Source: Candidatus Moraniibacteriota bacterium (GTDB lineage: Bacteria > Patescibacteriota > Minisyncoccia > Moranbacterales > GCA-2747515). From it: a stretch of 64,000 bases of DNA. Where the stretch lies: the NCBI GenBank assembly GCA_038208115.1, contig JBBQZC010000004.1, forward strand, positions 10,530-74,529. Direction: 5' to 3'. Under the pieces are notes generated by a model. The model worked only from the letters and a program-made list of their open reading frames with translations. It was not told where the DNA came from and searched no databases. How positions within the stretch are numbered: position 1 is the stretch's first letter; each line of letters starts with the position of its first letter. The translations under genes were made by a program, and so were the position numbers. Positions 1 through 64,000 of this stretch are shown here, piece by piece.

Positions 1-100
1 GCGATATCCCTGATATCATCATTTGTCAATTCCATAAATTCATTATTATACACATTATACTTATTCACTATACGAAAAATTCATGACAAGAGCAACCCTT

Positions 101-823
101 TCACGACACCTGGTCAACAGACGCCTCATCTCCTCGTATACTGTTTTGTGGAATGATAATATCATCACTCACATCATCGACATCTCGCTCTTCGACGTGC
201 TCCGCACCATTTTCTGTGTCCGTAGACACATCGCCATCACGTGTTACAGCCAATACGACAAAAAAGAGAACGAGCGCCGCTATACACATAATCACTGTGA
301 TCAAAAAAACATAGAATCCGTATATAATTCCGACAACGATCTTACGAGGACCCTCATTGGTGTACACCACAACTGATTGACTGATGAGATCATGGACGCC
401 TTGTTTTTTTGTAGTAAAACCGATCATAATATATCCGATACCCAGCATGATACCCGCCACAAATCTGCCAACTGTTTCTCTCAGAATAATCTTACCCAAA
501 GTCAGATTTTGTCCATCTTCCGCTTGCACGCGCGCACCGATAGCCATTTTGCCCAATGTCGCCTGATATTTGTGCGTCATAAAAATATAATATGACCATC
601 CCACAGCCATACTTATGACAGATACGACAACCTGCAAAATAAACTCCAAAAATTTGAACTCTGTCGCCGCTAAACCGACACTAAAAATGACATAAATAGG
701 AATGAGTACAATCATCGATATGATCGAGAGTATAAACCCATCGATGATATGTGCAGCACCGCGCACCCAAAACCCTCCATAACGCACAGATGTCTGTACG
801 TCTTTTTTTATTTCCACATCCAT
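101..823 (-). CDS. RDD family membrane protein
   Basis: N-terminal 'YGGFWVRGAAHIIDGFIL' and later 'HDLISQSVVV' match the RDD domain pattern. Several transmembrane (TM) segments and an acidic C-terminal tail. Confidence 0.55.
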   Translation of the reverse strand: MDVEIKKDVQTSVRYGGFWVRGAAHIIDGFILSIISMIVLIPIYVIFSVGLAATEFKFLEFILQVVVSVISMAVGWSYYIFMTHKYQATLGKMAIGARVQAEDGQNLTLGKIILRETVGRFVAGIMLGIGYIMIGFTTKKQGVHDLISQSVVVYTNEGPRKIVVGIIYGFYVFLITVIMCIAALVLFFVVLAVTRDGDVSTDTENGAEHVEERDVDDVSDDIIIPQNSIRGDEASVDQVS

Positions 824-873
824 ATATTATGATACAACTTTATAAATATATATTTATCCACACGTCCATTCAT

Positions 874-2997
<2,124 letters not shown>

Positions 2998-3164
2998 TTA
3001 GTATATTAGTTGTTAGATTAACAGAACACTCCTTTCCCGTGTCATTTCGAGCTTGTCGAGCCTGCCTGCCGGTAGACAGGAAATCTAACGCTTTCCAAAA
3101 AAACTGTAAATATCACCAAATCTCTTTATTTTATTATTTATCTATGTATCTCATTCTACACCAC

Positions 3165-3201
3165 AAAATCAAAAATCAAAAAAACCTCTCGCAAGGAGAG
3201 G
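3165..3201 (-). terminator. Rho-independent terminator downstream of the LamG pseudopilin gene
   Basis: Hairpin cctctc-gcaag-gagagg at 3185-3201. On the minus strand it is followed by a T-rich run (plus-strand A run 3165-3184). Confidence 0.55.
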
Positions 3202-3218
3202 CTTAACGTGCATATTCA

Positions 3219-4643
3219 TTATGGCAGCGGAAAACAATCACCGTCTTTACTAGAGTTATTCCATGCACTAACACATAATCGATTGATTTCCTCATCTGTG
3301 ATCGCGCGATCCCAGATACGCACATCATCAATCGCACCTTTGAAATAACTTGTAGGACCTTTTGCTGCACCGATGTAAAGCAATTCAGCACTCACATCAC
3401 TAATATTCGTACTCAATGGATTTCCTTTTTTAATATTTTTATCCACAATAATTTCCAAATTACCTGTATCAGACTTTGTCCATCTCCCTACTACATGATG
3501 CCAGTCTGTATCATTGATAGCGGTATCTGAACAGATTGTTTTATCTTGCACATGAAAACACACCTTTCCAGCATTAAGATATATTTCATATCCTTTATTA
3601 TTACTCACTCGAGAAATCAAGCTCCCACTAGATTTAACCACATTTTGTTTGATCCATAATGAGATTGCGATACCATCTGTCGGATTCAATTTATCTTCTT
3701 TTTTATTTTTATCAACACAATTAAATTCCTCATCCTCACAACTGCCATTCACCCACATCGCCAAATAATCATTTCCATCAAAGTAGAGAGCTTCTTTCGC
3801 ATCAGACCCGAGCGGAGCAGACGGATCCACTTCTGCAGAGACGATACCCTCCACCCATGCGCCATCTGGATTTTCTCCATCATCAGAGCCTTTTTTTTGT
3901 GGAATCATAAAAATAGCATTATCATCTGCACAACCTGTAAAAGATTTAATTTTGCCGATTGTTTCACCAGCCTCATCCTTAATATCGCTCGATGCAGATT
4001 TTAGCTGGCATAGAGTCAATACCTGATCATTCTTGGATGAGTCTTGTGCGATTAATGATATCTTATCATCAGGCTCAGATGCAAGTCGTGCCACTTGTGC
4101 TCGATCTTCAAAAGACCAATGTGCGAGGAGCCCTCGCGTCAAGCTGTCACGCAATTTCACAAAAACGGCACGCACAGCGTTATTATAATTTCCTGCAACC
4201 TTAAATCGGGACACATTTGCCAACTTTTCATTACACTGTGTAATAGGGATCGTTGTCGTCCACCCAGATCCTGTATCTCCTGGCGCACCCTCTTTATATG
4301 CAGAGATAATAAATCGTGTATCCGTATTACCGATCGTTGCCGCGACGTTGGGATTATTACTGTTTACACAAGGGTACTGCTCAGGATTATAAATACTAGT
4401 TAGCGCTGATGCCATCGCATCTAGATCATCACTTTGATCCAAATCCTTGTATAATTGTTGCAAAAATTCCTCCATGCCCTTATCTGCATTTTGAAAAGCC
4501 GTCGTGGAATTGACAGAGATATCAGCACTGCGCCTCTCGATCAAGGTCACGCCCGCGACAGAAAAAGCCGCAATGAGAATGAAAGAAAGCACAATGAGTG
4601 CAAAAACGAGTATGGAACCTTTTTGTTTTTTTATCCTATGCAT
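3219..4643 (-). CDS. PilX-like minor pseudopilin with C-terminal LamG/concanavalin-A-like lectin domain (candidate pilus tip adhesin)
   Basis: N-terminus 'KQKGSILVFALIVLSFILIAAFSVAG' resembles the PilX N-terminal domain. The C-terminal ~200 aa ('YFDGNDYL...ISLWIK...DWHHVVGRW...GAIDDVRIWDRAITDEEI') is a LamG-type fold. Last gene of the minor pilin operon. Confidence 0.5.
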   Translation of the reverse strand: MHRIKKQKGSILVFALIVLSFILIAAFSVAGVTLIERRSADISVNSTTAFQNADKGMEEFLQQLYKDLDQSDDLDAMASALTSIYNPEQYPCVNSNNPNVAATIGNTDTRFIISAYKEGAPGDTGSGWTTTIPITQCNEKLANVSRFKVAGNYNNAVRAVFVKLRDSLTRGLLAHWSFEDRAQVARLASEPDDKISLIAQDSSKNDQVLTLCQLKSASSDIKDEAGETIGKIKSFTGCADDNAIFMIPQKKGSDDGENPDGAWVEGIVSAEVDPSAPLGSDAKEALYFDGNDYLAMWVNGSCEDEEFNCVDKNKKEDKLNPTDGIAISLWIKQNVVKSSGSLISRVSNNKGYEIYLNAGKVCFHVQDKTICSDTAINDTDWHHVVGRWTKSDTGNLEIIVDKNIKKGNPLSTNISDVSAELLYIGAAKGPTSYFKGAIDDVRIWDRAITDEEINRLCVSAWNNSSKDGDCFPLP

Positions 4644-4654
4644 ATTTAAAATAT

Positions 4655-5371
4655 CTAAAAACTAAGATCAGGTGGATAATCTCTGAGCGATGTCGATGTT
4701 TGAATATAGATTGGATGATCTTTTTTGTCTTCATACAATGCATCGGTTTTCGCTGGTCGTACCGTCATACTCATTGTTACGCGACCAATCGTTTTTGTTT
4801 TCCTCTCTCCTGTGGAGTCATCATAGCGTGTCGGCGCAACCCAAAAAGTACCCATCACATCACCGCTCGTCAACCGTTGATATTTGGTAATGGCATTACT
4901 ACTGTATGTAGTATCTAATAGACATTTTTCGATCTCATCGAACTGTATACCCTCTGTAGATTCTACCCATAAAGCAGAGTCTCCTGGATAAGGGTGAGAT
5001 TGCTCGCCAAGATGAAATGAAAATCGCATACACAATTCTTGTGAAAAATCATATAAAACCAACTTATGTGTAGTTTCGATTTCTTGTAAAATAAAATCAT
5101 CTTCATTAAACTGCGTCGGATCTCGCAAATCTGATCCATCTTCACCCAAAACGGTTGCCGTACGCAATGTTTTGGAGATATAATTCATAGCAAATTGTGC
5201 ATTTTCTAGATCACTTTGTGACACACGCGCATACCGGTATGCACTGATCTGTTGTGCAAAAATCTGTACAATCGCTACCATGATGATGAGGAAAATGAAA
5301 ACCGACACCATGAGTTCTACAAGTGTGAATCCTTTTTTGATAGTGTCACCTCCATTAGATTTGCCTTTCAT
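4655..5371 (-). CDS. type IV minor pseudopilin (PilW-like)
   Basis: Prepilin signal 'KKGFTLVELMVSVFIFLII', a class III leader with G-1 and E+5. Confidence 0.6.
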   Translation of the reverse strand: MKGKSNGGDTIKKGFTLVELMVSVFIFLIIMVAIVQIFAQQISAYRYARVSQSDLENAQFAMNYISKTLRTATVLGEDGSDLRDPTQFNEDDFILQEIETTHKLVLYDFSQELCMRFSFHLGEQSHPYPGDSALWVESTEGIQFDEIEKCLLDTTYSSNAITKYQRLTSGDVMGTFWVAPTRYDDSTGERKTKTIGRVTMSMTVRPAKTDALYEDKKDHPIYIQTSTSLRDYPPDLSF

Positions 5372-5399
5372 TCTTCATTTTTAATGCTTAATTAATATA

Positions 5400-6038
5400 T
5401 CAGTCACCATAATTGATCCACGACGTCAAACGGGTTTGTGCAAAAACACAATTTTGTGAAATTTTACAATCACGTTCCACATTGTCCGCACTCGGAAAAT
5501 TATTTTGTCCACCAAAGATCACCACGCTAGTCACTTTTGCTAAGACATCGTTTGGCGGGTCAACATTTGTTTTAGAATATTGTATGTAAATACGTCGTCG
5601 CAAATGTGAATCTTCATAGAGAGTCCCTCCTCCTGAATGTGAATACATACCAGTCTCTGTATTGAGATACAACTTATCATCAGGGCTTACGCCGCTACAA
5701 ACTAATCGTGAGGATGCACCTGATGTTGCATAATCTATCGTGCACGATGTGAAAGTGGAAACATTGTATGATGGCCAATTATAATCAGATTCTGGATCAA
5801 AAGCTGTACACCTTTCTGTTCCAGTACCACATGTTTCTTGTGTCACATTATTATCTCGCACATTTCGCACGAGTTCCACGCCTTCTTGTGCCAGAAGTGT
5901 CGCTATCACTGCATCGCGACTCCCTTTCATATTATCTATGCTACGCACAGTCAAAAAAACCGCATCTACAATGCCCACAAGCAATATGAACATCGCGACC
6001 ATCACTTCTCCGATTGAAAAACCCTTTTTATTCCTCAT
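5400..6038 (-). CDS. type IV minor pseudopilin (PilV-like)
   Basis: Prepilin-type N-terminus 'KKGFSIGEVMVAMFILLVGI'. Confidence 0.6.
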   Translation of the reverse strand: MRNKKGFSIGEVMVAMFILLVGIVDAVFLTVRSIDNMKGSRDAVIATLLAQEGVELVRNVRDNNVTQETCGTGTERCTAFDPESDYNWPSYNVSTFTSCTIDYATSGASSRLVCSGVSPDDKLYLNTETGMYSHSGGGTLYEDSHLRRRIYIQYSKTNVDPPNDVLAKVTSVVIFGGQNNFPSADNVERDCKISQNCVFAQTRLTSWINYGD

Positions 6039-6046
6039 ATATTATC

Positions 6047-6658
6047 TTAAAATACACACGCTACATCCGCATCATTGAAGCCAAGCTCTTCAATCAATCC
6101 CGTCGCATGCACACAAATATGAAATTTCCTCCCATCATTTAATATCAAGACTAGATCAGTCCCAATCGATGTTTCTTGACCATCAAAATATTTCCCATAC
6201 GGCACACCAAACGCCACAAAATTTGTGGAGACACGAGTACTTCCATTTGTTGCACTTGTAAACATTTCAATTGCAATCTTTTTTTGTGATAAATTTTCAT
6301 CGAGCAGTTTCTCCGTATATGACTGTGGATCATTATCATCAGCACACACCTCCTGTAACGCCCGATATGAACCTTTAATCTGATATGTGTCTCCATCACT
6401 TGTAAAAATAAAACCGCATGGCAACATATCACTTGCACGCTGCTTCCCTGTCAATGCATTATTTTGTGTCTCACGAATTGCCGCAGCAACTTCACGCCCA
6501 ACTGCTTCGAGTTTTTTCTTGTCACGATCTTTGAATGAGACGACAAACATCGTCAATGTCATAATCGTGATAATCGCGACGATGATAATCATCTCAAGAA
6601 ATGAAAAACCTTTTTTAGTCTGATATATTTTTTTTGTTTTTTGTACAATATTTTTCAT
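6047..6658 (-). CDS. type IV minor pseudopilin (FimT/GspH-like)
   Basis: Prepilin motif 'KKGFSFLEMIIIVAIITIM' after a longer leader. Confidence 0.55.
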   Translation of the reverse strand: MKNIVQKTKKIYQTKKGFSFLEMIIIVAIITIMTLTMFVVSFKDRDKKKLEAVGREVAAAIRETQNNALTGKQRASDMLPCGFIFTSDGDTYQIKGSYRALQEVCADDNDPQSYTEKLLDENLSQKKIAIEMFTSATNGSTRVSTNFVAFGVPYGKYFDGQETSIGTDLVLILNDGRKFHICVHATGLIEELGFNDADVACVF

Positions 6659-6690
6659 AGATATATTATATCACAAGTTTTTCACATCAT

Positions 6691-7506
6691 CTATAGTAAA
6701 GCCGAGACATACTCTGGATACATATATGTGATCAAAAAAGCGAGGAATAATCCCGTTATGAGAAATGGTCCGAATGGCACTTCTGATTTCATCGTTTTTT
6801 GCCTGAGGAGCATCAGTACGATGCCATATACCGCACCGATACAAAAAGCCAATAATAATGCGACAAACGTCCCGATCGGACCCAGAAGCAATCCAACTGC
6901 AATCGCGACAAATGCATCGCCATACCCCATCCATGTCTCATCAGAATAATAACTCAACCCAAAGAAAAAACAAAAAGCTGTCAATGCGCTCATGCCATGC
7001 AAAAAAGAGGTGCTACTCCATATATCAGTCAGAGGCGGTACATGGTATATGTCTGTAACAATATTTGCAATAACGAGGATGCCAATCGCAAACCACATGA
7101 CATTCATGGGTATCTCCATATATTTTGCGTCATAGACCAATATCACGACCAGACTCGCAAAGACAAATACATATAAAACCGCGACAAGCAGAGAGCTAAT
7201 CGTATGTGTCACAAAAAGATACCCGACACATCCGAAGACACCACTGACTAAAATCTCCACCAATGGATATTGCCATGAGATCTTCTTCGTGCAGTTACGA
7301 CATTTACCACGTAAAATCGCAAAACTTATGACAGGGATATTATCATACCAGAGAATTGGTTTACTACACTTGGGACAATGCGACCTCTCCAATATCATCC
7401 CCTCACCTGTCCGTAAACGACTAATCACCACATTACAAAAACTGCCGATTAAAAGTCCGTATACTACAAAAAAAATTATATAAAGCATATATCTATTACA
7501 ACTCAA
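6691..7506 (-). CDS. pilD: prepilin peptidase (A24 family)
   Basis: Zn-binding 'CPKCSKP...CRNCTKKI' tetracysteine, eight TM segments and the active-site region 'MGYGDAFVAIAVGLLLG'. Confidence 0.9.
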   Translation of the reverse strand: MSCNRYMLYIIFFVVYGLLIGSFCNVVISRLRTGEGMILERSHCPKCSKPILWYDNIPVISFAILRGKCRNCTKKISWQYPLVEILVSGVFGCVGYLFVTHTISSLLVAVLYVFVFASLVVILVYDAKYMEIPMNVMWFAIGILVIANIVTDIYHVPPLTDIWSSTSFLHGMSALTAFCFFFGLSYYSDETWMGYGDAFVAIAVGLLLGPIGTFVALLLAFCIGAVYGIVLMLLRQKTMKSEVPFGPFLITGLFLAFLITYMYPEYVSALL

Positions 7507-7566
7507 TCCTATTTTTCACTACATAACCGAAAATCTCAGGAAGTTTTTTTAATTCTTAACTATCAT

Positions 7567-7983
7567 TTAGCATCCATCACTACTCACAAAACCAGTTTCA
7601 CTATACGTTGCACTTATACAGCTCCCTGCATTGAGCAATCCCGGCGTTGCCACGATCACAAAATGTCCATTATAATTACACTGATCTGTCACTGATATTG
7701 TGCCGATATTATCATCCCCAGGATACACCGCTTCGACTGAGTCCGCATCACTACAGATATTTATAGCAGATCCAGCTCCACTCAATTTATCTTGGATCTC
7801 TTCATTATCATCACAGCACACGATTCCTGCCTTATAGACACTTGACGCACTCGCCTTGAAAGACGCGTCTTTTGCCTTATTGCGGGCAAAATTCAGAGCA
7901 GTCAAAACGATTGTTGCCAAAATACCGATAATCGCTATCGTAACGAGTAATTCGATAAGCGTAAACGCTTTTTTCGTTTGCAT
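7567..7983 (-). CDS. type IV pilin (class III signal, Ala at -1)
   Basis: '[23 protein letters not shown]' N-terminus. C-terminal region has a paired-Cys 'CCDDN' motif and a terminal Cys. No Shine-Dalgarno sequence next to the ATG. Confidence 0.8.
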
Positions 7984-8014
7984 AATGGAAAGACCAAATA
8001 GTTACCTCTCCCCT

Positions 8015-8060
8015 TTGTAATCATCATACCATATTCATGAAAAATTTACAGTATTTTGAA
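8015..8060 (-). promoter_or_regulatory. candidate promoter of the pilin/pilD/minor-pilin operon
   Basis: Minus-strand extended -10 'TGGTATGAT' (plus 8023-8031) with a weak -35 'TGTAAA' 17 nt upstream. Confidence 0.3.
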
Positions 8061-8196
8061 AAAAATTTATCATTTTTTATACAAATGCAAGTACGTAATT
8101 TGACTGATTTATATTTACTGAAGACTTGTTAAAGTCACGGCTAATAATCGTTGAAAAATTGAAATAAAGAGTAATATTGGAATTGAAGAGATTGAA

Positions 8197-8844
8197 TCAA
8201 ATTATTTTTTTGAGAATAAAAAATCTATGATATGCATTAAGCGGATGAGTGAATTCTCTCTCTAAATAAAAAAACTTACTAAGCAATATTCTAAAATCTT
8301 TTAAAGAATAACCTTCTTTACCTAATTCCCAGTAATGTGCACCATCGAATTTATGTTTTTTTTTCAAAAATGGAATATCAAAATACAATACATATTTTGG
8401 TAAAAAACTCACTTCAGCCCATAAGGTAAAGGAAAAGCGATATTGTGGCAAAGATACTAATAGATAATTCTCTGTAATTTCCGAAAATTGTTTCAAAACA
8501 TTTTCTACATCCCTATATCGTATATGTTCCAAAACCTCAAAACATGAAATAATATCAAACTTGTCTTCAACAACATCCTGTATATGAGTAATATCACCTA
8601 TATAATCAGGATTTAATTCATCTGTATTATCAAAAGTTTTGATATCATAACCGCGTTGCTTTAAATATTCACTTATCAAGCCATTCCCTTTTCCAACTTC
8701 AAGTATTTTTGTGTGCTCTTTATCTTTTTTTGCAATATCAATAATAATTTTTTTTTGATTATAATAACTCACAAAACGTGACAACGAATCATAAAATTCA
8801 TCTTCATAAATCTCCTTTGGAAATTGTTCAACATATTTTGACAT
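8197..8844 (-). CDS. class I SAM-dependent methyltransferase
   Basis: Motif I 'ILEVGKGNGLISEYL' with a Rossmann-like beta/alpha pattern. Confidence 0.6.
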   Translation of the reverse strand: MSKYVEQFPKEIYEDEFYDSLSRFVSYYNQKKIIIDIAKKDKEHTKILEVGKGNGLISEYLKQRGYDIKTFDNTDELNPDYIGDITHIQDVVEDKFDIISCFEVLEHIRYRDVENVLKQFSEITENYLLVSLPQYRFSFTLWAEVSFLPKYVLYFDIPFLKKKHKFDGAHYWELGKEGYSLKDFRILLSKFFYLEREFTHPLNAYHRFFILKKII

Positions 8845-8869
8845 AATAATTTACTAAAAAATAACATTT

Positions 8870-10159
8870 CTATTTAACAAATCTCTTAACCACACCTTTT
8901 GCAATCATCAAAGTACCGAGACAATCCAAAACTAATCCCACAAGTATCAAATCAATAGAAACAATATCATAATATACCAAAGCCATATAATAACAAATCA
9001 AAACAAAAACCCGTGGAACAAATAAGAGTAATGTATACCCATAAACGCGATTAGAGTATGTGTTGATTACAGGACTATATAATGAACAAAAGATTGTCAA
9101 AATACCATAAAATGAAAATGAAACATTATACCAAAAATTATATTCATATTGCTTTCCAAAAAACAAAATTGCTATAGAGCTCAGTATAAATAAAAGAAAA
9201 AATGATGGAATAAAGCCTTTTTTAAAAAGTTTATCTATTTTATACACTAAAAGTAATTTATTGTCATGTTGTGCTGCATGCACAAAAAGTACATTCCCTA
9301 TAATAGCTACAGCTAGACCTGCAATTGTCACAGATACCATTGCATACACTGAATAGATACCAAGTGCATCTTGTCCTAAATATCTACCTATTATAAAACG
9401 ATCAGATAAAAGTGCAAAAGAAGAAATTAGAGAACTGCTAGCAAATAAAATGCCTGACTTCATAATCTTGTATGAAATTTTACCACTAACATATTTTAAG
9501 CTGAAATAAGACATAAAACTTTTGCCATATAAAATTATGACAAAAAAACTACTCCCTGCAATTGAAAGAATAAAATATTCAAAACTTGTCTTCAAAAAAA
9601 TTAAAAGAAAAACAGTGCAAAAAATAAATGCCACAATAGATTCTAACGCTCTATAAAATGCTTGTTTTTTAAAAAGCGAAACACCGCGTGCAAGACCTTC
9701 AAGAAAAAATTTAAAACTATAAATAATAATGAGACCAAAAGTAATCCACACAAGAGTTTTATGAAATTCATTAAAATATCCAACAAATTTTAAAACTATA
9801 AACAAACTCAATCCACAAAAAAATAAACTTAATAACATCACGGCAAGTGCTGAAGATACATAGCTTTTCCGTTTATTTGGATTTGCACGAGCGAGCTCTT
9901 TGGTTAGTGACATATCAATGCCACTAGCACAAAATGTGCGTAGTGTATTTGCAGCAAGAAAAACAAAACTAGCAATACCATACTGTTCAGGACCCATCAT
10001 TCTGCCAGAAACTACATGTACAAAAAACATCACAACACTTGCAAATAAAACACCCACGGAAGACCATTTTAGATTTTTTTTTAATTGAGGATTCACCAAA
10101 TTTCCTCCTCTATTTTTTAATAGTAAATAGTACTTTGAAAATATCATACGATTATGCAT
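8870..10159 (-). CDS. polysaccharide biosynthesis membrane protein (Wzx/MOP-type flippase-like)
   Basis: 429 aa with about 12 predicted TM helices, inside the glycosyltransferase cluster. Confidence 0.45.
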   Translation of the reverse strand: MHNRMIFSKYYLLLKNRGGNLVNPQLKKNLKWSSVGVLFASVVMFFVHVVSGRMMGPEQYGIASFVFLAANTLRTFCASGIDMSLTKELARANPNKRKSYVSSALAVMLLSLFFCGLSLFIVLKFVGYFNEFHKTLVWITFGLIIIYSFKFFLEGLARGVSLFKKQAFYRALESIVAFIFCTVFLLIFLKTSFEYFILSIAGSSFFVIILYGKSFMSYFSLKYVSGKISYKIMKSGILFASSSLISSFALLSDRFIIGRYLGQDALGIYSVYAMVSVTIAGLAVAIIGNVLFVHAAQHDNKLLLVYKIDKLFKKGFIPSFFLLFILSSIAILFFGKQYEYNFWYNVSFSFYGILTIFCSLYSPVINTYSNRVYGYTLLLFVPRVFVLICYYMALVYYDIVSIDLILVGLVLDCLGTLMIAKGVVKRFVK

Positions 10160-10811
10160 TTTTTTTCATAATAAGCATATATCCAGTTTTTTTAGGATTA
10201 TTTATACCAAAACGATGCAATACGTTAAAAATAACATAGAACGCCCATAATACTGTCTCAGCTGAATATGCAAATAATTGCTGCCGTCGATATACTAACG
10301 CAATTTTTTTATATGAAATCCTCATATCATCATACGTTCTTTGTGCTCCATCAGATTCTAAATAATGCAAAATGGCCTCCGGGTGATACGGTTTGACATG
10401 TGTAAAATCATTATAAAACCCATTGTGCAGCATAGGAGTTCTCAAACAAAATATGCCCCCAGGTTTCAAAACTCTATCAATTTCCTTTATTATGGCATAT
10501 GCTTCTTTTGGAAGTAAATGTTCAATAACATGTGCACAATGCACTGCGTCAAACTGCTGATCTTTAAAAGGTAATTGCGTAACATCACCTGAGATAACAT
10601 GGTATCCTTTCTGTTGACAAATCTTCAAACTTTTTTCATTTTGATCAATGCCCTCAATTCTTTTAGGATCATTACTAATAAATCTCCCTTCTCCACACCC
10701 AACATCTAAGATTTTTTTACAATTTATCATATATTTCAAAGCAATTTTATCCCGATCTGCTTTTTGATTATAAATCATTTTTTTTCTATATTTTTCTAAA
10801 AAAATATTCAT
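10152..10811 (-). CDS. class I SAM-dependent methyltransferase
   Basis: 'ILDVGCGEGRF' motif I, followed by 'FDAVHCAHVIEHL' and 'LKPGG' motifs. Confidence 0.65.
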   Translation of the reverse strand: MNIFLEKYRKKMIYNQKADRDKIALKYMINCKKILDVGCGEGRFISNDPKRIEGIDQNEKSLKICQQKGYHVISGDVTQLPFKDQQFDAVHCAHVIEHLLPKEAYAIIKEIDRVLKPGGIFCLRTPMLHNGFYNDFTHVKPYHPEAILHYLESDGAQRTYDDMRISYKKIALVYRRQQLFAYSAETVLWAFYVIFNVLHRFGINNPKKTGYMLIMKKNA

Positions 10812-10927
10812 ATTGATCTGATACTTAGATTACAACTTTCTTATAAAACTATAGCATAAATAAAAATACTTCGCACCAAAAAATTGTGCTATAATATTCA
10901 AACCATAAGAAGATATAAAAAATGTAA

Positions 10928-11677
10928 ATGTCTGCTAGAAAAATCCAAAAAAAATCCAATATTGTCGTCTATACAGCCATATTTGGAAATTATGATGTGC
11001 TAAACAAAGTGCCTCACAATATTAATTGTGATTTTGTCTGTTTTACTGATAATTCTCAATTAAAATCAAAAAAATTTGATATTAGACTTGTAGAGTCAAC
11101 ACATTCCGATTCCACACGAAATGCTCGCATGTATAAAGTTTTGCCACACAAATTTTTATCAGAATATAAATATTCAATATGGATTGACGCTTCTATGAAA
11201 TTGAAAAAAAACTTTGATCCAGAAAAAATGATTGAGAAATATTTAAAAAATGAAAAGTTTGCAATTTTTAAACATGATGAGAGAGATTGCGTTTATGATG
11301 AATTTGAAATATGCATTAAACATAAAAGAGATAACGTCGTCGTCATGCAAAAACAGAGAGATTTTTATAAAGAGTCAAACTATCCGAAGCACACTGGGTT
11401 AGTTTCTTCAGGATTTATAATTCGTGAGCACAATGATCCACATATCTCAAACTTTGATGACATGTGGTGGAAAGAAATTTGTAAATTTAGCAAAAGAGAT
11501 CAATTAAGTTTTAATTATGTTGCACACAAAATTAATTTACACTACACAAAAATAGAAGGTAATATTTTTAATAACAAAAATTTCTTTTATGTTGGTCATA
11601 ATGGATTTACACCAAGATACCGTGCTTTTATGAAACACGCACTGACATTTCTCAATAAAATCAATCCTCTAAAATAA
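10928..11677 (+). CDS. DUF616-like putative glycosyltransferase
   Basis: 'VVYTAIFGNYDVL...CFTDN' resembles the TOD1/DUF616 family. It is the only plus-strand gene in the cluster. Confidence 0.35.
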   Translation: MSARKIQKKSNIVVYTAIFGNYDVLNKVPHNINCDFVCFTDNSQLKSKKFDIRLVESTHSDSTRNARMYKVLPHKFLSEYKYSIWIDASMKLKKNFDPEKMIEKYLKNEKFAIFKHDERDCVYDEFEICIKHKRDNVVVMQKQRDFYKESNYPKHTGLVSSGFIIREHNDPHISNFDDMWWKEICKFSKRDQLSFNYVAHKINLHYTKIEGNIFNNKNFFYVGHNGFTPRYRAFMKHALTFLNKINPLK

Positions 11678-11679
11678 AG

Positions 11680-12699
11680 TTATTTCTTTGATGCAATAAA
11701 ACCAATGCCGAATTTTTCGAACCACATGGCAAAATCCGAATTTACCCTTCGTTTTTGAATATATCTTCTTTTTTTGAGTATTATAAACATATTATACACC
11801 ACATCTGTAAATCCTTTCACTGTCACGATAAGCAAATCCCAAGTGCCGACATTGTTTTGAAAACGATTTACTATGCCCTTTCCTCTGAGTGCCAGCACGA
11901 GCAAATACGGATACCGTAGTACAGAATAAAACAACGCTTTGAGGCAATATATATGAGGATAATTTTTGATGATATTGTAATAAAGATTTCTATTGGTATG
12001 AAATGCGATAAATTTGGAGTATCCACCTGATGTCGCATTTTTGTGATGATATACTACCGATAGTGGGTTGTAAACGCACTGCCATCCACGCAACCGTGCA
12101 CGCCACCCCATATCCAGATCCTCGAGATAATATGCGTAGCTCTCATCAAAATACATCCCATCTTGTTTAATATCGTTTAATAATTCCACACTAAAAGCAG
12201 CCGCAGCTCCAGCAGGACAAAAAACTTCACATCGCTCATTACCCTTGTCAGATGACTCATGTAACAATCGATTGACAGCCAAACCGTCTTTTGTGATGAT
12301 GAGTCCTGCCGAATCAAACTGATCCCTATGCGTGTGAAAAAGGATCTTTGGTGCGACCATGCCAATTTTTTTTTCTACATTAATTTCAGCAACTATCTCT
12401 CGGATAAAATGTTCATCCACTTCCGTATCATTGTTGAGCAAGATGACATTTTCACATCCATCATCGATTGCACGCTGTATCCCGACGTTATTTGCCTTAC
12501 AAAAACCAGAATTATACCCCATCTCGATCAATATCACATTATCATATGCATCACGGACAAGTTCGATCGATCCATCTGTAGATCCATTATCCACCACAAA
12601 GATTACATGCTCACACGGCTCTGCATCACGCAATGACCGTAGACATTTATTCAAAAGGTCTTTTCTATTATAGTTGACGATTATTATTGCGTTTTTCAT
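11680..12699 (-). CDS. family 2 glycosyltransferase
   Basis: 'IIVNYNRKDLLNKCLRSL...VVDNGSTDGS' and a 'DxD'-region typical of the GT-A fold. Confidence 0.8.
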   Translation of the reverse strand: MKNAIIIVNYNRKDLLNKCLRSLRDAEPCEHVIFVVDNGSTDGSIELVRDAYDNVILIEMGYNSGFCKANNVGIQRAIDDGCENVILLNNDTEVDEHFIREIVAEINVEKKIGMVAPKILFHTHRDQFDSAGLIITKDGLAVNRLLHESSDKGNERCEVFCPAGAAAAFSVELLNDIKQDGMYFDESYAYYLEDLDMGWRARLRGWQCVYNPLSVVYHHKNATSGGYSKFIAFHTNRNLYYNIIKNYPHIYCLKALFYSVLRYPYLLVLALRGKGIVNRFQNNVGTWDLLIVTVKGFTDVVYNMFIILKKRRYIQKRRVNSDFAMWFEKFGIGFIASKK

Positions 12700-13910
12700 G
12701 AATTGAATTTTTCCTGTGTAAAAAATGCCGATATCTTTTTTTGCATCGGACCACGTGCATACAGTTCTGATTCTGCGAGGGCCCCACGCACCAATGTTGC
12801 TAATTGCACTTGGGCATTTGCACCATATAATACATCATACACCTTATCAGAGAGATCGTGCACATCTGTACAGACAAATCCATTGATATCGTTTTTTACC
12901 AATTCCGCAGATGCATTATCTGGATACGCGATTACAAAAACCGGCAACCCACATGCATTCGCCTCGACTACGGTAATCCCAAATCCTTCACGTTCTGATG
13001 GCTGGATCATAACTTTGGCTGATTTGATATGTGTAATCAATGCCACATAATCATCGACAAAATCGATGAGATCGATATTTTCATGCAATTTTTTAATCGT
13101 GATTAGATCGCTAATGCGTCCTCTATCTGGACCATCTCCGATGATAAGTGCTCGCAGAGGCGTGTCCAGTGACAGAGATTTTTCCACCACTTCCACGATA
13201 TGCTCGACATGCTTATGCGCGATGATCCGTCCATAATAGATGATATCGTATTTTTTTTCTTGCAGTGGCACACTGTTTATCGTTTCAGCATCGATATATG
13301 TCGGTGGCAGGATCGTGATCTTTTTTGCAGTTGATCCAAATGCGTGTACAATCTTTTTTTGCGTAAAATATGAAATCGCGAGGATGTGGTCAACAGCCAT
13401 ATAACTCAATTTCTCCAAAAAAACACCCAACCACCAGTAGTATGGATAGTATTTTTTCCAGTAATCTTTCCCCCAATATTCTGCCCAATTACCGATGATG
13501 ACTGGTTTTTTCTTTTTAAAAAATACTGCCACACGTGCAAAGATTAATGGAAAATACGGGAAAACATTGATAAACAAGATATCCTCATCACAGCGCAAAA
13601 CCCAAAAAAAAGTTGTGATACCAAACCACAGACTCACCATGCTGTTTCTTTTGTTGTTTTTTTTATAAATTGGTAATTTTGCACAAATACCCACATAAGT
13701 GATATCATCTTTAATCATGGTCGTCGCACCATCCCACTGCGTCATAGTAATGATTTTGACGACATTTTCTTGTGCGACGATTGTGGCATAATCATAGATC
13801 ATCTTCTCCTGCCCACCATAAAAATATGGATAAACACTCTCTGTGATGAAAGCGATCTTTTTCATAGATGTATTATTTAATTCTATTGAGCAAAACGACC
13901 AACTCATCAT
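12696..13910 (-). CDS. family 1/4 glycosyltransferase (GT-B)
   Basis: C-terminal 'EGFGITVVEANACGLPV' (EX7E-type motif). Confidence 0.75.
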   Translation of the reverse strand: MMSWSFCSIELNNTSMKKIAFITESVYPYFYGGQEKMIYDYATIVAQENVVKIITMTQWDGATTMIKDDITYVGICAKLPIYKKNNKRNSMVSLWFGITTFFWVLRCDEDILFINVFPYFPLIFARVAVFFKKKKPVIIGNWAEYWGKDYWKKYYPYYWWLGVFLEKLSYMAVDHILAISYFTQKKIVHAFGSTAKKITILPPTYIDAETINSVPLQEKKYDIIYYGRIIAHKHVEHIVEVVEKSLSLDTPLRALIIGDGPDRGRISDLITIKKLHENIDLIDFVDDYVALITHIKSAKVMIQPSEREGFGITVVEANACGLPVFVIAYPDNASAELVKNDINGFVCTDVHDLSDKVYDVLYGANAQVQLATLVRGALAESELYARGPMQKKISAFFTQEKFNS

Positions 13911-14784
13911 GTCGACGCTTGATAGAACTCAAGATCAAACCAGAAATACCACTGATCAGTCCTGCGATGAAAAGAAAGCCAGAAACGATAAGTGACGGTA
14001 TCCGCGTCACGAGTCCTGTCGCAAAATACTCTGCAGTACCTACCCAACCCAATACCGCTCCACTCAAGAAACACGCTCCTGCCAGAAAAGTAAAAAATTG
14101 TAACGGCTTGTAATCCCGAAAAAGTGATACGAGCGTATAGAGAGCGATCGTGCCATCCCGCACAGCGTTGATCTTGGAGTGACTCCCCTTGGGTCGTGGA
14201 GCAAGTGCTATCGACACTTCTTTGACGACCATCCCTTTTTCGACAGCTTGAATCGTCAATTCTGGCTCAATCGAAAATCCCCCAGCCAATAGCGCAGTAG
14301 AATTCATAAATCGCTTGTTCATCACGCGCAAGCCCGATTGCATATCGTTAAACCGCGTACGAAAGAACATATTGAGCACTGCATTGAGAAATTTATTACC
14401 AAACCAATGACTTGTACTAAATGCCGTGCGATTGGTTGTGACCATTCGATTTCCCACCGCCATATCTGCGATGTCTTTTACAATCAGGTCAATCAGTATG
14501 TGCACATCGATTGCCCGATATGTATCATCCCCATCCACAAGCACGAAGATGTCCTCGCGAAATTCCTCGAGTGATCTTTGTACCGCATGTCCTTTACCTT
14601 GTTTTTTTTCAAAAACGACCTCTGCGCCTGCTTTACGTGCTTTGATTTGCGTTTTGTCAGTAGAATTATTATCCACCACGAGGATGCGTGCATGTGGCAA
14701 TTCTTTTTTGAAATCTCTGACGACTTTTTCGATTGTTTTTTCTTCGTTGTAACACGGGATCACGACAATGATTTTTTCATTCAT
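13873..14784 (-). CDS. polyprenyl-phosphate glycosyltransferase (GtrB/DPM1-like GT2)
   Basis: 'VVIPCYNEEKTIEKVV...VVDNNSTDKT', a DxD motif and two C-terminal TM helices, characteristic of GtrB/ArnC-type enzymes. Confidence 0.75.
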   Translation of the reverse strand: MNEKIIVVIPCYNEEKTIEKVVRDFKKELPHARILVVDNNSTDKTQIKARKAGAEVVFEKKQGKGHAVQRSLEEFREDIFVLVDGDDTYRAIDVHILIDLIVKDIADMAVGNRMVTTNRTAFSTSHWFGNKFLNAVLNMFFRTRFNDMQSGLRVMNKRFMNSTALLAGGFSIEPELTIQAVEKGMVVKEVSIALAPRPKGSHSKINAVRDGTIALYTLVSLFRDYKPLQFFTFLAGACFLSGAVLGWVGTAEYFATGLVTRIPSLIVSGFLFIAGLISGISGLILSSIKRRHDELVVLLNRIK

Positions 14785-14788
14785 ACTA

Positions 14789-16552
14789 TTATTTTAACTT
14801 AAATACAGTATAAGACATATAGTCCCCCTTAAATTTATCAGACCAGACTTCATAATAATCTTCGATCAATTCTGGGCTCATAGCAATCGTACGGCTCAAT
14901 TCTTCTGAATTTGAGAGGATTATGCGTGCACCGAAGTCGTTTTTGATCGAATTAATGACCTTTTCACTATTTTCTTTCCGAAAAGCATTTCTTGTTTCTG
15001 CATCTGTTCTCTTGACCATCAATTCATCGTACAATTCATCTCTACATGCCTTTGGTAACTCACAATAATATTTGGTTGCAAAAATATTATAATACTTCCA
15101 ATACAATGATTCATCATATGCTTTAAGCGCCAGAGGCTCGATCCCCATAGAGTATCGATTATGTGAATTTTCAAAAAACATCAAACTGAAATAACTCCAG
15201 TTATGCAGATACACCTTCTCCCCATCCTCTGAATGTTCATCGATCCATTGTGCTGCTAATCGTGCTGGCTGATAGTCAAATGTATTGGACTTTGTATAGA
15301 TCACCATCAATGACTGTGCACACAAAGCCAATACAATGAGCCACATGAAGATCACAAATCCTTTGCCCGCAAAAAATCGTTGTGGGATTAATTGTGTATC
15401 GAGTAACGCTGTAATCGTAAAGCCCATCAAAAGCACCAGAGACGGTGCAACAAAATCGAGAAGTCGCCCCGTGACCATATACGAGCCTCCGATCATACAG
15501 AGTAAAAAGATTGTCAAACAACACAACCAGTGCATCTGACGTGTACGTAATGATCCATTGATCACATGATCTTCTTTTTTATAGAGATAATACATATATC
15601 CCACTGCCATCGTACAAAAGATCACTGCAACGCCCGTAATTGCTTGAGTAAACGTATAGGACATCAGATTTGACGTGGCCATCTCATTACCTCCGAGAGA
15701 TCCATTTGCATTATCGACGCTATTTTGTCGTATCGCAAAAATCCATAGTAGCCATGCATACAATGATTTTGGAAATCCTGGGAAAAATATCATCCCACAT
15801 ACGATGCCACCGAGAGCGATCAGGAAATTTTTTATATCAATCTTCTTCTCAACGAGATATCGAGATACCTCTACTACACCCACAATGACAAGTGGCAAAA
15901 AATACGTCGATTGATGCCAGAGGACATGCACAAGAACTACAAAAAAGAGTGGTACATACTTCTTACGGATCGCAAAATACATCTCTAAGAAAACGAGTCC
16001 AATCATCAGGACAAGTGCTCGTCCGAGCAAAATCCTCGACAAAAAAAATATCGATCCTATGAGGAGTAGTGCAAAAAAAAGCGGATGACGCACCCTCTCT
16101 TTGCGCATGATGAAATATAACAGAGCAACCACGACACTCCCATAAAACGCATCCGCCACATGTAACCCAAAAAGCCAATCGGTAAAATACGTAAATGGGA
16201 TCAGTGACACTTGGAAAAGACTGACTGTATAACGACTACCCCCATCAGCACCATGCCCAGAAAGATAAATCCAATCAAAATGATTTACGGCATCCAATCC
16301 CTCAGTGCGCAATAAATATGCGTACTTGAAGTGAAAGTAATGATCGTCAAAGATCGGATCACCCTCCGCAAGAGCATAAATTGTCGTCAATGTGCCAAAA
16401 AACACGAGAAAGAATATCCCCGATGCAATGAGTGGATTATCCCATATTTTTTTGACAAAAAAAGCACATCGATCGCACAAACGATACAGGATATGCTGAG
16501 ATTGATCATCACGTGTAGTACTCTTTGTCTTTTTTTTACGCTTCTTTTTCAT
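14789..16552 (-). CDS. GT-C fold membrane glycosyltransferase (ArnT/PMT-like), paralog A
   Basis: About 11 TM helices. First loop 'GDPIFDDHYFHFKYAYLL' resembles the ArnT/PMT DE-x-x-Y/F motif. C-terminal ~150-aa soluble domain. Clear paralog of the next gene. Confidence 0.5.
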   Translation of the reverse strand: MKKKRKKKTKSTTRDDQSQHILYRLCDRCAFFVKKIWDNPLIASGIFFLVFFGTLTTIYALAEGDPIFDDHYFHFKYAYLLRTEGLDAVNHFDWIYLSGHGADGGSRYTVSLFQVSLIPFTYFTDWLFGLHVADAFYGSVVVALLYFIMRKERVRHPLFFALLLIGSIFFLSRILLGRALVLMIGLVFLEMYFAIRKKYVPLFFVVLVHVLWHQSTYFLPLVIVGVVEVSRYLVEKKIDIKNFLIALGGIVCGMIFFPGFPKSLYAWLLWIFAIRQNSVDNANGSLGGNEMATSNLMSYTFTQAITGVAVIFCTMAVGYMYYLYKKEDHVINGSLRTRQMHWLCCLTIFLLCMIGGSYMVTGRLLDFVAPSLVLLMGFTITALLDTQLIPQRFFAGKGFVIFMWLIVLALCAQSLMVIYTKSNTFDYQPARLAAQWIDEHSEDGEKVYLHNWSYFSLMFFENSHNRYSMGIEPLALKAYDESLYWKYYNIFATKYYCELPKACRDELYDELMVKRTDAETRNAFRKENSEKVINSIKNDFGARIILSNSEELSRTIAMSPELIEDYYEVWSDKFKGDYMSYTVFKLK

Positions 16553-16556
16553 ATAA

Positions 16557-18254
16557 TCATTTTAACTTAAATACGGTAAAAGACATATGTGGTCCACTGA
16601 ATTTTTCCGAATCAACGTGATACCAGGTGTCGATGAGCTCAGGGCTCGCCAAGATGACATCATCAAATTTTTGCGAATCAGATACGATAAATTTTGCATC
16701 AAAATCATTCCTGATGGAATTGATGACTTTTTTACTGTTGTTTTTTGAAAATTTTTCTTTATATGACGGATCTTTATTTTCCATCTGCACCATCGCCTTA
16801 TCCAATACATCACCGCAATCGCCTTCTCCTTCACAATACGCACTATGTGCAAGCATATTATAATATTTCCAATACAATGTCTTGTCATAACCTTTGAGTG
16901 CTGCTGGTTCAATACCTGTAGAATAGACATTTTTTGTATTACCAAAAAACATCAAACTAAAATTGCCCCAATTGTGCAGATAGACTTTTTCCCGTCCATC
17001 AGAATGATCACTGATCCACTGCGCTGCTGCTCGCGCAGGTGTATAATCGTACGTGTTAGATTTTGCATACATGTAGATCATCGTGTTAGCACACAAGACG
17101 AGTAACCACATCCAACAGATTGCAACAATCCATTTATGAAATTGCACATTGATCGTAAACATGCCAGACTCACGCAATATCGTCACGACAAAAGCAAAAA
17201 GTAATACAAGTGTCAGTAAAACAAAGTCAAAAAATCGTCCACTCACAGCAGTTGCGCCATATGTAACAACTAATAAAAAGATGAACAACGTATACAGCCA
17301 TTGAAATCGATGTGCATCTTTTACGTGCACAAGGACACCATCTTTTTTTCGTGCGATATAAATAAATATTACAGAAGTCACACACACAACAAAAACAAAG
17401 AAAACAAATTCCTGACCGACAAAATACGTCATAAAATCCTTTGTGGCTAACTCCGCACCACTCAGTGAGCCACTTGTTGCACTTGCGTCGCCACCTTGGA
17501 TGACGAAGATCCACTGCAGCCAACTAAAAAGTGACCCAGGAAAACCGGGGAAAAACATCATACCGACGACCGTTGCACCAGCAGTTGTCATGATCGTTTT
17601 ACCATCACATTTCTCATGTGCCACATATCGTGCGATCTCTGCGATTCCGACGATAATCAGTGGTAAAAAAAACGTGGTTTGATGCCACAAGACATGTAAT
17701 AATGCGACAAAAAACAATGGAACATACTTCCGATGGATTGCACAATACATCTCGAGAAATATCAACCCGGTCATCAATACAAAAGATCGTCCGAGGAGAA
17801 ATCGTGCAATAAAATACGATGATGTGAGGAGGAGTAACGTAAAAAATAACGGATTTTGTACACGCTCTTTGCGCAAAATATAATACACGATGGCGATCAC
17901 CAGACTCATATAAAAAGCAATTGCCACATGCATGCCAAAAAGTTGATCATCAAAATACGTAAATGGGATCAGTGATACATGATAAAGATTGACAGCATAG
18001 CGAATGCCATCTTCTCCACTAGACGTGAGATAAATCCAATCAAATTTTTGTACGACATTCCACCCCTGTGTACGCAATAGCTCTGCATATCTGAAGTGGA
18101 AATATTCATCATCAGGCACAGGATCACCATCAGAAATCCCAAAAATCGTGACAAAAAAAGAAAATATCACTACAAAAAAAATCGTTGACGCAATAAGCGG
18201 ACGACCCCAGTATGTGTGAAAATTTCGTATTATTGTGTTTTTTTCCATATCCAT
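16557..18254 (-). CDS. GT-C fold membrane glycosyltransferase (ArnT/PMT-like), paralog B
   Basis: 'GDPVPDDEYFHFRYAELL' loop motif. Collinear about 55% identity with the 14789-16552 product, including the C-terminal 'YDYxPARxAAQWI...KVYLHNW...TVFKLK'. Confidence 0.5.
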   Translation of the reverse strand: MDMEKNTIIRNFHTYWGRPLIASTIFFVVIFSFFVTIFGISDGDPVPDDEYFHFRYAELLRTQGWNVVQKFDWIYLTSSGEDGIRYAVNLYHVSLIPFTYFDDQLFGMHVAIAFYMSLVIAIVYYILRKERVQNPLFFTLLLLTSSYFIARFLLGRSFVLMTGLIFLEMYCAIHRKYVPLFFVALLHVLWHQTTFFLPLIIVGIAEIARYVAHEKCDGKTIMTTAGATVVGMMFFPGFPGSLFSWLQWIFVIQGGDASATSGSLSGAELATKDFMTYFVGQEFVFFVFVVCVTSVIFIYIARKKDGVLVHVKDAHRFQWLYTLFIFLLVVTYGATAVSGRFFDFVLLTLVLLFAFVVTILRESGMFTINVQFHKWIVAICWMWLLVLCANTMIYMYAKSNTYDYTPARAAAQWISDHSDGREKVYLHNWGNFSLMFFGNTKNVYSTGIEPAALKGYDKTLYWKYYNMLAHSAYCEGEGDCGDVLDKAMVQMENKDPSYKEKFSKNNSKKVINSIRNDFDAKFIVSDSQKFDDVILASPELIDTWYHVDSEKFSGPHMSFTVFKLK

Positions 18255-18335
18255 CGATCAAATCAGCATTATCTTTCTCAAAAAACTCTCTATACTTGCC
18301 GTTTATCATTAAACAGCAAGTATAAGAATTTTCTA

Positions 18336-18737
18336 CTAACAACCTGTGTCGTTAAAAGTACATCCTACTTGCGTGCATATTGCTCTAGCGCATTCAGCTG
18401 CACCGAAACTTGCTGTATACTTAAAGTCACCACTTCCATCAGCTAAAGTCACGTCAGTTGCTCCTGTCCAGTTTCCAGATGGATCCAAAAGTGGCCATTG
18501 TGCCTCACTACCTGCACACATTGAGCTTCTCACCGTTGCTGATGAAGGGGTCACAAGGTTCAGATTATCATCCATACACAGAATTGCTCCTGGAACTGTT
18601 GATGAAATTGATGACTTCACAGATGCATCCTTAGCTTTTTGTCGTGCACTGTTCAACGATACCAAAACAATAGATGCTAAGATACCGATGATCGCGATCA
18701 CGATCAAAAGTTCAATTAATGTAAAACCTTTTTTCAT
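18336..18737 (-). CDS. pilA: type IV pilin (probable major pilin)
   Basis: '[25 protein letters not shown]' canonical class III signal with G-1. Strong SD 'GGAGGTG' 7 nt upstream. C-terminal Cys pairs. Confidence 0.85.
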
Positions 18738-18783
18738 TTACATTTCACCTCCATTCCATTTTTGTTTTTATCTTTACTCATAC

Positions 18784-18813
18784 AGTATATATCATAACTA
18801 CAAAAAATGTAAT
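18784..18813 (-). promoter_or_regulatory. candidate sigma-70-type promoter for pilA
   Basis: Minus strand TTACAT-N17-TATACT (plus 18807-18812 and 18784-18789). The same region contains direct repeats 'aactttcactttt'. Confidence 0.35.
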
Positions 18814-18913
18814 ATTATTGTCCACAGTTTATCCACTCTTGCCAAAACTGAAATCGTCTCACCTGAATTCTTCATTCTCCAATTTTTAACTTTTCACTTT
18901 CAACTTTCACTTT

Positions 18914-20122
18914 TTATAATTGTCCTGCGATATTATAAATCGGTAGCAAAACGGAAAACACCAACACACCGACACCCAGACCGAGAATTACGATCAAGAT
19001 TGGCTCAATGATTGATGACAAGTTTCGTGTGATTTGATCCACTTCTGACGTATAAAATCGTGCGATGTCTTCCAGGATATCACTCATACGCCCTGTTTCT
19101 TCTCCGATCTTAATCATGCTGGATACCATCGGAGGTATTTCTTCATGTTTGAAAAATTCTTTATTGATCTCACCACCCACTTTTACATCTTGCGCAGATT
19201 TCAAAATAATATTTTTATAGACGATATTATCCACGACATCAGCTACGACGATGAGCGCACGCACAATCGGGATACCACCCTTGAGAAGTACAGAGAGGTT
19301 TTCTGCAAAACGCGTAATGTAGACATAGCGAAATAATTGTCCGACAACGGGAATACGCAACTTGATACGATCCCATTCTCTACTCCCTTCTTCAGATCGC
19401 GCATAGTAGATCATCGATGCAATCACACCAACGATAACGACCAACACAGCCCACCAATACACCTGCATGAAATCCCCTATTTTGATCATCAAATTTGTAT
19501 ACCATGGGATCTCCACATTGAGATCTTTGATCACTTGTGTCAATTTCGGTAATATCCATGTCATCGTCAAAAATCCGATCACAGATGCTACACTGATCAC
19601 AAAAATCGGATACATCAGTGCTCCACGCACTTTACTTTTCAATTGATAATTTTGTTCTGCGCTTTCCGCGACAAAATCGATTGCTCCTTGCAAATTACCA
19701 GAAACTTCTCCAGCTCTGATCATGCTCACGGCAAGTGTCGTAAATATATTTTCATGTTTTGCAAAGCTCTCCGAGATCGACATACCATCCTCCACATCTG
19801 CAGCTACCTCAGTAACCACGATCCGCAACTGTGCATTTTCTGTCTGTGCATGGATCGTACGTAATGATGGTGCGATCGGAATCTTTGCACCCACAAGTGT
19901 CGATAACTGTCGATAAAAAAGCAAGAGATCTTTTTGCGTCACTGATGCTGTCAATCTTTCGATTGCAGACACTATCGATGTGCCCTGCTTGAATTCTTTT
20001 AATTCAATTGGGATGAGATCATTTTTTTGCAACAGCTTGGTCGCTGTTTCTTTGTCAATTGCCTCGATCTTTCCGCGCTTCACTTCGCCAGTTTGTGTCT
20101 GCGCCTTAAATTTAAATTGCAT
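18914..20122 (-). CDS. pilC: type IV pilus platform protein PilC/GspF
   Basis: 402 aa with two GspF repeats and three TM segments. Ends 'LLPIYNIAGQL'. Confidence 0.9.
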   Translation of the reverse strand: MQFKFKAQTQTGEVKRGKIEAIDKETATKLLQKNDLIPIELKEFKQGTSIVSAIERLTASVTQKDLLLFYRQLSTLVGAKIPIAPSLRTIHAQTENAQLRIVVTEVAADVEDGMSISESFAKHENIFTTLAVSMIRAGEVSGNLQGAIDFVAESAEQNYQLKSKVRGALMYPIFVISVASVIGFLTMTWILPKLTQVIKDLNVEIPWYTNLMIKIGDFMQVYWWAVLVVIVGVIASMIYYARSEEGSREWDRIKLRIPVVGQLFRYVYITRFAENLSVLLKGGIPIVRALIVVADVVDNIVYKNIILKSAQDVKVGGEINKEFFKHEEIPPMVSSMIKIGEETGRMSDILEDIARFYTSEVDQITRNLSSIIEPILIVILGLGVGVLVFSVLLPIYNIAGQL

Positions 20123-20259
20123 AAAAAATAGTTTATAAAGTTAAAAGTTTATAAAGTTTGAAATGTGTAAAATTCATATTTTTTCGTATTATAAGTATTA
20201 TAATTTTTTGTAATGATCTATGAAATGTGCACCTTTAACATTATGAACTGCTTTCCTCT

Positions 20260-21360
20260 CTATTCATCAATATGGATTTGTTCACCACGACCGACTAACA
20301 TACGGACATAATCACGATTTTTTGCATATGTCATAGCTTGCTCCAATGTGATATGACCCGCCTGCAATAATTCCGCGAGAGATTTGTCCAGTGAAATCAT
20401 ACCGTCTTTTGAACTGGTTTCAATGACTGTGTCAATCTGATATGTTTTATCTTCACGTATCAAGTTTTCGATTGCGTGATTTTTGATCATGATCTCCACC
20501 GCCGGAATACGACCGCCATTTGTATGCGGGATCAAACGTTGTGACATGACACCTAAAAGTACATTTGATAACTGTGAACGGATCTGATTTTGCTGATGTG
20601 ATGGAAATGTATCGACGATACGATCGATCGTTTGTGCTGAATCATTTGTATGCAATGTTGCAAAAATCAGATGGCCCGTCTCAGCTGCAGTGATCGCCGT
20701 ACCGATTGTCTCGAGATCGCGCATCTCACCGATGAGAATCACATTCGTATCTTCACGAAGTGCCGCACGCAAAGCGCCTGAAAATGTCTGTGAATCCTGT
20801 CCGATTTCACGCTGATTGATAATACAGAGATCTTGCTCATACATATATTCGATCGGATCCTCAATCGTGATAATATGGTTTTTCTTATTATGATTGATAT
20901 AATCCACCAACGCAGCGAGCGTCGTCGACTTTCCATGACCGACTGGTCCTGTGACGAGGAAGAGTCCCTGAGAGAAATTTGCAAACTCATATACGAGTTG
21001 TGGCACACCCAATTCATCGAGTTGTCGGATTTTGCTGTTGATCACACGCATAACGATTCCCACATACCCTCTTTGATAAAAGACATTTGTACGAAAACGG
21101 ACTTTATCTTCTAGGCTATATGAAAAATCGATCTCTCCGTTCTGTAGAAATTTTTCTTTATGATGTGCATTCATGAAATAATCTGCAAATGCCTTTGTGT
21201 CCTCTGGAAGCAAAGCTGCCTCCTGTTCCAATGGGATCAATTTCCCGTCAATACGCAAGGTCGGATGTCGACCGACGGCAAAATGCAAATCTGATGCATT
21301 TTGTTGTGCACCGAGTCGCAATAAATTTTTCAACCGCTGTTCTACATGTAATGAGCTCAT
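20260..21360 (-). CDS. pilT: twitching-motility/retraction ATPase PilT
   Basis: N-terminus 'LRLGAQQNASDLHF', Walker A 'GPVGHGKSTT' and His/Asp boxes. 366 aa, typical PilT size. Confidence 0.9.
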   Translation of the reverse strand: MSSLHVEQRLKNLLRLGAQQNASDLHFAVGRHPTLRIDGKLIPLEQEAALLPEDTKAFADYFMNAHHKEKFLQNGEIDFSYSLEDKVRFRTNVFYQRGYVGIVMRVINSKIRQLDELGVPQLVYEFANFSQGLFLVTGPVGHGKSTTLAALVDYINHNKKNHIITIEDPIEYMYEQDLCIINQREIGQDSQTFSGALRAALREDTNVILIGEMRDLETIGTAITAAETGHLIFATLHTNDSAQTIDRIVDTFPSHQQNQIRSQLSNVLLGVMSQRLIPHTNGGRIPAVEIMIKNHAIENLIREDKTYQIDTVIETSSKDGMISLDKSLAELLQAGHITLEQAMTYAKNRDYVRMLVGRGEQIHIDE

Positions 21361-21384
21361 AATTTTTTGTATTTATCAATTTTT

Positions 21385-21780
21385 CTATAGCATGTATTTT
21401 TGCACTTTTGCCAAAACTTCTGATGGTGTAAAATGTGATTTGATCAAAAAATCCTTTGCACCCAGTGCCATGCCACGATCCACATCTTCCTTTTGTGATA
21501 AATTCGTCAAAAGCACAACTGGAATTCCTTTCCACTCTTCACGATGACTGATGGCTTCCAAAACATCGAATCCATCCATGTATGGCATCACAATATCCAA
21601 GAGCATAATGTGTGGTCGCACACCTGCTTCCAATTTTTCGATCGCATCTCTACCATTATTTGCCAAAACGACATTGTATCCAGCATCTTTCAATTTCACT
21701 TCATAAATATCCCCGATAAATGCATCATCTTCAGCGATCATGATCGTCTTTTTTTCTTGCTGTAATTCTTCTTGTGTCAT
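21385..21780 (-). CDS. single-domain response regulator (CheY-like receiver, PilH-like)
   Basis: 'IMIAEDDAFIG...LLDIVMPYMDGFDVL...PVVLLTNL...K' contains the receiver-domain acid pocket, T/S and K. Confidence 0.85.
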   Translation of the reverse strand: MTQEELQQEKKTIMIAEDDAFIGDIYEVKLKDAGYNVVLANNGRDAIEKLEAGVRPHIMLLDIVMPYMDGFDVLEAISHREEWKGIPVVLLTNLSQKEDVDRGMALGAKDFLIKSHFTPSEVLAKVQKYML

Positions 21781-21798
21781 ATGCGTATTCTATAATTA

Positions 21799-23649
21799 TT
21801 ATTCTTCTTCCTTATGAATCTTTTTTTGCTTTTTGATATCCTCCAGCATTTGTTCTTCATCTGTGATCTCATCCAGCTTCCCTCCGATGCTCATATCACC
21901 TTCTGTCACACGTTCCAATTCTGATAGGGTTGTCAGTCCTAACAACATTTTCAACATACCATCCTGCTTAAGAGTGATGAATCCTTTTGTCCGCGCGAGC
22001 TTTTCGATTTTGACGATATTTCCATCTTCTTCGACAATCATATTTTGCATCTCATTATCAAGCTCAATTGCCTCATACAATGCTAATCGACCCTTCAATC
22101 CCAACTGACCACATTTTTCGCAACCTTTCCCATGATGTAATTTGATACCATCTGAGAGATCCACTCCATATTTTTTGATCTCTTCTTCTGGGACACTTGC
22201 AATTTCATTTTCTATCCGTTTAATGATATTTTCTGGCACCTGCATTTCCTCTTTGCAGTTTTCACAAATGCTACGCACGAGCCTCTGTGCAGCAATCACG
22301 CGCACGGAAGATGCAATAAGAAATGGCTCCACGCCGAGATCAATAAGTCGAGGTAGCGCACCGATCGCATTATTTGTATGTACTGTAGAAAAAACGAGAT
22401 GTCCAGTAAGCGCAGCATGCACAGCGAGTTCTGCTGTCTCACCATCGCGGATCTCCCCAACCATGATCACATTTGGATCTTGACGCAAGATACTACGAAG
22501 TCCACTCGCAAATGAATATCCGATTTCTGGTTTTACTTGTGATTGGTTGATCCCTGGCACAAAATATTCTACTGGATCTTCAAGTGTGATGATATTGCGC
22601 TCCTCACCATTCAATATTTTTAAAAAAGCATACAGCGTGGTCGATTTTCCAGATCCTGTCGGACCAGTCATGAGGATCATCCCAAACGGATCTCTGATTC
22701 TTTTGAGAAACATCTCGTGTTGCGTCCCCATCATACCCAGTTCCGTCAGATCAAATGTCTGACGATCTTTTTCCAAAACACGCATTACGATCTTTTCTCC
22801 TTCCACTACAGGTAAGCTCGATACACGAAAATCAACATCATCTCCCTTATCATTGATCCGGAAACGCCCATCCTGTGGCTTGCGCTTTTCATCGATCTTC
22901 AAATTTGAAAGAATTTTGATACGAGATATCACAGCCTTACCCACTTCCTCTGGAAATGTGAGAGATGCATGCAAAACACCATCCTGACGAAAGCGTACAC
23001 GATATGTTTTATCGATTGGCTCGATATGAATATCTGACGCTTTGCCATCCAATGCATGTTTGATAATCACGTGTACCAATTTTGCGACAGGCGCATCTTG
23101 AATACTATCTCGATCGCCCGCATTTGATTGATCAGATTTTACTTCACCTTCAATTTCAAATGATTGCACGACATCCTCAACAGCTTTTTCTGCGCTACCA
23201 TACAAGGCAAAGAATTTTTCTAAAAGAATATCTGAAATGAGATACACAGCGATATTCATACGATCCTTTTGCGCAATAAACCGTAAAACGTTGAGTGCAT
23301 CAACACTTTGCACATCCACCATCGCAACGTGTAGTGTATTTGATGCAACATCCTTATCAAATATCACCATGTGATTTTTACGCGCAATGTCTTCTGCAAG
23401 TGATTGAATCGACTCTCGACTAGATCGTGAGGGAACACTTAACAAAGCCTCCACACCCAGCTCTTTTGCGCGAGCGACGATTGCATCATCGGAATCATTT
23501 TCGTCTGTCTTTGCCTGCGGTGTATCTTGCGGTAGATCTTGCGGTGCATTTTCAGTCACGTCAGATTGTGTAATCTGCACGTCATTATCACCATCTTCTT
23601 CTATCACAATTTTTTCTTCTATTGTGTTATTATTATCTTCTTGCATCAT
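21799..23649 (-). CDS. pilB: type IV pilus assembly ATPase PilB/GspE
   Basis: Walker A 'GPTGSGKSTTLYA', C-terminal Zn tetracysteine 'CENCKEE...CEKCGQ'. Acidic N-terminal extension and a GSPII_E N-terminal domain. Confidence 0.9.
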   Translation of the reverse strand: MMQEDNNNTIEEKIVIEEDGDNDVQITQSDVTENAPQDLPQDTPQAKTDENDSDDAIVARAKELGVEALLSVPSRSSRESIQSLAEDIARKNHMVIFDKDVASNTLHVAMVDVQSVDALNVLRFIAQKDRMNIAVYLISDILLEKFFALYGSAEKAVEDVVQSFEIEGEVKSDQSNAGDRDSIQDAPVAKLVHVIIKHALDGKASDIHIEPIDKTYRVRFRQDGVLHASLTFPEEVGKAVISRIKILSNLKIDEKRKPQDGRFRINDKGDDVDFRVSSLPVVEGEKIVMRVLEKDRQTFDLTELGMMGTQHEMFLKRIRDPFGMILMTGPTGSGKSTTLYAFLKILNGEERNIITLEDPVEYFVPGINQSQVKPEIGYSFASGLRSILRQDPNVIMVGEIRDGETAELAVHAALTGHLVFSTVHTNNAIGALPRLIDLGVEPFLIASSVRVIAAQRLVRSICENCKEEMQVPENIIKRIENEIASVPEEEIKKYGVDLSDGIKLHHGKGCEKCGQLGLKGRLALYEAIELDNEMQNMIVEEDGNIVKIEKLARTKGFITLKQDGMLKMLLGLTTLSELERVTEGDMSIGGKLDEITDEEQMLEDIKKQKKIHKEEE

Positions 23650-23655
23650 TTTGTT

Positions 23656-24369
23656 TTATGGTAAAAATGGATTTACACGCTGTTTTGGCTCTGTGACCAA
23701 TTTATCCGTCTCCGCGCTTGAATTCATCACCGTATCGATTAGATCATAATCTACAACCTGATTAAAATACGTGGGATCAATTTTTTCTTCTCCAGGAATA
23801 TATCCATACGCAAACGTGATCACACCACTCAATAATTGTTCTTGAGGAACAGCATCTTCCTCTCCTTCTTTTGCATCTTTCTTTTCAACTTTTGTAAGCT
23901 CAAATGTCTTAAATGCATACAGTCTCTTCAAATGAAACAATTCATTCGAAAATTTCTTCACACTCTCATAGGTTCCACTGACAAGCATCTTTCCCTCGAT
24001 CAAATATGACGCTTGATCAGTTGCTGCACTTGATTTCACATCCTGACGACCCTCAGCAAATCCCATAGAAAAAAGACTAACACCTGTTTTTTCTGCAAGC
24101 TGTGATACATCACTGAGCAATATTTCCTCACGCTGATCATTAGGTACAAAGTCATTCACAAAGTCCACTTCTGTTGAATGACTTTTGACACTTTGCACGA
24201 ACGACTTAACACTGTTCAATTTGCTATTTGCAGCAGCAAGAGATTCTTCTTTTTGTATTATTAGTTGTTTTTCTGCTGATACTGATTTCCAAATTGGCAC
24301 AACTTGTCCAATAACAAAATACATGACAAGTAGCAGTATTACAGGAAACATGAGTATTCTTATGATCAT
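23656..24369 (-). CDS. PilO-like type IV pilus assembly protein
   Basis: Single N-terminal TM, a coiled-coil segment and then a soluble domain. Position between the PilN-like gene and pilB. Confidence 0.45.
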   Translation of the reverse strand: MIIRILMFPVILLLVMYFVIGQVVPIWKSVSAEKQLIIQKEESLAAANSKLNSVKSFVQSVKSHSTEVDFVNDFVPNDQREEILLSDVSQLAEKTGVSLFSMGFAEGRQDVKSSAATDQASYLIEGKMLVSGTYESVKKFSNELFHLKRLYAFKTFELTKVEKKDAKEGEEDAVPQEQLLSGVITFAYGYIPGEEKIDPTYFNQVVDYDLIDTVMNSSAETDKLVTEPKQRVNPFLP

Positions 24370-24408
24370 ATTTTTATTTTATTTTATAAAAACCACTTAT
24401 TAATATAA

Positions 24409-25206
24409 TTACTGATTCACTTTTACTGAAGTATTTTCGGACTGCGTCGTATCAACTTGCACACTCGAACCGTCAGATTGTGCATCGACTTGCACACGGG
24501 ATCCATCCGATTGCACATCGACCCCATTTGAGCCTGATGTATCACTTTGCGTCTGATTCATACCTGCATCTCCATTTTTTTCAAATGGCATCTTTTTATA
24601 ACCATTTACATCCATCGTCAATGTAAATATGATCCGACCAGACTCGTCGCGATCTGTAGTCCCTACTTCGACATTGTCAAAAAAAGTACTCTTCTTGAAC
24701 ATTGCAATTTGCTGTGCCATTACATCAAATGAATCTGCATCTGCAGAAATCGTGATATTGCCTCTTCCTGTAATGACAGCACTCGCTGTCCCTACTGTCT
24801 TTTTTTCCTTAGCACCGGAATTATGTTGAAATGATTTCAATACGACACGATTTCCAGAATTATCAGATTCTTTCAATATCATAATTTTTTCAATCTCTTG
24901 CAATATATCATTTGTATCATAGCCACGATATATCTCTTTTTCCATCGCATCCGCACGCACAGCAAAATCAGACACATCATCTGACATTGCGTTCTGTATT
25001 TGATCATTTACATCAAGTGTTTCTTGTTCCAAATCTGCAGAATGAGCCTTGAGAGAGCTATCCCACATTTTAAGTGCACCCCATACAATAAGCACTACAA
25101 CGAGAGTGCCAAAAGCGACTAATAAACCACGTGAAACCATTTTTTTCCGTGGAGCACCATCGAAATTGTCATCAGATGTGCTTTTAAAGCCTGTACCTGA
25201 AACCAT
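24409..25206 (-). CDS. PilN-like type IV pilus assembly protein with C-terminal repeat tail
   Basis: Short cytoplasmic N-terminus, one TM, a coiled coil and a periplasmic domain. The last ~45 aa are tandem 'VQVDxQSDGS' repeats. Confidence 0.45.
   Translation of the reverse strand: MVSGTGFKSTSDDNFDGAPRKKMVSRGLLVAFGTLVVVLIVWGALKMWDSSLKAHSADLEQETLDVNDQIQNAMSDDVSDFAVRADAMEKEIYRGYDTNDILQEIEKIMILKESDNSGNRVVLKSFQHNSGAKEKKTVGTASAVITGRGNITISADADSFDVMAQQIAMFKKSTFFDNVEVGTTDRDESGRIIFTLTMDVNGYKKMPFEKNGDAGMNQTQSDTSGSNGVDVQSDGSRVQVDAQSDGSSVQVDTTQSENTSVKVNQ
24420..24545. repeat. about 27-bp tandem direct repeats (3-4 copies) inside the 3' end of the PilN-like gene
   Basis: Repeated 'cgtcagattgtgcatcgacttgcacac'-like units visible at 24424-24505. 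Confidence 0.6.
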
Positions 25207-25240
25207 AATCTTTTATTTTAATGATTTAATTTATATATAT

Positions 25241-26287
25241 TTATTTATCTTTTTGATCTTCGATCTCACGAAGTGCTAACCCAATCGCAACAGAAAATGA
25301 TAATCCCAAATTCTTGATATCACCAGATGCTTTTTCATCATACACAATATGACTGAGCGGATTACCGATCGTCACTTTCAATCCCGTTAACTGCGTCAGG
25401 TATTCTGGTAAACCGACAAGACGTGCGCTCCCCCCACACAACACCAAAGACTCTACGACATCGCTTTTTTGAGTATCCAAAACACGCTTCACCTCATTTG
25501 CCACAAAATTCAATGAAGGAAAACCCACCTTGGTCGGACCAGTAAAAAAATCTTCACCACCCTCTTTGAGTGCTACAGCTCTTTCTCGTGAAATATTTAA
25601 TCCTTGCATAATCGCATTTGTCATGTCTGCACCTCCGATGTCAACACTACGACTGACATGTACAATGCCATTTTCAATAAGCACAATATTTGTGGTCTTG
25701 GCGCCAATATCAACTAAAATAAACCGTCCCTTTGTACTACCGATAACCGATCGTGCCAGAGAAAATGATTCTAATTCCAAAGAATCGATCGCAATATTCA
25801 CATCCTTGAAAAGTCCGTCGTAATATTGCACTTCACTTTTTGGTGCAGCGACTAACAGAACTTTCATTGTTGGTTTTTCTTTATCTTTTTCATCTTCACT
25901 CAAGATCTCCCAGCTGACATTCACTTCATCAAGAGAGGCTGGTATGTATCGCCGAGATTCAAATTTGATCGCAGCAGCGACGTCTTTTTCGCTCATGCGA
26001 GGAAAATCAACGATCAACACGAGACCATTAAAACTCGGGATTGCCACAATCGCCTTACGTGCCGTTGGTTTCATTTGTACGAAAAGTTCCTTTAAAGCAT
26101 CGCTTAAACGTTTTGCATAATCGTTATCATATGCATCAGGTACTTCTTTGATATTGGTGACATTAACCCATCCATAATTCGTGAGATATGGTTTTCCCTT
26201 GGACAACTTTAATTCAACAGCTTTGATCGATTGCGTCCCAAAATCAACGCCAAGATAATATTCGGAATGTGATGAAAACAATGACAT
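25241..26287 (-). CDS. pilM: type IV pilus assembly ATPase-fold protein PilM
   Basis: Actin/FtsA-like. 'YLGVDFGTQSIKAVEL' phosphate-1 motif and 'LVDIGAKTTN'. Confidence 0.8.
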   Translation of the reverse strand: MSLFSSHSEYYLGVDFGTQSIKAVELKLSKGKPYLTNYGWVNVTNIKEVPDAYDNDYAKRLSDALKELFVQMKPTARKAIVAIPSFNGLVLIVDFPRMSEKDVAAAIKFESRRYIPASLDEVNVSWEILSEDEKDKEKPTMKVLLVAAPKSEVQYYDGLFKDVNIAIDSLELESFSLARSVIGSTKGRFILVDIGAKTTNIVLIENGIVHVSRSVDIGGADMTNAIMQGLNISRERAVALKEGGEDFFTGPTKVGFPSLNFVANEVKRVLDTQKSDVVESLVLCGGSARLVGLPEYLTQLTGLKVTIGNPLSHIVYDEKASGDIKNLGLSFSVAIGLALREIEDQKDK

Positions 26288-26360
26288 AAATATTTTTGAA
26301 TTTTATATTTGCTTTTTACAGTATACCATACATAAGTAAATTATCACAACAAGATCTTGT

Positions 26361-27491
26361 CTATACTATTTCCTTTGCATCCACCGGTTCATCTGACACA
26401 TCTCTCCCTGCATCCATATCTGCATGGTCTTTTTTCAATATGTCTTTTACAAATGCATGGACTTCTTTGACGATCTGCTCACGCAATTTTTTATCCAATC
26501 GCAACATCGCTTTTGCACTTTCCCGACCCACGCCGAGCTTTACATCTTTATAGCTGTATGAATTACCCTTTTTTGTAATGATCTCATGCAGTGAACCCAC
26601 ATCTAGCACATCACCCGCAAGCGAGATGCCTTCATTATACATAATATCAAATTCTGCAATCTTGAAGGGAGCTGCTACCTTATTTTTTACAACTTTCACT
26701 TTTACACGATTACCCACGACGTCATCGCCCTTTTTGATCTGAGCAGCGCGACGCACATCCATACGCATTGATGAATAAAATTTCAGAGCATTTCCGCCAG
26801 TAGTTGTCTCAGGATTACCAAATACTATGCCGATCTTCATACGAATCTGATTGATAAATATCACGACACAGTTGGATTTTGCGATGATCGATGTCAATTT
26901 ACGAAGTGCTTGGCTCATGAGACGTGCTTGACGACCCATGTGTTGATCCCCCATTTCACCGTCGATCTCTGCTTGAGGTGTCAATGCAGCAACTGAGTCA
27001 ATCACGATAACATCCACAGCATCAGATCGCACCAATGTCTCTACAATATCCAACGCCTGTTCACCTGCGTCTGGTTGTGATACTAGTAATTCATCAATAT
27101 TCACACCGATATTTCTCGCATATTCAGGATCGAGTGCATGTTCAGCATCCACAAAAGCCGCTACACCACCATCTCGCTGTGCATTTGCCACAATATGTAA
27201 TGCCAAAGTCGTCTTACCCGATGACTCTGGTCCGTAGATCTCGATGATGCGACCGCGTGGCACACCACCAATACCTGTTGCAATATCAAGAGATAACGAA
27301 CCTGTCGAAATTACTGCCACATCAACTCTGGGGACATCTCCCAATTTCATCAACATTCCATCACCAAATTTTGTCCGAATTTCTTTCACGACAGCATCTA
27401 TGCTTTTACTCCCTTCACTCTTATCACCTTTCTTTTTAGCCATTTTTTTGAATAAACGAATTACATCATTTTCCCCCATTGCCTCCTCCAC
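26361..27491 (-). CDS. recA: recombinase RecA
   Basis: '[39 protein letters not shown]' is a near-canonical RecA core. There are about 17 extra N-terminal residues, so the true start may be Met17 (27443). Confidence 0.95.
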
Positions 27492-27551
27492 TAAAACATC
27501 ATTTTATCTAAAACTATAAGCATAGATATTATATCAAAACTCCTGAAAATG

Positions 27552-28559
27552 TCACGGGGTAACGTTTTTATCATCACCCTTATCCAAATCATCGTTTTTT
27601 ACTTCCTGTGCGTAAACCTTATCTTTTACTATTTCATCTTTCTTGCTTATCTGATCATATGTCTCACCATCCAAACTTACCAGAGTATCACTTCCGCTAC
27701 TTGATGTGATTTTAAATTCACGTAGCGCATTGAATTCTTTAACATCGCCTACGCGAATAGTATCATTGAATACATCCACATCATCTGCTGTAACACTGAG
27801 CCATATGGGATTTTTTTCCGTTTTGATAAATAAATGAATTGGCTCCAACATTAGCTCTTCCTTTTGTTCTTGTTCTACGACATATTGTGCATCAATAATA
27901 AGATTCTCAACAGTTTCTTTGTCAAATTTATTCACACTTTTAACTTGCACAGTATTAATACCTTGTGCCAAACCAACATCATCCACAAATAATCCATCTA
28001 TATCAACAAATACTTGCTGTCCATTGATAAAAACGCGTGAATTATTACGCGTCTTCCCTTGGACACGGACAGAATCACTCATCACAACACTATCATGGGC
28101 TGGACTATCCACGATTAACCATGGGGATGATATGAAATTATCCACACTAAAATACAAATACATTCCCACAGCGCTCAAAATCAAAAGACCAAACCCAACT
28201 ACCAAAATGCGTGGTGTGAACACAAATCGTGGTACTTTTGGCAACTTACTAAATGTTTCCTCCTCATCTGTATTATTGATGTTATGATACACACTATATT
28301 CTCTCTCAAATAGATTCAATAAAACCTTCTCAGGAACACCAAAAAAACGTGCCTGAGATTGCACAAAGCCCTTCACATACACTTTCGTTGGCAAAATATT
28401 ATATTGTCCTTTTTCCAACGCATCCAGATATTGCTCTTTGACATTGATTTTTCGTGAAAGATCATGTATTCGCATGCGACGATCTTCACGAAGTTGTCGT
28501 AACTTTTCTCCAAGTGTCAAAGAACCTACCTTTTTACGTACAAAACTTCGATCATTCAT
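27552..28559 (-). CDS. RodZ-like helix-turn-helix (HTH) membrane protein (DUF4115 C-terminal)
   Basis: N-terminal XRE-like HTH ('LGEKLRQLREDRRMRIHDLSRKINV'), a single TM and a C-terminal beta domain. Confidence 0.55.
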   Translation of the reverse strand: MNDRSFVRKKVGSLTLGEKLRQLREDRRMRIHDLSRKINVKEQYLDALEKGQYNILPTKVYVKGFVQSQARFFGVPEKVLLNLFEREYSVYHNINNTDEEETFSKLPKVPRFVFTPRILVVGFGLLILSAVGMYLYFSVDNFISSPWLIVDSPAHDSVVMSDSVRVQGKTRNNSRVFINGQQVFVDIDGLFVDDVGLAQGINTVQVKSVNKFDKETVENLIIDAQYVVEQEQKEELMLEPIHLFIKTEKNPIWLSVTADDVDVFNDTIRVGDVKEFNALREFKITSSSGSDTLVSLDGETYDQISKKDEIVKDKVYAQEVKNDDLDKGDDKNVTP

Positions 28560-28618
28560 AACACATAAATATCACTTTTCCACTATTTTACATCTACTAC
28601 AATATCCGATCAATCCAT

Positions 28619-30955
28619 TTATTCTTCAAAGCTTTCATCTGCTGTTTCTTGCGAAATCAATACACGCCGTGGCTTTTGTCCATCTGGAGCGCCAATTACA
28701 CCTCTTTCCTCCAATTCATCCATAAGTCGCGCAGCACGAGAATATCCTACACGCAGTCGTCTTTGAATATACGATGTGGAAGCCTTTCCAGCTTCGATCA
28801 CAAGAGCCTTGGCTTCCTCATACACAGGATCTTCACCACCAACACTTTTTGCCACACTATCAAAATCCACCATTGTCCCTGCATGAGAACTGGGATGTGT
28901 TACATCATTGCCGCTGAAATCCTCACTGATATCGTACGCACCTATGATCTCTGCTTGTCGTTTGATAAATTCAACAACCTGCTTTACTTCTTCTTCTTCA
29001 ACATATGCACTCTGCAATCGATGGGGATTGGAACTTTGTGGCCCGAGAAACAACATATCACCATTACCCACTAGCTTCTCCGCACCTGGGACATCAAGGA
29101 TCGTACGAGAGTCAATATTTGTAGCAACGCGAAGTGCGATGCGCGTTGGGAGGTTTGCCTTGATCAATCCTGTGATCACCTCTACGCTTGGACGTTGTGT
29201 AGAAATAATGAGATGAATACCAATTGCACGAGACATTTGCGCGATACGTACAATCACACCTTCAACTTCTTTGCCGTGTGATGACATCAAATCTGATAAT
29301 TCATCAATGACGATTACAATTGCTGGGAGATTTTCTATTGGCTCATGGCACTTCTTTCCAGTATCTGGATCGATAAATATATGTTGTTCACCTGCATCAC
29401 GTTTTTTATTATATGACTCAATATCACGTGATCCTGTTTCTTGAAGCAATTTATATCGCCGTTCCATTTCTGACACAGACCATTTGAGCGCATTGATCAC
29501 TTTACCATTATCTACGATCACGTCAGAAAGCAAATGTGGTATACCACTATATAATGTCAGTTCCACACGCTTTGGATCCACTAAAATCAACTTCAGATCT
29601 TCAGGAGAATTTTTATATAAAAGAGAAAGCAGAATACAGTTGATCGTAACAGATTTTCCTGATCCCGTTGTCCCTGCCACAAGCAAATGTGGCATTTTTG
29701 CTAAATTCTCGAAAACATAATCACCATTTACATCTTCACCAAGAGCCAATAATAATTTCTTTTCTGATTTACTAAATGCATCTGTCATCACAAGATCTCG
29801 CATTCGCACAGTTGCTGGTGTTTTATTAGGGACTTCAATACCCACCAAAGATTTTCCAGGGATTGGAGCTTCGATACGGATCGGATGTGCAGCTAATGCA
29901 AGCGCCAAATCTGCGTTTAGTGTCGTGATACGAGACAATTTCACACCACTTTGTGGACGAAAACTGTATTGCGTCACTGTCGGTCCAGTGACCACAGCCT
30001 CTAGTTCCATCATGATACCAAAATTTGCAAATGTTTCTTGGATCCGCAACGCATCACGCTTTACATCACCACCCTTAGCTTTACCAGATCCACTTTTTAA
30101 TAATTTTAATGGTGGTAATTCCCACTCAACATCAGCACGCTGTTGATTCTTTTTATGATGCAATACGCTACGTTCTACAATTTCTTCCACTCTTTGTTCA
30201 TTTTTTTGATATTGCTCAAGCACATTGTCCTGTGGCACTTCAATCTCCAATTCTTGTTCATCATCATAATCATCGTAATCCTCATGTGCATCAGAAATTT
30301 TCACTTGTTGATTCACTGTCTCTTGTTCACCATCTTCATCATCACTAACGTCTGCATCAGATAGATCTTTTTTCCTTCGTACAAAAAATGACAATGGTGC
30401 ATCAAACCATGCAAAACGGTCACTCATACCAACCAGTGACATATTAAATGCAACAATAAGTCCCGTCAAAATAACTGCACTCAAAATAATTGTCCCCGCA
30501 ATTTTTCCGGTAAATGTCACTAAAACGCCTGCAAGAGAATATCCTAAATATCCACCGCCCACGCCTTCTTTCGCCATAAGCGCATATTGATCCGCAGAAA
30601 ATGGTAATAAATGTAATAATGCCAAAAAACCCCAAAAAGCAATAGCAATCCCAACAATTTTACTTATATAAAAATGTGCATCAACTTTTTTCCGCAATAA
30701 AATATATCCTGCAAAAGCAAAAACAAATGGCGCAATATATTTACCCCATCCAAATATCATGCCAACTCCCGTATTCATCTTGATCCCAGCAGGACCTGCA
30801 GCATTAAAAAAACCTAATACAAATATCGCAGCAATCACAAACAAAAATATCGCAGCAATCGAACGTTTTGCATGACCACTTAAATGAAGTGCGACAAAAT
30901 CTTGACCATCACCCTCAGCAGCATCTTCTTCTTTCTTATTTTTTTTTGCAGACAT
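28619..30955 (-). CDS. ftsK: DNA translocase FtsK/SpoIIIE
   Basis: N-terminal four TM segments, acidic linker, Walker A 'GTTGSGKSVTINC' and a C-terminal gamma winged-helix ('STSYIQRRLRVGYSRAARLMDELE'). Confidence 0.9.
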   Translation of the reverse strand: MSAKKNKKEEDAAEGDGQDFVALHLSGHAKRSIAAIFLFVIAAIFVLGFFNAAGPAGIKMNTGVGMIFGWGKYIAPFVFAFAGYILLRKKVDAHFYISKIVGIAIAFWGFLALLHLLPFSADQYALMAKEGVGGGYLGYSLAGVLVTFTGKIAGTIILSAVILTGLIVAFNMSLVGMSDRFAWFDAPLSFFVRRKKDLSDADVSDDEDGEQETVNQQVKISDAHEDYDDYDDEQELEIEVPQDNVLEQYQKNEQRVEEIVERSVLHHKKNQQRADVEWELPPLKLLKSGSGKAKGGDVKRDALRIQETFANFGIMMELEAVVTGPTVTQYSFRPQSGVKLSRITTLNADLALALAAHPIRIEAPIPGKSLVGIEVPNKTPATVRMRDLVMTDAFSKSEKKLLLALGEDVNGDYVFENLAKMPHLLVAGTTGSGKSVTINCILLSLLYKNSPEDLKLILVDPKRVELTLYSGIPHLLSDVIVDNGKVINALKWSVSEMERRYKLLQETGSRDIESYNKKRDAGEQHIFIDPDTGKKCHEPIENLPAIVIVIDELSDLMSSHGKEVEGVIVRIAQMSRAIGIHLIISTQRPSVEVITGLIKANLPTRIALRVATNIDSRTILDVPGAEKLVGNGDMLFLGPQSSNPHRLQSAYVEEEEVKQVVEFIKRQAEIIGAYDISEDFSGNDVTHPSSHAGTMVDFDSVAKSVGGEDPVYEEAKALVIEAGKASTSYIQRRLRVGYSRAARLMDELEERGVIGAPDGQKPRRVLISQETADESFEE

Positions 30956-31041
30956 AAATTCCAGTTTTTTTATTCATAATCATCATATTTTATTCTAACA
31001 CGAAAAATCAGTTTACTACAATAATGGTACATTTTTCCTAT

Positions 31042-31071
31042 AAAAAATCGGCTTTCGAAAAAGCCGATTTT
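31042..31071 (-). terminator. Rho-independent (bidirectional) terminator
   Basis: aaaaaatcggctttc-gaaa-aagccgatttt perfect hairpin flanked by A and T runs. Confidence 0.6.
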
Positions 31072-31082
31072 ACAATTATATA

Positions 31083-31589
31083 TTATATGATGTGAAGTTG
31101 ACGTGCAATTTCTTGAGCCTCTTCCCATCGCCCATCTTTTCGTAAATCTTGCATTTCTCGCATGAGGTCAAACTTTTCTCTTGTATTTATGACATCAGCC
31201 ATTCTCGTGCCTACTATGGCCGTTTGATACGCATCCCAATCCCCCGCAGCCACTATATCTTTAATCTCTGATTGATTTCTTATTTTATGTGGCATATTTT
31301 CAGAACGTTCTATACCAGCATTTTCCAAAACCTCTCGTGCCTTCTCAAAATCACCCATTTTGCGGAAATTATGAGCCACGTGAATCGCATCAAACGTTTT
31401 AGATGTGGAAAAATCTATTAATCGATGTTGGTTTTCGTGTAATTTTTCTTTTTCTACGACACGGTGAACTGCATCACGTCGTAAATTTTTATTATTATGG
31501 AATGATGCTTGTGCAACACCCACACCAATCGATCCGGCAGCAACAACTGTCACCAAAGAACTTATAAATATTCTCTTATTATTCTTCAT
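31083..31589 (-). CDS. secreted hypothetical protein
   Basis: Probable start at internal Met31 ('MKNNKRIFISSLVTVVAAGSIGVGVAQA' signal peptide). The ORF extends to 31679 in the track. No recognisable domain. Confidence 0.4.
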   Translation of the reverse strand: MKNNKRIFISSLVTVVAAGSIGVGVAQASFHNNKNLRRDAVHRVVEKEKLHENQHRLIDFSTSKTFDAIHVAHNFRKMGDFEKAREVLENAGIERSENMPHKIRNQSEIKDIVAAGDWDAYQTAIVGTRMADVINTREKFDLMREMQDLRKDGRWEEAQEIARQLHII

Positions 31590-31713
31590 AATGCATGCAT
31601 GTGCTAAATGATTATTACCCTTGCACATTCCTTTACGCATATCAATTGTAAATTCTTTCATAACAAAAACACTCTTCATTGAAAAGAAAAGAGTGTCTTT
31701 CTTGCGATATGAT

Positions 31714-32373
31714 CTATCGCACTACGATCTGTACTTTTTTAATACCACTGTTGCCTGCTTTATCATATGCACGCACTTCTAATGTGTATGTGCCCCGCGG
31801 TGTATTTTTTGGGATATTGAAATGGCTATTTGATGTTTTTTCCTTTATGCCTCGAAAATAGTACTTGTAATTTTTTATTTCACTATTATCTTTTGCTTTC
31901 CACCAGACCTTTTCACCGGGATATTTACTCAATCGCGACGGAAGATCAGTAAATTCAGGATCCTCAGTATCAACTTTGATCTTATACTTATCTGAGTCGG
32001 CTTTATTACCATTTTTATCATAATAATCGATAGTCACTGTCCACGTTTTATTATCATCAAAATCAATTTTTTGGAACCATGTGCCATCTTTTGCAATGAC
32101 TATTTTACGATCCTCACCATTTTTTACTGAAATAATAATCCGTCCACCAGCGAGTTCTGGAATTTTCCCTTCGAAAGAGATTTTTTTATCATTTACATAT
32201 AGTTTCTTCCCTGTAATAAATTCAAAGCCTTTTTGTTTACCTTTGAAATCGATGTCTGTATTGATGTGAACTGCATAAACATTCTGAAAAGATCCTCCCG
32301 CCAATACAAAAATCAAAATAATAAAGATTATAAATTGTGTACGTTTTCTATTATTTGGTATTCTAAGCCACAT
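31714..32373 (-). CDS. secreted protein with Ig-like beta-sandwich (Big-like) domain
   Basis: Signal/TM 'FIIFIILIFVLAGGS'. C-terminal 'GTYTLEVRAYDKAGNSG' is typical of Ig-like domains. Confidence 0.4.
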   Translation of the reverse strand: MWLRIPNNRKRTQFIIFIILIFVLAGGSFQNVYAVHINTDIDFKGKQKGFEFITGKKLYVNDKKISFEGKIPELAGGRIIISVKNGEDRKIVIAKDGTWFQKIDFDDNKTWTVTIDYYDKNGNKADSDKYKIKVDTEDPEFTDLPSRLSKYPGEKVWWKAKDNSEIKNYKYYFRGIKEKTSNSHFNIPKNTPRGTYTLEVRAYDKAGNSGIKKVQIVVR

Positions 32374-32462
32374 ATTTTTATTCTTCTAATTCTTCTACTA
32401 TAACACAAAATCACAGTTGTCTCAATTAATCATGTTTATCGAACAGTATGAAAAAACTAGCA

Positions 32463-33314
32463 TTATCTCTCTAATCGCCACCGTATATCATTACATGGAT
32501 TTATAAGAGCTGCACGCATCTGATTCAATTGCTGTCTGATCATCTCATAATGCTTTTCTCTCAAAAGCAATCGCTCATCATTATCATCATCAAAATCAAA
32601 TGATACTACTTGCATACCATTTATACTACGCATCTTCACGTCACATGCAATAAAAACACCTTTTTCGTTCGTGTTTCCTAAAAATATCGCATGATCACTC
32701 CCTTGTAAATCTGCATATTTTTGCGTTGGAATATTATCAACTGCAATCACCCATAATGTGCCATCTGTCGACATGAGCTCAACAATATTATCGTTCCGTC
32801 GTACAATTTGACCCATTAAAATACCTCTTTCTGGCAAATCAAAACTCACTGCACGTCTTTTATTTACATTGTAATAATAGCGCATATGCGAACCGAGCAT
32901 ATCATCAACATAACAACTGATACCTTTTGCATATAAAAACACACCAACGATAATACTCAGCCCAATATGAATACTGATAATAATATACAGAGGGTAAATA
33001 TAGCCTCGATCAGTATGTCGCACGCTGACATCGCATAAAATGACAAAAACTCCCGTAAGAAATATCCATAAAAATATCATACACAAAGTAATATATGATA
33101 TGAAATACCCATAAATCTCTCGATGAAGATCCATGTCACTATTTACAACCGTATATATAATCACACTCACAAAAAGCGCGCCCACCAAGATGCTTGCACC
33201 ACCAAAGATCCACATTAAAATATTTTTCACCACAAAAAACCAACGAGGTTTTTGCTTAACTTCCCCTTTCAGAATTCTTTCCAATGCTTTTTGCGATGGC
33301 TTACTTTCCGTCAT
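32463..33314 (-). CDS. membrane protein, putative anti-sigma factor
   Basis: Start lies 4 nt from the sigma-gene stop. Cytoplasmic N-terminus, then several TM helices and an external domain. No conserved anti-sigma motif seen. Confidence 0.3.
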   Translation of the reverse strand: MTESKPSQKALERILKGEVKQKPRWFFVVKNILMWIFGGASILVGALFVSVIIYTVVNSDMDLHREIYGYFISYITLCMIFLWIFLTGVFVILCDVSVRHTDRGYIYPLYIIISIHIGLSIIVGVFLYAKGISCYVDDMLGSHMRYYYNVNKRRAVSFDLPERGILMGQIVRRNDNIVELMSTDGTLWVIAVDNIPTQKYADLQGSDHAIFLGNTNEKGVFIACDVKMRSINGMQVVSFDFDDDNDERLLLREKHYEMIRQQLNQMRAALINPCNDIRWRLER

Positions 33315-33317
33315 ACG

Positions 33318-33905
33318 TTACGAATTAAAATTAACGTTAAGTTCTTTGGTCAAATCACGAAATTGTTTTTTTGCTCGATTAATATGTGTTGCTACAGTAC
33401 CTGCTGGTTTTTTCAAAATATCTGATATCTCTTGATAACTCTTATCTTCAATAAACTTGAGAACGAGAATCTCACGATATCGATCATCCATTTTTTCTAA
33501 AACTTTTTGTACAATATCCTTGAGATGATCGTGATCGATATCAGTGATTATATTTTCCGTACCAGCAATTCTCTCCAAGAAATCTTCATCAACATATATA
33601 GAGTTCCCATGTGGACGAATCTTCTTTTTTCGCCAATAACTAATCGTTTCATTATGCACAATGCGATATAGCCATGACGAGAAAGACAGATCATCATCAA
33701 AACTTTGTAGATTTTGATACGCTTTCAAAAAACTTTCCTGTAAAATATCCTCTGCTTCTTCCATTGCTACAGCGCTGATCCGCTTAATATACAGCAACAT
33801 CCTCTGTTCATAGCGATCCATCAAAACACCATAAAAAGACGGGTTATCCATAGTTAACGCCACAAGTTCTTGATCAGATCTTTTTTCATTATGCTCTTGC
33901 ATCAT
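33318..33905 (-). CDS. ECF-type RNA polymerase sigma-70 factor
   Basis: Region 2 'ILQESFLKAYQNL...WLYRIVHNETISYWRKKK' and region 4 'SYQEISDILKKPAGTVATHINRAKKQFR'. Confidence 0.8.
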   Translation of the reverse strand: MMQEHNEKRSDQELVALTMDNPSFYGVLMDRYEQRMLLYIKRISAVAMEEAEDILQESFLKAYQNLQSFDDDLSFSSWLYRIVHNETISYWRKKKIRPHGNSIYVDEDFLERIAGTENIITDIDHDHLKDIVQKVLEKMDDRYREILVLKFIEDKSYQEISDILKKPAGTVATHINRAKKQFRDLTKELNVNFNS

Positions 33906-33959
33906 AACTATCTTTTGGATATGCTACTTATCACTTACGCACATACACTGTAATTTCTT

Positions 33960-34451
33960 TCAATAAAAATCATCTTTTTTTACAAAGCCACATATTCGCG
34001 CACCGAAATATACACAATCATCAAAAGCACATGCAGACCTATCAGCGAATGAATCCTTTGCACATCGATATCGTGACACACGGATATGTTTTGCATGTAT
34101 AAACTGAGCGAACAGGCCATCAGTGAGATATTTATCACCAATTGTCACGATTGGAGTCATGGCATGTTCTATATAGTTAAGGATTTTTTTATGCGGTTTT
34201 TTGTATGGCGATTCAATATATGGTAATTGCAACTGCTTTGCAATCATACGACTACGTTGTCCATTAAAATTATTTGAAAATACATATACTGTATTTTTTT
34301 GTTGCAAAAGTTTGATGACATCCTTCACTGATTGATCCACAATTTTGCTGGAACTACACATGATTGTTCCATCAATATCTAAAACAATAATAGAACCCTC
34401 AATTGATTCTACGTGCAATTCATGAAAAAAATGTCTTTTGCTTCGTTTCAC
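33960..34451 (-). CDS. HAD-superfamily phosphatase (YqeG-like, subfamily IIIA)
   Basis: Motif I 'VLDIDGT', followed by 'VFSNN' and 'GDKYLTD' motifs. Cys-rich C-terminal tail. Confidence 0.6.
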   Translation of the reverse strand: MKRSKRHFFHELHVESIEGSIIVLDIDGTIMCSSSKIVDQSVKDVIKLLQQKNTVYVFSNNFNGQRSRMIAKQLQLPYIESPYKKPHKKILNYIEHAMTPIVTIGDKYLTDGLFAQFIHAKHIRVSRYRCAKDSFADRSACAFDDCVYFGARICGFVKKDDFY

Positions 34452-34820
34452 TTATTTTTTGAGTAAATCACGAATCTCCTCGAGAAGCTGGACTTCTTTA
34501 TTTGGTTTTGTTTCTTTCTTCTTTTTTTTCACAACAATACTCATTGCTTTGACTACTAAGAATATACAGAATGCAATGATGATGAAGTCGATAATTGATT
34601 GAACAAAATTTCCATACGTAAGTGTAACTTCACCCACTTTTATGCTTAATTTTGTCAGATCAATGCCACCTGATATCATCCCAATTGTCGGCATGATCAC
34701 GTCATTAACGAGAGACGTAACGATCTTGCTGAATGCACCTCCTACGACAACAGCTACAGCGAGATCTACCACATTACCTTTTACTGCAAATTCCTTAAAT
34801 TCCTTAAGAAAATTTTTCAT
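34452..34820 (-). CDS. mscL: large-conductance mechanosensitive channel
   Basis: 'KEFAVKGNVVDLAVAVVVGGAFSKIVTSLVNDVIMP' is canonical MscL TM1. Confidence 0.9.
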   Translation of the reverse strand: MKNFLKEFKEFAVKGNVVDLAVAVVVGGAFSKIVTSLVNDVIMPTIGMISGGIDLTKLSIKVGEVTLTYGNFVQSIIDFIIIAFCIFLVVKAMSIVVKKKKKETKPNKEVQLLEEIRDLLKK

Positions 34821-34862
34821 TATACCATTTCATTATGTCAATTACCCCTATAATTAAGCCTA

Positions 34863-35195
34863 CTACAAAAATGTAATTATTTCAAATGTAATTATTTTTA
34901 TGGGACTAGATCCATCAACTACCCGATTATAATATCCTCCAAATTTTTTATACATTTCTGCATCTGATAAAAATTTTTCATGACCTTCCCAATCTGCTTC
35001 TATAAGAGTGTCGAGAGTTTTATGATGTATTTCTACCAACTGTGCGTGTGCAAAAACTATTTTATCTTCCCACACGACAAAAGAAACTTCTTCACCAGCA
35101 CAAAGATCTTTATCATCAAAAAGTCGCCAGGTTTTTGTTTTTCTGCCCGAAATAATCATATCTGCAAGTTCACGTCGAAATTTTATCGTTTTCAT
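34863..35195 (-). CDS. ASCH-domain protein
   Basis: Internal start 'MKTIKFRRELADMIISGRKTKTWR' fits the ASCH N-terminus. The longer ORF (to 35309) would overlap the upstream gene. Confidence 0.45.
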   Translation of the reverse strand: MKTIKFRRELADMIISGRKTKTWRLFDDKDLCAGEEVSFVVWEDKIVFAHAQLVEIHHKTLDTLIEADWEGHEKFLSDAEMYKKFGGYYNRVVDGSSPIKIITFEIITFL

Positions 35196-35197
35196 TT

Positions 35198-35785
35198 TTA
35201 TGTAAGAAATTGCAATCCTTTTTGTACAAGCCGCGTAATCTTTTTTTTCTTTAGTTCTGCAGATCCTCTTGCTCCCCCAAGTGGGAAACTTCTCGTTTTT
35301 ATGCCACAAAAAGTGAGGACATCTTTTTTTAAAACTTTTACTGCACGATCACTGGTAAAAAACCTCGTATATATCCGTGGACCACCCGCCGATGTAAATA
35401 TAATAGCCCTGCGCCCCTTAAGGAGTCCTATCGGAAGATTATGCACATATTTAAAAGCAAATCTCGATGTAAAGACGCGATCAATAAAACCCTTTAAAAT
35501 TGCAGGCATGTTTTGCCACCATGTTGGATATATAAAAATAAGATTTTTTGCATCCGTGATTACCTTTTGAAAATGTTTATTTTCTTCAGAAACTACGTAC
35601 CCACCAGACGTATAGTGCTCCTCATTTTTTAACGCAGGATCATATCCGATAGCATATAAATCAATGATTACATGATCACACTGCAACTCTTTCAATTGCG
35701 TGATACATTGGGCAAGAAATTCCCCACAAAAACCACTTTTGTTTGGATGGGAATAAATGATCACTGTTTTTTCCATATGATTCAC
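35198..35785 (-). CDS. flavodoxin-like fold NAD(P)H dehydrogenase (quinone)/azoreductase family
   Basis: 'TVIIYSHPNKSGFCGEF...IFIYPTWWQNMPAILKGFIDRV' is a Flavodoxin_2 signature. Confidence 0.7.
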   Translation of the reverse strand: MNHMEKTVIIYSHPNKSGFCGEFLAQCITQLKELQCDHVIIDLYAIGYDPALKNEEHYTSGGYVVSEENKHFQKVITDAKNLIFIYPTWWQNMPAILKGFIDRVFTSRFAFKYVHNLPIGLLKGRRAIIFTSAGGPRIYTRFFTSDRAVKVLKKDVLTFCGIKTRSFPLGGARGSAELKKKKITRLVQKGLQFLT

Positions 35786-35883
35786 ACTACTTATTATTTT
35801 TATTGATATTTCTATTATCGCACGATTATGTCATTTTTCATATAAAAATGCCGATTGTAGTTTCTACAACCGGCACATATGAT

Positions 35884-37104
35884 TCAGATCAGATTACCAT
35901 ATCCCAATTGTTGCAAAAGTGCAACAGCCTTCTTTATGTCTTCAACATGATCACGATTCGATATCAATGTGACATCTTTTGTCTGTACGACGATTACGCC
36001 CTTTAACCCAAGCGTAACAATCACACGATCTTCATCTCCATATAAAAGACATTCCTCTGTTTTGACAGCGACAACCTGTCCACGCGTAATATTACGAAGT
36101 GATCCACCATTGCAATGATGGTCATGCAACGATTTCCAGTTGCCCACATCACTCCAAAATCTGAGCGAAGCTGGAACTACAAAACATTCCTGCGATGAAA
36201 GTTTTTCCAAAACGACAGTATCAATCGGACGAGATTGTAATGCAGCAAATTGCTCGCAAACGAATTTTTTATCATCAAAATGATTTTGAAACAATGTAAA
36301 TGCTACACGAATATCCTTGGCGTGTGCCTTGATACATTCAAGCATTGTTTCCGCATAGAAGATAAAATACGCAGCATTCCACAGATATGCAAGATCGAAC
36401 ATATATTCTTTCGCAATATGCTGATTCGGCTTTTCCTTGAATGCATCAACTTCACACACATGCTGTTCAAATCGATCGTTCCGCAATTCACTCCCAACTT
36501 TAATATAGCCTAATGCGGTACTCGGTTCAGTTACTTTGACACCAATAAGTCCGATGCGCTCTGGATATACATCCACAGCCACGAAACCTGTTTCCACTGC
36601 ACGAATAAAATTCACATTATCCTTCATCGTATGATCTGATGGTATGGTCAGAATAACTGCCTCACTATCCTCTTGCGCAATGACAAATGACACATACGCT
36701 AAAGCTGGCGCAGTATCACGACTACATGGCTCTATAATAATGTTTTTTTCTGGCAATTGTGGCAATTGTTCGTGAACGATACCAACGTACTCAGCGATTG
36801 TTGATACATAGACGTGATTCACTGAAACAAGTGGCATAATGCGTTCAAAAGTTTCTTGTAGCAAAGATTGCTTCTCTGATACAATGCGTTGAAATTGTTT
36901 TGGTCTGTGTTGCCGTGACTCTGGCCATAACCTTTTGCCAGAGCCACCGGCCATGATTACAACATAACGATGCTCTCCTTGCTGATGTGATCCAATCTGT
37001 GTTTGCACAAAAACCTCCTTAATGGTATATGCAATTTTTATAAAACAACAAAAATGTATACTACCCAATATATATGATAGGATTTTTAAGTCAATAGAAG
37101 ACAC
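35884..37104 (-). CDS. manC: mannose-1-phosphate guanylyltransferase
   Basis: 'VVIMAGGSGKRLWP' nucleotidyltransferase motif with a C-terminal left-handed/cupin-like extension. Confidence 0.75.
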   Translation of the reverse strand: MSSIDLKILSYILGSIHFCCFIKIAYTIKEVFVQTQIGSHQQGEHRYVVIMAGGSGKRLWPESRQHRPKQFQRIVSEKQSLLQETFERIMPLVSVNHVYVSTIAEYVGIVHEQLPQLPEKNIIIEPCSRDTAPALAYVSFVIAQEDSEAVILTIPSDHTMKDNVNFIRAVETGFVAVDVYPERIGLIGVKVTEPSTALGYIKVGSELRNDRFEQHVCEVDAFKEKPNQHIAKEYMFDLAYLWNAAYFIFYAETMLECIKAHAKDIRVAFTLFQNHFDDKKFVCEQFAALQSRPIDTVVLEKLSSQECFVVPASLRFWSDVGNWKSLHDHHCNGGSLRNITRGQVVAVKTEECLLYGDEDRVIVTLGLKGVIVVQTKDVTLISNRDHVEDIKKAVALLQQLGYGNLI

Positions 37105-37145
37105 ATCTGTTTTTATGCATTATTTCTTTCCACTGCAAAGAAAAT

Positions 37146-39686
37146 CTACACCTCTATAGGTTTTTTGTGCATAATCATCTTATATATTTCAAACCACAGG
37201 ACACCGAAAAATGCTGCACTCATACTGAGTAGCAGATCCTCTACGTGTAATATATCAAAATGAAAAACACTTCTCAAAAACGGCGTATATATTAACATCA
37301 ACAAACCAAAAAAAGTACCACTAAGAATATAGCCTAATGCTTTGTTGCCATTTCGCAAAGTCTGCGTAAAGTTATTTTTTTGCGAAAGATTGGTAATGAT
37401 TAACATAAGATTACCAAAAACGAGAGTTGTGAAAGTGATGGATCTGGTTTTTTCTTCTGAAAATCCCCAATGTAAAGCCAAACCATATACGCCCAATACA
37501 ACAATGAGAATACTCGCACCCTGCAATAAACTGATAAAAAAAGTTTTTTTACTGAACAATGATTCTGTAAGATTACGCGGTGGACGGTTCATGATACCTT
37601 TTTCCGATTTTTCAGATTCATAGACGATAGAGCATGCTGGATCAATAATGAGCTCTAAAAATGCAATGTGTGCTGGAAATAAAACGATCGGCCAGTGAAA
37701 AATAACTGGGATCAAAGCGACTCCAGCAATCGGTATGTGCACAGAAAAAATATACGCAATCGCTTTTTTGAGATTATCAAAAATGCGCCGACCCATTTGC
37801 ACTGCTTTTACAATTGACGAAAAGTTGTCATCCAAGAGAACGAGGTCTGAAGCTTCTCGCGCCACATCCGTTCCTCGCCGACCCATGGCCACACCAATAT
37901 GAGCTGACTTAAGTGCCGGTGCATCATTCACGCCGTCACCAGTCATCACAACGATCTCACCATTTGCTTTAAGTGCATTCACAATTGCCAATTTCTGTTC
38001 TGGCACAACGCGCGTAAAGATATTTACATCTTTGATACGACTACACAATTCTGCATGATCGTATTGTGTTAATTCAGATCCGGTAATATATACATCGGCT
38101 TTTTTCAAGCCAATCTTCCGTGCAACAAATTGTGCTGTGCCAGGATAATCACCTGTGATCATAATAATTCTCATACCTGCTTGATAACATTCTGCCACTG
38201 CATCGGATACAGATGGTCGCACGGGATCCAAAAATCCAAGCAATCCCACAAATTCATATGTATAATCATGTTGTATATTGGCTTCGTCTGGACAATCTAC
38301 AACTGCTTTTGCTACGCCTAATATGCGCAATCCTTTTTCAGACATAATCCGCACTTTTTCCATCATATTATCTTTACTCTCATCATCAAAGTGACAGAGA
38401 TCAGCGATTGCTTCTGGCGCTCCTTTGGCAGCAGCAATACAACTCATTTTATCTGGAGATATCCACACATGAGACAGCGCTAATAATTCTTTGGATAATG
38501 GAAACTCACGTGATAGCTCCCAATGTGTACACATACGATCTCGCTCACTCAAAAATGCATCACATGTTGTCCATATTTCTTTCTCAATTGGATCAAATGG
38601 ATCGCGCTGACTTGCTAGCAAAGAATAATTTAACAGTTCGAAATATTTTTCTGGAATTTTTTTTGCAACATGAGACGTGATATCTACAAATTCATTATCT
38701 GCCATAATGCAATTCAATTGCATGCTATTTAATGTCAAAGTACCCGTTTTGTCCACACAAAGTACTGTCGCTGCTCCCAATGTTTCAACAGCAGTCGACC
38801 TTCTCACTAGAACATGTTTCGCAGACATGCGCCAAGCGCCAAGCGCCAAAAATATCACTAAAATAACTGAAAATTCTTCTGGAAGCATTGTCATGCTCAA
38901 AGATAATCCTGATAGCGTCCCTTGTATCCAATCACCATATAGTAATCCATATATAATCAAAACACCTGTGCACAATATTAATCCTACAATTGCAAACATA
39001 CGGACTAATCGACCTGTTTCTTTTTTGAGCAACATTTCCTCTTCTTCTATTGATTGCAATGATACACCAATTTTGCCAATTTCAGTATCGAGACCAATAT
39101 GTGTCACTCGAACCATTGCATGTCCCTGTATGACCATTGTGCCAGAAAAAACAAAAGGTAAATCATCACCACCTGGCTGTGTCAATTGCACGTGACCATC
39201 CCAATCATTTTTTCTCACAGGCATGGATTCCCCTGTCAAAAGCGATTCATCAACACTCAAATTTGTCGATGAAATTACCGTTGCATCAGCAGGAACACGC
39301 ACACCCTCGCGAAGAACCACAATATCTTCACGCACCACTTCTCTCCCTGCAATCGTCTGTTGCATACCATCTCGCACAACAAATGCCCGTGGACTAGAAA
39401 GATCTTTCAATGCTTCAAGTGCCCTTTCCGTTTTTTTTTCTTGATAAAATGTAATGCCTACTACAACAAAAACAAAAGTTAACAGCAGTAATGCATCCTG
39501 CGCCTCACCGAGCACCAGATAAATTGCACCAGCAGCAATTAATAGAAAAAGCATAGGATCCCTCACTACACTAAGGAAAATTGAAATAGCACTTCGTTTT
39601 TTTTGTGAAGGTAATTCATTAAAACCTTCTTGTTCTAAACGAATTTTTGCCTCATGTGCAGTTAGTCCATTTATTTCTTTCATCAT
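37146..39686 (-). CDS. cation-transporting P-type ATPase (Ca2+/Mg2+ type II)
   Basis: 'TGES', 'DKTGTLT', 'KGAPE', 'MITGD', 'GDGVNDAPALK' motifs and ten TM helices. Confidence 0.9.
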   Translation of the reverse strand: MMKEINGLTAHEAKIRLEQEGFNELPSQKKRSAISIFLSVVRDPMLFLLIAAGAIYLVLGEAQDALLLLTFVFVVVGITFYQEKKTERALEALKDLSSPRAFVVRDGMQQTIAGREVVREDIVVLREGVRVPADATVISSTNLSVDESLLTGESMPVRKNDWDGHVQLTQPGGDDLPFVFSGTMVIQGHAMVRVTHIGLDTEIGKIGVSLQSIEEEEMLLKKETGRLVRMFAIVGLILCTGVLIIYGLLYGDWIQGTLSGLSLSMTMLPEEFSVILVIFLALGAWRMSAKHVLVRRSTAVETLGAATVLCVDKTGTLTLNSMQLNCIMADNEFVDITSHVAKKIPEKYFELLNYSLLASQRDPFDPIEKEIWTTCDAFLSERDRMCTHWELSREFPLSKELLALSHVWISPDKMSCIAAAKGAPEAIADLCHFDDESKDNMMEKVRIMSEKGLRILGVAKAVVDCPDEANIQHDYTYEFVGLLGFLDPVRPSVSDAVAECYQAGMRIIMITGDYPGTAQFVARKIGLKKADVYITGSELTQYDHAELCSRIKDVNIFTRVVPEQKLAIVNALKANGEIVVMTGDGVNDAPALKSAHIGVAMGRRGTDVAREASDLVLLDDNFSSIVKAVQMGRRIFDNLKKAIAYIFSVHIPIAGVALIPVIFHWPIVLFPAHIAFLELIIDPACSIVYESEKSEKGIMNRPPRNLTESLFSKKTFFISLLQGASILIVVLGVYGLALHWGFSEEKTRSITFTTLVFGNLMLIITNLSQKNNFTQTLRNGNKALGYILSGTFFGLLMLIYTPFLRSVFHFDILHVEDLLLSMSAAFFGVLWFEIYKMIMHKKPIEV

Positions 39687-39791
39687 GAAATATTATTTTA
39701 CTTTTATATATAAATACATACACCTATTGCGTAATAGTAATTTTATCATAAAAGAATCACTTCACATATTGATTGCTCTTTTAAAAAAAGA

Positions 39792-42700
39792 TTATGCTAT
39801 CAGTGATGTGTTTTTACGTTCAAGTTTACCCCATCCGACGAATATGCCTTTGATTGCGACAAATACGGTTTTCATTGCAACATAATACATCAATTGACGA
39901 TAAAAAAATCGTTGAAAAATAATCCAAATGAGTAAAGACCAGTCTTCACGTTCTCGTTCAAGTGTAAATGCAATGATCGATGAAAAAATGTCAATCATCA
40001 AAAACAATATGTAATATACAAATATATAGCGAAATGTGTACATAAGAGAATAATCCATCTGATGTATATGCTGTTGCCACAGTGCCCAGCTCACTGAAAT
40101 GATCAACGCAAGATCAACAATTGGTGCAATAATCTGAAAAAATAATTGAAATACAAAAATGTTTGGCAAAGCAAAAAATCCCAATGCACCATATCGTGGA
40201 CGGAAAAAAACCGCTTTATGTTTCCATGCTGTTTGCAGTGTGCCATACATCCATCGAAACCGCTGTTTGACGAAGCCAGCAATGGTATCAGGCGCTTCCG
40301 TATATGCAATCGCTTCATCATCATACACAACTTTATATCCATTTTTGATGATTGAAAATGTAAGATCAGCATCTTCTGCTAAAGTATCACTCGAAAACCC
40401 TCCTACAGACACAACCACCTCTCGACGCCATGCGCCAACCGCACCAGGCACAACTGAAATCGCATTGATAATATCGACAGCACGTCTCTCTAAATTTTGA
40501 CTTGTGATGTATTCCAATGCTTGTAATTTTGTTAATATATTTACTTTATTTCCCACTTTGGTATTTCCCGCGACCGCGCCCACACGTGAGTCAGCTAAAT
40601 CACGAATGAGCATTTTAATTGTATCTTTTGTAAAAAGTGTATCCGCATCGAGCGCTACAAAAAATTCAGAAGATGATTGTGTAATCCCAAAATTCAATGC
40701 GCTTGCTTTTCCTCCATTCTCTTTGGTGAATATACTCACTTTATCATTTGCACAATATTTGTGATTAAGTAAATAATATGTATTGTCAGTAGAACCATCA
40801 TCAACAATAATAATGCGAAAATTTCCATAATCTGAGTCAAGGAGAGAGTCTATGGTTCGTATTATCACATCCTCTTCATTCCATGCAGGAACGATTACAT
40901 CAACAGATGGTTCAAATTCCGTTTGATATACACATGTCTTGCCATAACGACATCTGCCAGATTGTATAAGTGCTAGAACTATGATGAATAGTAGTCTCCC
41001 TATCCCCAAAAATATGCCAACTGTAAAAATGAAATAAAAAATATTCATTAAAATATATGTCAACGAGAATGTTATATCGTTGATTCGCATAGCCAATTGA
41101 TCTTGTGAAACAACAGGTGGCATAATTGTATCGTGTGACACACCGACTAATTCTGAAATTGTCACAAACTCATAGCCTTTTTGTTTGAGTGTATCAATAA
41201 TTATTGGAAGTGCATCCACAGTTTGATCGCGATTTCCTCCAGAGTCATGTAATAACACAATATTACCCTCTCCACTTTCAGCTCCATTTACAACATTCGA
41301 CACAATTTCTTCAGTACCGGGTTGTGCCCAATCCGTCGGATCTATATGCATACCGACCGTATAATATCCTTGATTATTCGCAAATAGTAATGATCCAATC
41401 TGTTCTAAAGTTTCAGGCTCGACATCTTCTGCATATGGCGGTCGAAACAAAATTGTTTGTCTTCCGATCATTCCTTCCAACATTTTTTGAAATCCATTGA
41501 GTTCAAGAAAAAATTGTTTTTTGGAAATATTATTAATATTTGGATGTGTAAATGTATGGCTACCAATCTCATGCCCTTCCGCATTGATCCGCTTTATAAT
41601 ACGAGGGTATTTATCCGCACTCAATCCGATTGTAAAAAAAGTTGCATGAATATTCTTTTGGTTTAAGATATCTAAAATCAGATCAGTATATTTTGCATCA
41701 GGACCATCGTCAAAAGTAAGTGCTATTTTTTTACTGTCCTCACCACCAAATCTCTCAATTCTATACGATGACGGATATTTCACAATTGACGCATCCGTGA
41801 TAACTCCATTGACATCATCGTATATCACATTTCGCACACCATCTATCGGCGTATGTTTGATTTTAAGCACTTCTCCCACACCATCATAAGTTACCACATC
41901 CCCATGAGGAATTACTGTGATCATATCAGCAACAAATTTGTCGAGATGATCTCGATACGCCATCACATGCCACAAAGAAGAGTCTTCTCCACCCATGCGC
42001 CACAACGCATATCCCAGAGGTCGATATTGTCTCACTGCAGCGATTTGATCAAAAACAGTCACCGCATCTAAAAACCACACATGGTGGATAATATTTTTTT
42101 CATCGCGATACGAAAATGTTTCGTTTTGACTTTGATGATCCATTTGCAAAGTTACACGTGCATCTATAGCAGTCATTAGTGCCTCTTGTGTAGTGATGCT
42201 CATTCCGTTCATAGTATCTTCTATCCAATCATAACCGTAGTTACCATACGCGATCACGATTTTTTGTGGTGGAACTTGTGAGAATCGTTGTGTAATACCC
42301 GCGACAAACCAATCGCGTGATGCGATTGGTCCAGAAGCAGTAGCCTGAACCGTATGCTCATCATACGCCATCAAAACCAAAAAATCGACATATTGGGCCA
42401 ATATGCGTGCATCAAATGAATCATCAATTAGCGGTATGCTTTGAGAAACTTCCAGTCCTTCCTGTGAAAAAACTGCATATAGCTCTTTCATATATAAAAT
42501 AAGATTTGCTTGACTCGTATCTGGGATAGATTCATAATCGATGTTTACACCATCAAACCCATTTGTCTTTACGTAATCCAAAATACTTTGAATATTATGA
42601 CTCCGCGCAGTCTGATCTTGAAGCATATTTACCACCATTTCACTATCCCAATTTTGCGTGGTTGAATTGTAATTATTGATAAGTGGCGCAATTTTGAGTG

Positions 42701-43172
42701 GACTTCCATTACTGCGTATAAAATCCAATGCTTTTTTTTGTGCTTCTTCATCGTCAAGTATTATCGATCCATCTGCTCCTGATAAATGTAACCACTCAGG
42801 CATCAATTCATCGATCGATCGAATATTATTTTGCAAAGAGTTAAAACTCTCATCATCCCAATTTACATAAAATGCGATTGATTGCGAACGATACGTTCCA
42901 ATAGAATCCACAGATTGTATAGGTGTCTTTTGTGATCCAATCTGTACATCTGATGCAACCTGGATTGGCGTCACATTTGAATTTTCTGATATTGGTTGCA
43001 ATTTCTGTGGCAAAACAATCGGTGGTTCCCCCAGTAATTGTGTCTCATGGTAAACAGTTTTCACTGTAAAGCCAAAAAAACCGACTACTATAAGAATAAT
43101 TATTATAGTCGGCCACTTAACCCACAACCATCTTTTCTTAGTTGCATCATAAAATATCGGTGTTTGCGTCAT
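39792..43172 (-). CDS. tri-domain exopolysaccharide enzyme: GH18-like domain + CE4 (NodB) polysaccharide deacetylase + processive GT2 synthase (PgaB/PgaC- or IcaA/IcaB-like fusion)
   Basis: N-terminal TM, then 'FDGVNIDYES' (GH18 DxDxE-like). 'IALTFDDGPDAKYT...HEIGSHTFTHP' is the CE4 domain. 'DVIVPAWNEEDVI...IIVDDGSTDNT', 'LDADT' and 'QRFRWMYG' (QxxRW) mark the GT2 domain, which is followed by C-terminal TM helices. Confidence 0.7.
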   Translation of the reverse strand: MTQTPIFYDATKKRWLWVKWPTIIIILIVVGFFGFTVKTVYHETQLLGEPPIVLPQKLQPISENSNVTPIQVASDVQIGSQKTPIQSVDSIGTYRSQSIAFYVNWDDESFNSLQNNIRSIDELMPEWLHLSGADGSIILDDEEAQKKALDFIRSNGSPLKIAPLINNYNSTTQNWDSEMVVNMLQDQTARSHNIQSILDYVKTNGFDGVNIDYESIPDTSQANLILYMKELYAVFSQEGLEVSQSIPLIDDSFDARILAQYVDFLVLMAYDEHTVQATASGPIASRDWFVAGITQRFSQVPPQKIVIAYGNYGYDWIEDTMNGMSITTQEALMTAIDARVTLQMDHQSQNETFSYRDEKNIIHHVWFLDAVTVFDQIAAVRQYRPLGYALWRMGGEDSSLWHVMAYRDHLDKFVADMITVIPHGDVVTYDGVGEVLKIKHTPIDGVRNVIYDDVNGVITDASIVKYPSSYRIERFGGEDSKKIALTFDDGPDAKYTDLILDILNQKNIHATFFTIGLSADKYPRIIKRINAEGHEIGSHTFTHPNINNISKKQFFLELNGFQKMLEGMIGRQTILFRPPYAEDVEPETLEQIGSLLFANNQGYYTVGMHIDPTDWAQPGTEEIVSNVVNGAESGEGNIVLLHDSGGNRDQTVDALPIIIDTLKQKGYEFVTISELVGVSHDTIMPPVVSQDQLAMRINDITFSLTYILMNIFYFIFTVGIFLGIGRLLFIIVLALIQSGRCRYGKTCVYQTEFEPSVDVIVPAWNEEDVIIRTIDSLLDSDYGNFRIIIVDDGSTDNTYYLLNHKYCANDKVSIFTKENGGKASALNFGITQSSSEFFVALDADTLFTKDTIKMLIRDLADSRVGAVAGNTKVGNKVNILTKLQALEYITSQNLERRAVDIINAISVVPGAVGAWRREVVVSVGGFSSDTLAEDADLTFSIIKNGYKVVYDDEAIAYTEAPDTIAGFVKQRFRWMYGTLQTAWKHKAVFFRPRYGALGFFALPNIFVFQLFFQIIAPIVDLALIISVSWALWQQHIHQMDYSLMYTFRYIFVYYILFLMIDIFSSIIAFTLEREREDWSLLIWIIFQRFFYRQLMYYVAMKTVFVAIKGIFVGWGKLERKNTSLIA

Positions 43173-43339
43173 GGTATCATCAATATCACATTTTAACGTC
43201 TTCTGTATTTTTGTATTTATCCAGATACATACACGTACGCAAAAAAAGGCTGTTGATGCATTTTCTCATGTCTCCCAAAGGTACTACAAACGCACATATT
43301 TGACAATACGAGCTTGTTTTCATAGCATCTCTCACAAAA

Positions 43340-44215
43340 TTAGGCATTTTTCCAACATACACCAGACGTTGTCACAGTTTTTTTCCACGGTCCATCAGGT
43401 ACATCTTTTGCATCGACAAATCGCCAATCGACAACATCGACATCTTCCAGTTTCAAATAATCATTGACAGCTGGAGAGAGATCGAGTCCTGCGTGATCAT
43501 TGGTTTTACTTTTTGGTTTTGCGGTACCAAAAACATATCCTGAATCATCTTCACCAAAAGGTCCAACATCCTCCCACTGCGCATAAGCCACTTCATCATC
43601 ATGCACTATCTGAATCCATCTGTTTTTACATATAGATTCTTCTTTTTTTAATGAAACTTCTTTTGCCCATGGCACTATTTTTTTTACCTCACCTTTTAAA
43701 TTACCCTCATCATTTAAATCATTATATGGAAGCGCAAAATAAAATGAATTTTCATCTGGCACAAAAGAGGATGGCACATATCCATTTCGCTTTTTAGGAT
43801 TATCCACACCACCAAAATGATCAACCCAACTCTCATCCCATGCACTCGGCAAATTGGAAATATGTTTATTATCATCACCCGCCTTTTCACCAATCCAAAA
43901 AAGTGTTGTTGTAACATTTTGATGCAAGATGTACTGCGTATTCGATTCGTTAGGCATCACATCATTTGTGATGTCATTTTGTTGTGATAATTTTTCTACT
44001 ATTGAATCCACCAAAGATTTTTGCTCATCATTTTGCTTTTGTACTGGACTTATTTGTATAGGATTATTCATATCAATGTATGCCAAAATGGATTCTGACT
44101 CATTTTGAACAGTGTCAATAATCTTCTTTCGACTACTTGCATACATTGCCAAAAAAAACCCACTTGCAATGATCAAAAAGATGAAAAAATAAACAAAAAA
44201 TTTCTTTATTGTCAT
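43340..44215 (-). CDS. secreted protein with RlpA-like double-psi beta-barrel (DPBB) signature, paralog 1
   Basis: N-terminal TM. 'TLFWIGE...' then 'CKNRWIQIVHDDEVAYAQWEDVGPF...AGLDLSPAVNDYL' resembles RlpA 'VxVTN...VVVRINDRGPF...GRIIDLSxAA'. Confidence 0.4.
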   Translation of the reverse strand: MTIKKFFVYFFIFLIIASGFFLAMYASSRKKIIDTVQNESESILAYIDMNNPIQISPVQKQNDEQKSLVDSIVEKLSQQNDITNDVMPNESNTQYILHQNVTTTLFWIGEKAGDDNKHISNLPSAWDESWVDHFGGVDNPKKRNGYVPSSFVPDENSFYFALPYNDLNDEGNLKGEVKKIVPWAKEVSLKKEESICKNRWIQIVHDDEVAYAQWEDVGPFGEDDSGYVFGTAKPKSKTNDHAGLDLSPAVNDYLKLEDVDVVDWRFVDAKDVPDGPWKKTVTTSGVCWKNA

Positions 44216-44364
44216 AAGATTATGTCATTAGTACTAATATATACGCATGCACAGCAAAAGACCTTTCACACGATCATCAATTTGTTATTACATTTATATA
44301 GATTTCATTTTCTGCCAAAACAGGATAAAAATGTTATATTGATAACAATTTTCTAAAAATTAGC

Positions 44365-45108
44365 TCATTTTTTCCAAAACACCCCAGATGTCGTTATAAT
44401 GTCTTTCCATGGTCCCTTTGGCACATCACGCGCATCGATAAATTGCCACTCCACAGTATCCAAGCCATTCAACGCCAAATAATCATTAACAGCTGGCGAC
44501 AAATCCAATCCTGCACTGTCATTTGTATTACTATGCGGCTGTTTATCACCAAACACATATCCTGAATCATTTTCACTGAACGGCCCGACGTCTTCCCACT
44601 GTGCATAAGCTATTTTGTCACCGTGTATGATCTTGATCCACATATTTTTGCATAGTGATTCCGTCTTTACCGGCGAACGATTTTTTGCCCATGGCACAAG
44701 TGTTTGCACGTCATTTTTTTGCACACCATTTTTATCAAGGTCATTATATGGAAGTGCAAAGTAAAACGGATTTTCGTGTGGCATAAAATTTGCAGGGAAA
44801 TATCCATTGCGTTTTTTAGGATCATCTACACCGCCAAAATGATCAACCCAACTTTCATCCCATGCACTTGATACATTAGAAATTTGCTTATTGCTTTCAT
44901 TTGCATTCTCACCAATCCAAAATAGCGTTGCTGTAATGTTCTTATGTACGGGATATTGTATAACACCTTTGTCTGCATTATTTACAAATCCTGATTTCGT
45001 TTGATTTGAGCCGTTTTTACTAAATCCTCGCGTCATTACAAACAGCAAAAAAACACATGCAACAATTAGACTTATGCTAGCTATAATAAGAATTGCTTGT
45101 TTTATCAT
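44365..45108 (-). CDS. secreted protein with RlpA-like DPBB signature, paralog 2
   Basis: Collinear with 43340-44215: 'CKNMWIKIIHGDKIAYAQWEDVGPF...AGLDLSPAVNDYL'. Lacks the ~60-aa N-terminal linker of paralog 1. Confidence 0.4.
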   Translation of the reverse strand: MIKQAILIIASISLIVACVFLLFVMTRGFSKNGSNQTKSGFVNNADKGVIQYPVHKNITATLFWIGENANESNKQISNVSSAWDESWVDHFGGVDDPKKRNGYFPANFMPHENPFYFALPYNDLDKNGVQKNDVQTLVPWAKNRSPVKTESLCKNMWIKIIHGDKIAYAQWEDVGPFSENDSGYVFGDKQPHSNTNDSAGLDLSPAVNDYLALNGLDTVEWQFIDARDVPKGPWKDIITTSGVFWKK

Positions 45109-45227
45109 ATTATTTTAATAATATCATACTTAGAAAAACCATACCATCACACAGGGACAACATAACATAAATCATTATCAATAAAATTTGGCAGATTTAT
45201 TAATGACGTTTTTCAAATTTCATTTTT

Positions 45228-45266
45228 TTAAAAAAATGAACCCTCAAATACTGCTGTATTTGAGGG
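45228..45266 (-). terminator. Rho-independent terminator downstream of dapA
   Basis: ccctcaaatactgctgtatttgaggg hairpin (45241-45266), followed on the minus strand by T7. Confidence 0.55.
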
Positions 45267-45279
45267 TGCTCCATTTGTA

Positions 45280-46155
45280 TTACAAAAGATTCATACTCCG
45301 CAAGACTGTCACAATCTTCTGACGATTGTCTGTCCCAATCTGGCTCAATGGCAATCGACAATCCTCTTGTGTCAAACCCATCAGTGCAAGAGCAGCTTTG
45401 ACCGGGATTGGGTTCGTTTCAACGAAAAGAATCTGATTAAGAGACCATAAATCATAATGCTCCTTCCGTGCTTTAAGAATATCTCCATCATTCCATGCGT
45501 GCCACAAACGTACAACACGATCAGGCACAACGTTTGAAGTAACAGAAATTGCACCCTTTCCTCCGAGAGCATAAATCGGCAAGTTTGACGAATCATCTCC
45601 AGAAAGTACAGTGAAATCATCACTGCATAAACGCACAATTTCATTCACCCGTTTCATGTCCCCATTTGCTTCCTTGATACCTACAATATTGGAACACGTT
45701 GCAGCTAAACGTGCTACAGTGACAGGCTCAATATTGATACCTGTGCGACCAAACACATTATAAAGTATGACTGGAAGATCTGCGGACTGTGCAACGTTCA
45801 TATAATGCTGATAGAGACCTTCTTGTGGTGGCTTATTATAATACGGCGTGATAACAAGTACTCCGTTTGCGCCAAGACGCTTTGCCACTTGCATATTACG
45901 ACATGTCTCCGCTGTACTATTTGATCCAACACCCGCAATAACTGGCACACGCCCGTTTACGATAGAAATCGCAATCTCAATCACACGATAATGTTCTTCA
46001 TATGTGAGTGTCGCGGATTCACCTGTTGTACCGACTGGTACAATACCAGAGATGCCTGCACTAATTTGACGCTCAATCAATGTGGCAAATACAGTCTCTT
46101 CAATCTTTCCATCTTTAAATGGTGTAACAATTGCTGTAAAAATTCCCTCAAACAT
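45280..46155 (-). CDS. dapA: 4-hydroxy-tetrahydrodipicolinate synthase (DapA/NAL family)
   Basis: 'GIFTAIVTPF...GIVPVGTTGESATLT' and the Schiff-base lysine region 'NIVGIKEA'. Confidence 0.75.
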   Translation of the reverse strand: MFEGIFTAIVTPFKDGKIEETVFATLIERQISAGISGIVPVGTTGESATLTYEEHYRVIEIAISIVNGRVPVIAGVGSNSTAETCRNMQVAKRLGANGVLVITPYYNKPPQEGLYQHYMNVAQSADLPVILYNVFGRTGINIEPVTVARLAATCSNIVGIKEANGDMKRVNEIVRLCSDDFTVLSGDDSSNLPIYALGGKGAISVTSNVVPDRVVRLWHAWNDGDILKARKEHYDLWSLNQILFVETNPIPVKAALALMGLTQEDCRLPLSQIGTDNRQKIVTVLRSMNLL

Positions 46156-46315
46156 GATGTCCTCCGTTGAAATAATGTTGATGTATTACATCTTTTTTTA
46201 CACATTTTATTAAATAACTCCCTATTTGTACTTTACAGAGGAAAAATAAGGTTGTACATTAAAAATACAAAATTATTGATTTATACTATTTTTTGTTATA
46301 TTTAAAACATTTATT

Positions 46316-46981
46316 ATGCACAAAATATCCATAGCACTCACTGAGATCATCGATACCAATCCACTTCTCAAACTGGGACTCTATCATCGCATACTCAATC
46401 TCACACAACTCTCCAAATTATTAAAACCACTCATTGAGATCCGCACAAAAAAAGAATTACAAAGTTCAAGTGCTTTGATTATGGCACTCTCCCGTCTCCA
46501 ACTGGAATACACAAAGAAAATTTTGCCTATAGAAAAGTTTTCGATTACTAACATAACCGTATATTCCAATCTATACACCGCCACCTATTTTAAAAATCAA
46601 AAATTTTTGCAACACATTGCGAAAGTATATCACGACATCCAGGAGCAAAACGGGTACATCACCCTCAGTCAAGGCACAAATGAAATCACAATCATCATCG
46701 ACGAAAAATCTGTCCCTATCATAAAAAAGATTATCACAAGCAAACCCATCAATGCAACAGATCATATATCTGCACTGAGTATCAAATTTGATCAAAAACA
46801 CTATGACACACCAGGACTTCTCTATTATTTTCTCCAACAGACATCTCTTCAGGGCATCAACATCCGCGAGATATCCTCAACATTTACTGAAATAATTGTC
46901 TATGTAGATGAAAAAGACATCACTCTTCTTTTTGATACGATCCACACACAATTTAATATAAAAGAAAAAAGCATTTTTTAA
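46316..46981 (+). CDS. ACT-domain protein (aspartokinase regulatory-domain-like, no kinase domain)
   Basis: 'PGLLYYFLQQTSLQGINIREISSTFTEIIVYVDEKD' is an ACT-like beta-alpha-beta-beta-alpha-beta element, with a second ACT-like repeat upstream. Confidence 0.35.
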   Translation: MHKISIALTEIIDTNPLLKLGLYHRILNLTQLSKLLKPLIEIRTKKELQSSSALIMALSRLQLEYTKKILPIEKFSITNITVYSNLYTATYFKNQKFLQHIAKVYHDIQEQNGYITLSQGTNEITIIIDEKSVPIIKKIITSKPINATDHISALSIKFDQKHYDTPGLLYYFLQQTSLQGINIREISSTFTEIIVYVDEKDITLLFDTIHTQFNIKEKSIF

Positions 46982-47184
46982 CTTCACAAATCCAATGCTT
47001 TTTGATTATCAAAAATAGTGAGCGTGAAAACATCTCTTTAAAACAACCGTAGTAGGAATTTTGGATAATTTTCTCTTAGACATAATATGTTAGATGTGAA
47101 TTTTTCACAGCAATAATGGATATATTTATATGAATCAATCTTTTGCTAGGTGAACTATTTTTATATGAATCTTTTTTTTAGAAA

Positions 47185-48129
47185 TTATATATCCAATGCA
47201 TCACATACTTTATCATATGCTTGTATCATATGTCCTTCAGTCATACCACGACCATCATCATGGTCACTATGATATATAGTCATCAAATGCCCAAAATCCC
47301 CAGCAATAAAAAATATCTTTTCATACCACTCTTCCATATGCACGATTGGGAAGCCCATTTTCAGAATGTTTTTATCACTAATTTTTTTCGCGATACCATT
47401 CCCCACAGAATCTATCACAATAATTTGCTGTGCCTGCATCATGACACTTTCATACACTTTCTCAAATTCACGATATCCATGCCCCCAATATATACCCTCA
47501 TCGTATGATAATTCTTCATTTGCCGCAAAAACGTATAGTGTGTGTTTTAATGATTTGGGATGTTCTTTTATAAGATGCATCATGATAGAAACTCCAGAAG
47601 CATTATCGACTGCACCCATTTTAATGCTATCGTAATGTGCAAAACAAATTTTCGTAGGGTTGATTACGTTTCCCACAAGAATATGCACTGATCGATGTTT
47701 TATGCGCTCTACATCAACCTGCCCCTGTACATGATCTGCGTCAATAATCTTATGCATTGACGTAGGTGTTACTGCAATAGATGGTACATGATAATATACC
47801 GGTAATGAGATTGCAGTACATTGCGGGTTAAAATTGATGTGTGCAGATTGATCTAGTTTTGCGTCAAAATACAATGAACTAATGATATGATCCTTGCCAC
47901 TTATCTTTCCACTTACGAAACAACTTCCTTCACATACCATCGATTCTTCATCGACAATAAGTGATGCCTGTTTTACCAAGGGAATATCCACAGTAAATTC
48001 TTCTGTAAAAAATGGGATGCCTGCATCACGCAAAAATGTGATGAGATATTCCGCTGTTTTCTGTTCACCCTCCAATTGTCTTGGCGAAAAAGAAATAATC
48101 TCTTGTACTGTTTCGATAAAATTTTTCAT
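47185..48129 (-). CDS. M28-family aminopeptidase
   Basis: 'FAHYDSIKMGAVDNASGVSIMM' (HxD and DNxSG metal ligands) and 'FAANEELSYDEG' (EE). Confidence 0.65.
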   Translation of the reverse strand: MKNFIETVQEIISFSPRQLEGEQKTAEYLITFLRDAGIPFFTEEFTVDIPLVKQASLIVDEESMVCEGSCFVSGKISGKDHIISSLYFDAKLDQSAHINFNPQCTAISLPVYYHVPSIAVTPTSMHKIIDADHVQGQVDVERIKHRSVHILVGNVINPTKICFAHYDSIKMGAVDNASGVSIMMHLIKEHPKSLKHTLYVFAANEELSYDEGIYWGHGYREFEKVYESVMMQAQQIIVIDSVGNGIAKKISDKNILKMGFPIVHMEEWYEKIFFIAGDFGHLMTIYHSDHDDGRGMTEGHMIQAYDKVCDALDI

Positions 48130-48207
48130 ACTGTGTATTAATACGTATTTAAAAAGAAATATGTACTATATTATTCAACATAACACATAGTTCTTTTTGA
48201 ACAAGTT

Positions 48208-48240
48208 GTGGAGATATTACATCATATGTAATATCTCCAC
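48208..48240. repeat. perfect palindrome (15-bp arms, 3-nt spacer)
   Basis: gtggagatattacat-cat-atgtaatatctccac, read directly. No adjacent T run on either strand. Confidence 0.8.
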
Positions 48241-48244
48241 GTCT

Positions 48245-49036
48245 TCATACTATTGCTCCAAAGATTGCATCGCAGTCGATCACATGATGATTGTGATGAC
48301 CATCCTGTGGAAAATACTGCATTCCATCAACCCAGGGTAATGGCACGATTAGTGGTGCAATACCCAGTTCTGTGACAATGCGCTGCCAAGCCGGATCAAA
48401 GACGTCATGCGTAAACGCAAGGTCACTTTTCTTTGCGGCACCATTGTGATAATTATCCGAATGAAAATCATCCACTAATACACCATGCACAAGAAACATC
48501 GACAGAAATGGATAATAATAATCATGACTGCTACCAAGAGATTTCAAGTATACGGACAAATCTTGTCGAATCGGATCGATAAGAAAAATATCCTGCAGAT
48601 CATGATGATAATCAACCAATGATTGACCATCCTTCAAACAAATCGCCGACATCGGCTTACCATCAATCTTGCTAACATCAATCCCATTACTCTTAGTGAG
48701 CTTCCAACCACCCTTACGACCTTTACCAGCACAATGAAACTGATGTACCAGGCTGCGTTTATACGGTGATGCAGCCACAAATCGATCCTCCGTAAATTCG
48801 ATCCATACAGGTATCAAATCTGCGGAGTGTGCAATGTTTTGAAAAACGATATCCTCATAACGACACGTTGCGATCTGCCTCGCAAAAAATGCCAATGGGC
48901 CACTTACACAGAATTCTGGCAAAATAATTTTATTCTCATTGCGCCATACATCGATTTGGGCAATGAGATCACGATCATTTTGCCGTCTCACTAACTCCTT
49001 TTGTGCCTCTTGCGCTGTAAAATACATTTGTACCAT
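48245..49036 (-). CDS. hypothetical protein (His-rich C-terminus, no recognised domain)
   Basis: 263-aa intact ORF ending 'QDGHHNHHVIDCD'. Confidence 0.4.
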   Translation of the reverse strand: MVQMYFTAQEAQKELVRRQNDRDLIAQIDVWRNENKIILPEFCVSGPLAFFARQIATCRYEDIVFQNIAHSADLIPVWIEFTEDRFVAASPYKRSLVHQFHCAGKGRKGGWKLTKSNGIDVSKIDGKPMSAICLKDGQSLVDYHHDLQDIFLIDPIRQDLSVYLKSLGSSHDYYYPFLSMFLVHGVLVDDFHSDNYHNGAAKKSDLAFTHDVFDPAWQRIVTELGIAPLIVPLPWVDGMQYFPQDGHHNHHVIDCDAIFGAIV

Positions 49037-49144
49037 CTCATTCTCCTGTTTTTGTGTGATGAACAGTGATGCCTCAATTAAAGAACTAAAAAACCGATCT
49101 ACACGGAGACCGGTTTATTTTTGCTAACTTCTTTTTTTATCACT

Positions 49145-49437
49145 TATCAGAATTTCGCAAAAACAAAACGATCTCCACTTATAAAGTAGAACGTAAACAG
49201 AATCATATACCACATTGTGTTTCTGCTGTTTTGCATGATTGTGCATTTAAAAAATAAACTGCGATAATGTCCTCTCAAAAGAACAAAAAACGGTCCTTGA
49301 CGAGACCGATTCATTCTTGCTTACTAAAAATATTTTATATTATCAGAATTTTGCAAAAACAAAACGATCTCTACTTATAAAGTAGAACGTAAACAGAATC
49401 ATATACCACATTGTGTTTCTGCTGTTTTGCATGATTG
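49145..49437. repeat. pair of 97-bp direct repeats (49145-49241 and 49341-49437, 2 mismatches)
   Basis: 'tatcagaattt[c/t]gcaaaaacaaaacgatctc[c/t]acttataaagtagaacgtaaacagaatcatataccacattgtgtttctgctgttttgcatgattg' occurs twice. Each copy is preceded by a short GC hairpin (49092-49123 and 49291-49308). Contains TTGCAA-N18-TATAAA. Confidence 0.8.
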
Positions 49438-49572
49438 CAAATTTATACTATAAACATTTTCATTATAAATTATTCATTTAATTTGTCAATACATAAAGCA
49501 ATACGTATAAAAAAGATAATGGGATTATTTTTGGCTTTATATAATTTAGATACTAATTGCAAAAGAATGTCG

Positions 49573-50208
49573 TTAATATAGTTTCATGACAATTGGTGCA
49601 ACTCTTTTTACAATGATTTCATAACCTGCGTTATTGGGATGAACTGCATCTGACATATATTGCCTTTTCCCGAAGACATCCTGCAAAATATCCGAAACAT
49701 ATAGAGAGCCTGTTTTTTGTGCGAGGCTTTGATAATCATCTCCACGACCATCCCCGACCACACCACTTCGCACACCGACAAGGATAACAGCTGAACCATT
49801 TTCTTGAAAAAGTTTTATCATTGTCTCCAAATTGTGAAATGTGTCATCTTTCGGAATTTTTTTGAGCACATCATTACCGCCAAGGATAATCATAACGATT
49901 CCAGATTTTTCGCTCAAAGCGTGCGGAACTCGATCCACGGCATCTTGCGTGGTGTCACCGCTTCTTCCATAATTCAAAACAACTTTTCCCGTTTTTTCTG
50001 CAATCAAACTCGAAATATCATTTCCTTCCGTAGCACCAACGCCTTGTGCCAAACTATCACCAAAAACAACAATTGTATCATTTTTTGGCGGAGCATTTTT
50101 TATATTTATTTTTCTCCCAAATAAAAAATAACCACTCAAAAAAAGTAGAAAAATAGCCACTGAAATAAGTATGATTTTTTTCATATTATATATATTATTT
50201 AATATCAT
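49573..50208 (-). CDS. SGNH/GDSL-family hydrolase (secreted)
   Basis: Signal peptide and block I 'IVVFGDSLAQG', then 'GGNDV' and a C-terminal DxxH. Confidence 0.75.
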   Translation of the reverse strand: MILNNIYNMKKIILISVAIFLLFLSGYFLFGRKINIKNAPPKNDTIVVFGDSLAQGVGATEGNDISSLIAEKTGKVVLNYGRSGDTTQDAVDRVPHALSEKSGIVMIILGGNDVLKKIPKDDTFHNLETMIKLFQENGSAVILVGVRSGVVGDGRGDDYQSLAQKTGSLYVSDILQDVFGKRQYMSDAVHPNNAGYEIIVKRVAPIVMKLY

Positions 50209-50293
50209 AACATAAACTATTCATTGTGCTCCAATCATATAATTATAAAACACCACAATCTCTCCATGAGCTGTGGTGTTATGTATTGATCTC

Positions 50294-50962
50294 CTATATT
50301 TCAAATCCGCGCAAACAGGTACACGTTCCTCGTGTATGGTCTCCGAGATTTTCTGTTTCAAATTCCGCGATCTTTTTTTGAGCGATTTCATCACAAAACT
50401 TACTGCAGTAATACATATTTTGTTTATGTGCGTGTTCACCAACTAGATCATGCAAAAGGAAAATGCACTGAGTTGCTCTTCCGATATGACACGCATTTCT
50501 CATGCGCACATACTCCAATCGACAAAGTCCCTGCGCATTAAGATATAATCCAACAGAATTTGGATCACTTAGCTTTTTTGCATGGCACACATAGTCACCG
50601 CTCTTCAAAATAAATCTGGAAAGATCTGATTGCGACTGCGCCATCGTACCATTAAGATGTGTAGAAAATGCAGTAAACCATTCTACAATTTTTTGTAAGT
50701 ATGGATCATGTACATTACCAGTTTTGATAAATTCTTTCACATACTCATCATTAAGAGGCACTCCTGCACCATCATGATTATTACGTCGTTTCAAAAAAAC
50801 GTGTCCATATCCCGCATACACGCGAACACATTTCATATGTGCCAACACATGACAAAAAACTTGCCATAGATCATTTTTTGTACCAGATGCATTTATGAGA
50901 ATCCATTTTTTATCTGGTCCCATGCCATTAAATCGCATTACCCCTCTCTTGAGACCGATCAT
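50294..50962 (-). CDS. hypothetical Cys/His-rich protein
   Basis: 222 aa with many Cys and His ('CHVLAHMKC', 'NNHDGAG', 'NVHDPY', 'CTCLRGFEI'). No confident family assignment. Confidence 0.35.
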   Translation of the reverse strand: MIGLKRGVMRFNGMGPDKKWILINASGTKNDLWQVFCHVLAHMKCVRVYAGYGHVFLKRRNNHDGAGVPLNDEYVKEFIKTGNVHDPYLQKIVEWFTAFSTHLNGTMAQSQSDLSRFILKSGDYVCHAKKLSDPNSVGLYLNAQGLCRLEYVRMRNACHIGRATQCIFLLHDLVGEHAHKQNMYYCSKFCDEIAQKKIAEFETENLGDHTRGTCTCLRGFEI

Positions 50963-51090
50963 GGATTACCCCCTGTTTTAAAATGGTATTTTTTACTGTT
51001 AAACAACAATTAATTGCAAAGCATACCACATACATGTCTACACAGTCAACCAAAACCTCTACATTTGAAAAGAAAATCTTATAGAATAAA

Positions 51091-52692
51091 TCAGTTTGAT
51101 TTTTTGATAATGACAGATTTTTGCATCGCGCCATCGACTGTTTCAATAGTCTTAAATAAATCAGAAGGGTCAAATCCAATCAACCAGATACTTTTAGTTT
51201 CAGATCCACCAACCAGAAAGCACGGACTTATACCTTCTGCGCATGTTGGATTCTCTATTCTTATATTTTGACTGTTTTCAATCTCATACATTGGGCTACT
51301 TTCTGTTTCAATCTGAATATTATTCAAAAAAACATTTCTCGCATTTTTGATACTCACTGCTCGCGCAGATGAGACAAACGAGATGTCTTCGATGTGGATG
51401 TCTTCCATTACAGAATTTTTTAACCCATCCATATTGATAACTAATCGCTCACTCCCGCTCCCATATATATCCTTTATATAAATATTTTTGAGAATTGGCT
51501 TACTGGAAATAACTCCCTGGAGTTCAGTGGTGTATGCAAGATTAATGTCGATAGCATCGCCAGTCATATTTTCCATCGCGATATTTTCTACATATATATT
51601 TTCGATAAATCCTCCACGACTCCTCGTTGATTTGATTCGAAAACCATGTCGCGTATTTTGGAAGATACTATCACGAATATCAACATCTCTCACTCCCCCG
51701 GACATCTCACTGCCTATGGAAACGCCACTACTTCCTTTTACAACAGTGATATTTCGTATATGAATGTTTTCTGAAGGTTTTGCCACCCTCCAGCCATCTT
51801 CGTCCAATCCAGATTTGATCGAAATAGCATCGTCCCCAGTAGAAAAAAAGCTATTTTCAATAACGACATTTTTTGTTGAATCGATGACAATTCCGTCAGT
51901 ATTTCCACTCCATGTATCGATGGTCAAATTTCGCGCTGTAAAATTCTCTGAATAGATTGGATGAATTGTCCAAATCGGCCCATTCTCTACTGTAAAACCA
52001 TCCAAGGTAATATCCTTGCAATTCACAAATTGAATAAACGATGGGCGAATTCCAGGCTCCACATCACCAAAGATTCTTTTTTCTGGAGGCGTTCCTTCTC
52101 GAGACATTGTATATAATTTCTGTCGTGCTATTTCAAAATTTCCTTCACCAGTCCAATTTGCACGAGCATCTCCATTGCCAATCAACTTACCATTGCCTGT
52201 AATGGCAACATTTTGGCTATCTTTGGCATAAATGAGAGGAGAAAAATTATAAAATTCTATGCCTTGAAATCGCGTAAAGACGACAGGTAAATAATCCTGT
52301 AAATCTGTACTGAAAATGATTTCTGCGCCATCATCCAAAAAGAAATTAATATTGCTTTGTAATGTGATTGCCCCAGAAAACCACGTTCCCGCTGGAACAA
52401 AGACCAGACCACCTCCCTTGCTGGAGCAATCATCGATAGCAGCATTTATTGCAATCGTCGACTGTGATCCAGTCTGTGCTAATGCACCATAATCTCGGAT
52501 ATCACACACGATGTCAGGGATGCCGGGAACGATAACCGCATCGGAAATTGCAGAGATTGATGTGAATGACTCTTGCCGCACATCACTTACATTTTGTCCT
52601 TTAATAAAAATTTTTGGAAAAAAAATAAATGTAGAAACACCACAAAAAACAACGATGCCCGTACTCACCAAAATAATAGATGTTTTTTTCAT
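51091..52692 (-). CDS. glycoside hydrolase family 28-like (pectin-lyase-fold beta-helix) secreted protein
   Basis: Signal peptide. 'GGGLVFVPAGTWFSGAITLQSNINFFLDDGAEI' and repeated 'NGDxxxNxxI...' coils are typical of polygalacturonase-like right-handed beta-helices. Confidence 0.7.
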   Translation of the reverse strand: MKKTSIILVSTGIVVFCGVSTFIFFPKIFIKGQNVSDVRQESFTSISAISDAVIVPGIPDIVCDIRDYGALAQTGSQSTIAINAAIDDCSSKGGGLVFVPAGTWFSGAITLQSNINFFLDDGAEIIFSTDLQDYLPVVFTRFQGIEFYNFSPLIYAKDSQNVAITGNGKLIGNGDARANWTGEGNFEIARQKLYTMSREGTPPEKRIFGDVEPGIRPSFIQFVNCKDITLDGFTVENGPIWTIHPIYSENFTARNLTIDTWSGNTDGIVIDSTKNVVIENSFFSTGDDAISIKSGLDEDGWRVAKPSENIHIRNITVVKGSSGVSIGSEMSGGVRDVDIRDSIFQNTRHGFRIKSTRSRGGFIENIYVENIAMENMTGDAIDINLAYTTELQGVISSKPILKNIYIKDIYGSGSERLVINMDGLKNSVMEDIHIEDISFVSSARAVSIKNARNVFLNNIQIETESSPMYEIENSQNIRIENPTCAEGISPCFLVGGSETKSIWLIGFDPSDLFKTIETVDGAMQKSVIIKKSN

Positions 52693-52839
52693 AGATTTTA
52701 TTCTATAATTTTAGCATATCCATTCTTTACACAGCTTCCATTAAAAATACCAGAATCACCATTTCCATTGTGAAACTTCTTTTTTTCTATATTAATTCTT
52801 TCCATAAAAAATGATAATTATATTTTAATGATATCACAA

Positions 52840-52870
52840 AAAATCACACATCTAATTAATGTGTGATTTT
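52840..52870 (-). terminator. Rho-independent terminator
   Basis: aaaatcacaca-tctaattaa-tgtgtgatttt hairpin with flanking A and T runs, downstream of the alpha/beta hydrolase gene. Confidence 0.5.
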
Positions 52871-52919
52871 ATTCCCGAAGAGAGTAAAAATATGATAGCA
52901 CTTTTTATGACTGATATAT

Positions 52920-53813
52920 TTAATCATTAGCAAATCTTTTTTTCAACCATCTCAAAACCAGATTGGATAGCTCATATTCTTTATTAACATACATATGATT
53001 CGCCCCATCTAAAATTGATAGATCAAAGTCAGTGCAACTAGTCGCTTTTTGTTTGATAAGATTCAGATCATCTTTTAATGATCGAATAATAATATCATCA
53101 TGCTCTCCCATAAATGCAAAAATTGGAATATGGATTTGTGACAATTCCTCAAAAACATCAGGATTTCTCAATAATGGCAGATTATCAGCAAAGCTGCCAT
53201 CTACACATAAATCAAGAAATGTCTGCGAACTGATAAAATACCATTCCCAAAGCATTGAATGTAAAATCTTTCTGCAATCTCCATTTTCCACATTTTTTCG
53301 AGCCTCTATCAACATTTCATCATAATTTGGTTGGTATTTTTGTAATTTAGAAAGTCCCACCATATCAGGAGGTGACGCTAATATTATGCCAGATACATTG
53401 TTTTGATTATGTACTAAATAATGAATTATTTTATTACAACCCAAACTGTGTCCCATGAGTATGATCTCTTCATACCCAATATTTTTTGCTTGATTAATCC
53501 ATAAATCAATATCATAAGAGCATTCCTGAAATCGTTCGTAAATTTGACCAATTCTCACTGTCTTGTCACCTTCCATATCCAACGTTCTGATGTCATTTAT
53601 ATGTCCAAACCCCCTATTATGTCCAAAGATAAAACCATAGCCACTCTCAGATAATTGGTCCCCAAGAATTTCTGCAAAATAATTTTCGATAATATTTTCA
53701 GACATGCCATGTATCAATATCACACATGTTTTTTTCAATGCAGATTCCCAATGAAATCCCTGCAAATTAAGATTGTCTTTCGTGTAACCATGTAAAATTT
53801 TAACATGTGTCAT
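52920..53813 (-). CDS. alpha/beta-fold hydrolase
   Basis: Nucleophile elbow 'LMGHSLGCN'. His and Asp lie in the C-terminal third. Confidence 0.7.
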   Translation of the reverse strand: MTHVKILHGYTKDNLNLQGFHWESALKKTCVILIHGMSENIIENYFAEILGDQLSESGYGFIFGHNRGFGHINDIRTLDMEGDKTVRIGQIYERFQECSYDIDLWINQAKNIGYEEIILMGHSLGCNKIIHYLVHNQNNVSGIILASPPDMVGLSKLQKYQPNYDEMLIEARKNVENGDCRKILHSMLWEWYFISSQTFLDLCVDGSFADNLPLLRNPDVFEELSQIHIPIFAFMGEHDDIIIRSLKDDLNLIKQKATSCTDFDLSILDGANHMYVNKEYELSNLVLRWLKKRFAND

Positions 53814-53949
53814 AGGAATACTAATTATATTTATATGAGCAAATCATATCACAAAAAGTTATCCATCTCTACCTTCCTATGCAAAAATTGACTATTCAGA
53901 ACAGTCCTAGCTACATACTTTTGAACATAAAAAATGTCACAATATAAAC

Positions 53950-53977
53950 AAAAAACACACATTAAATGTGTTTTTTT
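53950..53977 (-). terminator. Rho-independent terminator downstream of the Cys-rich membrane protein gene
   Basis: aaaaaacacacatt-aaatgtgttttttt hairpin. Confidence 0.45.
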
Positions 53978-54047
53978 GCATTCGCGGAGAGGGTGGGACG
54001 ATGTTGGAACGTTTTTAGAAGAGAATAAAGAATTCTATTACATTACA

Positions 54048-55343
54048 TTATAAAGTTTCATTACATTTTTCTGAAAAAACACATCCGTTTTTAGTACATC
54101 TCAAATTTTCCATTCCACTACATTCAGGATAATTTTTACAGTCCAAAGTATAACTCCATTCACCATCATTATAATCAACAATCCATTTTGCATCACTTTG
54201 AACTTTTCCGCAAGAATCTCCGCCTATAAAAGGCCAACTCATCGGACTATATCCCGGACAAATAAACCCCAATCCATTTTCTGTTCCCTTTATGATACCT
54301 CCATTCCCGTCACACTCTTTAGTATACTGTAATGCATTTTTAACTGATTTTTTTATTGTGGATACCTGAGAAAATCTTTGTGACCTAACATGAGTCGTAT
54401 CGCCATTGGTAACTTCTTCTTGAAGTATCTCTTGATATCTTTCATATTCGCTTATTTCCCTATTTTGCAATTCAGAATTTTGCACATCACTGTGACTAAT
54501 TTTTTCAGCATCCCTTCTTTTTAGTTCATCTTCACAATCACTCCTTTTTTTGCCCCATGGCATTTTATGACACCTGCTCTGATTAACCTCCTCATAACAC
54601 TCTACTCTTATGTTCTCATTTTTTACTAGGTCGTCACAAATACTCTTATTCACCTTTTCTTCCGCAAAATCAACATAACAATATTCTCTATCAGTTTCAT
54701 TGAGAATACCATCACATTGAGTCGCATTAACGTAATTTTCCTCTTCATAATCAAAAATAACACTCTCATAGCACATTTTTTTATCATACTGTGATTTTAT
54801 TTTTGCACATATATTTTCATCTCTATATCTGTAAGCTTTATTATCGTAACAAGCATCCTTCTCATCATTAGCAAAATAATCGCAGTTATCCAATCTAATA
54901 GCTATAGATCCCATAATAATGAAATTCAATATGAATAAAATGAAAAAGGTACCAGCAATAATTTTATACCTGCTAATATTGTATTTAGATTTAACAGCTC
55001 TTCCTATATAAGAACCAGCGATAACACTACCAATAATGCCAGGAAATACTAAAATTAAAAAGAAAGGTATTAGCATTACTACTAAAGATGCGGCAAGACC
55101 AATAGAGATAATAATACTACGTATATATTTTTCAGTTGCCAGTGCAGACAAAAAGCCAAGTTGTAAAAAGATTACATAGAAATATGACTGGTATCTATTA
55201 ATACCCATTACGCCATAAAAATGATTAAATATAGCAATACTTGCTCCATAAGAAAAAAGGATCAGAAGTATTAAATAAATATCTAGATTTCTTATTAAAT
55301 GGCGTCCTGCCGCATTATTAAAATACTGCATATTACTTTTCAT
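54048..55343 (-). CDS. membrane-anchored cysteine-rich repeat protein (hypothetical)
   Basis: N-terminal 4-5 TM helices. External domain has four ~30-aa repeats with a 'CY...IC' spacing, plus a C-terminal Cys-rich module ('CDGNGG...CPGY...CGK...C'). Confidence 0.45.
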   Translation of the reverse strand: MKSNMQYFNNAAGRHLIRNLDIYLILLILFSYGASIAIFNHFYGVMGINRYQSYFYVIFLQLGFLSALATEKYIRSIIISIGLAASLVVMLIPFFLILVFPGIIGSVIAGSYIGRAVKSKYNISRYKIIAGTFFILFILNFIIMGSIAIRLDNCDYFANDEKDACYDNKAYRYRDENICAKIKSQYDKKMCYESVIFDYEEENYVNATQCDGILNETDREYCYVDFAEEKVNKSICDDLVKNENIRVECYEEVNQSRCHKMPWGKKRSDCEDELKRRDAEKISHSDVQNSELQNREISEYERYQEILQEEVTNGDTTHVRSQRFSQVSTIKKSVKNALQYTKECDGNGGIIKGTENGLGFICPGYSPMSWPFIGGDSCGKVQSDAKWIVDYNDGEWSYTLDCKNYPECSGMENLRCTKNGCVFSEKCNETL

Positions 55344-55468
55344 TTTTATATAACTATAAATAAATTATATCATAAATTTTTACACAAAAAATCATATATG
55401 GGTTGTGTGATCTTGTTGGCGGTGTTTCTTGGACGAAGTTGGAACTTTTTTGATGAATTTTGATATTA

Positions 55469-56514
55469 TTACTTAGCTACTAATTTTTCATGTACCAACT
55501 GAATTTGTTCTACCATATCAGCCACCACAGCATCTTCCATATTATTTACCAGTGGCACTAATGACATAAATAGTACATCGCCTTCCACTACAAGATCAAT
55601 ACCTAATTGTAATGCGATTTCTTTGCATTTCAATTGAAAATTGCTGGAAATTTTCCAACTGTCTCCATCAATTTCTTGAACTAAAAGCCAAAATGGTGTG
55701 TTTGCATTTTTGCCCATAGATCCATTTTCATACAAACTGCAAATCCTATATTTTCTATGCCAAAATATCTATGATAACCACCATATCTCTGAGCTGTTCT
55801 ATTCAGCATATGCATATCACCCCCTAATTGATTATTCAATTCATCCACCACATTATCCACAATATCATAATAAGAGTGAATTTGTTTTGGGATATCTTGT
55901 GATAAATCTTTATCCATAATTGGTTTAAATGAATTATTATCTATTATATCGCAGAAGCCTATTATTTGATTAACGTCAGAAATCAAAAATGGATCGTTCT
56001 CATATGTCATTTTTGATTTGATTTGATTGAGAACTTTATTCCAACTTTTAAACAAAATGTATTGATTAGTCGATACAATTCTTATTTTTCTTTTTTTTGC
56101 ATCAACTTCAATACCTGAATATTCTTTTTGTATTTTTTGTAAAACTTCATCAAAAACAGCTCTTATTCTTAAGGTTGGCACTAAAAAAATCAGAACTGTA
56201 TCATTATCCAATCTCTCCAAATATCCACTTGGTTGATTGTGTGTCAAAGATGCCCAAAACTTAGCTTCAATTAAAACTACTTCTTTACCATCCTCATCTA
56301 CCCCACTTATATCAGGTCGTTCTAAATTATCACCAGAACTTTGATTCTTATATAGCAATTTAGGAAAAGTAAGATCCGTATTTGAACTAATAATTTCATT
56401 AATCACATTTCCAGATTCAATTGAATTATTTAAAATATAAGCCAAACCCTCAGATGCGATATCCTCTTGAGAACCTTTGATTTTATTATAAAATAATCCT
56501 AATAATGATTGCAT
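55469..56514 (-). pseudogene. PD-(D/E)xK-like nuclease-fold protein, apparently split by a frameshift (55681-56514 and 55469-55735 overlap)
   Basis: 'GVDEDGKEVVLIEAKFW' fits D...ExK. The 277-aa and 88-aa ORFs overlap by 55 nt in different frames. Confidence 0.3.
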
Positions 56515-56520
56515 GTCTAT

Positions 56521-56859
56521 CTACTTTTTATCTGGTAAAATATTGTGTAATTTCTTGTATGCATATGTATTTTCTTCAGTACACCGATTAATAATATCAC
56601 CCATATGCCAATATGTTAATCCATCATATTTGAAATATTTTTGTTTTGTATCATAAAAAAAATCATCATATCCGTAAACATCAATATGATTTGCAAGGTC
56701 TAAAAATAATTCATTATCAACATTCTCCTGGACAATGTATTCATGAGGCCATGTATCTGCATAGGTTTTGGCAAATATCCATTCCTGATCTTCAATGAAT
56801 TCCTTTATTTTTTTTGATAATTCTTTTTTCATTTCATCGTATATTAATATAATCATCAT
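56521..56859 (-). CDS. hypothetical protein
   Basis: 112-aa intact ORF adjacent to tRNA-Ser. Confidence 0.4.
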   Translation of the reverse strand: MMIILIYDEMKKELSKKIKEFIEDQEWIFAKTYADTWPHEYIVQENVDNELFLDLANHIDVYGYDDFFYDTKQKYFKYDGLTYWHMGDIINRCTEENTYAYKKLHNILPDKK

Positions 56860-56904
56860 ACCACAAAAAGTTCTAGCGTCCCTACCTCCCTATTCAAAAA
56901 AGCC

Positions 56905-56929
56905 CATTAAAATGGGCTTAATTTCTTCG
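56905..56929 (-). terminator. Rho-independent terminator downstream of tRNA-Ser
   Basis: agcccatt-aaa-atgggctt hairpin followed on the minus strand by T6. Confidence 0.5.
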
Positions 56930-56939
56930 CGGAGAGGGA

Positions 56940-57028
56940 GGGATTCGAACCCTCGGACCGGTTTGACCCAGTCAACTGATTTCGAGTCAGTCCCATTCGA
57001 CCTCTCTGGCACCTCTCCATTTATTCAA
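56940..57028 (-). tRNA. tRNA-Ser (anticodon CGA)
   Basis: Reverse complement gives GGAGAGG acceptor stem, anticodon stem ACTGA/TCAGT with loop CTCGAAA, long variable arm, T-arm GAGGG-TTCGAAT-CCCTC and discriminator G. CCA is not encoded. Confidence 0.85.
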
Positions 57029-57043
57029 TATTTTTAACTTGTT

Positions 57044-57208
57044 CGTGTAATCTTTTTAATCAATTTTTGAAATGCCGAATACTCTTTTGTATATACGGTT
57101 TTTTCTTCTTTTTGATCTGAATCATCGACTATATCGCTATAATCATCTTGTGTTATCTCCTCAGAATCACTTTTTTGACCCTTATCATGTGTATTCATAA
57201 TATCGACA
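57044..57208 (-). CDS. possible small acidic protein (54 aa)
   Basis: Manual translation gives MNTHDKGQKSDSEEITQDDYSDIVDDSDQKEEKTVY... with no SD. Confidence 0.15.
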
Positions 57209-57242
57209 ATGGTATCACAATAATCTGAAATTGTCTTGCTTG

Positions 57243-58034
57243 CTACCCAAAAGTCATAAAATTTGCACTTTCATATCGTTTCACAGATTTGTGGAAAAAA
57301 TAGAGAGCAAACACAAGCCATGCAGAAGTGATTGCACATAAGGTAATCGCATTTTGCAAAGATGCGGATTTGAGAATTTCTGCAGGCAATGCTCCGATGA
57401 CAAGTGATGGGATAAGAAATGTATACACAAACCGCATAACGCCGTGAAAAATGCCTCCGTGAAAAAGCGTCGGACTCATAAAAAGATCGAAGAATCCATA
57501 TGTCACAGAAAACGCATCGGTAAAATAAAAACTCATCGAATAAATTATGACGCTCGCAGCAAAAAACATCACAATCGCATTGCCTGCGAGCAATATCACC
57601 ATGAGTAGCTGAACCAATGAAATTCCAGCCATGGCAAAATATACGCCAAAACAAATAATACCAAACAACACATCCCCAACTGCCGATGCGTGGAACACCG
57701 ACGTTGCCACTCGCACAAGTACATTTTTAGGAGAAAGTAAGAAACGATCAAAAGAACCCTCTGCAACATATTGAGGTAATCGTCGCACACCCGAAAAAAA
57801 GGAAAACATAATTCCATAAGAAAATGCGACAAATCCATTCATCCCCACGATATCAACGACTCGCCAACCATTAATCTCACCAACTGATTGCACAAAAATT
57901 ATCCACGTTGCAATGAACGCACCATTATTGATGGCCATGCCGATTACCGTCAGAGTAAAGCTCGTACGAAGCTCAATACCATTTTGAATATTTTTTTTAA
58001 TTGCATAGAATGCAAATTTCAATTCTTTGAACAT
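57243..58034 (-). CDS. ABC-2 family transporter permease
   Basis: Six TM helices, immediately downstream of a paralogous permease and an ABC ATPase. Confidence 0.55.
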   Translation of the reverse strand: MFKELKFAFYAIKKNIQNGIELRTSFTLTVIGMAINNGAFIATWIIFVQSVGEINGWRVVDIVGMNGFVAFSYGIMFSFFSGVRRLPQYVAEGSFDRFLLSPKNVLVRVATSVFHASAVGDVLFGIICFGVYFAMAGISLVQLLMVILLAGNAIVMFFAASVIIYSMSFYFTDAFSVTYGFFDLFMSPTLFHGGIFHGVMRFVYTFLIPSLVIGALPAEILKSASLQNAITLCAITSAWLVFALYFFHKSVKRYESANFMTFG

Positions 58035-58040
58035 ATATTA

Positions 58041-58844
58041 TTAACCACCATTTATAGATATTCTTCTTTGTGCAAATCGATTTACAACATAAAGCGTAAC
58101 CCCACCTATACCAATCCATACAAATTGGATGCCTACATGCATAAGCCACTCTGATTGCCACCATGAATCATTCACTGTATGTGTAATAAATTGTGACGCA
58201 CCAAAAGGGCTCCACAAAGACATTTTATACAAAAAAGGTGGAAATAAAGCGACAGGCAGGTATGCGCCACCCAAGATCATGACTGTCTTATCCACGAGCC
58301 AAAACAGTGGATTAATATCCTCTATCCAAAAAGCGATGAAACCCACTAGCCCATATAAAATAAGCGACAATATAACTGAACCCACAAAAACAAGTAAAAA
58401 AGAAGGGATAAAAATACCGACCATCATCGAATCAGGAATTCCTACCAAAAAAAATAAAAGTATACTACCAAATAGTGATACTACGATGAAGGAACTGAAG
58501 CCATTTCCCATTTGCCAAATCATACGGTAAAAAATGTATGATACCGGTTTTGTAAGAATTGTTTCAACTGTACCTGACTGTACATCCTGCATAATCATTC
58601 GCGCAATCTCTCTCAGACGGAGAGTGGAGAAAGCAAAATAAAAGAAAATACTCCATGCCACAGCAGAATAAGTCGTCCCATGGATTATCCCATTTTTCAA
58701 TTCAAATACATATGCATATAGAATGAGCAAAACGCCACATCGCACGAACATGAGCACTAAATCCATGACTAGCCGTCCCGAATAATGCCAGTGATCCTTG
58801 ATAAGCGTTCCAATGATCTTACGTGCAAATCTGATCTCTTTCAT
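58041..58844 (-). CDS. ABC-2 family transporter permease
   Basis: Six TM helices. The start overlaps the ATPase gene. Confidence 0.55.
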   Translation of the reverse strand: MKEIRFARKIIGTLIKDHWHYSGRLVMDLVLMFVRCGVLLILYAYVFELKNGIIHGTTYSAVAWSIFFYFAFSTLRLREIARMIMQDVQSGTVETILTKPVSYIFYRMIWQMGNGFSSFIVVSLFGSILLFFLVGIPDSMMVGIFIPSFLLVFVGSVILSLILYGLVGFIAFWIEDINPLFWLVDKTVMILGGAYLPVALFPPFLYKMSLWSPFGASQFITHTVNDSWWQSEWLMHVGIQFVWIGIGGVTLYVVNRFAQRRISINGG

Positions 58845-59814
58845 ATAAATGTCTTATTACAGTTTCAAGGTCTGCATCATACACGTCTATATCCCGCACA
58901 TCAAAATCCGCAAGGATCTTTGTAAGTGCGTGCGTAACACTTATTTTATGAATATCAACAGTAACCGATATTTTTTCAGGACTTTTCGTCAAATAACACA
59001 CCCCTTCTGGAAGTGCTGGAAAAATATCAAATTTTTTTTGAGGTATAAGATCAATATATTTTTCAAAAACAAACGTATGTGCAAGCTTTCGCGTCGACAT
59101 ATCCTTGATCACTCGTCCATTATTGATGACGATTGTGCGATCACATAAAAGCTCGATATCCCCCACATCATGAGAAGTAAGAAAAATTGTTGTTCCTTGT
59201 TCCGCATTAATTTTCAGCAAAAGTTCACGCAACATTTTTTTTGCCACAACATCCAATCCAATTGTTGGCTCATCCAAAAGAATAATCTGTGGCCGATGCA
59301 TTAGAGATGCAGCTACTTCTGCACGCATACGCTGTCCGAGAGATAATTTACGCACAGGCTGATCGATGAATTCTCTGAGACCAAACAACTCAACCAGTTC
59401 CGCAATGCGATCCGCAATATATGCATCACTCAGATCGTACATCACCCCAAAAAATTCCAATGAATCAGTCAAAGGGAGATTCGGCAATAATTGCGATCTC
59501 TGTCCAAATACTGTTCCAATATGGTATGCAAGCTTTTTTCTTTCTTTCGTAGGATCAAAACCTAATATATTGATCGAACCCGACGTCGGAAATAAGATTC
59601 CCGTCATCATTTTGATCGTTGTAGATTTTCCTGCACCATTTGGACCGATGAAGGCAACACGCTCTCCACGACCAATCGTAAATGAAATCCTATCCACAGC
59701 ATTCACTGTACGTTTTTTTGGTGACAAAATATTTCTTACCCATCCGAGGGATTTATCCTTGATTGGAAAAGTAAAATTTTTTGATAAGTTTTTTACAACA
59801 ACATCTTGTGGCAT
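58819..59814 (-). CDS. ABC transporter ATP-binding protein
   Basis: Walker A 'GPNGAGKSTTIKMM', signature 'LSLGQRMR', Walker B 'ILLDEPTIGLD' and H-loop 'TSHD'. Confidence 0.9.
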   Translation of the reverse strand: MPQDVVVKNLSKNFTFPIKDKSLGWVRNILSPKKRTVNAVDRISFTIGRGERVAFIGPNGAGKSTTIKMMTGILFPTSGSINILGFDPTKERKKLAYHIGTVFGQRSQLLPNLPLTDSLEFFGVMYDLSDAYIADRIAELVELFGLREFIDQPVRKLSLGQRMRAEVAASLMHRPQIILLDEPTIGLDVVAKKMLRELLLKINAEQGTTIFLTSHDVGDIELLCDRTIVINNGRVIKDMSTRKLAHTFVFEKYIDLIPQKKFDIFPALPEGVCYLTKSPEKISVTVDIHKISVTHALTKILADFDVRDIDVYDADLETVIRHLYERDQICT

Positions 59815-59887
59815 AATTTCAGATCAATGTACTATCTATTCTTTGTAAGTCAACCATAACACACGCGTAACAAAAATTCAAATTGTT

Positions 59888-61165
59888 CTATAGCTCTTTT
59901 TTATTCACTCTAATCCTAATATTTTTTGGAGTTGTGGCCAATAGGAAACCTGCAAGCACTATGCCTATCAATCCTAAAATGCTAAATGCTGCAGAGATAT
60001 TAAGCACTTCTGCAAGAACACCTGCTAAAATAGGTCCCACGACATATCCTGAATTAAAAGAAAAATCTTCTATACCTTCTATTTCACTATCAACTTGTGG
60101 TGCTTCTGAAATATAATCTGCATACGCTGCATTGATCGCTGGCAAGGCAACACTAATGAAACACGACGATACAAATACTGTCACAATCGCAATAACTGGA
60201 TCTGACACATGCACAAATGTGACTAATATCGTTGAACCAATTAACATACCAAGAAGTGCTATTCGTTTCTTTCCAAAACGACGCGTCAGATTTCCGACAA
60301 GCCACCCTACAAAAAGAGCGGGAAGAATATATGCAGTCAGAAACAAACCACTAAATTTACCAAAATCCATTGACTCCACATAAAGAGGCGCCAAGGTCCA
60401 AAAAAAAGCATCTACTAGGGCAAGAAAAAATGTTACGCATAAAACCGGCGTCATTGCTTTACTCAATTTTTTCCACAAACGAACCTCTACTAGTAAATTT
60501 TTCCGACGTTGCACATGTTGATGTCCACTATTCACCACATGATATTTACGCATCAAAAATAAAAGTATGACAAAGAATGCAAAACCGATCCCCAGAAATA
60601 ACCAGCTCATCGCAAATATGCGCCAATCAATTGCTACAGCAATAACCAGACCTGCAAGCAAAGGTGCCAACACACCGCCCATCGATCTAAAAATCTGGAC
60701 TATACCAAAACTCGTTGCATGATCTTCTTTTTTTGTATAACGTCCGACAAAGTTAAAAATACCGAAACCATTGAGATCATAATAAATACCCCACACTGAC
60801 ATCGCAAAGAGAAAAAGCCAGACAGAATTTGCATGTGATAAAATCAATGGATAAAAAAGACATAGAGCAAACATGACAAGAAATATTCTTCTAAAGTCCG
60901 AGCTCTTAAAAATTTTACAAATCAAAAAATCAAAAAATGCTCCACTTATTGACGACGTGCCGATAATCAACCCGATGATACCAACAGAGAAGCCATGCTC
61001 TTCCATAAGCAATGGCGTAACATACGTTAAGATATTATCAAAGAGCGTCCAAAAAAATACAACAAGTGCAAACAAAAAAATTGAAGGCAAATACTCTTTT
61101 TGTTTTCCAAATTTTTCCGTTATATTTATTAGCATAAACAATCTATCTGTAAAAATTAACCACAT
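59888..61165 (-). CDS. MFS transporter
   Basis: Twelve TM helices with two-fold repeat topology. Confidence 0.7.
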   Translation of the reverse strand: MWLIFTDRLFMLINITEKFGKQKEYLPSIFLFALVVFFWTLFDNILTYVTPLLMEEHGFSVGIIGLIIGTSSISGAFFDFLICKIFKSSDFRRIFLVMFALCLFYPLILSHANSVWLFLFAMSVWGIYYDLNGFGIFNFVGRYTKKEDHATSFGIVQIFRSMGGVLAPLLAGLVIAVAIDWRIFAMSWLFLGIGFAFFVILLFLMRKYHVVNSGHQHVQRRKNLLVEVRLWKKLSKAMTPVLCVTFFLALVDAFFWTLAPLYVESMDFGKFSGLFLTAYILPALFVGWLVGNLTRRFGKKRIALLGMLIGSTILVTFVHVSDPVIAIVTVFVSSCFISVALPAINAAYADYISEAPQVDSEIEGIEDFSFNSGYVVGPILAGVLAEVLNISAAFSILGLIGIVLAGFLLATTPKNIRIRVNKKEL

Positions 61166-61211
61166 ACACTTTTATTAAAGCATATTTTTTATCATCGTAA
61201 AACAAAAATCG

Positions 61212-61718
61212 TTATCGATAAATTGCAATGAGCTGTCTAATAATGAGCTCATCTGGCGCAATATATTCTCCAGTAAAATCAAACCACACACGCATAAAAA
61301 CTTCTTTTTCCATTTTTCTCATTTTGCCTATTTCTGGATCTTGAAGATAAATGTATTTATCATCTAATCCCGTCACCACAGAATAATGTCCATCTGCCGA
61401 TGCAATTTCCTCGTCGTAATCATCTCTTCCTCGCGTAAACCAGTCCACAATAACTGGCACGTTCTGAGTAATCCATTTTTCAATATCAGAAAAATCACAA
61501 TAATCCCTGACTTCAACTTTGAACCCTAATTTTTCAGCTGCCAATTTTATTTGTTCATCAGATGTGCCGAGACTTCTGTCAGTTTCAGTTAATATCGCGA
61601 GATCCTCCTCAGATTTGTGTACATTATAATAATCCAAAACAATCTTCAAAGATGCTGGTCCACACATACTTGCATTTAATGTTTCTTGAAATGGTTTAAC
61701 ATCCAATTGTATATTCAT
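61212..61718 (-). CDS. standalone C39-like (papain-fold) cysteine peptidase domain protein
   Basis: 'QETLNASMCGPASLKIVLDYYNV' (Gln/Cys), 'DGHYSVVTG' (His) and 'YLQDPEIG' (Asp) match C39 catalytic residues. Confidence 0.55.
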   Translation of the reverse strand: MNIQLDVKPFQETLNASMCGPASLKIVLDYYNVHKSEEDLAILTETDRSLGTSDEQIKLAAEKLGFKVEVRDYCDFSDIEKWITQNVPVIVDWFTRGRDDYDEEIASADGHYSVVTGLDDKYIYLQDPEIGKMRKMEKEVFMRVWFDFTGEYIAPDELIIRQLIAIYR

Positions 61719-61736
61719 GTGTCCATTAATAAAAAT

Positions 61737-61961
61737 TTACTTTTTTTTCAAATTCAAAATACGATTACATATAACTAATCTCACACCAATCAACTCCAAT
61801 CCAAAAATGATAAGCCATGAACCTGGTGTGAGTGGAGTCACAAGAGCTACAAACCCGATAATAATCAAAATGATACCAGATACCATCTTGATATATGGAT
61901 GATCATGTAGATAATCTTTGTATGTTATAAAAACACCTGTAATTCTTTCGCATTTTTTCAT
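61737..61961 (-). CDS. small inner-membrane protein, YbaN/DUF454-like
   Basis: 74 aa with two TM helices and 'PLTPGSWLIIFG'. Confidence 0.4.
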   Translation of the reverse strand: MKKCERITGVFITYKDYLHDHPYIKMVSGIILIIIGFVALVTPLTPGSWLIIFGLELIGVRLVICNRILNLKKK

Positions 61962-62055
61962 ACCATATTATAACATCTCAATAACCGATTTCACAAAAAA
62001 CGCATCCACCGTTATAGCAGGATGCGTTTCTTGCTTGGTTTGAAAGAACTATCTT

Positions 62056-62349
62056 TTATGAAAGATCCTTCTTTTTTTCTTCAAACTCAGCTTTGTCAAT
62101 CTCTCCCTTTGCATATCGCTCTTTTAAAATATTCAAAGCAGAGTTGTTTATGCCCACTTTATTATGGCCACAATAGCCTGATGAATGTTGCATAACTGCA
62201 TATACGATTGCGCCAATAATCAATAACCAAAATATAAACATAAAAAATTCGCCCATAAATCCATACCCAAAACCATAAAACATATGATTTCCCCACATGC
62301 CACTACTATATGCATATGCGGAACTGATAAAGGGATGTAGCAGACTCAT
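62056..62349 (-). CDS. SHOCT-domain membrane protein
   Basis: C-terminal 'ALNILKERYAKGEIDKAEFEEKKKDL' is the SHOCT motif, preceded by a TM helix. The likely start is internal Met93 of the 189-aa ORF. Confidence 0.5.
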   Translation of the reverse strand: MSLLHPFISSAYAYSSGMWGNHMFYGFGYGFMGEFFMFIFWLLIIGAIVYAVMQHSSGYCGHNKVGINNSALNILKERYAKGEIDKAEFEEKKKDLS

Positions 62350-62671
62350 AGTTACGATATTAGTAAATAAAAAGAGAAAATTAAAGCATCTCTGACTATT
62401 AGTACGCATTAAAATTACGGTTACTTTCACTGCATAAAGCACTTTTACACTTATCAATTCTTCAATCATGCTATCAGAATTCTTGAATATTATTGGTGTG
62501 TGTCCTATAAAACAGCTCCTATTCTCCAAGTACTTACGCATATCATCGATGCATTTCAATCCCTTCGATTCAACACAAGATCTCTGAAATCCTGTATCGT
62601 ACAAAAACACACGGGGCACCAACACAGGGAATGTTGATGCTCCGTTTTATGAAGACAATTAGCAAAGCATA

Positions 62672-63055
62672 TTACCCCACCATAGAATGAATGGCGATGC
62701 GATTACCTTCTGAATCTTCAATAAACGCAACAAATCCATTTTCTCCAATATTCATCTTTGGCAAAATAATCTTTATACCGTGCTCTTGTGCCTTAGCAAG
62801 ACCTTTTTCCACACTTCCTTCTGGTGCTGCAAAATACACTATAGAACCATTGTATGACGGTACATAACTAGGACCCTTCATAAGAGTTCCCGCTGATCCA
62901 TATCCCTCCATATCCATAGGAAACCAACTCATCGTAAAACCATTCATTTCTGATTGCCTCTGAAACTCAAATCCAAAATATTCTTTGTAAAATTTTTCTG
63001 CGCGATCCAGATCTGTTACTGGGATTTCCACCCAGCCGATAGGATTTTTTTGCAT
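62672..63055 (-). CDS. VOC/glyoxalase-family protein
   Basis: 'IGWVEIPVTDLDRAEKFYKEYFGFEF' is a glyoxalase/bleomycin-resistance beta-alpha-beta-beta-beta module. Confidence 0.7.
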   Translation of the reverse strand: MQKNPIGWVEIPVTDLDRAEKFYKEYFGFEFQRQSEMNGFTMSWFPMDMEGYGSAGTLMKGPSYVPSYNGSIVYFAAPEGSVEKGLAKAQEHGIKIILPKMNIGENGFVAFIEDSEGNRIAIHSMVG

Positions 63056-63131
63056 ATATGTATTGATTAATGGATTAAATCGTTAAGTGAAAAGCATTGC
63101 TTGCATCTACGTCAACCTCTCAAAAAAGAAA

Positions 63132-63416
63132 TCATGGAGATCCATGTCGCATCACATGCACAGATCGTTCGTGAATTACATTATTTTTTACAAGTCTAAC
63201 CTCATATGTAAATTGCTCACCATATATACGATCGATCACCTTCTTTATTTGCTCATCGTGTTTTGAGCGTGAAAGTTCATGTACCGGCTTAACATTATCC
63301 ACAAATATAACGACGTGTTCATTTTTGGAGACAATGTCCACAACATTACTGTAAAAAATGTCTTGCGTTCGTTTATGCGTAATGAGTTGCATAAATTTTT
63401 TAATCGAATGTTTCAT
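63132..63416 (-). CDS. hypothetical protein
   Basis: 94-aa intact ORF. Weak resemblance to DUF721-like small proteins. Confidence 0.3.
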   Translation of the reverse strand: MKHSIKKFMQLITHKRTQDIFYSNVVDIVSKNEHVVIFVDNVKPVHELSRSKHDEQIKKVIDRIYGEQFTYEVRLVKNNVIHERSVHVMRHGSP

Positions 63417-63570
63417 AGAAAGTGCTGTTAAGATTTAAAATATCAAATCTACACAAAACCAAATAAATTCTCATTCTTTTACTAGTAATAGTAATACAGC
63501 GAGATTTTGTTTTTTCTTTCACATCATAAAATATCTCATTGTTTGCAAGACTATTTATATAGCAAATAAC

Positions 63571-63939
63571 CTACGCGCCTATCTGGAAAATAAAAAAATA
63601 TAATGAAAAAAATATAAGCAGCACGCCAAAAAGTATTTTTACCATAGATGATTTGGTGCGCATATCCACTTTTGCACCGATGTACGCCATAGGCACAACA
63701 CCTATGCCCATAGCAGCACTTATACCGAGATCGATATGTCCCAACTGATAATGAATAATACACGAAGGAATAATGAGTACTGCTATCGTCAAAAGCGACG
63801 TAGCGATAGCTTCTTTTATCCGCATATCAAAAAGCATTACAAACGCTGCAATAAAAAACAACCCACCTCCGTTTGCGAGGATACCAGATATAATACCGAT
63901 GATTGACGATACGCCAAAAATATATAGCGCTGGAATCAT
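63571..63939 (-). CDS. TauE/SafE (TSUP)-like membrane protein, half-size or N-terminally incomplete
   Basis: Four TM helices with 'GILANGGGLFFIAAFVMLF'. Lies near the window edge. Confidence 0.35.
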   Translation of the reverse strand: MIPALYIFGVSSIIGIISGILANGGGLFFIAAFVMLFDMRIKEAIATSLLTIAVLIIPSCIIHYQLGHIDLGISAAMGIGVVPMAYIGAKVDMRTKSSMVKILFGVLLIFFSLYFFIFQIGA

Positions 63940-64000
63940 GTTTTGTCTTTTTTGAAGAGATGCTTTTTTCTTTTCATGAATACTATCACGTATAAAATTC

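Follow-up and report, generated by a model that had tools for sequence, protein, structure and literature searches.

A PilX-like minor pilin with an appended LamG-type domain closes a type IV pilus operon of an uncultured Moraniibacteriota bacterium

The type IV pilus operon described here is in itself ordinary; in its last gene a probable pilus-tip subunit is joined to a lectin-like domain, as is already known from Streptococcus sanguinis and Saccharibacteria. Sequence comparison and structural modelling support the assignment of this 474-aa protein (mpK) as a PilX/GspK-type pilin module fused to a ConA/LamG-type β-sandwich. From these analyses we propose, with a probability of about 0.65, that the operon belongs to a retractile, monoderm-type, type IVa-like pilus displaying a LamG binding module at its tip, on a K cap devoid of Glu5. 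The DNA analysed, hereafter the window, is a 64,000-nt part of the genome of Candidatus Moraniibacteriota bacterium (GCA_038208115.1, contig JBBQZC010000004.1, positions 10,530-74,529, forward strand). The source organism is an uncultured, ultra-small bacterium (Patescibacteria/CPR).

An earlier note on this DNA had claimed six collinear genes at 3219-7983. Our ORF check found all six there, running from 7983 to 3219 on the minus strand with gaps of 8-60 nt between them: a pilin, PilD, three minor pilins and the 474-aa protein. The features are as follows (a slash marks the predicted cleavage site).

8023..8031, minus strand: extended -10 element (candidate), TGGTATGAT; lies in a 213-nt AT-rich intergenic region, 40 nt before the pilin ATG
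7567..7983, minus strand: pilA, type IV pilin, 138 aa; leader MQTKKA/FTLIELL..., Glu5, 6 Cys
6691..7506, minus strand: pilD, bifunctional prepilin peptidase / N-methyltransferase, 271 aa; A24_N_bact and Peptidase_A24
6047..6658, minus strand: minor pilin 1, 203 aa, putative H position (GspH/FimU/ComGD-like); class III motif ...TKKG/FSFLEM...
5400..6038, minus strand: minor pilin 2, 212 aa, putative I position (PilV/GspI-like); class III motif MRNKKG/FSIGEV...
4655..5371, minus strand: minor pilin 3, 238 aa, putative J position (GspJ/PilW/ComGF-like); ...IKKG/FTLVEL..., N_methyl E 8.7e-7
3219..4643, minus strand: mpK, whole gene, 474 aa, last of the operon
4149..4643, minus strand: mpK residues 1-165, PilX/GspK-type pilin module; leader MHRIKKQKG/S, hydrophobic alpha1N, no Glu5
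3264..4148, minus strand: mpK residues 166-460, Laminin_G_3 / ConA-like β-sandwich with a variable insert and a variable loop
3219..3263, minus strand: mpK C-terminal tail, residues 461-474 and stop codon; low confidence, variable, C470 in 33 of 37 homologues
3182..3204, minus strand: intrinsic-terminator-like hairpin, 9-bp stem followed by a T run, closing the operon

PilA is matched by N_methyl (E 4.5e-8) and TIGR02532 (E 2e-8). Its position -1 is Ala, not Gly (KKA/FTLIE), and its orthologues, which hold the same position in related loci, have Gly or Ala there. The pilD gene, upstream of the minor pilins, is complete; its product matches A24_N_bact (E 8.1e-31) and Peptidase_A24 (E 2.3e-10) and carries the catalytic and Zn motifs (two CxxC, CPKC44 and CRNC69; D126; GYGD194-197). 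A class III leader, short and basic with Gly/Ala at -1 and then ~20 hydrophobic residues, is found in 5/5 of the pilin-like operon proteins, and Glu5 in the pilin and minor pilins 1-3. The note had ascribed GFT/SxxE N-termini to all four proteins that follow PilD: three do carry G/F(S/T)xxE, but the 474-aa protein reads KG/SILVF, without Glu5, in agreement with the note's own remark that it is 'PilX-like'.

The best NCBIfam matches of the minor pilins track gene order (ComGD/GspH, PilV, GspJ/ComGF), all of them below cutoff and limited to the N-terminal ~60 residues. Minor pilin 1 matches ComGD (E 1.7e-5) and GspH (E 3.8e-5) weakly at its N-terminus, under the curated cutoffs, and minor pilin 2 matches TIGR02523 PilV (E 1.5e-5), likewise under cutoff; the C-terminus of the latter is highly conserved among 11 orthologues. 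For minor pilin 3 the weak matches are GspJ (4.9e-5), ComGF (3.8e-5) and Verru_Chthon cassette protein C (2e-8). Profile searches of the PDB with the three proteins reached alpha1 of pilins only, the match of minor pilin 1 being confined to that helix. The AF2 model of minor pilin 3 (pLDDT 85) has a helix at 17-71 and two sheets, and gave no significant Foldseek match in the PDB (best E 0.38). The sub-threshold N-terminal matches weakly suggest the labels H, I and J. Upstream, the TGGTATGAT pattern occurs 3 times in the window, where 1.0 would be expected, and a promoter consensus scan listed no minus-strand promoter ahead of the pilin in the region of 8023..8031; the element may be taken as a weak lead for the operon promoter. 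Downstream, the hairpin starts 15 nt past the last stop codon and is the sole stable element of the folded 251-nt spacer to ligA.

The pilin module of mpK begins MHRIKKQKG/SILVFALIVLSFILIAAFSVAGVTL, with a mean Kyte-Doolittle value of 2.64 over residues 10-34. Position +1 is Ser and position +5 is Phe (S-I-L-V-F) in place of Glu5; prediction tools would therefore probably not call a PilD site. Glu5 is characteristically missing from K-type caps, so its absence counts for the K subclass and not against pilin nature, and mpK, itself without Glu5, ends a block of four minor-pilin genes. All 37 homologues have G9-S10, which is almost invariant in the wider family too; C92 and C137 are also invariant. 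In the AF2 model (pTM 0.79; pLDDT 80-94 in the pilin part), a long alpha1 helix (10-67) packs on an antiparallel four-stranded β-sheet (strands 111-118, 131-133, 146-151 and 159-163). In Pfam, mpK has no PilX_N (PF14341) match even at E<=10 and no N_methyl match, and the precomputed Pfam list shows no N_methyl for its homologues. PilX_N is weakly matched by 5/37 homologues (best 0.034) and by 14/36 long relatives (best 3.7e-9). A profile of the module finds stand-alone proteins of 132-166 aa that are annotated as PilX or bear PilX_N (E 1e-13 to 1e-18), in alignments that run end to end. The family comprises 1966 representative clusters, many of the relatives being stand-alone PilX proteins of 135-175 aa.

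The C-terminal module is recognized as Laminin_G_3 (PF13385) over residues 318-454, scoring 88.5 bits (E 6.5e-25) where the gathering cutoff is 27.6, and the same domain is matched by 37/37 homologues. Structure prediction of 3219-4643, the check proposed in the note, yields a ConA/LamG-type sandwich: the predicted fold is a two-sheet jelly roll, structurally closest to carbohydrate-binding modules and to receptor-binding domains of toxins. The PilX-like N-terminus and C-terminal ConA/LamG domain that had been claimed for this protein are supported by the AF2 model, the Laminin_G_3 match and the homology of the module to PilX. Conservation is uneven along the protein. The junction of the two modules (residues 161-180) is its best-conserved stretch (top-residue frequency 0.88-0.93), whereas the LamG part contains a variable insert of 40-66 aa (residues 213-262) and a variable loop (residues 401-430). 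Mean pairwise identity is 76% in alpha1 and falls to 24-27% in the LamG insert and loops, a concentration of variability expected for a ligand-facing surface.

Computational comparison with related loci gave the order pilA-pilD-H-I-J-K-ligA in every Moraniibacteriota locus long enough to show it; together with the family E-values, this excludes chance. The K-type gene keeps its last place after three canonical minor pilins in all loci extending far enough. What it carries is exchanged: in one orthologous operon a Kelch β-propeller sits on the same pilin module, in the slot of LamG, and other relatives of the PilX module carry RCC1, LVIVD, VWA, Fib_succ_major, S74 or NHL-like C-terminal modules. 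A broader reading, which we hold only tentatively and consider rather doubtful, is that the PilX-type tip pilin without Glu5 would serve Moraniibacteriota and related Patescibacteria as a conserved carrier on which receptor-binding cassettes (LamG, Kelch, RCC1, LVIVD, NHL-like, VWA, Fib_succ_major, S74) are swapped at a fixed slot between the J minor pilin and ligA, cassette and hypervariable loops determining the range of partners or hosts in the manner of phage receptor-binding proteins. If so, a single gene would predict the partner specificity of uncultured CPR bacteria.

The operon is part of a pilus system whose machine block lies 10 kb upstream, behind a ~10-kb glycosylation island; in relatives (loci L017 and L018) the machine block is contiguous with the pilin operon. 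Pfam matches define the block here, the two T2SSE values being 1e-128 and 1e-46.

18336..26287, minus strand: pilus machine block, PilM to second pilin
26287-25241, minus strand: PilM (PilM_2 7e-40)
25206-24409, minus strand: PilN-like (PilN 0.036, weak)
24369-23656, minus strand: PilO (PilO 8e-7)
23649-21799, minus strand: PilB (T2SSE)
21780-21385, minus strand: response regulator (Response_reg 2e-21)
21360-20260, minus strand: PilT (T2SSE)
20122-18914, minus strand: PilC (T2SSF 2e-53)
18737-18336, minus strand: second pilin, MKKG/FTLIELL

The recA and ftsK genes adjoin pilM. The note had claimed that a PilY1-like gene is lacking, and indeed neither a PilY1-like protein nor PF05567 was found among the ORFs scanned in the 64-kb window (most of those of at least 150 aa, the unscanned ones being shorter than 340 aa). 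It had further suggested a tip adhesin 'replacing PilY1'. The C-terminal domain of PilY1 is a β-propeller and a Kelch propeller occupies the orthologous slot, so that a functional analogy is reasonable. 'Replacing' holds as analogy only, since secretin-less monoderm-type systems such as that of S. sanguinis, which use modular pilins, never had PilY1 (PMC9934059).

The pilus could work as follows. PilD should act on all five pilin-like proteins of the operon, cleaving and methylating them, and the four minor pilins, in the order H-I-J-K, would prime the pilus on the PilC/PilM-N-O platform. Pili grow from tip to base, so the priming complex would end at the distal tip. There mpK would be the K-type cap without Glu5, onto which a Laminin_G_3 sandwich has presumably been grafted through the highly conserved junction, and the displayed module would bind a surface ligand. 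PilB would then extend the pilus and PilT retract it, pulling the cell onto its target. For the K subunit we infer PilD processing, tip location, binding and the class of ligand. As ligand, a glycan carried by a partner cell or a substrate is the likeliest candidate, although not an assured one, since Laminin_G_3 domains also mediate protein-protein contacts.

Three other accounts were weighed against this tip-adhesin pilus. The LamG domain might be a structural or assembly cap without external ligand: comparable to the alpha-domain of GspK, it would add bulk to the K subunit and help to stabilise the complex of minor pilins, to prime it, or to control transit across the cell envelope. The well-conserved junction (residues 161-180, 0.88-0.93) and the pTM of 0.79 would suit two domains forming one rigid body better than a module on a tether, and K subunits elsewhere are bulky caps essential for assembly (PMC9934059). 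We nevertheless consider this account unlikely: the slot holds unrelated folds in relatives (Kelch, RCC1, LVIVD, VWA, Fib_succ_major) and many relatives are stand-alone PilX proteins of 135-175 aa, which makes the module dispensable for capping, while the LamG loops hold most of the variability and the closest folds are ligand-binding modules. Very unlikely, in our estimate, is that the 474-aa protein is neither processed by PilD nor part of the pilus, being an N-terminally anchored bitopic surface lectin that is merely co-transcribed. It lacks Glu5, a Phe/Met at +1 and any N_methyl or PilX_N match in Pfam, and this would fit such a lectin, as would the lack of predicted PilD sites in PilX1 and PilX2 of TM7x (PMC12206443). 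Yet Gly-Ser is kept where cleavage is predicted, without exception in the 37 homologues and almost so in the wider family; the homology to PilX-type minor pilins extends along the entire module; the gene has a fixed place, last after three canonical minor pilins; and filament-capping K subunits as a rule have no Glu5 (PMC9934059).

The machine might also have DNA uptake (competence) or, as a pseudopilus, secretion as its main function; the LamG-bearing K subunit would then capture DNA or substrates, for example, instead of serving cell adhesion. In CPR bacteria, which depend on scavenging for their building blocks, a role of type IV pili in uptake has been proposed; monoderm Com pili likewise have a ComGG-like subunit without Glu5 at the end, ComGD, ComGE and ComGF figure among the weak best matches of the minor pilins, and recA and ftsK lie beside pilM. 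However, PilT, PilM, PilO and the PilN-like protein indicate a T4aP-like rather than a Com-type machine, the cluster is devoid of ComEA, ComEC and secretin genes, LamG folds are not known as DNA binders, and thin-pilus pilin mutants of TM7x kept normal competence (PMC11623550). A machine mainly for uptake or secretion is accordingly very unlikely in our view, even if uptake and adhesion are not mutually exclusive.

Among known systems, mpK fits the concept of the modular pilin, a pilin module with a grafted extra module, and shares that extra module with the N_methyl plus PF13385 proteins of Raynaud et al. 2021 (PMC8179133). It does not fit their search definition. Earlier modular-pilin surveys missed the mpK family because it has no N_methyl signature; the 2021 survey required IPR012902/PF07963, which neither mpK nor its family matches, so that K-type carriers of this sort lie outside the catalogue. 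CofB and TcpB are initiator minor pilins of T4bP, CofB being tip-located with C-terminal β-sandwich/lectin-type domains (discussed in PMC8179133). The haloarchaeal TafC, a minor subunit of Tat-fimbriae (PMC11821415), has a LamG region in common with mpK (NCBIfam E 3.4e-9). Filament classes and assembly routes differ for all three, and the likeness is limited to the appended domain.

PilC of S. sanguinis (PDB 7OA7/7OA8) is a modular minor pilin with a ConA-like lectin module that binds glycans and was modelled at the tip (PMC9934059). It has no detectable sequence similarity to mpK, and a profile search of the PDB did not return it at E<=1. PilC has, besides a very short pilin moiety, a spacer of Ig-like type and a sandwich resembling galectins, whereas the mpK sandwich is of the Laminin_G_3/pentraxin type; moreover, the Glu5-less subunit of S. 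sanguinis is PilA and not PilC, whereas in mpK the lectin fold sits directly on the Glu5-less K-type subunit. PilX1 and PilX2 of Nanosynbacter lyticus TM7x come, like mpK, from Patescibacteria (ISME J 2025, PMC12206443 / PMC11623550). By their published descriptions they resemble mpK in being the largest minor pilins of the locus, with a non-canonical signal peptide, likewise without predicted PilD site, and a C-terminal module: in PilX1 a β-jelly-roll resembling L-type lectins, in PilX2 an RCC1 propeller, as also found on relatives of the mpK pilin module. PilX2 is needed for efficient host binding (PMC12206443). TM7x differs in belonging to Saccharibacteria, in having two pilus systems where one is visible in the 64-kb window, and in a PilX1 jelly roll that CD-search missed, the mpK module being a clear Laminin_G_3.

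PilY1 and Neisseria PilC, non-pilin adhesins at the tip of diderm T4aP, share with mpK the proposed role of a tip-associated adhesin on a minor-pilin complex, and relatives of mpK bear β-propellers (Kelch, RCC1, LVIVD, NHL-like) in the same position; PilY1 itself is not homologous, having no pilin helix, a length of ~1000 aa and a PF05567 propeller. GspK and PilX, the K subunits of the H-I-J-K core complex conserved in T2SS and T4aP, resemble mpK in ending a block of four minor-pilin genes and in lacking Glu5, with weak PilX_N matches in the mpK family. Bulk and the missing Glu5 imply that a K subunit can only cap the filament; in GspK the bulk is an inserted alpha-domain, whereas in mpK it is the C-terminal lectin-fold module. 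Proteobacterial PilX is small and works with a separate adhesin, PilY1, whereas mpK carries the module fused to the pilin itself.

All six ORFs of the pilin operon described in the earlier note were recovered, at exactly its coordinates and on the minus strand; a terminator-like hairpin follows them:

7983-7567, minus strand: type IV pilin (pilA), 138 aa, N-terminus MQTKKA-; N_methyl E 4.5e-8, TIGR02532 E 2e-8
7506-6691, minus strand: prepilin peptidase (PilD), 271 aa; A24_N_bact E 8.1e-31, Peptidase_A24 E 2.3e-10
6658-6047, minus strand: minor pilin in the H position, 203 aa, canonical G-F(S/T)xxE class III N-terminus
6038-5400, minus strand: minor pilin in the I position, 212 aa, canonical G-F(S/T)xxE class III N-terminus
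5371-4655, minus strand: minor pilin in the J position, 238 aa, canonical G-F(S/T)xxE class III N-terminus
4643-3219, minus strand: 474-aa protein, last gene of the operon
3204-3182, minus strand: terminator-like hairpin, 9-bp stem then a T run, 15 nt past the last stop codon

The genes are 8-60 nt apart, and folding and scanning of the 251 nt that separate the operon from ligA revealed the hairpin as the sole stable element (z -0.45); Rfam and tRNA scans of the operon returned no match. PilD carries two CxxC motifs, Asp126 and GYGD at 194-197. The GF(S/T)xxE motif had been attributed to all four proteins encoded after PilD; it holds for three of them but not for the 474-aa protein, which has Phe at +5. 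A motif scan of all window ORFs found only one more Glu5-type prepilin outside the operon, a second pilin (18737-18336) with a canonical KKG-FTLIE site. The -1 residue of the operon pilin is Ala, not Gly (KKA-FTLIE; residue 6, window 7966-7968), as in two orthologues from related loci (L003 and L006), the others having Gly. Since the two pilins are alike in size and Cys pattern, a heteropolymeric filament built from both is conceivable.

Compared with known families, the minor pilins fall into the gspH-I-J / fimU-pilV-pilW order: ComGD/GspH is the top match of the 203-aa protein, PilV that of the 212-aa protein and GspJ/ComGF that of the 238-aa protein. Every one of these matches is under the curated cutoff and confined to the N-terminal ~60 residues. 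PDB searches with three profiles, each built from 11-12 orthologues of one minor pilin, picked up nothing but the generic alpha1 helix that major pilins share. For the J-position protein, an AlphaFold2 model made from gathered homologues (pLDDT 85) gave nothing significant against the PDB in Foldseek; the top match had E 0.38 (streptavidin and similar noise), the sole pilin listed was TTHA1219 (E 0.74), and membership of GspJ/PilW was not demonstrated. The H-I-J labels are thus positional, not proven.

We then assessed the N-terminal part of the 474-aa protein, in which a PilX-like module had been proposed. Its N-terminus, MHRIKKQKG followed by SILVFALIVLSFILIAAFSVAG, consists of a basic leader with Gly at -1 and a hydrophobic stretch, and the window sequence lies below detection by Pfam PilX_N and N_methyl. 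With a profile of residues 1-170, however, stand-alone proteins 132-166 aa long are found (E 1e-13 to 1e-18). Several bear PilX_N or the name 'Tfp pilus assembly protein PilX', and the alignments span the whole module (the KGS site, S46/F50/G56/E58/Y65 of the helix, Cys137, Gly151 and Arg158). When 1.84 billion representative proteins were searched exhaustively by HMM, 1966 clusters came up at E<=1e-3, 143 of them at E<=1e-30, with family lengths of 135 to 572 aa. These profile and HMM matches support the proposal and argue that the N-terminal 165 residues are a genuine PilX-type minor-pilin module. Because it has no Glu5, the module groups with the K-type subunits (GspK/PilX), which cap the tip complex (PMC9934059).

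For the C-terminal part, Pfam gives Laminin_G_3 at 88.5 bits (E 6.5e-25; the gathering score is 27.6) and, more weakly, Pentaxin and Laminin_G_2; the family profile searched against the PDB finds neuronal pentraxin and PTX3 (E 1e-12 to 1e-10). The lectin-like beta-sandwich, on whose absence the earlier proposal would have foundered, is therefore present on computational grounds. The AlphaFold2 model, computed with the homologue alignment as input (mean pLDDT 82, pTM 0.79), begins with a helix of 58 residues (10-67), followed by a sheet of four strands (111-163) and a beta-sandwich (~172-460). All aligned homologues share Gly9-Ser10, and conservation peaks in the alpha1 region, where mean pairwise identity reaches 0.76. 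It drops to 0.50 across the pilin head and to 0.42 across the LamG module, with the lowest values in the insert 213-262 (0.27), whose length varies from 40 to 66 aa, and in the loop 401-430 (0.24). Apart from alpha1, the junction between the modules (residues 161-180) is the best-conserved stretch, which suggests that the pilin-LamG connection is fixed and not floppy. Five Cys are invariant and five more nearly so, a pattern that fits an extracellular disulfide-bonded protein.

Full-length homologues (n=36; 462-546 aa, 33-73% identity) come, where the source is named, exclusively from Candidatus Moraniibacteriota, Moranbacteria, Parcubacteria or the Patescibacteria group. Lower-scoring LamG matches of the first search (P0039-P0053) proved not to be pilins: they either are fragments or carry several LamG domains behind an ordinary signal peptide. 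Scanning the species genomes of GTDB gave 10 loci, seven labelled Moraniibacteriota and three 'Micavibrio'; the family is characteristic of Moraniibacteriota. The latter three loci (L007, L009, L011) lie in public MAGs titled 'Micavibrio sp.' that carry the Moraniibacteriota-type operon, and the label is probably a taxonomic mislabel.

The operon is one part of the pilus system, the T4aP-like remainder lying upstream on the same strand:

26287-25241, minus strand: PilM, E 7e-40
upstream block, minus strand: PilN-like protein, weak match, E 0.036
upstream block, minus strand: PilO
upstream block, minus strand: PilB, E 1e-128
21385-21780, minus strand: stand-alone receiver-domain response regulator, between pilB and pilT
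upstream block, minus strand: PilT, E 1e-46
upstream block, minus strand: PilC, E 2e-53
18737-18336, minus strand: second pilin, Glu5-type prepilin motif

No secretin was found among the window ORFs scanned. A PilY1 homologue was likewise sought and none found among these ORFs, in line with the earlier note. All related contigs with sufficient reach preserve the order pilA-pilD-three minor pilins-LamG-PilX-ligA, and the more distant L017 and L018 have a contiguous pilB-response regulator-pilT-pilC-pilin(s)-pilD-minor pilins-K-ligA-gatCA array in which the response regulator keeps its position. The pilus cluster also has two neighbours with putative surface or envelope products: one of 219 aa (31714-32373) bears Big_13/DUF4625 Ig-like domains, and the other (27552-28559) is RodZ-like, combining an HTH with a Glucodextran_B domain. 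A 1126-aa protein (39792-43172) unites GH18, polysaccharide deacetylase and GT2/chitin-synthase-like domains in a single chain.

A glycosylation island of ~10 kb (18254-8197) separates the second pilin from the pilA operon; at window positions 8-12 kb G+C falls to 0.28-0.30 versus ~0.40 elsewhere. Its gene content varies among relatives (L001, L003), and it is missing from L017 and L018. Besides a GT4, a further GT2, two methyltransferases and a Wzx-type flippase, it holds:

14784-13873: GtrB-like GT2
10928-11677, plus strand: TOD1/MUCI70-like glycosyltransferase
14789-18254: tandem pair of paralogues (565 aa and 587 aa; 49% identity), immediately downstream of the second pilin

The island possibly glycosylates the pilins or the cell surface. 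Both paralogues have ~12 predicted membrane spans, a DDxYFHF motif in the first loop and a C-terminal soluble part; a role as GT-C-type pilin glycosyltransferases was considered and found no support, no Pfam, NCBIfam or PDB sequence match being obtained, and calling them GT-C-like glycosyltransferases is a guess only.

The module carried by the K subunit differs among relatives. Among 36 long (at least 336 aa) representatives from the exhaustive HMM search, none of them among the homologues above, the C-terminal module is Laminin_G_3 in half (18/36), Fib_succ_major in six, LVIVD repeats in four, and an RCC1 propeller or Peptidase_S74 in two each; a Kelch propeller, an NHL/Vgb-lyase-like propeller and a VWA domain occur once each, and one C-terminal part has no recognisable domain. 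In L017, each operon gene is orthologous to its counterpart in the window (29-32% identity for the H, I and J proteins, 30% for the K pilin module over residues 8-164, 66% for PilT and 53% for LigA), and where the window protein has LamG, the L017 K subunit has a Kelch propeller. The C-terminal module has thus been swapped at a fixed locus. Other relatives are orphan genes: L015 (6442-8034; also L016) encodes a 530-aa protein joining a PilX-type module to an RCC1 beta-propeller, next to an 824-aa TraG/TrwB-like (DUF8128) gene and outside any pilin operon, and the LVIVD-type L019 is an orphan as well. The taxon-named RCC1 relative, which is the one beside the TraG/TrwB-like gene, is from Moraniibacteriota. 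That the K slot is an exchangeable receptor-binding cassette setting partner specificity across CPR lineages is a tentative idea that we would sooner doubt than hold. Differing modules in one slot offer a simple marker to compare partner specificity across metagenomes.

Anatomy, conservation, folds and module exchange are established here by computation; from what is known of H-I-J-K complexes, and from two experimental precedents, we infer processing, tip location, binding and ligand class, giving the following mechanism. The pilins would be processed by PilD; the four minor pilins would form a priming complex, which would end at the pilus tip; the Glu5-less K subunit would cap it and present the LamG module; and PilB and PilT would extend and retract the filament, allowing the LamG module to bind a ligand on a surface, most probably a glycan, and to pull the cell to it. 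As to the precedents, the lectin module of S. sanguinis PilC is a glycan binder that modelling places at the tip (PMC9934059), and PilX2 of TM7x (Nanosynbacter lyticus, a Saccharibacteria) is required for efficient host binding (PMC12206443). A purely structural cap is less likely, since unrelated folds replace the LamG module in relatives and many relatives are PilX proteins with no appended module. The same holds for a competence or secretion function: the minor pilins do have Com families among their weak best matches, but PilT, PilM, PilO and the PilN-like protein point to a T4aP-like machine. An unprocessed membrane-anchored lectin, with which the Phe at +5 could be reconciled, is also less likely for a protein whose Gly-Ser at the predicted cleavage site is invariant among homologues and whose N-terminal module aligns throughout with PilX-type minor pilins. 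Residues ~166-474 offer a well-defined domain, soluble and stabilised by Cys (eight lie in this part), for expression and for binding screens with glycans or with cell walls from bacteria that co-occur.

How ultra-small CPR bacteria recognise and attach to their partner cells is known mainly from Saccharibacteria. A 2021 catalogue of modular pilins placed those bearing PF13385 as an added module with the commonest architectures, and CPR bacteria supplied many examples (PMC8179133); reports from 2024-2025 describe lectin-like minor pilins of the PilX type in a CPR bacterium (PMC11623550, PMC12206443). Having no N_methyl signature, the K-type PilX carrier was missed by the 2021 catalogue. The specific additions made here are modest: this carrier, the Moraniibacteriota family, and a slot whose module differs between orthologous operons. 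The current understanding of type IV pili is unchanged and a known principle is extended, Moraniibacteriota being a second CPR lineage with this architecture: the 474-aa protein would have the same design as PilX1 and PilX2 of TM7x and PilC of S. sanguinis, that of a tip subunit bearing a lectin-like module.

Follow-up and report, generated by a model that had tools for sequence, protein, structure and literature searches.

STT3/AglB-related GT-C proteins of an undescribed family encoded within a type IV pilus operon of a Candidatus Moraniibacteriota bacterium

Introduction

In N-glycosylation by STT3, AglB and PglB (CAZy GT66), the Asp of the WWDYG motif reads the +2 Ser/Thr of the sequon, and in Haloferax AglJ begins the glycan on dolichyl monophosphate. 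The Haloferax volcanii Agl N-glycosylation cluster comprises AglJ, AglG/I/E, AglP, AglR, AglB and AglS (PMC3871713). TfpW arabinosylates the pilin of Pseudomonas aeruginosa group IV strains, O-glycosylating it from a cytoplasm-made polyprenyl-phosphate sugar (bioRxiv 10.1101/2020.04.19.049825). The three-component systems (GtrA/GtrB/GtrX, GacI/GacJ/GacK/GacL, CsbB/YfhO) put a single sugar on O-antigen, rhamnan or teichoic acids; the GacI/K/L trio of GT2, Wzx and GT-C decorates a wall polysaccharide, not protein (bioRxiv 10.1101/180810).

Here we analyse a 64,000-nucleotide stretch of DNA (the window) from a Candidatus Moraniibacteriota bacterium, an uncultured and ultrasmall member of the CPR, in which a first-pass annotation had proposed a pilin glycosylation system.

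Results

A glycan cassette between two pilus gene clusters

The window contains a glycan cassette flanked by pilin1 (pilA) on one side and pilin2-pilD on the other, and lying, as first described, between two pilus gene clusters. The pilin, the two multi-pass paralogs and the GT2 were all found on the minus strand where the first-pass annotation had placed them. The upstream pilus motor genes were named from the Pfam labels of syntenic orthologues.

6691..7506, minus strand: PilD prepilin peptidase (A24_N_bact and Peptidase_A24)
7567..7983, minus strand: pilin2, second type IV pilin
8197..8844, minus strand: second methyltransferase, final gene of the low-GC distal cassette
8870..10159, minus strand: Wzx/AglR/GacK-type flippase (Polysacc_synt, PF01943, E 1e-23)
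10152..10811, minus strand: SAM-dependent methyltransferase
10928..11677, plus (opposite) strand: TOD1/MUCI70-like putative glycosyltransferase (PF04765, E 2.8e-29)
11680..12699, minus strand: second GT2, rhamnosyltransferase-like
12696..13910, minus strand: GT4 glycosyltransferase, cytoplasmic; its real start is probably the Met of MKKIAF near 13865
13873..14784, minus strand: GT2 polyprenyl-phosphate sugar synthase, DPM1/GtrB/AglJ type (PF00535, AglJ model, PDB match)
14789..16552, minus strand: paralog B, 587 aa, architecture as paralog A
16557..18254, minus strand: paralog A, 565 aa, STT3/AglB-like GT-C of an unannotated family
18272..18335, minus strand: terminator-like hairpin and U-run in the pilin1/paralog A gap, located by folding (stem 18325..18290)
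18336..18737, minus strand: pilin1, major type IV pilin, 133 aa (N_methyl and TIGR02532)
18914-20122, minus strand: PilC, upstream pilus motor gene
20260-21360, minus strand: PilT, upstream pilus motor gene
21385-21780, minus strand: response regulator, among the upstream pilus motor genes
21799-23649, minus strand: PilB, upstream pilus motor gene

The genes for paralog A, paralog B and the GT2 are spaced 4 nt apart, and the distal half of the cassette has a GC content of 0.28-0.30. A profile search of the window cluster turned up neither a Wzy_C domain nor an O-antigen ligase, nor any further candidate transferase. An initiating phosphoglycosyltransferase is absent from every cluster examined, an absence compatible with a glycan built on a monophosphate carrier.

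Pilin1 begins with the class III signal MKKG/FTLIE and carries an N_methyl motif (Pfam E 1.2e-8; TIGR02532 E 3.6e-10), six Cys residues and a conserved Ser-rich stretch of 10 residues. Two N-x-S/T sequons occur in the window pilin; in an alignment of pilin orthologues no sequon position is conserved, and the major pilins of loci L001 and L003 contain none. The Shine-Dalgarno sequence of pilin1 is GGAGGTGA. The strong promoter claimed for this gene amounts to a 9/12 hexamer match, and such matches are no commoner there than in shuffled sequence. The hairpin between pilin1 and paralog A, previously called weak, is a strong, conserved terminator-like element: its dG is -27.5 kcal/mol (z = -8.3), a U-run comes after it, and six related loci (L001, L003, L004, L006, L009 and L012) share it, with compensated stem changes in L012.

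The assignment of the GT2 as a DPM1/GtrB/AglJ-type polyprenyl-phosphate sugar synthase is borne out by its matches to PF00535 (E 1.7e-20), to the AglJ model TIGR04182 (E 6e-61; 206 bits, under the 325-bit equivalog cutoff and in this unlike Haloferax AglJ) and, as best PDB match, to the P. furiosus Dol-P-Man synthase DPMS (5mlz, E 1.5e-9). A hydropathy scan places two hydrophobic helices at its C-terminus.

Paralogs A and B belong to an undescribed family related to STT3/AglB/PglB

Paralogs A and B share 52% identity across 553 residues (576 bits, far beyond chance), and both contain the first-loop motifs quoted for them; paralog B is a member of an old, separately conserved paralog clade. In the predicted topology the N-terminus is positively charged, about 11 TM helices follow and, in paralog A, some 165 aa form an alpha/beta domain on the outer face; two Cys are conserved in this C-terminal domain. 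Key residues of paralog A are D49, R151, R156, E268, R340, D343, W413, W429, C474 and C480. All 37 close relatives have D49, and across 126 diverse ones its conservation is 97%. Neither paralog matches Pfam, NCBIfam or PDB sequences: GT39, GT83, Wzy_C, the STT3 models and the remaining HMM families all miss.

Independent AlphaFold models of the two paralogs, both of high confidence (pLDDT 85 and 91), have clear GT-C folds, which, with the conserved first-loop Asp, upholds the GT-C identity; neither profiles nor models assign them to a non-glycosyltransferase family. Their top structural matches are AglB, STT3B, PglB, DPY19 and Pmt4; Foldseek ranks PglB and STT3 highest (E 5e-6 to 1e-4, TM up to 0.61), and for the C-terminal domain the match is to the globular domain of AglB. 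In hhalign comparisons E268 aligns with PglB E319 and yeast STT3 E350, R340 with PglB R375 and yeast R404, D49 with yeast D47, and W413/W429 with W501/W517; these matches are colinear, and each by itself is weak (probability 2-19%, E 1e-3 to 2e-2). Across the family at large, conservation of the mapped residues is 88-98%. On these weak alignments, D49, E268 and R340 appear to be the counterparts of the catalytic Asp, Glu and Arg in STT3/PglB.

Local sequence features are shared as well. The loop-1 motif D-x-[YW]-F-[HN]-[FY]-[KR] resembles FDPWFNYR in STT3, the Glu in the flexible outer loop has a Pro at +3 as in SVSEHQP, a W..N..W stretch aligns with the lead-in of WWDYG, and the terminal strand VFKLK recalls IYRLK in PglB. 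In contrast to STT3/PglB, whose TM helices number 13, the paralogs have about 11 and a degenerate WWDYG motif (NWGNF, NWSYF) in which the Asp is replaced by Gly in A and Ser in B and is never Asp in the 37 clade members. Where STT3 has its second acidic motif (DNE), the paralogs have two Arg and nothing equivalent; they are partnered with a polyprenyl-monophosphate sugar synthase, not with a diphosphate-linked pathway; and acceptor sequons are not conserved. The paralogs are an undescribed family, distant kin of the STT3/AglB/PglB oligosaccharyltransferases. These enzymes and DPY19 are their nearest relatives, and the first annotation's likeness to ArnT or PMT in particular does not hold.

Distribution and gene neighbourhoods of the family

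The GT-C family comprises about 1,900 cluster representatives, which come from CPR, Chloroflexota and Nitrospinota; none is annotated. The NCBIfam archaeal STT3 model TIGR04154 is matched by 12 of 80 distant members (best E 1.2e-10), linking the family to STT3 by sequence. A DPM1/AglJ-type GT2 lies directly downstream of the GT-C in 11/11 distinct Moraniibacteriota loci that reach past the GT-C, and is fused to the GT-C N-terminus in six family members (P0095, P0097, P0116, P0146, P0190 and P0193).

Each Moraniibacteriota relative examined retains the order pilin, GT-C, GT2, so that the proposed pilin adjacency stands among close relatives. In the window, as in each relative with a long enough flank, pilA lies on one side of the cassette and pilin2-pilD on the other. 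The first-pass annotation suggested that each paralog might serve one pilin; the GT-C copies number from 1 to 3, with a similar pilin set throughout. The cassette content differs by genome (NeuB and CMP-sugar synthase, epimerase, or methyltransferases). Such variable content and the low-GC distal half are typical of surface-glycan islands.

Outside Moraniibacteriota the adjacency does not extend. No type IV pilin was found near the GT-C in L014, in Paceibacteria-like CPR or in Anaerolineales, and a pilin acceptor is therefore argued from clade-specific synteny only. Since the pilin-adjacent loci come from one clade in which synteny is generally conserved, they are not independent observations. 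In L014 (35% identical) the GT-C adjoins a GT2 and a GacJ-like DUF2304 protein, with a Mur ligase nearby. The Anaerolineales homologues stand alone, adjoining an ECF sigma factor, and no GT2 gene was called beside the GT-C in L016 and L020.

Comparison with described systems

The cluster resembles the Haloferax agl genes in bringing together an AglJ-like GT2, further GT2 and GT4 enzymes, SAM methyltransferases, a Wzx-like flippase and STT3-like GT-Cs. It differs in that its host is a CPR bacterium and its target is probably not a sequon Asn; assembly of a lipid-borne oligosaccharide is here predicted from gene content. As with TfpW, the major pilin gene is followed directly by the gene for a GT-C-type membrane enzyme with loop 1 and a large C-terminal domain outward. 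By description TfpW stands apart, resembling Emb/Aft arabinosyltransferases, including their proline-rich motif, and its donor genes (DprE1/2, GtrA-like protein) map to other parts of the genome. Here the enzymes are STT3-like and present as a pair, and the pilus operon contains an entire glycan cassette of variable content.

The combination of GT2 synthase, Wzx-like flippase (cf. GacK) and GT-C is shared with the three-component systems; L014 also has a GacJ-type DUF2304 partner, and GT2::GT-C fusions occur within the present family. The GT-Cs of the three-component systems belong to other families and lack an AglB-type domain. PglL/TfpO (PilO) systems also pair a pilin-adjacent transferase with a Wzx-flipped lipid-linked glycan and a variable cassette, but the present cluster has no Wzy_C domain and its enzymes differ in fold and family.

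Discussion

We favour, with moderate confidence, an outer-face glycosylation system that uses a polyprenyl-phosphate-linked sugar donor, lies inside a type IV pilus operon and probably acts on pilins. Counting against it are the confinement of the pilin adjacency to one clade, the strong terminator after pilin1, the absence of an initiating phosphoglycosyltransferase and the weakness of the single hhalign matches. The first-pass proposal survives in its GT2 type, GT-C fold and synteny within the clade, and is corrected on its ArnT/PMT kinship, its weak hairpin and the reach of its pilin adjacency. The same enzymology could instead serve another acceptor (an envelope glycopolymer, a glycolipid, or surface proteins such as an S-layer protein), as in GacL, YfhO or Gtr-type systems, with the pilus-operon site a functionally meaningless inherited synteny. 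We consider this possible, if doubtful. The strong conserved terminator divides pilin from GT-C genes, the GT2, Wzx and GT-C trio is exactly the GacI/K/L design, and the conserved partner across CPR is the GT2, not a pilin; the pilin-free L014 locus beside a Mur ligase mirrors GacL/GacI/GacJ (10.1101/180810), and the solitary Anaerolineales genes agree. Against a wall polymer, the cassette lacks an initiating transferase, ABC transporter, Wzy and LCP ligase. The precise insertion between pilA and pilin2-pilD in all Moraniibacteriota seen, despite content turnover, argues against this alternative, as do the mostly protein-modifying structural kin (AglB, STT3, PglB, DPY19, PMT) and the AglB-type C-terminal domain, which binds peptide in oligosaccharyltransferases.

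That the paralogs are canonical N-linked oligosaccharyltransferases, AglB/PglB equivalents passing a preassembled glycan to sequon Asn of the pilin, is highly improbable. STT3/AglB/PglB are indeed the top structural and HMM kin, with the catalytic residues aligned to conserved positions; the AglJ-like starter, further transferases, methyltransferases and flippase parallel the Haloferax agl cluster (PMC3871713), and the window pilin has its two sequons. The missing WWDYG Asp, the sequon-free pilins of L001 and L003, the lack of a conserved sequon position, the helix count and the failure of any STT3 model to match the window proteins all speak against it. We give least credence, and very little, to Wzy/EpsG-like polymerases, flippases or scaffolds that would act on lipid-linked glycan and transfer nothing to a final acceptor. 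In favour of this reading are weak EpsG Pfam matches, in 6/80 distant members and one L002 copy, and the proposal that TfpW combines polymerase and transferase (10.1101/2020.04.19.049825). The matches score far under the gathering score (19 vs 30 bits), and the conserved loop-1 Asp, loop Glu and AglB-like outer domain suit a transferase.

In the favoured outer-face system acting on pilins, the DPM1/AglJ-type GT2 would, by homology, move sugar from a nucleotide sugar to polyprenyl phosphate at the cytoplasmic face. The co-operonic GT4, second GT2, TOD1-like enzyme and two methyltransferases may then extend and methylate the lipid-linked sugar, a step modelled on the Haloferax Agl pathway, and the Wzx-like protein would flip the product. 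The two STT3/AglB-like GT-Cs, in whose models loop 1 (D49), the flexible E268 loop, R340 and the disulfide-containing C-terminal domain are predicted to face outward, would pass the glycan to outer-face acceptors. Judged solely by gene position, these acceptors are probably the type IV pilins encoded on either side, and the linkage would probably be to Ser/Thr or non-canonical sites rather than to N-x-S/T. The old paralogs A and B probably differ in the acceptor site or the glycan that they handle.

Organization of the pilus operon and its glycan cassette

Gene calls and domain matches reveal a complete type IV pilus operon on the minus strand of the window, with a cassette of glycan genes placed between two pilin genes, pilin1 (pilA) and pilin2. 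The first-pass annotation had proposed that pilin1, two GT-C glycosyltransferases (paralogs A and B) and a GtrB-like GT2 synthase form a pilin glycosylation system; the minus-strand gene calls agree with its gene coordinates and quoted motifs.

Features of the pilus operon and glycan cassette (window positions, in gene order)
26361-27491, minus strand: RecA
25241-26287, minus strand: PilM
24409-25206 and 23656-24369, minus strand: two unannotated ORFs, in the slots of PilO-type proteins in related loci
21799-23649, minus strand: PilB
21385-21780, minus strand: stand-alone response regulator receiver, between PilB and PilT
Between the response regulator and PilC, minus strand: PilT
18914-20122, minus strand: PilC
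18336-18737, minus strand: pilin1, 133 aa
16557-18254, minus strand: paralog A, 565 aa
14789-16552, minus strand: paralog B, 587 aa
13873-14784, minus strand: GT2 of the DPM1/GtrB/AglJ type
Downstream of the GT2, minus strand: GT4, second GT2, methyltransferase, Wzx-type flippase, another methyltransferase
Within the cassette, opposite strand: TOD1/MUCI70-like gene
7567-7983, minus strand: pilin2
6691-7506, minus strand: PilD, prepilin peptidase
3219-6658, minus strand, after PilD: three minor pilins and a LamG-domain pilin-like protein (474 aa, C-terminal LamG/concanavalin-like)

Pilin1 has a class III signal (MKKG, with Gly at -1, a hydrophobic residue at +1 and Glu at +5) followed by a hydrophobic helix, matches the N_methyl profile (E 1.2e-8) and shares its operon with PilD, PilB, PilC, PilT and PilM. 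The genes for A, B and the GT2 are spaced by 4 nt each. Read as its longest ORF, the GT4 gene overlaps the GT2 gene by 38 nt (13865-13910). Its translation probably begins some 15 codons further in, at the Met of MKKIAFITES, and the two genes then no longer overlap. The same LamG-domain protein also follows the minor pilins in two related loci (L004 and L005; L-numbers denote loci from other genomes that carry GT-C homologues) and may be a pilus-tip adhesin.

The signals around pilin1 differ in part from their initial description. Its Shine-Dalgarno sequence, GGAGGTGA, is real. The promoter described as strong matches the consensus hexamers at only 9 of 12 positions, and such matches are no commoner in the region than in shuffled sequence. 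The hairpin 3' of the gene, taken at first for a weak one, is strong, with a folding energy of -27.5 kcal/mol (z = -8.3 against shuffles); together with the U-run after it, it occupies 18272-18335 (minus strand). A post-pilin hairpin recurs in six related loci (L001, L003, L004, L006, L009 and L012), conserved in sequence in five of them and with a fully compensated stem in L012. A terminator or attenuator is expected downstream of a highly expressed major pilin, and this element is likely a conserved one that sets the ratio of pilin to downstream expression.

The GT2 belongs with the DPM1/GtrB/AglJ-type polyprenyl-phosphate sugar synthases

The assignment of the GT2 as a GtrB/DPM1-type donor synthase is borne out by several comparisons. 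The protein matches PF00535 (E 1.7e-20) and, over its full length (residues 5-294), the AglJ model TIGR04182 (E 6e-61, 206 bits); since this score is below the equivalog cutoff of 325, we regard it as a relative of AglJ and not an orthologue. It also matches PpgS (E 1.8e-21) and a haloarchaeal Dol-P-hexose transferase (E 4.8e-21), and its best relative in the PDB is the Dol-P-Man synthase of P. furiosus (DPMS, 5mlz; E 1.5e-9). Hydropathy places two transmembrane helices at the C terminus (228-246 and 266-284).

Elsewhere in the window, a ManC-like nucleotidyltransferase (35884-37104, minus strand; NTP_transferase plus ManC beta-helix) could, speculatively, supply GDP-mannose to the DPM1-like GT2. 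A 1126-aa protein (39792-43172, minus strand) fuses GH18 chitinase-like, CE4 polysaccharide deacetylase and chitin-synthase/PgaC-like GT2 domains, an unusual all-in-one architecture for poly-GlcNAc synthesis and remodelling.

Paralogs A and B have a GT-C fold and belong to a large unannotated family

A and B are indeed paralogs, 52% identical over 553 residues. A neighbor-joining tree puts them in two distinct clades that both include orthologues of other genomes, which marks the duplication as old and maintained. Pfam and NCBIfam scans of both returned only noise (COX7B, Hok; E about 0.09). The ArnT (GT83) or PMT (GT39) identity first suggested for them found no match to the PMT, PMT_2 or ArnT profile HMMs. 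Sequence searches of the PDB gave a single spurious match to centaurin with a profile of the close family and, with a profile of distant members, GT2 chains only, reached through fused domains.

A word-indexed search of 5.8 billion proteins found 37 close relatives (the clade), all unnamed and from Moraniibacteriota/Parcubacteria MAGs. An exhaustive profile search of 1.84 billion cluster representatives returned 1,933 at E <= 1e-3 and 1,141 at E <= 1e-10. A repeat search for protein homologues with a diverse 126-sequence alignment (the broad family) recovered almost only the same clade. The 183 sequences retrieved all detect one another by BLASTP and therefore constitute one large unannotated family; where members are named, they derive from MAGs of Portnoybacteria, Anaerolineales and Nitrospinae.

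AlphaFold models built on the family alignments (A, pLDDT 85.5 and pTM 0.85; B, pLDDT 90.8 and pTM 0.90) predict the polytopic membrane fold common to solved GT-C enzymes, with a C-terminal globular domain of the AglB type. All 14 Foldseek matches of model A in the PDB at E <= 0.001 are GT-C enzymes, headed by PglB (4.7e-6) and by yeast and human STT3 (TM scores up to 0.61). The GT-C assignment stands, with STT3/AglB/PglB and DPY19 as the nearest relatives and not ArnT/PMT specifically.

From model secondary structure and hydropathy, A and B are predicted to have about 11 transmembrane helices, compared with 13 in STT3. Their N-termini are strongly basic, which orients loop 1 outward, and the odd number of helices then puts the C-terminal domain, with its two invariant Cys, outside as well.

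Candidate catalytic residues align weakly with those of oligosaccharyltransferases

A and B themselves do not reach the threshold of the STT3 family HMM (GT66, PF02516); neither has any Pfam or NCBIfam match. Among distant members, 12 of 80 match the archaeal STT3 model TIGR04154 (best E 1.2e-10; for example P0133, 7.1e-8, and P0097, 7.4e-7, over the central membrane region), at only 18-31 bits against a cutoff of 450.

We compared profiles (hhalign) with authentic PDB sequences of PglB from C. lari and of STT3 from yeast. The sole alignment with PglB (E 1.2e-3) places E268 on the TIXE glutamate, E319, and R340 on the diphosphate-binding arginine, R375. With yeast STT3 (E 0.024, 206 columns), E268 falls on E350 of SVSEHQP, with Pro at +3 in both, R340 on R404, W413 on W501 and W429 on W517, the second Trp of WWDYG. 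The N-terminal part aligned with four eukaryotic STT3 proteins (E 0.018), D49 on D47 and K/R55 on R53, giving a shared loop-1 motif D-x-[YW]-F-[HN]-[FY]-[KR]; it gave no alignment with PglB alone. These matches are individually weak (E 1e-3 to 2e-2, probability 2-19%), yet they are colinear and fall on known catalytic residues. The aligned positions are also the most conserved of the family: E268 (98%), R340 (97%), W429 (88%) and the acidic D49 at the start of the first outer loop (97% of the 126 sequences and invariant in the 37 relatives). Model A has a single long stretch of low confidence (residues 250-266), in the loop bearing E268, which in this resembles the mobile EL5 of oligosaccharyltransferases.

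The WWDYG motif itself is absent: A has HNWGNF at the aligned positions, B HNWSYF. STT3 recognises the +2 Ser/Thr of the sequon through the Asp that follows the Trp. All 37 clade members have G, S or T there, and across the broad family Asp occurs in only 42%. Unlike STT3, A and B have no counterpart of the second acidic motif.

Gene order is conserved in Moraniibacteriota and the distal cassette is variable

A search for related loci with the close alignment recovered only 7 Moraniibacteriota loci. All Moraniibacteriota loci whose flanks are long enough (L001-L006, L008, L009 and L011-L013) show the order PilB, response regulator, PilT, PilC, pilin and one to three GT-C genes. An AglJ-like GT2 and further glycosyltransferases follow in all 11 loci that extend past the GT-C genes (L008 stops just past them, with a GT2b-like match alone at its edge), and pilin2 and PilD come next wherever the flank reaches. 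The proposed pilin, GT-C, GtrB order is kept in the Moraniibacteriota loci covered here, and the adjacency to type IV pilins is specific to this clade. The stand-alone response regulator receiver between PilB and PilT is likewise kept in every Moraniibacteriota locus. Record labels place three MAGs with a pilus and glycan locus of the Moraniibacteriota type (L009, L012 and L014) in Micavibrio or Bdellovibrionales, probably a taxonomic mislabelling.

Clade genomes carry one to three GT-C copies (three in L002; one in L004, L005 and L011). In L002 (10001-16321) an extra GT2 lies between copies 1 and 2. The distal cassette differs by genome, with NeuB and a CMP-sugar synthase in L006, an epimerase in L004 and methyltransferases elsewhere. 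In the window, GC content falls to 0.28-0.30 over 8000-12000, where Wzx, the TOD1-like gene and the two methyltransferases lie, from about 0.40 in the surrounding sequence; a drop of this sort is the usual signature of an exchangeable surface-glycan island. Together, the low GC and differing content suggest horizontal exchange of the distal glycan genes.

Homologues in other lineages

In Paceibacteria-like CPR genomes, the GT-C homologue is convergent to arrays of two or three VirB2-like T4SS_pilin genes (L015, 9712-10572; L017, 9711-10881; L018, 4579-5729; L019, 4515-5665), a second association of the family with genes for filament subunits; the L018 and L019 homologues carry an AglJ-type GT2 fused at the N-terminus. 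At L014 (9947-12724), a 35%-identical homologue follows a MurD-like ligase and precedes a 226-aa GT2 and a DUF2304 protein, with no pilin in the vicinity. DUF2304 is the GacJ family, activators of Und-P-sugar synthases (bioRxiv 10.1101/180810), and the set resembles the GacL/GacI/GacJ module for wall-polysaccharide decoration. In two Anaerolineales MAGs (L016, 7328-11263; L020, 7026-11367), the homologue has a small protein on one side (DUF5666 in L020, without Pfam match in L016) and an ECF sigma factor on the other, beyond which comes a DUF5667 protein. Both MAGs share this order, and neither pilin nor GT2 nor glycan genes were called near the homologue. The recurrent CPR partner of the GT-C enzyme is the GT2 synthase, since the two genes lie side by side in Moraniibacteriota and in L014, and six proteins are fusions of the two. 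The putative donor is a polyprenyl-phosphate-linked sugar, which this adjacent or fused DPM1/AglJ-type GT2 would make.

Proposed pathway and acceptor

In the proposed pathway, the GT2 would charge polyprenyl phosphate with a sugar, which the GT4, second GT2, TOD1-like enzyme and methyltransferases may elaborate on the lipid; the Wzx-like protein would flip the lipid-linked glycan, and A and B would carry out the transfer at the outer face. The Haloferax pathway has comparable steps: the N-glycan is begun by AglJ on dolichyl monophosphate, lengthened by AglG, AglI and AglE and methylated by AglP; a Wzx-like protein takes part in translocation, and the final transfer is the work of AglB (PMC3871713). 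The window cluster encodes no phosphoglycosyltransferase, which fits a monophosphate-primed pathway, and no Wzy_C (PF04932), ligase, polymerase or other candidate for the final transfer; Wzy_C is also absent from the called genes of L001-L007. A 479-aa protein after Wzx in L006, considered as a hidden ligase or polymerase or as a GT-C relative, matched neither. GacL, PMT, DPY19 and TfpW move a single sugar and AglB an oligosaccharide. That a single sugar was the ancestral mode is favoured by the GT2 fusions and by the minimal two- or three-gene modules of distant relatives; the flippase-bearing cassette favours an oligosaccharide as the unit transferred here.

Pilins are the most economical guess for the acceptor because every clade member has the cassette inserted between pilA and pilin2-pilD. 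It is unlikely that the pilin undergoes canonical N-glycosylation: no N-x-S/T is conserved at any position among nine pilins, none at all occurs in the major pilins of L001 and L003, and the missing WWDYG Asp agrees. A Ser-rich stretch of 10 residues is conserved in both pilin types and is, speculatively, a candidate O-site. The main rival, less likely but appreciable, is a role in decorating some other target, whether a wall glycopolymer, a lipid or a different surface protein, in the way that GacI/J/K/L modify rhamnan; the L014 module speaks for such a role, and the placement of the cassette in the clade for the pilins. The fullest form of the pilin reading, put forward as a long shot, is that a CPR offshoot of STT3/AglB that has lost sequon reading, served, as in haloarchaea, by an AglJ-like starter on polyprenyl monophosphate, attaches an oligosaccharide, already assembled and methylated, as one block to type IV pilins, at sites outside sequons that may be O-linked. 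If true, this would be archaeal-style protein glycosylation with a new acceptor chemistry, and the family, about 1,900 clusters in CPR, Chloroflexota and Nitrospinota, would amount to a class of protein glycosyltransferases that has gone unrecognised.

Novelty and significance

The combination of polyprenyl-phosphate sugar synthase, flippase and GT-C enzyme is of a known kind, as are pilin-adjacent glycosylation genes (TfpW, TfpO, PglL); the likeness to TfpW-type enzymes is an analogy of gene order. New are a large, HMM-invisible, STT3-like GT-C lineage in bacteria without the sequon-reading motif, and a GT-C duplication inside a CPR pilus operon with an Agl-like cassette. A full-text literature search found no description of the GT-C family or of CPR pilin glycosylation enzymes, and no report on surface decoration of CPR type IV pili. 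O-glycosylation of TM7x pilins has been put forward from GlycoPP prediction only (PMC12206443).

The family bridges STT3-type oligosaccharyltransferases and GT-C enzymes that use polyprenyl monophosphates and could inform oligosaccharyltransferase evolution. It may also supply sequon-unrestricted transferases for glycoengineering, and the system, a pilin with one or two GT-C genes and one GT2, is small enough for reconstitution in E. coli. Of the organelles by which the ultrasmall episymbiotic CPR bacteria attach to their hosts, type IV pili are the best documented (PMC12206443), and a variable glycan cassette built into their operon would be an obvious factor in setting host range and in evading phages or immunity.

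Follow-up and report, generated by a model that had tools for sequence, protein, structure and literature searches.

What is the function of two nearly identical elements that lie close together in a noncoding gap? The gap spans 536 bp (49037-49572, between the flanking ORFs) of the window, i.e., the whole 64-kb (64,000-nt) stretch of DNA analyzed here. Its two 97-nt copies, at 49145-49241 and 49341-49437, differ only at positions 49156/49352 and 49176/49372. These observations confirm an earlier note on the locus, and we share its view that function underlies the near-identity of the copies and that the element is transcribed as a structured RNA. However, the note read the element on the plus strand, whereas the genes on both sides of the gap lie on the minus strand. 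The gap is most likely the 5′ leader of a minus-strand operon consisting of the genes at 48245-49036 and 47185-48129. We consider it likely that this leader carries tandem ribosome-mediated attenuators that sense the supply of aromatic aminoacyl-tRNAs ahead of the two-gene operon.

The full repeat is a tandem direct repeat with a period of 196 nt (49089-49259 and 49285-49455, 82% identical over 171 nt), and each 196-nt unit comprises a near-identical core and a diverged linker and hairpin. The gap indeed has no ORF of 60 aa or more, but the core coincides almost exactly with one ATG-to-TGA frame of 29 codons on the minus strand. Hairpins with T/A-rich runs, previously described in front of each element, are present at 49091-49116 and 49291-49308. 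On the minus strand, however, each comes after the element, and what had been described as a GC hairpin with a T-rich stretch is each module's terminator, read from the wrong strand. A scan for terminator-like sites found 3, compared with 0.3 expected by chance. A plus-strand TTGCAA-N18-TATAAA motif had been assigned to each copy, but it occurs in copy 2 only, with a 19-nt spacer; copy 1 has TTCGCA instead, because one of the two mismatches falls inside the motif. Tandem promoters are therefore not supported, since the motif is confined to one copy and fails the −10 criterion. The promoter scan called no plus-strand promoter within the repeat, and no plus-strand hairpin or terminator was found downstream of copy 2.

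The strand follows from the conserved base pairs described below. Many of them are G·U pairs, which would become A·C mismatches on the plus strand, and therefore the functional strand is the minus strand. The T-tracts, a promoter with 12/12 consensus matches and the downstream gene all favor the same strand. Folding energy does not discriminate between the strands, as the plus strand folds about equally well (z = −3.15). Despite this and the single TTGCAA-N19-TATAAA copy, it is extremely unlikely that the locus represents plus-strand small-RNA genes or tandem promoters, a mobile-element footprint or a recent neutral duplication. No inverted repeats flank the repeat unit, and the marks of a MITE (terminal inverted repeats, target duplication, dispersed copies) were not found. 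Only two copies, adjacent to each other, occur in the 64-kb window, and in many lineages the element occupies the syntenic position, upstream of the orthologous gene. A recent neutral duplication is excluded because the duplication is older than the split from the lineage of a related locus, L001. The small-RNA gene was the closest of the three ideas in the note, since a short terminated transcript would be expected from each module, although the plus strand was the wrong one.

From 5′ to 3′ on the minus strand, the gap contains a promoter, module 2 (distal), a stem-loop followed by T6, module 1 (proximal), a second stem-loop followed by T6, AGGAGA, and the ATG at 49036. The parts, with the two genes that follow, are:

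49462-49489, minus strand: sigma-70-type leader promoter, −35 TTGACA (49489-49484), 16-nt spacer, −10 TATAAT (49467-49462); 12/12 consensus matches
49441-49457, minus strand: small hairpin P0 (GUUUA..UAAAU), AUGUUUAUAGUAUAAAU, directly after the −10 box; also readable as a 4-codon mini-ORF
49343-49432, minus strand: distal leader ORF, MQNSRNTMWYMILFTFYFISRDRFVFAKF, 29 codons plus TGA; approximately copy 2 of the earlier note
49392-49426, minus strand: distal hairpin P1 (AGCAGAA/UUCUGUU), within the ORF; candidate RNA polymerase pause hairpin
49380-49390, minus strand: distal region 1, ACGUUCUACUU, codons T15 F16 Y17 F18; forms the anti-antiterminator P2 by pairing with the first part of region 2
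49353-49372, minus strand: distal region 2, antiterminator 5′ arm, AGAGAUCGUUUUGUUUUUGC; ORF codons 21-27
49301-49320, minus strand: distal region 3, antiterminator 3′ arm and terminator 5′ arm, GCAAGAAUGAAUCGGUCUCG
49276-49308, minus strand: distal intrinsic terminator; stem-loop 49308-49291, U6 tract, conserved GUUCUUU tail
49147-49236, minus strand: proximal leader ORF, MQNSRNTMWYMILFTFYFISGDRFVFAKF, 29 codons plus TGA; approximately copy 1 of the earlier note
49184-49194, minus strand: proximal region 1, codons T15-F18
49157-49176, minus strand: proximal region 2, antiterminator 5′ arm, GGAGAUCGUUUUGUUUUUGC; 2:3 helix −26.5 kcal/mol
49105-49124, minus strand: proximal region 3, antiterminator 3′ arm and terminator 5′ arm, GCAAAAAUAAACCGGUCUCC
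49080-49116, minus strand: proximal intrinsic terminator; stem-loop 49116-49091, U6 tract, AGUUCUUU tail
49042-49047, minus strand: Shine-Dalgarno (SD) sequence AGGAGA of the regulated gene; one of 3 SD-like sites upstream of 44 window ORFs
48245-49036, minus strand: first regulated gene, encoding 263 aa; the protein has a Rossmann fold of the class I aaRS/HUP-like type
47185-48129, minus strand: second regulated gene, encoding an M28-like protein (metallopeptidase family) of 314 aa; accompanies the 263-aa gene in every case

The homologous loci carry TTGACA-17-TATAAT, TACAAT or TAAAAT at the place equivalent to the leader promoter. P0 is kept in L001, L004, L008 and L132, and in proximal modules without a promoter of their own its GUUUA..UAAAU is retained, whereas the AUG is absent. 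P1, possibly a pause hairpin, has a counterpart of another sequence (GCAAAAU/AUUUUGC) at the same position in L127. The intrinsic terminator between leader ORF and first structural gene, represented in the window by the two minus-strand stem-loops with U6, is conserved at all loci. Within the window, the exact GUUCUUU tail motif occurs only at the two attenuators. It might be a general terminator tail or an anti-SD sequence, but in the window it is specific to these leaders.

Each module can form mutually exclusive pairings. The 20-nt stretch (G/A)GAGAUCGUUUUGUUUUUGC can pair with GCAA(A/G)AAU(A/G)AA(C/U)CGGUCUC, the 3′ half of which doubles as the terminator 5′ arm. In module 1 this antiterminator is the minimum-free-energy fold. 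The sub-fold energies are about −7 kcal/mol for 1:2, −23 to −26.5 kcal/mol for 2:3 and −12 to −14 kcal/mol for 3:4, and RNAalifold, run unguided, returned 1:2 (P2) and 3:4 (the terminator). In the alignment, the antiterminator is paired in 88% of cells, compared with 38-58% when its 3′ partner is slid by 1-3 columns, and the terminator in 94%, compared with 15-56%. For P2 and the terminator together the values are 94.7% and 30-55%, and 0 of 500 shuffles reached the observed value.

The covariation analysis suggested in the note thus found the helices paired in 88-94.7% of cells, but within the core family it yielded only 1-3 double changes per helix, the arms being so conserved that covariation is limited. 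The double changes include C-G to U-A and G-C to A-U, and P2 has two pairs with double changes (C-G to U-A and U·G to C-G). The diverged modules are a stronger structural argument than the core-family covariation: L136, the second modules of L004 and L127, and L134, L135 and L139 have other arm sequences in regions 2-4 and keep all three pairings.

These pairings suggest how each module would work. Each of the two complete modules behind the one strong promoter follows the classical four-region plan. Region 1, with the F16-Y17-F18 codons, pairs with the first part of region 2. The final third of the ORF makes up region 2, which can alternatively form 19 bp with region 3 as an antiterminator; otherwise region 3 pairs with region 4 as a U-tailed intrinsic terminator, and the ORF stop lies between regions 2 and 3. 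Translation of the ORF, ribosome stalling and the direction of the response are predicted from this arrangement. When charged Phe-, Tyr- and Trp-tRNAs are plentiful, the ribosome would cross region 2 and reach the stop, the terminator would form and transcription would end. When charged aromatic tRNAs are scarce, the ribosome would stall at W9, Y10, F14, F16, Y17 or F18 and mask region 1, leaving region 2 free to form the antiterminator and allowing RNA polymerase to read through. With two modules in series the termination decisions would multiply, which would give a lower basal leak and a sharper response. Because 2:3 far exceeds 1:2 in stability, the state without translation may read through rather than terminate.

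The leader ORF is open through region 2 and closed before region 3 in 16/16 modules, with a length of 29-44 codons; in every module, from the sequences as read, the stop lies 4-60 nt past region 2. The other two frames contain stops in most modules, and in dinucleotide shuffles the frame stays open in a fraction of only 0.10-0.34 per module. The ORFs of homologues differ in length by whole codons. In L136 the frame is shifted by 1 nt relative to the homologous nucleotides, which alters the peptide over region 2, and the ORF is still open, suggesting selection on "an ORF that crosses region 2" and not on the peptide. The first L127 module starts with GTG instead of ATG. No SD sequence precedes the leader ORF, but this is not an objection because SD sites are rare in these genomes: an SD-like motif was found for 3/44 window ORFs and 5/24 called genes of L137.

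The ORFs are rich in aromatic codons. In the distal ORF, 9/29 codons encode Phe, Tyr or Trp (P<0.001, dinucleotide shuffles), and the proximal peptide differs from the distal one by G for R21, the other nucleotide difference being synonymous. Phe, Tyr and Trp make up 23-38% of the 12 core peptides, compared with 10.2% in the window proteins (12,628 residues; binomial P between 7e-5 and 3e-2), and in-frame aromatic codons exceeded the shuffles at P≤0.01 in 9/11 core modules. No significant enrichment was found in the most distant modules, L134, L135 and L139, or in the Ile/Val-rich second module of L127. The aromatic codons are scattered and do not form a run, and F24 and F26 sit within region 2.

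In total, 16 modules were found in about 11 metagenomic lineages. The loci were taken from contigs carrying relatives of the 263-aa protein, except that L127 came from a genome scan and L129/L131 from a metagenome scan; the second modules of L004 and L127 came from the covariance-model search and L139 from a more distant relative of the protein. The 263-aa protein has few close relatives, all in metagenome assemblies, and a scan of genome contigs with it gave no relative. Among the listed degenerate-pattern matches on genome contigs only L127 was genuine, and several Bacillaceae matches were chance hits inside genes; the metagenome pattern scan gave two true loci, near-duplicates of each other, and one false one. 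The covariance model recovered every module and only the two copies in the window, whereas unrelated sequence totalling about 715 kb gave no match at E≤1. The window LigA is 75% identical to the LigA of the L127 contig, and its nearest named relatives are Candidatus Moranbacteria/Moraniibacteriota; the cluster containing the TopA of L129 likewise carries the name Moranbacteria.

All modules share one layout, although the arm sequences are sometimes wholly different. The order is a promoter or upstream read-through, the short ORF, a hairpin over or beside the aromatic cluster, the antiterminator 5′ arm inside the ORF, the stop, region 3, the U-tailed terminator, and a first gene with a strong SD sequence. 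The leader peptides of the related loci are:

L132: MQNNRTAKWYTFLFAFYFMGRDRFVFAKF
L002: MQNGRTTKWYFFLFSFYFRSRDRFVFVSY
L004: MQNNRMVSEYLFWFSLYFSNRDRFVFALYRT
L008: MQQNSKTIANIMILFWLYFTNRDRFVFAKF
L127: (V)HINGAKFWYYFAFYFTSRDRFVFAQIYT
L129: MIQKTAKTLYFYFYFWFMTRDRFVFAEKRIN
L136: MKTQQVIYSGFLFMFWLYDQIGFGLRKMYILP
L004, second module: MTQRTNINIVYTFYYFWFMPGGRFIFVRKV
L127, second module: MTIYSTQKFYSVVVSIIIMLTARSQFVFAGRE
L134: MNKTYNQFNHHNLSLAGREWLFLS
L135: MSLQSQISPRNLFWYHIPIHSGANLSFLFCVSCENINTLI
L139: MNDLITNNSIQNKLHYLWKFIKAQYLGCSYVFKNATIYQLKECE

The conservation of the arm raises the question of whether the nucleotides or the peptide are selected. Across 11 modules, CGUUUUGUUUUUG shows no change, synonymous sites included, and therefore part of the conservation is at the RNA level; the apparent "RDRFVF" peptide may be a by-product of it. 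Such an invariant element, together with P0 and P1 as conserved structures upstream of and inside the ORF, would also suit a switch in which the ORF is incidental and a small-molecule riboswitch, an RNA-binding protein or an uncharged tRNA acting at P0, P1 or P2 sets the same terminator/antiterminator choice. One module lacks an ATG, and L134, the most distant locus, has a Trp_repressor-family gene directly upstream, which would fit this reading as well. We nevertheless regard it as unlikely. The frame remains open through region 2 in all 16 modules, even those of unrelated sequence, whereas L129, L136, L134, L135 and L139 lack conserved P0 and P1 elements. No family of Rfam 15 matched the gap at gathering thresholds and nothing usable appeared at E≤10; even in the best case, no gap match reached one third of the gathering score of its family. 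On reading the leaders, with Rfam as the motif search, we noticed no T-box-like specifier or T-box sequence. Furthermore, the second leader of L127 has VVVSIII in place of the aromatic block of the first, and such a replacement of F/Y/W by V/I within one genome would not be predicted by a fixed ligand pocket.

Alternatively, the nascent peptide (e.g., ...RDRFVFA) might arrest the ribosome on a free ligand or antibiotic, as TnaC or ErmCL does, instead of at hungry codons. Ten core peptides share the same C-terminal sequence, R-D-R-F-V-F-A, two diverged modules carry related R-x-x-F-[VI]-F motifs, and the peptides, at 29-32 aa, are longer than classical leader peptides. But L136 retains the RNA helix through compensatory changes and loses the motif (DQIGFGLRK), and L134, L135 and L139 lack it too. 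The conservation of synonymous positions is what would be expected of an RNA arm. A stall within RDRFVF would cover region 2 and favor termination, so that the ligand would have to be a repressing signal. Taken together, these observations make an arrest peptide quite unlikely. We also considered a MifM-like membrane-insertion force sensor and rejected it, on our own reasoning that a peptide of 29 aa would not yet have left the exit tunnel.

A related possibility is that the conserved chassis (P0-P1-P2, the GAYCGUUUUGUUUUUG arm and the GUUCUUU tail) itself senses aromatic status, with the ORF as a bystander or carrier. This would amount to a new riboswitch or protein-binding RNA, or to RDRFVF arrest on free Phe/Tyr, and we give it only a small chance of being correct. 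The preferred reading remains attenuation by ribosomes that respond to charged aromatic tRNAs.

Which genes would these attenuators control? The 263-aa protein matched no Pfam or NCBIfam family, and its relatives make up about 800 clusters at 50% identity; for the M28-like protein, a phmmer search against the PDB returned nothing. The leader precedes the genes of these two proteins in the window and in L001, L002, L004, L008, L132, L136 and L139. In L127/L137 the same leader (112 bits) is followed by a 52-aa ORF and then by the genes for prephenate dehydrogenase, prephenate dehydratase-ACT and a class I aminotransferase, i.e., genes of Phe/Tyr biosynthesis. Other leader copies lie ahead of small ORFs lacking assigned function, and the ones that follow three of the leaders (123, 123 and 102 aa) show no relationship among themselves. 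Association with genes for the same amino acid is thus seen in L127/L137, whereas the targets in the window (the 263-aa protein and its M28-like partner) are not known to be connected with aromatic amino acids. As far as sequence can tell, the leader has every feature of leader-peptide attenuators apart from a gene association that is consistent across loci.

The gene order also bears on whether the small ORFs are independent genes, encoding RiPP precursors, membrane peptides or toxins behind leaky terminators, with the 263-aa and M28-like proteins as processing enzymes. Their products are hydrophobic, a layout of tandem precursors ahead of genes for a modifying enzyme and a peptidase is common, and the fold of the 263-aa protein resembles aaRS/cyclodipeptide-synthase. 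We consider this very unlikely, because the same leader stands ahead of tyrA-pheA-aminotransferase and of unrelated small ORFs, and because outside the RNA arm there is little conservation of the peptide. Nor would a compensated 19-bp antiterminator overlapping the 3′ end of the ORF be expected of a plain gene and its terminator. Attenuation therefore remains our preferred explanation of the small ORFs.

The predicted mechanism is a textbook one, following trpL/pheL logic, and the family itself is absent from Rfam. In trpL, region 1 carries the control codons, the 1:2, 2:3 and 3:4 pairings are mutually exclusive, and the stop lies between regions 2 and 3. The present leader shares the control codons in region 1, the exclusive pairings and the stop position. 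It differs from trpL in its very long 2:3 helix (19 bp), much stronger than 1:2, in the extra hairpin P1 in the ORF and in the conserved GUUCUUU tail after the U-tract. The E. coli pheL-pheA leader (Rfam RF01859, Phe_leader) has a short, Phe-codon-rich ORF of 15 aa with a run of Phe, is preceded by an SD sequence and has been described only from Gammaproteobacteria (Gurvich et al. 2010, PMC3082878). Like it, the present leader has a (candidate) pause hairpin and antiterminator and terminator hairpins with a U-run, and the L127 leader likewise stands ahead of a prephenate dehydratase gene. However, no homology to Phe_leader was detectable (17 bits compared with a gathering score of 55, E = 4.1). 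The leader peptides here are 29-32 aa long with scattered F/Y/W codons and no SD sequence before the ORF; the hosts are uncultured Moranbacteria-like members of the CPR, the modules are in tandem in the window, and they mostly lie ahead of genes lacking assigned function.

Attenuators and riboswitches are known in tandem, and more than one translation-sensitive attenuator in series is found in the Salmonella mgtCBR leader, where two different short ORFs read different signals (PMC3641672). Here the modules are paralogues whose cores are 98% identical, and the pair presumably reads the same signal twice. TnaC (PMC8429421) and the Erm leaders resemble the present case in that the translation status of a leader ORF sets downstream expression. 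They need a conserved peptide, however, whereas here the motif is dispensable in L136, L134, L135 and L139, with the RNA pairing kept.

The L001 locus, whose protein is 86% identical to that of the window, is also tandem and dates the duplication. Between the window and L001, the distal modules are 88% identical in linker and terminator and 90% in the core, and the proximal modules 82% and 92%, respectively. The distal and proximal paralogues are 60-68% identical in linker and terminator; in the core, they are 98% identical in the window and 88% in L001. These identities imply that the modules had already been duplicated when the two lineages separated. Gene conversion, added to purifying selection, best explains why the cores in the window are nearly identical.

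We found no paper linking CPR/Patescibacteria with leader-peptide attenuation. The present leaders add a family of putative leader-peptide attenuators from Moranbacteria-like Patescibacteria, a lineage for which the literature found describes no attenuator. Because these genomes mostly lack SD sites, translation-coupled attenuation would have to run without SD-led initiation. The family looks modular, as the same chassis carries an F/Y/W block (ahead of tyrA-pheA) or a V/I block, and codon blocks can therefore be compared with regulons. The tandem copies, whose cores have been homogenized in a single lineage, provide a natural case of possible tuning of dynamic range. If the chassis itself were the sensor, it would represent a CPR-specific sensing mechanism without a described counterpart. 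Finally, the leader provides a functional handle on the 263-aa family and its M28-like partner, both of which are predicted to be switched on under aromatic amino-acid starvation.

The sequence GUUCUUU follows the terminator U-tract and is invariant in every module of all related leaders. It is constant even in modules with unrelated stem sequences, such as L134 and L139, which are among the most diverged loci with this leader family. Within the window, the two attenuators are the only sites of the exact motif TTTTNGTTCTTT, and the tails lie at:

49276-49282, minus strand, GUUCUUU tail
49080-49086, minus strand, GUUCUUU tail

In some modules GUUCUUU pairs with AAGAAU of region 3, the shared antiterminator and terminator arm, giving a longer terminator stem. 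Such lengthening leaves some cases unexplained.

The promoter-proximal modules of the window and of the related loci L001, L004, L008, L132 and L137 open with AUGUU(U/A), about 5 nt past the -10 box. The segment in the window is:

49441-49457, minus strand, AUGUU(U/A) mini-ORF/hairpin segment

Read as a mini-ORF, this start encodes 2-4 sense codons and ends just ahead of the leader ORF (variants MFIV*, MLVI*, MFSV*, MFVN* and ML*), and its AUG may serve for leaderless initiation. A GUUUA..UAAAU hairpin, which is retained in the promoter-less proximal modules, is formed by these bases as well.

A strong Shine-Dalgarno motif precedes the first gene behind each attenuator, unlike most genes of the window and L137, which have none (the motif is present in only 3 of 44 and 5 of 24 genes, respectively). 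Nearly all long ORFs of the window (1-64000) are carried by the minus strand. Its other features include:

39792-43172, minus strand, 1126-aa fusion protein with GH18, polysaccharide deacetylase and family 2 glycosyltransferase (chitin-synthase-like) domains
56930-57018, minus strand, tRNA with a long variable arm

Further leaders of the family were found in two related loci:

L127 7690-7880 (L137 about 11970-12170), second, diverged leader with its own promoter
L004 2240-2395, second attenuator, intra-operon, between an M28-like gene and a 123-aa ORF

The L127 leader ORF is Ile/Val-rich (VVVSIIIML) and is followed by two uncharacterised ORFs of 102 and 59 aa; close by, the opposite strand carries a gene for a branched-chain/D-amino-acid aminotransferase. 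The ORF of the L004 attenuator is MTQRTNINIVYTFYYFWFMPGGRFIFVRKV. In L134, whose leader belongs to the most distant 263-aa homologue, a Trp_repressor-family gene (143-448; PF01371, E = 9e-17) lies immediately upstream of the leader.

The 177-kb contig of L127/L137 (DYDB01000002.1 = JAEMOL010000003.1) is titled Micavibrio sp. Its LigA is 75% identical to the window's LigA, and the nearest named relatives of the window LigA are Candidatus Moranbacteria; this label looks wrong.

The two leader cores of the window (49147-49432) are 98% identical to each other, compared with only 88% in L001, whereas the flanks of the tandem copies keep their orthology between the window and L001, distal to distal and proximal to proximal. 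On sequence comparison, this combination suggests that the tandem copies have undergone gene conversion with each other in the lineage of the window.

Follow-up and report, generated by a model that had tools for sequence, protein, structure and literature searches.

The 64,000-nt stretch of a Candidatus Moraniibacteriota contig analysed here (hereafter, the window) contains, immediately behind an intact tRNA-Ser(CGA) gene, two small gene units, each followed by a conserved site of about 33 nt whose tail mimics the tRNA 3' end. On balance, we favor the interpretation that this locus is a two-unit, integrase-less cassette array seated on the tRNA 3' end and built by site-specific recombination, via a putative recombinase encoded elsewhere. 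The site-bounded, tRNA-anchored arrays of which it is an example look like an undescribed, integron-like form of gene collection in Patescibacteria. The features of the locus, read from the tRNA side, are as follows.

57034-58034, minus strand: the left-hand conserved anchor, which comprises a 54-aa ORF and an ABC-2 permease and lies a short distance upstream of the tRNA.
56930-57018 (lower coordinate 56929/56930), minus strand: intact tRNA-Ser(CGA), the anchor at the array head (ARAGORN; Rfam RF00005, 56.1 bits, full model covered).
56926-56943, minus strand: identity core common to the tRNA end and the distal site, reading TCCCTCCCTCTCCGCGAA on the tRNA strand.
56896-56920, minus strand: terminator-like hairpin and T-run directly 3' of the tRNA, AAGCCCATTTTAATGGGCTT TTTT (read from the sequence; the hairpin is present in the fold).
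56865-56895, plus (opposite) strand: inverted, degenerate site-like sequence AAAAAGTTCTAGCGTCCCTACCTCCCTATTC (read from the sequence).
55453-56864, minus strand: cassette A, a 112-aa ORF and a truncated PD-(D/E)XK-like gene (ORF list).
56521-56859, minus strand: the 112-aa ORF of cassette A.
55681-56514 and 55469-55735, minus strand: the two ORFs of the truncated PD-(D/E)XK-like gene of cassette A (weak PDDEXK_4 match, E = 0.0047).
55416-55452, minus strand: cassette site 1, AAAAAAGTTCCAACTTCGTCC followed by a degenerate Ser-like tail, AAGAAACACCGCC.
54018-55415, minus strand: cassette B, a promoter-like TGATATAAT and a 431-aa membrane/Cys-rich ORF (54048-55343).
53981-54017, minus strand: cassette site 2, AAAAACGTTCCAACATCGTCC followed by the tail CACCCTCTCCGCGAA.
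53951-53977, minus strand: terminator-like hairpin after site 2.
50209-53950, minus strand: distal part of the variable region (alpha/beta hydrolase, 52920-53813; GH28, 51091-52692; 222-aa ORF, 50294-50962).
49573-50208, minus strand: GDSL lipase (Pfam), the right-hand conserved anchor.

The preliminary description reported that the 3' end of the tRNA recurs downstream as a partial direct repeat. The repeat is real, and only its position near the tRNA, given as 56936-56954, was displaced by a 10-nt slip. The 18-nt core, TTCGCGGAGAGGGAGGGA, lies at 56926-56943, where it comprises 14 nt of the tRNA 3' end and 4 nt of the flank, and returns at 53981-53998, within site 2, with one mismatch (two mismatches over the 19 nt originally delimited); these two matches in the window compare with 0.01 expected, and none of 100 shuffles reached two. 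The third, more diverged copy is likewise confirmed (55416-55451, within site 1), along with the 21-nt block GGACGAWGTTGGAACKTTTTT that is common to both sites (53996-54016 and 55431-55451; expected matches, 0.00). With a 36-nt weight matrix derived from other genomes, site 2 scores 45.4 bits and site 1, which is located 17 nt past the stop codon of the upstream ORF, 33.9 bits; 10 shuffled windows reach 10.2 bits at most. With regard to a second tRNA copy or tRNA pseudogene as the source of the repeats, no tRNA body (5' acceptor strand, D and anticodon arms) is recognized at the copies: ARAGORN and Rfam (E <= 10) yield a single tRNA. The inverted sequence AAAAAGTTCTAGCGTCCCTACCTCCCTATTC can base-pair across the terminator with the 3' end of the tRNA and is conserved at the start of the relative L004; the fold is not significant (-15.1 kcal/mol, z = -1.4).

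The cargo agrees with its earlier characterization as AT-rich (windowed GC 0.27-0.35 in the interval compared to about 0.36-0.42 upstream of the tRNA, with a mixed 0.25-0.43 on the distal side), as consisting of a membrane/Cys-rich ORF, a broken PD-(D/E)XK-like gene and a small ORF, and as lacking an integrase (Pfam and jackhmmer searches of the window cargo). The PD-(D/E)XK-like gene is considered broken because its homologues are intact at 344-356 aa. The 431-aa ORF of cassette B matches no Pfam family; over its C-terminal 135 aa it shares 78.5% identity with the second cassette in L003, whereas the N-terminal part differs.

Comparison with relatives delineates a variable region that spans from the tRNA end (56929) to the GDSL lipase (50208/50209) and is larger than the interval originally considered. 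The only other assembly of the same strain (L001/L002) has the same arrangement as the window. In the closest relatives, L003, L004 and L005, the site is present behind tRNA-Ser genes with different genes in between, and the genes behind tRNA-Ser(CGA) in relatives are entirely different from those in the window. In L003 and L005, other cargo occupies the space between the same tRNA and the GDSL-lipase anchor; no relative in which the tRNA abuts the anchor was found, and at the locus of the window itself we saw neither a circular cassette nor an empty site nor an insertion polymorphism within a population. In L003, L005 and L006, the GDSL-lipase orthologue lies past the variable genes; in L004, it is elsewhere on the contig. 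The flank that follows site 2 (53951-53977) is homologous to the flank 3' of tRNA-Ser(GGA) in L005.

The two copies in the window belong to a widespread family of sites. The site consists of an A-rich stretch and GTTCCAACWTCGTCCCA, followed by 10-12 nt that mimic the head tRNA, namely, its acceptor 3' strand and the first bases of its flank. The tRNA-independent part is a 20-mer with exact matches in over 119 stretches from genomes and over 120 from metagenomes, conservation within it being partly a product of the exact-match search. These are the matches to the block AAAGTTCCAACWTCGTCCCA, which is followed by a 10-12-nt tail similar to a tRNA 3' end. Most of the genome matches listed bear Patescibacteria-lineage names, and several odd taxon labels among the matches are probably wrong; the names of the PilT cluster place the window in Paceibacteria/Moranbacteria. 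No copy of the site occurs in 2.9 million viral contigs or in the phage and plasmid records, and we did not find it in the searchable literature. The site forms no attC-like hairpin (single-strand DNA folds of the sites, z = -0.13 and -0.04) and does not show the dyad symmetry that is common in the cores of tyrosine or serine recombinase sites, the inverted-repeat content being 7.46 of 12 downstream and 7.28 in the upstream control; both features weigh against site-specific recombination.

These sites form arrays. We detected 312 sites in 122 genome loci, never on both strands of one locus, with a median spacing of 630 nt and up to 8 sites per 8 kb (shuffled loci gave 0 hits), and the metagenome set replicates this layout (median spacing 568 nt, up to 10 sites). 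A unit is usually one gene, the longest ORF covering a median of 79% of the unit and sharing the orientation of the site in 133 of 190 units. The polarity of an array is kept despite real opposite-strand genes, such as NERD in L004. The cargo consists of small stand-alone enzymes, including HAD, NUDIX, SDR, GNAT and methyltransferases, and neither phage nor recombinase genes are among the families listed.

The arrays are linked to tRNA genes in both position and sequence. Near the arrays, 101 tRNAs are on the strand of the site compared to 12 on the other strand, and in the 81 loci where a nearest upstream tRNA was assigned, it is Gln in 51, Ser in 15, Asp in 7, and Pro, Lys, Ile, Asn or Ala in the remaining eight. 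For 82 of 139 exact-motif instances, the upstream stretch examined contains no tRNA, which is plausibly accounted for by long arrays. The class of the tail agrees with the type of the tRNA (27/28 for Gln, 8/10 for Ser). Even within a tRNA type, tails match the tRNA of their own locus better than those of other genomes, with a mean longest shared string of 6.18 nt against 5.02 +/- 0.16, a value reached in none of 500 permutations, and rare tRNA endings (TAGC, GAGC, CCAACCCA, GAAC) are copied as well. In several loci, the identity continues into the flank of the tRNA, for 13 nt in the window and for 10-14 nt in L028, L034, L071, L076, L180 and L219.

Exchange between arrays breaks at the sites. 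Among homology blocks between contigs, 20 of 316 start at a site in both partners (0.005 at random positions) and 21 of 327 end at the end of a tail in both partners (0.035 at random positions), an enrichment to be expected in part, since divergent cassettes have nothing conserved between them other than the site. The pairs L049/L055, L161/L199 and L025/L046 are 91-99% identical on one side only, and single cassettes are common to different arrays in L010/L074, L016/L077, L052/L232 and L014/L108. Two of the earlier proposals are borne out: the copies behave like junctions of recombination at the 3' end of the tRNA, and two successive units lie between the tRNA and the distal copy.

We searched the window and about 240 related loci with jackhmmer, using XerD, IntI1, lambda Int, gamma-delta resolvase and IS608 TnpA as queries; in this setting, XerD and IntI1 detect each other at E = 1e-27. 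Around the arrays (about 1.56 Mb), there were no tyrosine or Y1 recombinases, and the only serine recombinase candidates were two marginal resolvase matches (E about 0.005).

In the mechanism that we favor, each unit would be a small piece of DNA, usually with one gene and often with its own promoter, that ends in the unstructured site of about 33 nt. A recombinase encoded in trans would join the site on an incoming, presumably circular, cassette to the extreme 3' end of a tRNA gene or to a resident site, such that the tRNA is kept intact, the new cassette adjoins it and the older cassettes are displaced distally. Repeated insertion would give rise to co-oriented arrays, and the reverse reaction or recombination between sites would result in deletion and reshuffling of cassettes. 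In the window, cassettes A and B would be the two units inserted between tRNA-Ser(CGA) and site 2. Site-specific catalysis is purely inferred here, and so are a circular intermediate, the crossover position and the trans-acting enzyme itself, in both its existence and its identity.

An unlikely alternative, although the strongest of those considered, is that there is no dedicated recombinase, and that the tRNA gene and the 33-nt site serve as short homology anchors for RecA-dependent exchange or unequal crossing-over after DNA uptake, with some other function conserving the site. The lack of a detectable linked recombinase, the absence of dyad symmetry and the fact that breakpoints can be mapped only to 'within the site' are all compatible with this scenario, and the window encodes RecA along with type IV pilus/competence-type genes. 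Concerted, lineage-specific variants within arrays, for example, GTTCGAACATCATCCCA and TACAGCTAGCA repeated in L052, fit it as well. However, 20-33 nt is at or under the usual minimum for efficient RecA exchange. Moreover, homologous exchange does not explain why tails mimic the particular tRNA at the head, rare endings included, or why arrays are always co-oriented with that tRNA, and it requires an unexplained second function to conserve the 20-mer.

Less probable still is that the site is primarily a regulatory or RNA signal, either an operator or UP-like element or a signal for 3'-end processing or stability, that merely marks gene boundaries in accessory clusters. Its location is suggestive, at a median of 15 nt past stop codons and 23-54 nt ahead of the next start codon, as are the TTGACA...TATAAT-like promoters seen by eye directly after many tails, and a strongly conserved, linear, unstructured sequence is what one would expect of a protein-binding site. 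Because many cassettes seem to have their own promoter right after the tail, a regulatory role of the site is possible and could coexist with recombination. As the primary function, however, regulation does not account for the covariation of the tail with the neighboring tRNA 3' end, for arrays that begin at tRNAs and hold the tRNA polarity even with an opposite-strand gene inside, or for homology that breaks exactly at the site and cassettes that are shared singly. An RNA-level signal is further disfavored by Rfam 15, which gives no match at the window sites (E <= 10) and none at the gathering score in 8 array loci, and by the tail itself, which finds no complement within 200 nt upstream (4.90 compared to 5.00 in the control) of the kind that would give a tRNA-like minihelix.

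The origin suggested in the preliminary description, namely, one or two ordinary tRNA-targeted integrative elements that lost their integrase and most other genes and left neutrally decaying attL/attR scars, is largely refuted and, in our estimate, very improbable. Such an origin would be in line with the fact that the tRNA is intact while a partial copy of its 3' end lies at a distance in the same orientation, with the AT-richer cargo and with the broken cargo gene, and there are classical exact tRNA-fragment duplications in the related loci L064 and L030. But neutral decay cannot produce a non-tRNA 20-mer that is exactly the same in hundreds of contigs from many, mostly Patescibacteria-labelled lineages; nor does a decaying islet fit single-gene units of about 0.6 kb in arrays of up to 10 copies, the absence of a convincing integrase or integrase fragment at about 240 loci, or the absence of the site from viral, phage and plasmid sequences. 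Because the site is conserved exactly in divergent lineages, a neutral scar is unlikely, and it is more reasonable to regard the repeats as sites that function in an integrase-less cassette system. In practical terms, partial tRNA ends that belong to this site family should not be annotated as decayed prophage scars.

That the arrays are classical integrons or CALINs with attC sites is hardly credible, despite the co-oriented single-gene cassettes with a repeated site between them, the cargo spectrum resembling that of chromosomal integrons and the homogeneity of sites within a lineage as in sedentary chromosomal integrons, given that no IntI or other tyrosine recombinase is found near the arrays, the site is not an imperfect palindrome (7.46 against 7.28 of 12; fold z about 0), the conserved feature is sequence rather than structure, and arrays begin at the 3' end of a tRNA and not at attI.

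The cassette arrays nevertheless resemble sedentary chromosomal integrons and CALINs in many respects: cassettes that share one orientation and mostly hold a single gene, with a repeated, recombination-type site after each of them; presumed insertion at the array head; diverse small-enzyme cargo; lineage-specific site variants; and cassettes shared between arrays. In Patescibacteria, the arrays lack IntI and attI, start at a tRNA 3' end and would depend on a putative recombinase that is unlinked, the site is a short linear 33-mer instead of an attC with its R/L-box hairpin, and many cassettes have an apparent promoter of their own. The window itself has the co-oriented single-ORF array, with two units, and neither IntI nor an attC hairpin.

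Other elements that target tRNA genes and accrete there include the CIMEs of Streptococcus and the islands in the Islander catalogue. In the tycheposons of Prochlorococcus, newer insertions push older ones outward, and the elements carry a tyrosine or large serine recombinase together with replication or packaging modules (bioRxiv 10.1101/2020.12.28.424599). All these elements share with the arrays described here the intact tRNA target, partial tRNA copies between insertions and variable islands beside tRNAs. They differ in being kilobases long, in having their own or an ancestral tyrosine or serine recombinase, and in having att sites that are plain tRNA copies, whereas the arrays consist of units of about 0.6 kb with no recombinase detected and a repeat that contains a tRNA-independent 20-mer across many Patescibacteria lineages. 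By the standards of Islander, the window has the tRNA and the displaced 3' copy and lacks an integrase inside the element; the recombinase and the replication or packaging modules of tycheposons are absent as well, the listed cargo being small metabolic enzymes.

Xer-dependent modules (IMEX and the pdif modules of Acinetobacter plasmids) are small, lack a recombinase and are bounded by short conserved sites on which a host recombinase acts in trans, a mode of movement similar to that proposed here. Dif-like sites have an 11-6-11 layout over 28-31 nt, with partly palindromic 11-nt arms, a 6-8-nt spacer and the XerD arm TTATGTTAAAT; by eye, neither the arm symmetry nor TTATGTTAAAT is seen in the 33-nt site. 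Furthermore, dif modules are not tied to tRNAs, and pdif sites alternate in orientation, whereas the array sites are strictly direct. REP/BIME elements, which depend on RAYT transposases, are also short conserved intergenic repeats located after stop codons with an unlinked enzyme; REPs, however, are palindromic and occur genome-wide in hundreds of copies, whereas the site is non-palindromic, has so far been seen only in arrays, usually behind tRNAs, and has no Y1 transposase near it.

Patescibacteria (the candidate phyla radiation) have tiny genomes in which gain and loss of accessory genes are poorly understood, and, to our knowledge, few recognizable mobile elements. A site that marks swappable cassettes behind tRNAs would provide a concrete, testable route of gene flow in these bacteria. 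More tentatively, we propose that many lineages of Patescibacteria, possibly the whole phylum, might possess a dedicated gene capture system distinct from integrons, in which an unlinked, conserved host enzyme would read a linear 20-nt signal with a tRNA-acceptor-like tail and insert promoter-bearing single-gene cassettes at tRNA 3' ends (Gln, Ser, Asp, Pro, Ile, Lys). The tRNA genes would then take the part of 'attI' for arrays from which these minimal genomes would draw much of their turnover of accessory genes. The capture enzyme could represent a recombinase class that has not yet been tied to cassette capture. If it is new, this would be a second, independently evolved integron-like system and possibly a compact tool for site-specific integration. 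The site provides an exact DNA signal to search for, a defined substrate pair (the tRNA 3' end and the site) for candidate recombinases, and a means to catalogue the 'cassette pool' of uncultured lineages.

Some genes of the window also occur in other settings. The gene pair of cassette A is present in L248, in an unrelated context and without the site. The distal genes (50209-53950) may be older cassettes with decayed sites or site-less acquisitions: the hydrolase, the GH28 gene and the 222-aa ORF are all missing between the same tRNA and the GDSL lipase in L003 and L005, and the weight matrix finds no significant site in this part of the region, a 64% match at 52872-52907 being not above chance. 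A homologue of the alpha/beta hydrolase occurs as a cassette gene in L039.

The only tRNA gene that ARAGORN and Rfam detect in the window is tRNA-Ser(CGA), at 56930-57018 on the minus strand. Its final 14 nt, together with 4 nt of flank, make up the plus-strand sequence TTCGCGGAGAGGGAGGGA at 56926-56943, which recurs with one mismatch at 53981-53998 (2 matches in the window vs 0.01 expected). The preliminary description had recognized this repeat but placed the copy at the tRNA end at 56936-56954, a 10-nt slip. It had also reported a third copy sharing a block with the one at 53981, as is indeed the case: GGACGAWGTTGGAACKTTTTT, which is not expected by chance, is common to 53981-54016 and 55416-55451. 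The DNA between the copies is AT-richer, as described, with a windowed GC content of 0.27-0.35, and carries the genes attributed to it, namely, a 431-aa membrane/Cys-rich ORF, a PD-(D/E)XK-like gene and a small, 112-aa ORF, but lacks an integrase. Judging by its homologues, which are 344-356 aa long, the PD-(D/E)XK-like gene is truncated here, and no record matches the exact sequences of the 431-aa and 112-aa ORFs. The original observation as such stands. The window contains a two-unit array behind tRNA-Ser(CGA), in which each unit, or cassette, is followed by a repeated site; in tRNA-strand order, the array consists of:

56930-57018, minus strand: tRNA-Ser(CGA), the head of the array, followed by a terminator
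55453-56864: cassette A, after the tRNA terminator, read along the tRNA strand
55416-55452: site 1, after cassette A
54018-55415: cassette B, after site 1
53981-54017: site 2, after cassette B, followed by a terminator

The other assembly of the same strain (L001/L002) shows the same arrangement, with an uninformative contig break inside the tRNA. The stretch at 52872-52907, beyond the hydrolase gene, matches the site at 64% identity, but the weight matrix does not support it as a third, degenerate copy. The polarity of the array is that of the majority gene strand: 51 of the 56 window ORFs of at least 150 aa lie on the minus strand and the GC skew is negative throughout, consistent with a single replichore with a strong gene-strand bias.

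A protein search for orthologous loci in species-representative genomes gave no match; the closest relatives, found by homologue search and exact-protein look-up, are L003, L004 and L005-L008, in which the ABC-2 permease is 87%, 74% and 67% identical to that of the window, respectively. Homologues of this adjacent permease and the 90%-identity cluster of the window PilT bear the names Parcubacteria, Paceibacterota and Moraniibacteriota, which assigns the window to a Patescibacteria (CPR) genome. In L003 and L005-L008, the ABC operon leads into the same 54-aa ORF and then immediately into tRNA-Ser(CGA); in L004, the tRNA is preceded by different genes. Where the contigs reach the downstream region, the genes behind the tRNA are wholly different. 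Every relative carries the non-tRNA block AAAAMGTTCCAACWTCGTCC (tRNA strand); one to three unrelated genes invariably separate it from a tRNA-Ser (CGA or GGA) upstream, and a Ser-acceptor-like tail follows the block. The GDSL lipase recurs as the right-hand anchor in L003 and L005, which indicates that the variable region behind the tRNA extends beyond the interval first described and spans 56929 to 50209, up to the lipase. The hydrolase beyond site 2 has a cassette-borne homologue in locus L039, so the genes out to the lipase may be older cassettes that have lost their sites. In L005, tRNA-Ser(GGA) is followed by a flank homologous to the one behind site 2 of the window, which suggests a common cassette-start module. 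The window locus itself yielded no circles, no empty site and no population polymorphism.

The C-terminal 135 aa of the 431-aa protein (54048-54452) are 78.5% identical to those encoded by L003 5942-6346, where the second cassette of this 87% relative specifies the C-terminus of a DKNYY-repeat protein; the N-terminal halves of the two proteins are unrelated, which points to domain swapping within a cassette gene. Directly downstream of tRNA-Ser(CGA) in L005 (11150-11190) lies a reverse-oriented degenerate tRNA 3'-end fragment, tggagaaagggagcgggattcgaactgg, which has the appearance of a further scar left by recombination at this hotspot. The contig with the closest intact homologue of the window PD-(D/E)XK gene (L248) has neither a site nor a tRNA; this context adds no support for cassette mobility of the PD-(D/E)XK cargo and shows that the two-gene pair exists outside arrays. 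This contig also bears a short Y1_Tnp (IS200-like) ORF at 573-866.

The conserved block of the site is about 33 nt long, in its commonest form A.AAAAGTTCCAACATCGTCCCA followed by.AC.GCCAGC. The tails fall into several classes, each of which imitates the 3' strand of a tRNA acceptor stem: ..GCCAGC (Gln), ..CTCTCCGC (Ser), ..GGCCCGC (Asp) and ..CCCGAC (Pro), with Ile- and Lys-like forms also present. By inspection, the Gln-form site aligns to the portion of tRNA-Gln from the T-loop to the 3' end with a 5-nt insertion:

tRNA-Gln: GTTCGA-----TCCCTAGTCTCCCAGC
site: GTTCCAACATCGTCCC-AGACTGCCAGC

The sites show no intrinsic fold (z = -0.13 and -0.04), the tail has no complementary partner upstream, and inverted copies downstream of sites are barely commoner than in the control; these results exclude both a minihelix of the tRNA kind and a hairpin of the attC type. 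Specifically, a minihelix or t-element is ruled out by the lack of an upstream complement to the tail, and a long attC-like palindrome, seen in a few Ser-type sites (L011 and L019) and around the window tRNA, is rejected as a general feature. Just past the terminator of this tRNA, at 56865-56895 (plus strand), lies an inverted degenerate copy of the site, AAAAAGTTCTAGCGTCCCTACCTCCCTATTC, which is kept in L004 (at about 64-90); the tRNA 3' end, the terminator and the inverted copy can pair into one long imperfect hairpin. A similar inverted element follows some Ser-type sites (L011 and L019) but is not general. In scans that required exact matches, the only clearly variable positions within the 20-mer and just past it (2, 11, 20 and 23 of the site) all correspond to third codon positions of a single frame, and they keep a common phase on either strand. 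No ORF spans the sites and the three-base periodicity ends after position 23, so this pattern is probably a coincidence and not a trace of coding.

A mismatch-tolerant search reveals that the sites occur in arrays. When the loci were scored with a 36-nt weight matrix at a cut-off of 14 bits, 312 sites were mapped in 122 genome loci vs 0 in shuffled loci, never on both strands within one locus, with a median spacing of 630 nt (interquartile range 476-816 nt); the metagenome set replicates the arrays, with a median spacing of 568 nt and up to 10 sites. The longest ORF of each interval covers a median 79% of its length and points in the same direction as the sites in 133 of 190 intervals. A median of 15 nt separates its stop codon from the site, and the stop often overlaps the A-rich prefix; beyond the tail, 23-54 nt precede the next start codon. 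The genes carried encode small enzymes such as HAD hydrolases, NUDIX, SDR, histidine phosphatases, GNAT acetyltransferases and methyltransferases. Short contigs end near a site in modest excess (25 vs 15.2 expected).

Exact-match scanning, which in part imposes the invariance of the 20-mer, identified AAMGTTCCAACWTCGTCCCA in at least 119 stretches when one genome per species was searched and in at least 120 stretches of metagenome contigs. Among the 80 loci listed, about 59 bear names of Patescibacteria lineages (including Paceibacteria, Nomura-, Morani-, Wolfe-, Kaiser-, Lipton- and Falkowbacteria, Microgenomates and 'Saccharibacteria'), about 15 bear other names and 6 are unclassified. Non-CPR labels, such as Gammaproteobacteria, Micavibrio, Bdellovibrionales and Pseudomonadales, are attached to the contigs behind L011, L025, L030-L032, L042 and L043, and further such contigs are those behind L045, L046, L060, L069 and L080. 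The 'Micavibrio' label is probably wrong because this contig shares an 87.5% identical stretch with L004. Neither 2.9 million viral contigs nor the phage and plasmid records contain the motif, so that a viral, plasmid or phage origin was discarded, and no Rfam family matches the site in the window or, at the gathering score, in 8 array loci.

The arrays are linked to tRNAs. In the fetched loci, 101 tRNAs are on the site strand vs 12 on the opposite strand; the nearest upstream tRNA, in 81 loci, is most often Gln (51), followed by Ser (15) and Asp (7), and the tail class agrees with the tRNA type in 27 of 28 cases for Gln and 8 of 10 for Ser. Within a tRNA type, the longest string shared by a tail and the tRNA end of its own genome averages 6.18 nt, compared with 5.02 +/- 0.16 nt for the tRNA ends of other genomes, and none of 500 permutations reaches the former value. 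Rare endings are common to the tail and the local tRNA, namely TAGC (L052), GAGC (L071), CAAC (L097), CCCCAACCCA (L034) and GAAC (L203), and the identity often extends 4-6 nt into the flank (L028, L076, L071, L180 and L219); in the window, it amounts to 13 nt, CCCTCTCCGCGAA. The match between tail and local tRNA breaks down deeper in the acceptor strand, which suggests that the crossover, if recombination occurs, would be at the extreme 3' end and would leave the tRNA functional. In two loci, partial tRNA duplications sit between the tRNA and the first cassette site: a 45-nt exact copy from the anticodon stem to the 3' end and a further 15-nt copy downstream of tRNA-Gln in L064, and a classical exact duplication of 18 nt downstream of tRNA-Ser in L030. 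Ordinary integrase-type events may also have occurred there.

All-against-all DNA comparison of the oriented loci yielded 394 homology blocks. In both partners, 20 of 316 internal starts lie within a few nucleotides of a site start and 21 of 327 internal ends coincide with a tail end, compared with 0.005 and 0.035, respectively, expected with random site positions. Part of this enrichment is trivial, the site itself being conserved, but the long blocks are not. Thus, L049 and L055 are 91% identical over 1978 nt from a site on, with different cassettes before it; L161 and L199 are 98.7% identical over 1888 nt from a site on, preceded in one by tRNA-Gln and one cassette and in the other by different cassettes; and L025 and L046 are 93% identical over 1562 nt, up to the end of the tail. 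Otherwise unrelated arrays have individual cassettes in common, each with a site on either side (L010/L074, a HAD hydrolase by sequence, with 78.6% identity; L016/L077; L052/L232; L014/L108), so that the cassette is the moving unit. The tails vary between copies of such cassettes about as much as the cassettes themselves, so the shared cassettes do not place the crossover.

The search for a recombinase covered about 1.56 Mb in total. Jackhmmer was seeded with the sequences of E. coli XerD, IntI1, lambda Int, gamma-delta resolvase and IS608 TnpA (XerD and IntI1 retrieve each other at E = 1e-27). In the window and 127 loci, no tyrosine or Y1 recombinase was detected, the only matches being two marginal ones to resolvase (E ~0.005), and 120 metagenome loci gave no recombinase match at E <= 1e-3. 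The 25 commonest of the 154 Pfam families in 101 ORFs that precede sites are housekeeping proteins and small enzymes, with no integrase, and the families listed for the larger window ORFs, which include RecA, LigA, FtsK and type IV pilus genes, likewise contain none. Recurrent neighbours were dismissed as candidates: the commonest conserved one, upstream of arrays, is by its sequence DnaX-like (DNA polymerase III gamma/tau), and the others are ordinary enzymes.

The most economical mechanism, which we favor with moderate confidence, is site-specific recombination by an unlinked enzyme: the cassette site would recombine with the tRNA 3' end or with a resident site, and the catalyzing enzyme would be encoded elsewhere, with integrons and Xer-dependent modules as parallels. 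Exchange by RecA, with the short conserved stretches as anchors, is an unlikely alternative. The site might instead be mainly regulatory, and TTGACA...TATAAT-like promoters are seen by eye right after many tails; we give this alternative a rather small chance. Of the initial interpretation, 'an old, decaying islet or two sequential insertions', the two units are indeed present in the window, but a decayed islet is improbable. A classical integron is hardly credible, given that neither IntI nor an attC structure was found.

The same defining features separate this array system from chromosomal integrons and CALINs, which it resembles functionally. Tycheposons likewise show tandem accretion at tRNA genes, with incoming elements pushing older ones outward and partial tRNAs separating them (bioRxiv 10.1101/2020.12.28.424599); here, however, the elements carry no integrase of their own and the repeat does not simply copy the tRNA, so that the cassette system falls under neither definition. 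Searches of the literature for the motif sequence, and for descriptions of such a system by integron, cassette, tRNA and CPR, returned nothing relevant; the system resembles known ones in function and has no description in the searchable literature. There is a substantial chance that the enzyme, and hence the mechanism, is new.

Several Gln-type tails (in L022, L039, L085, L123 and L049/L055) are followed by a recurrent, hairpin-containing element of about 60 nt, for example, ccaactcgtgctaggttatcgcgctcgagacg...cttagcaaaac, which has no Rfam match at the gathering score and could be an undescribed leader or small RNA.
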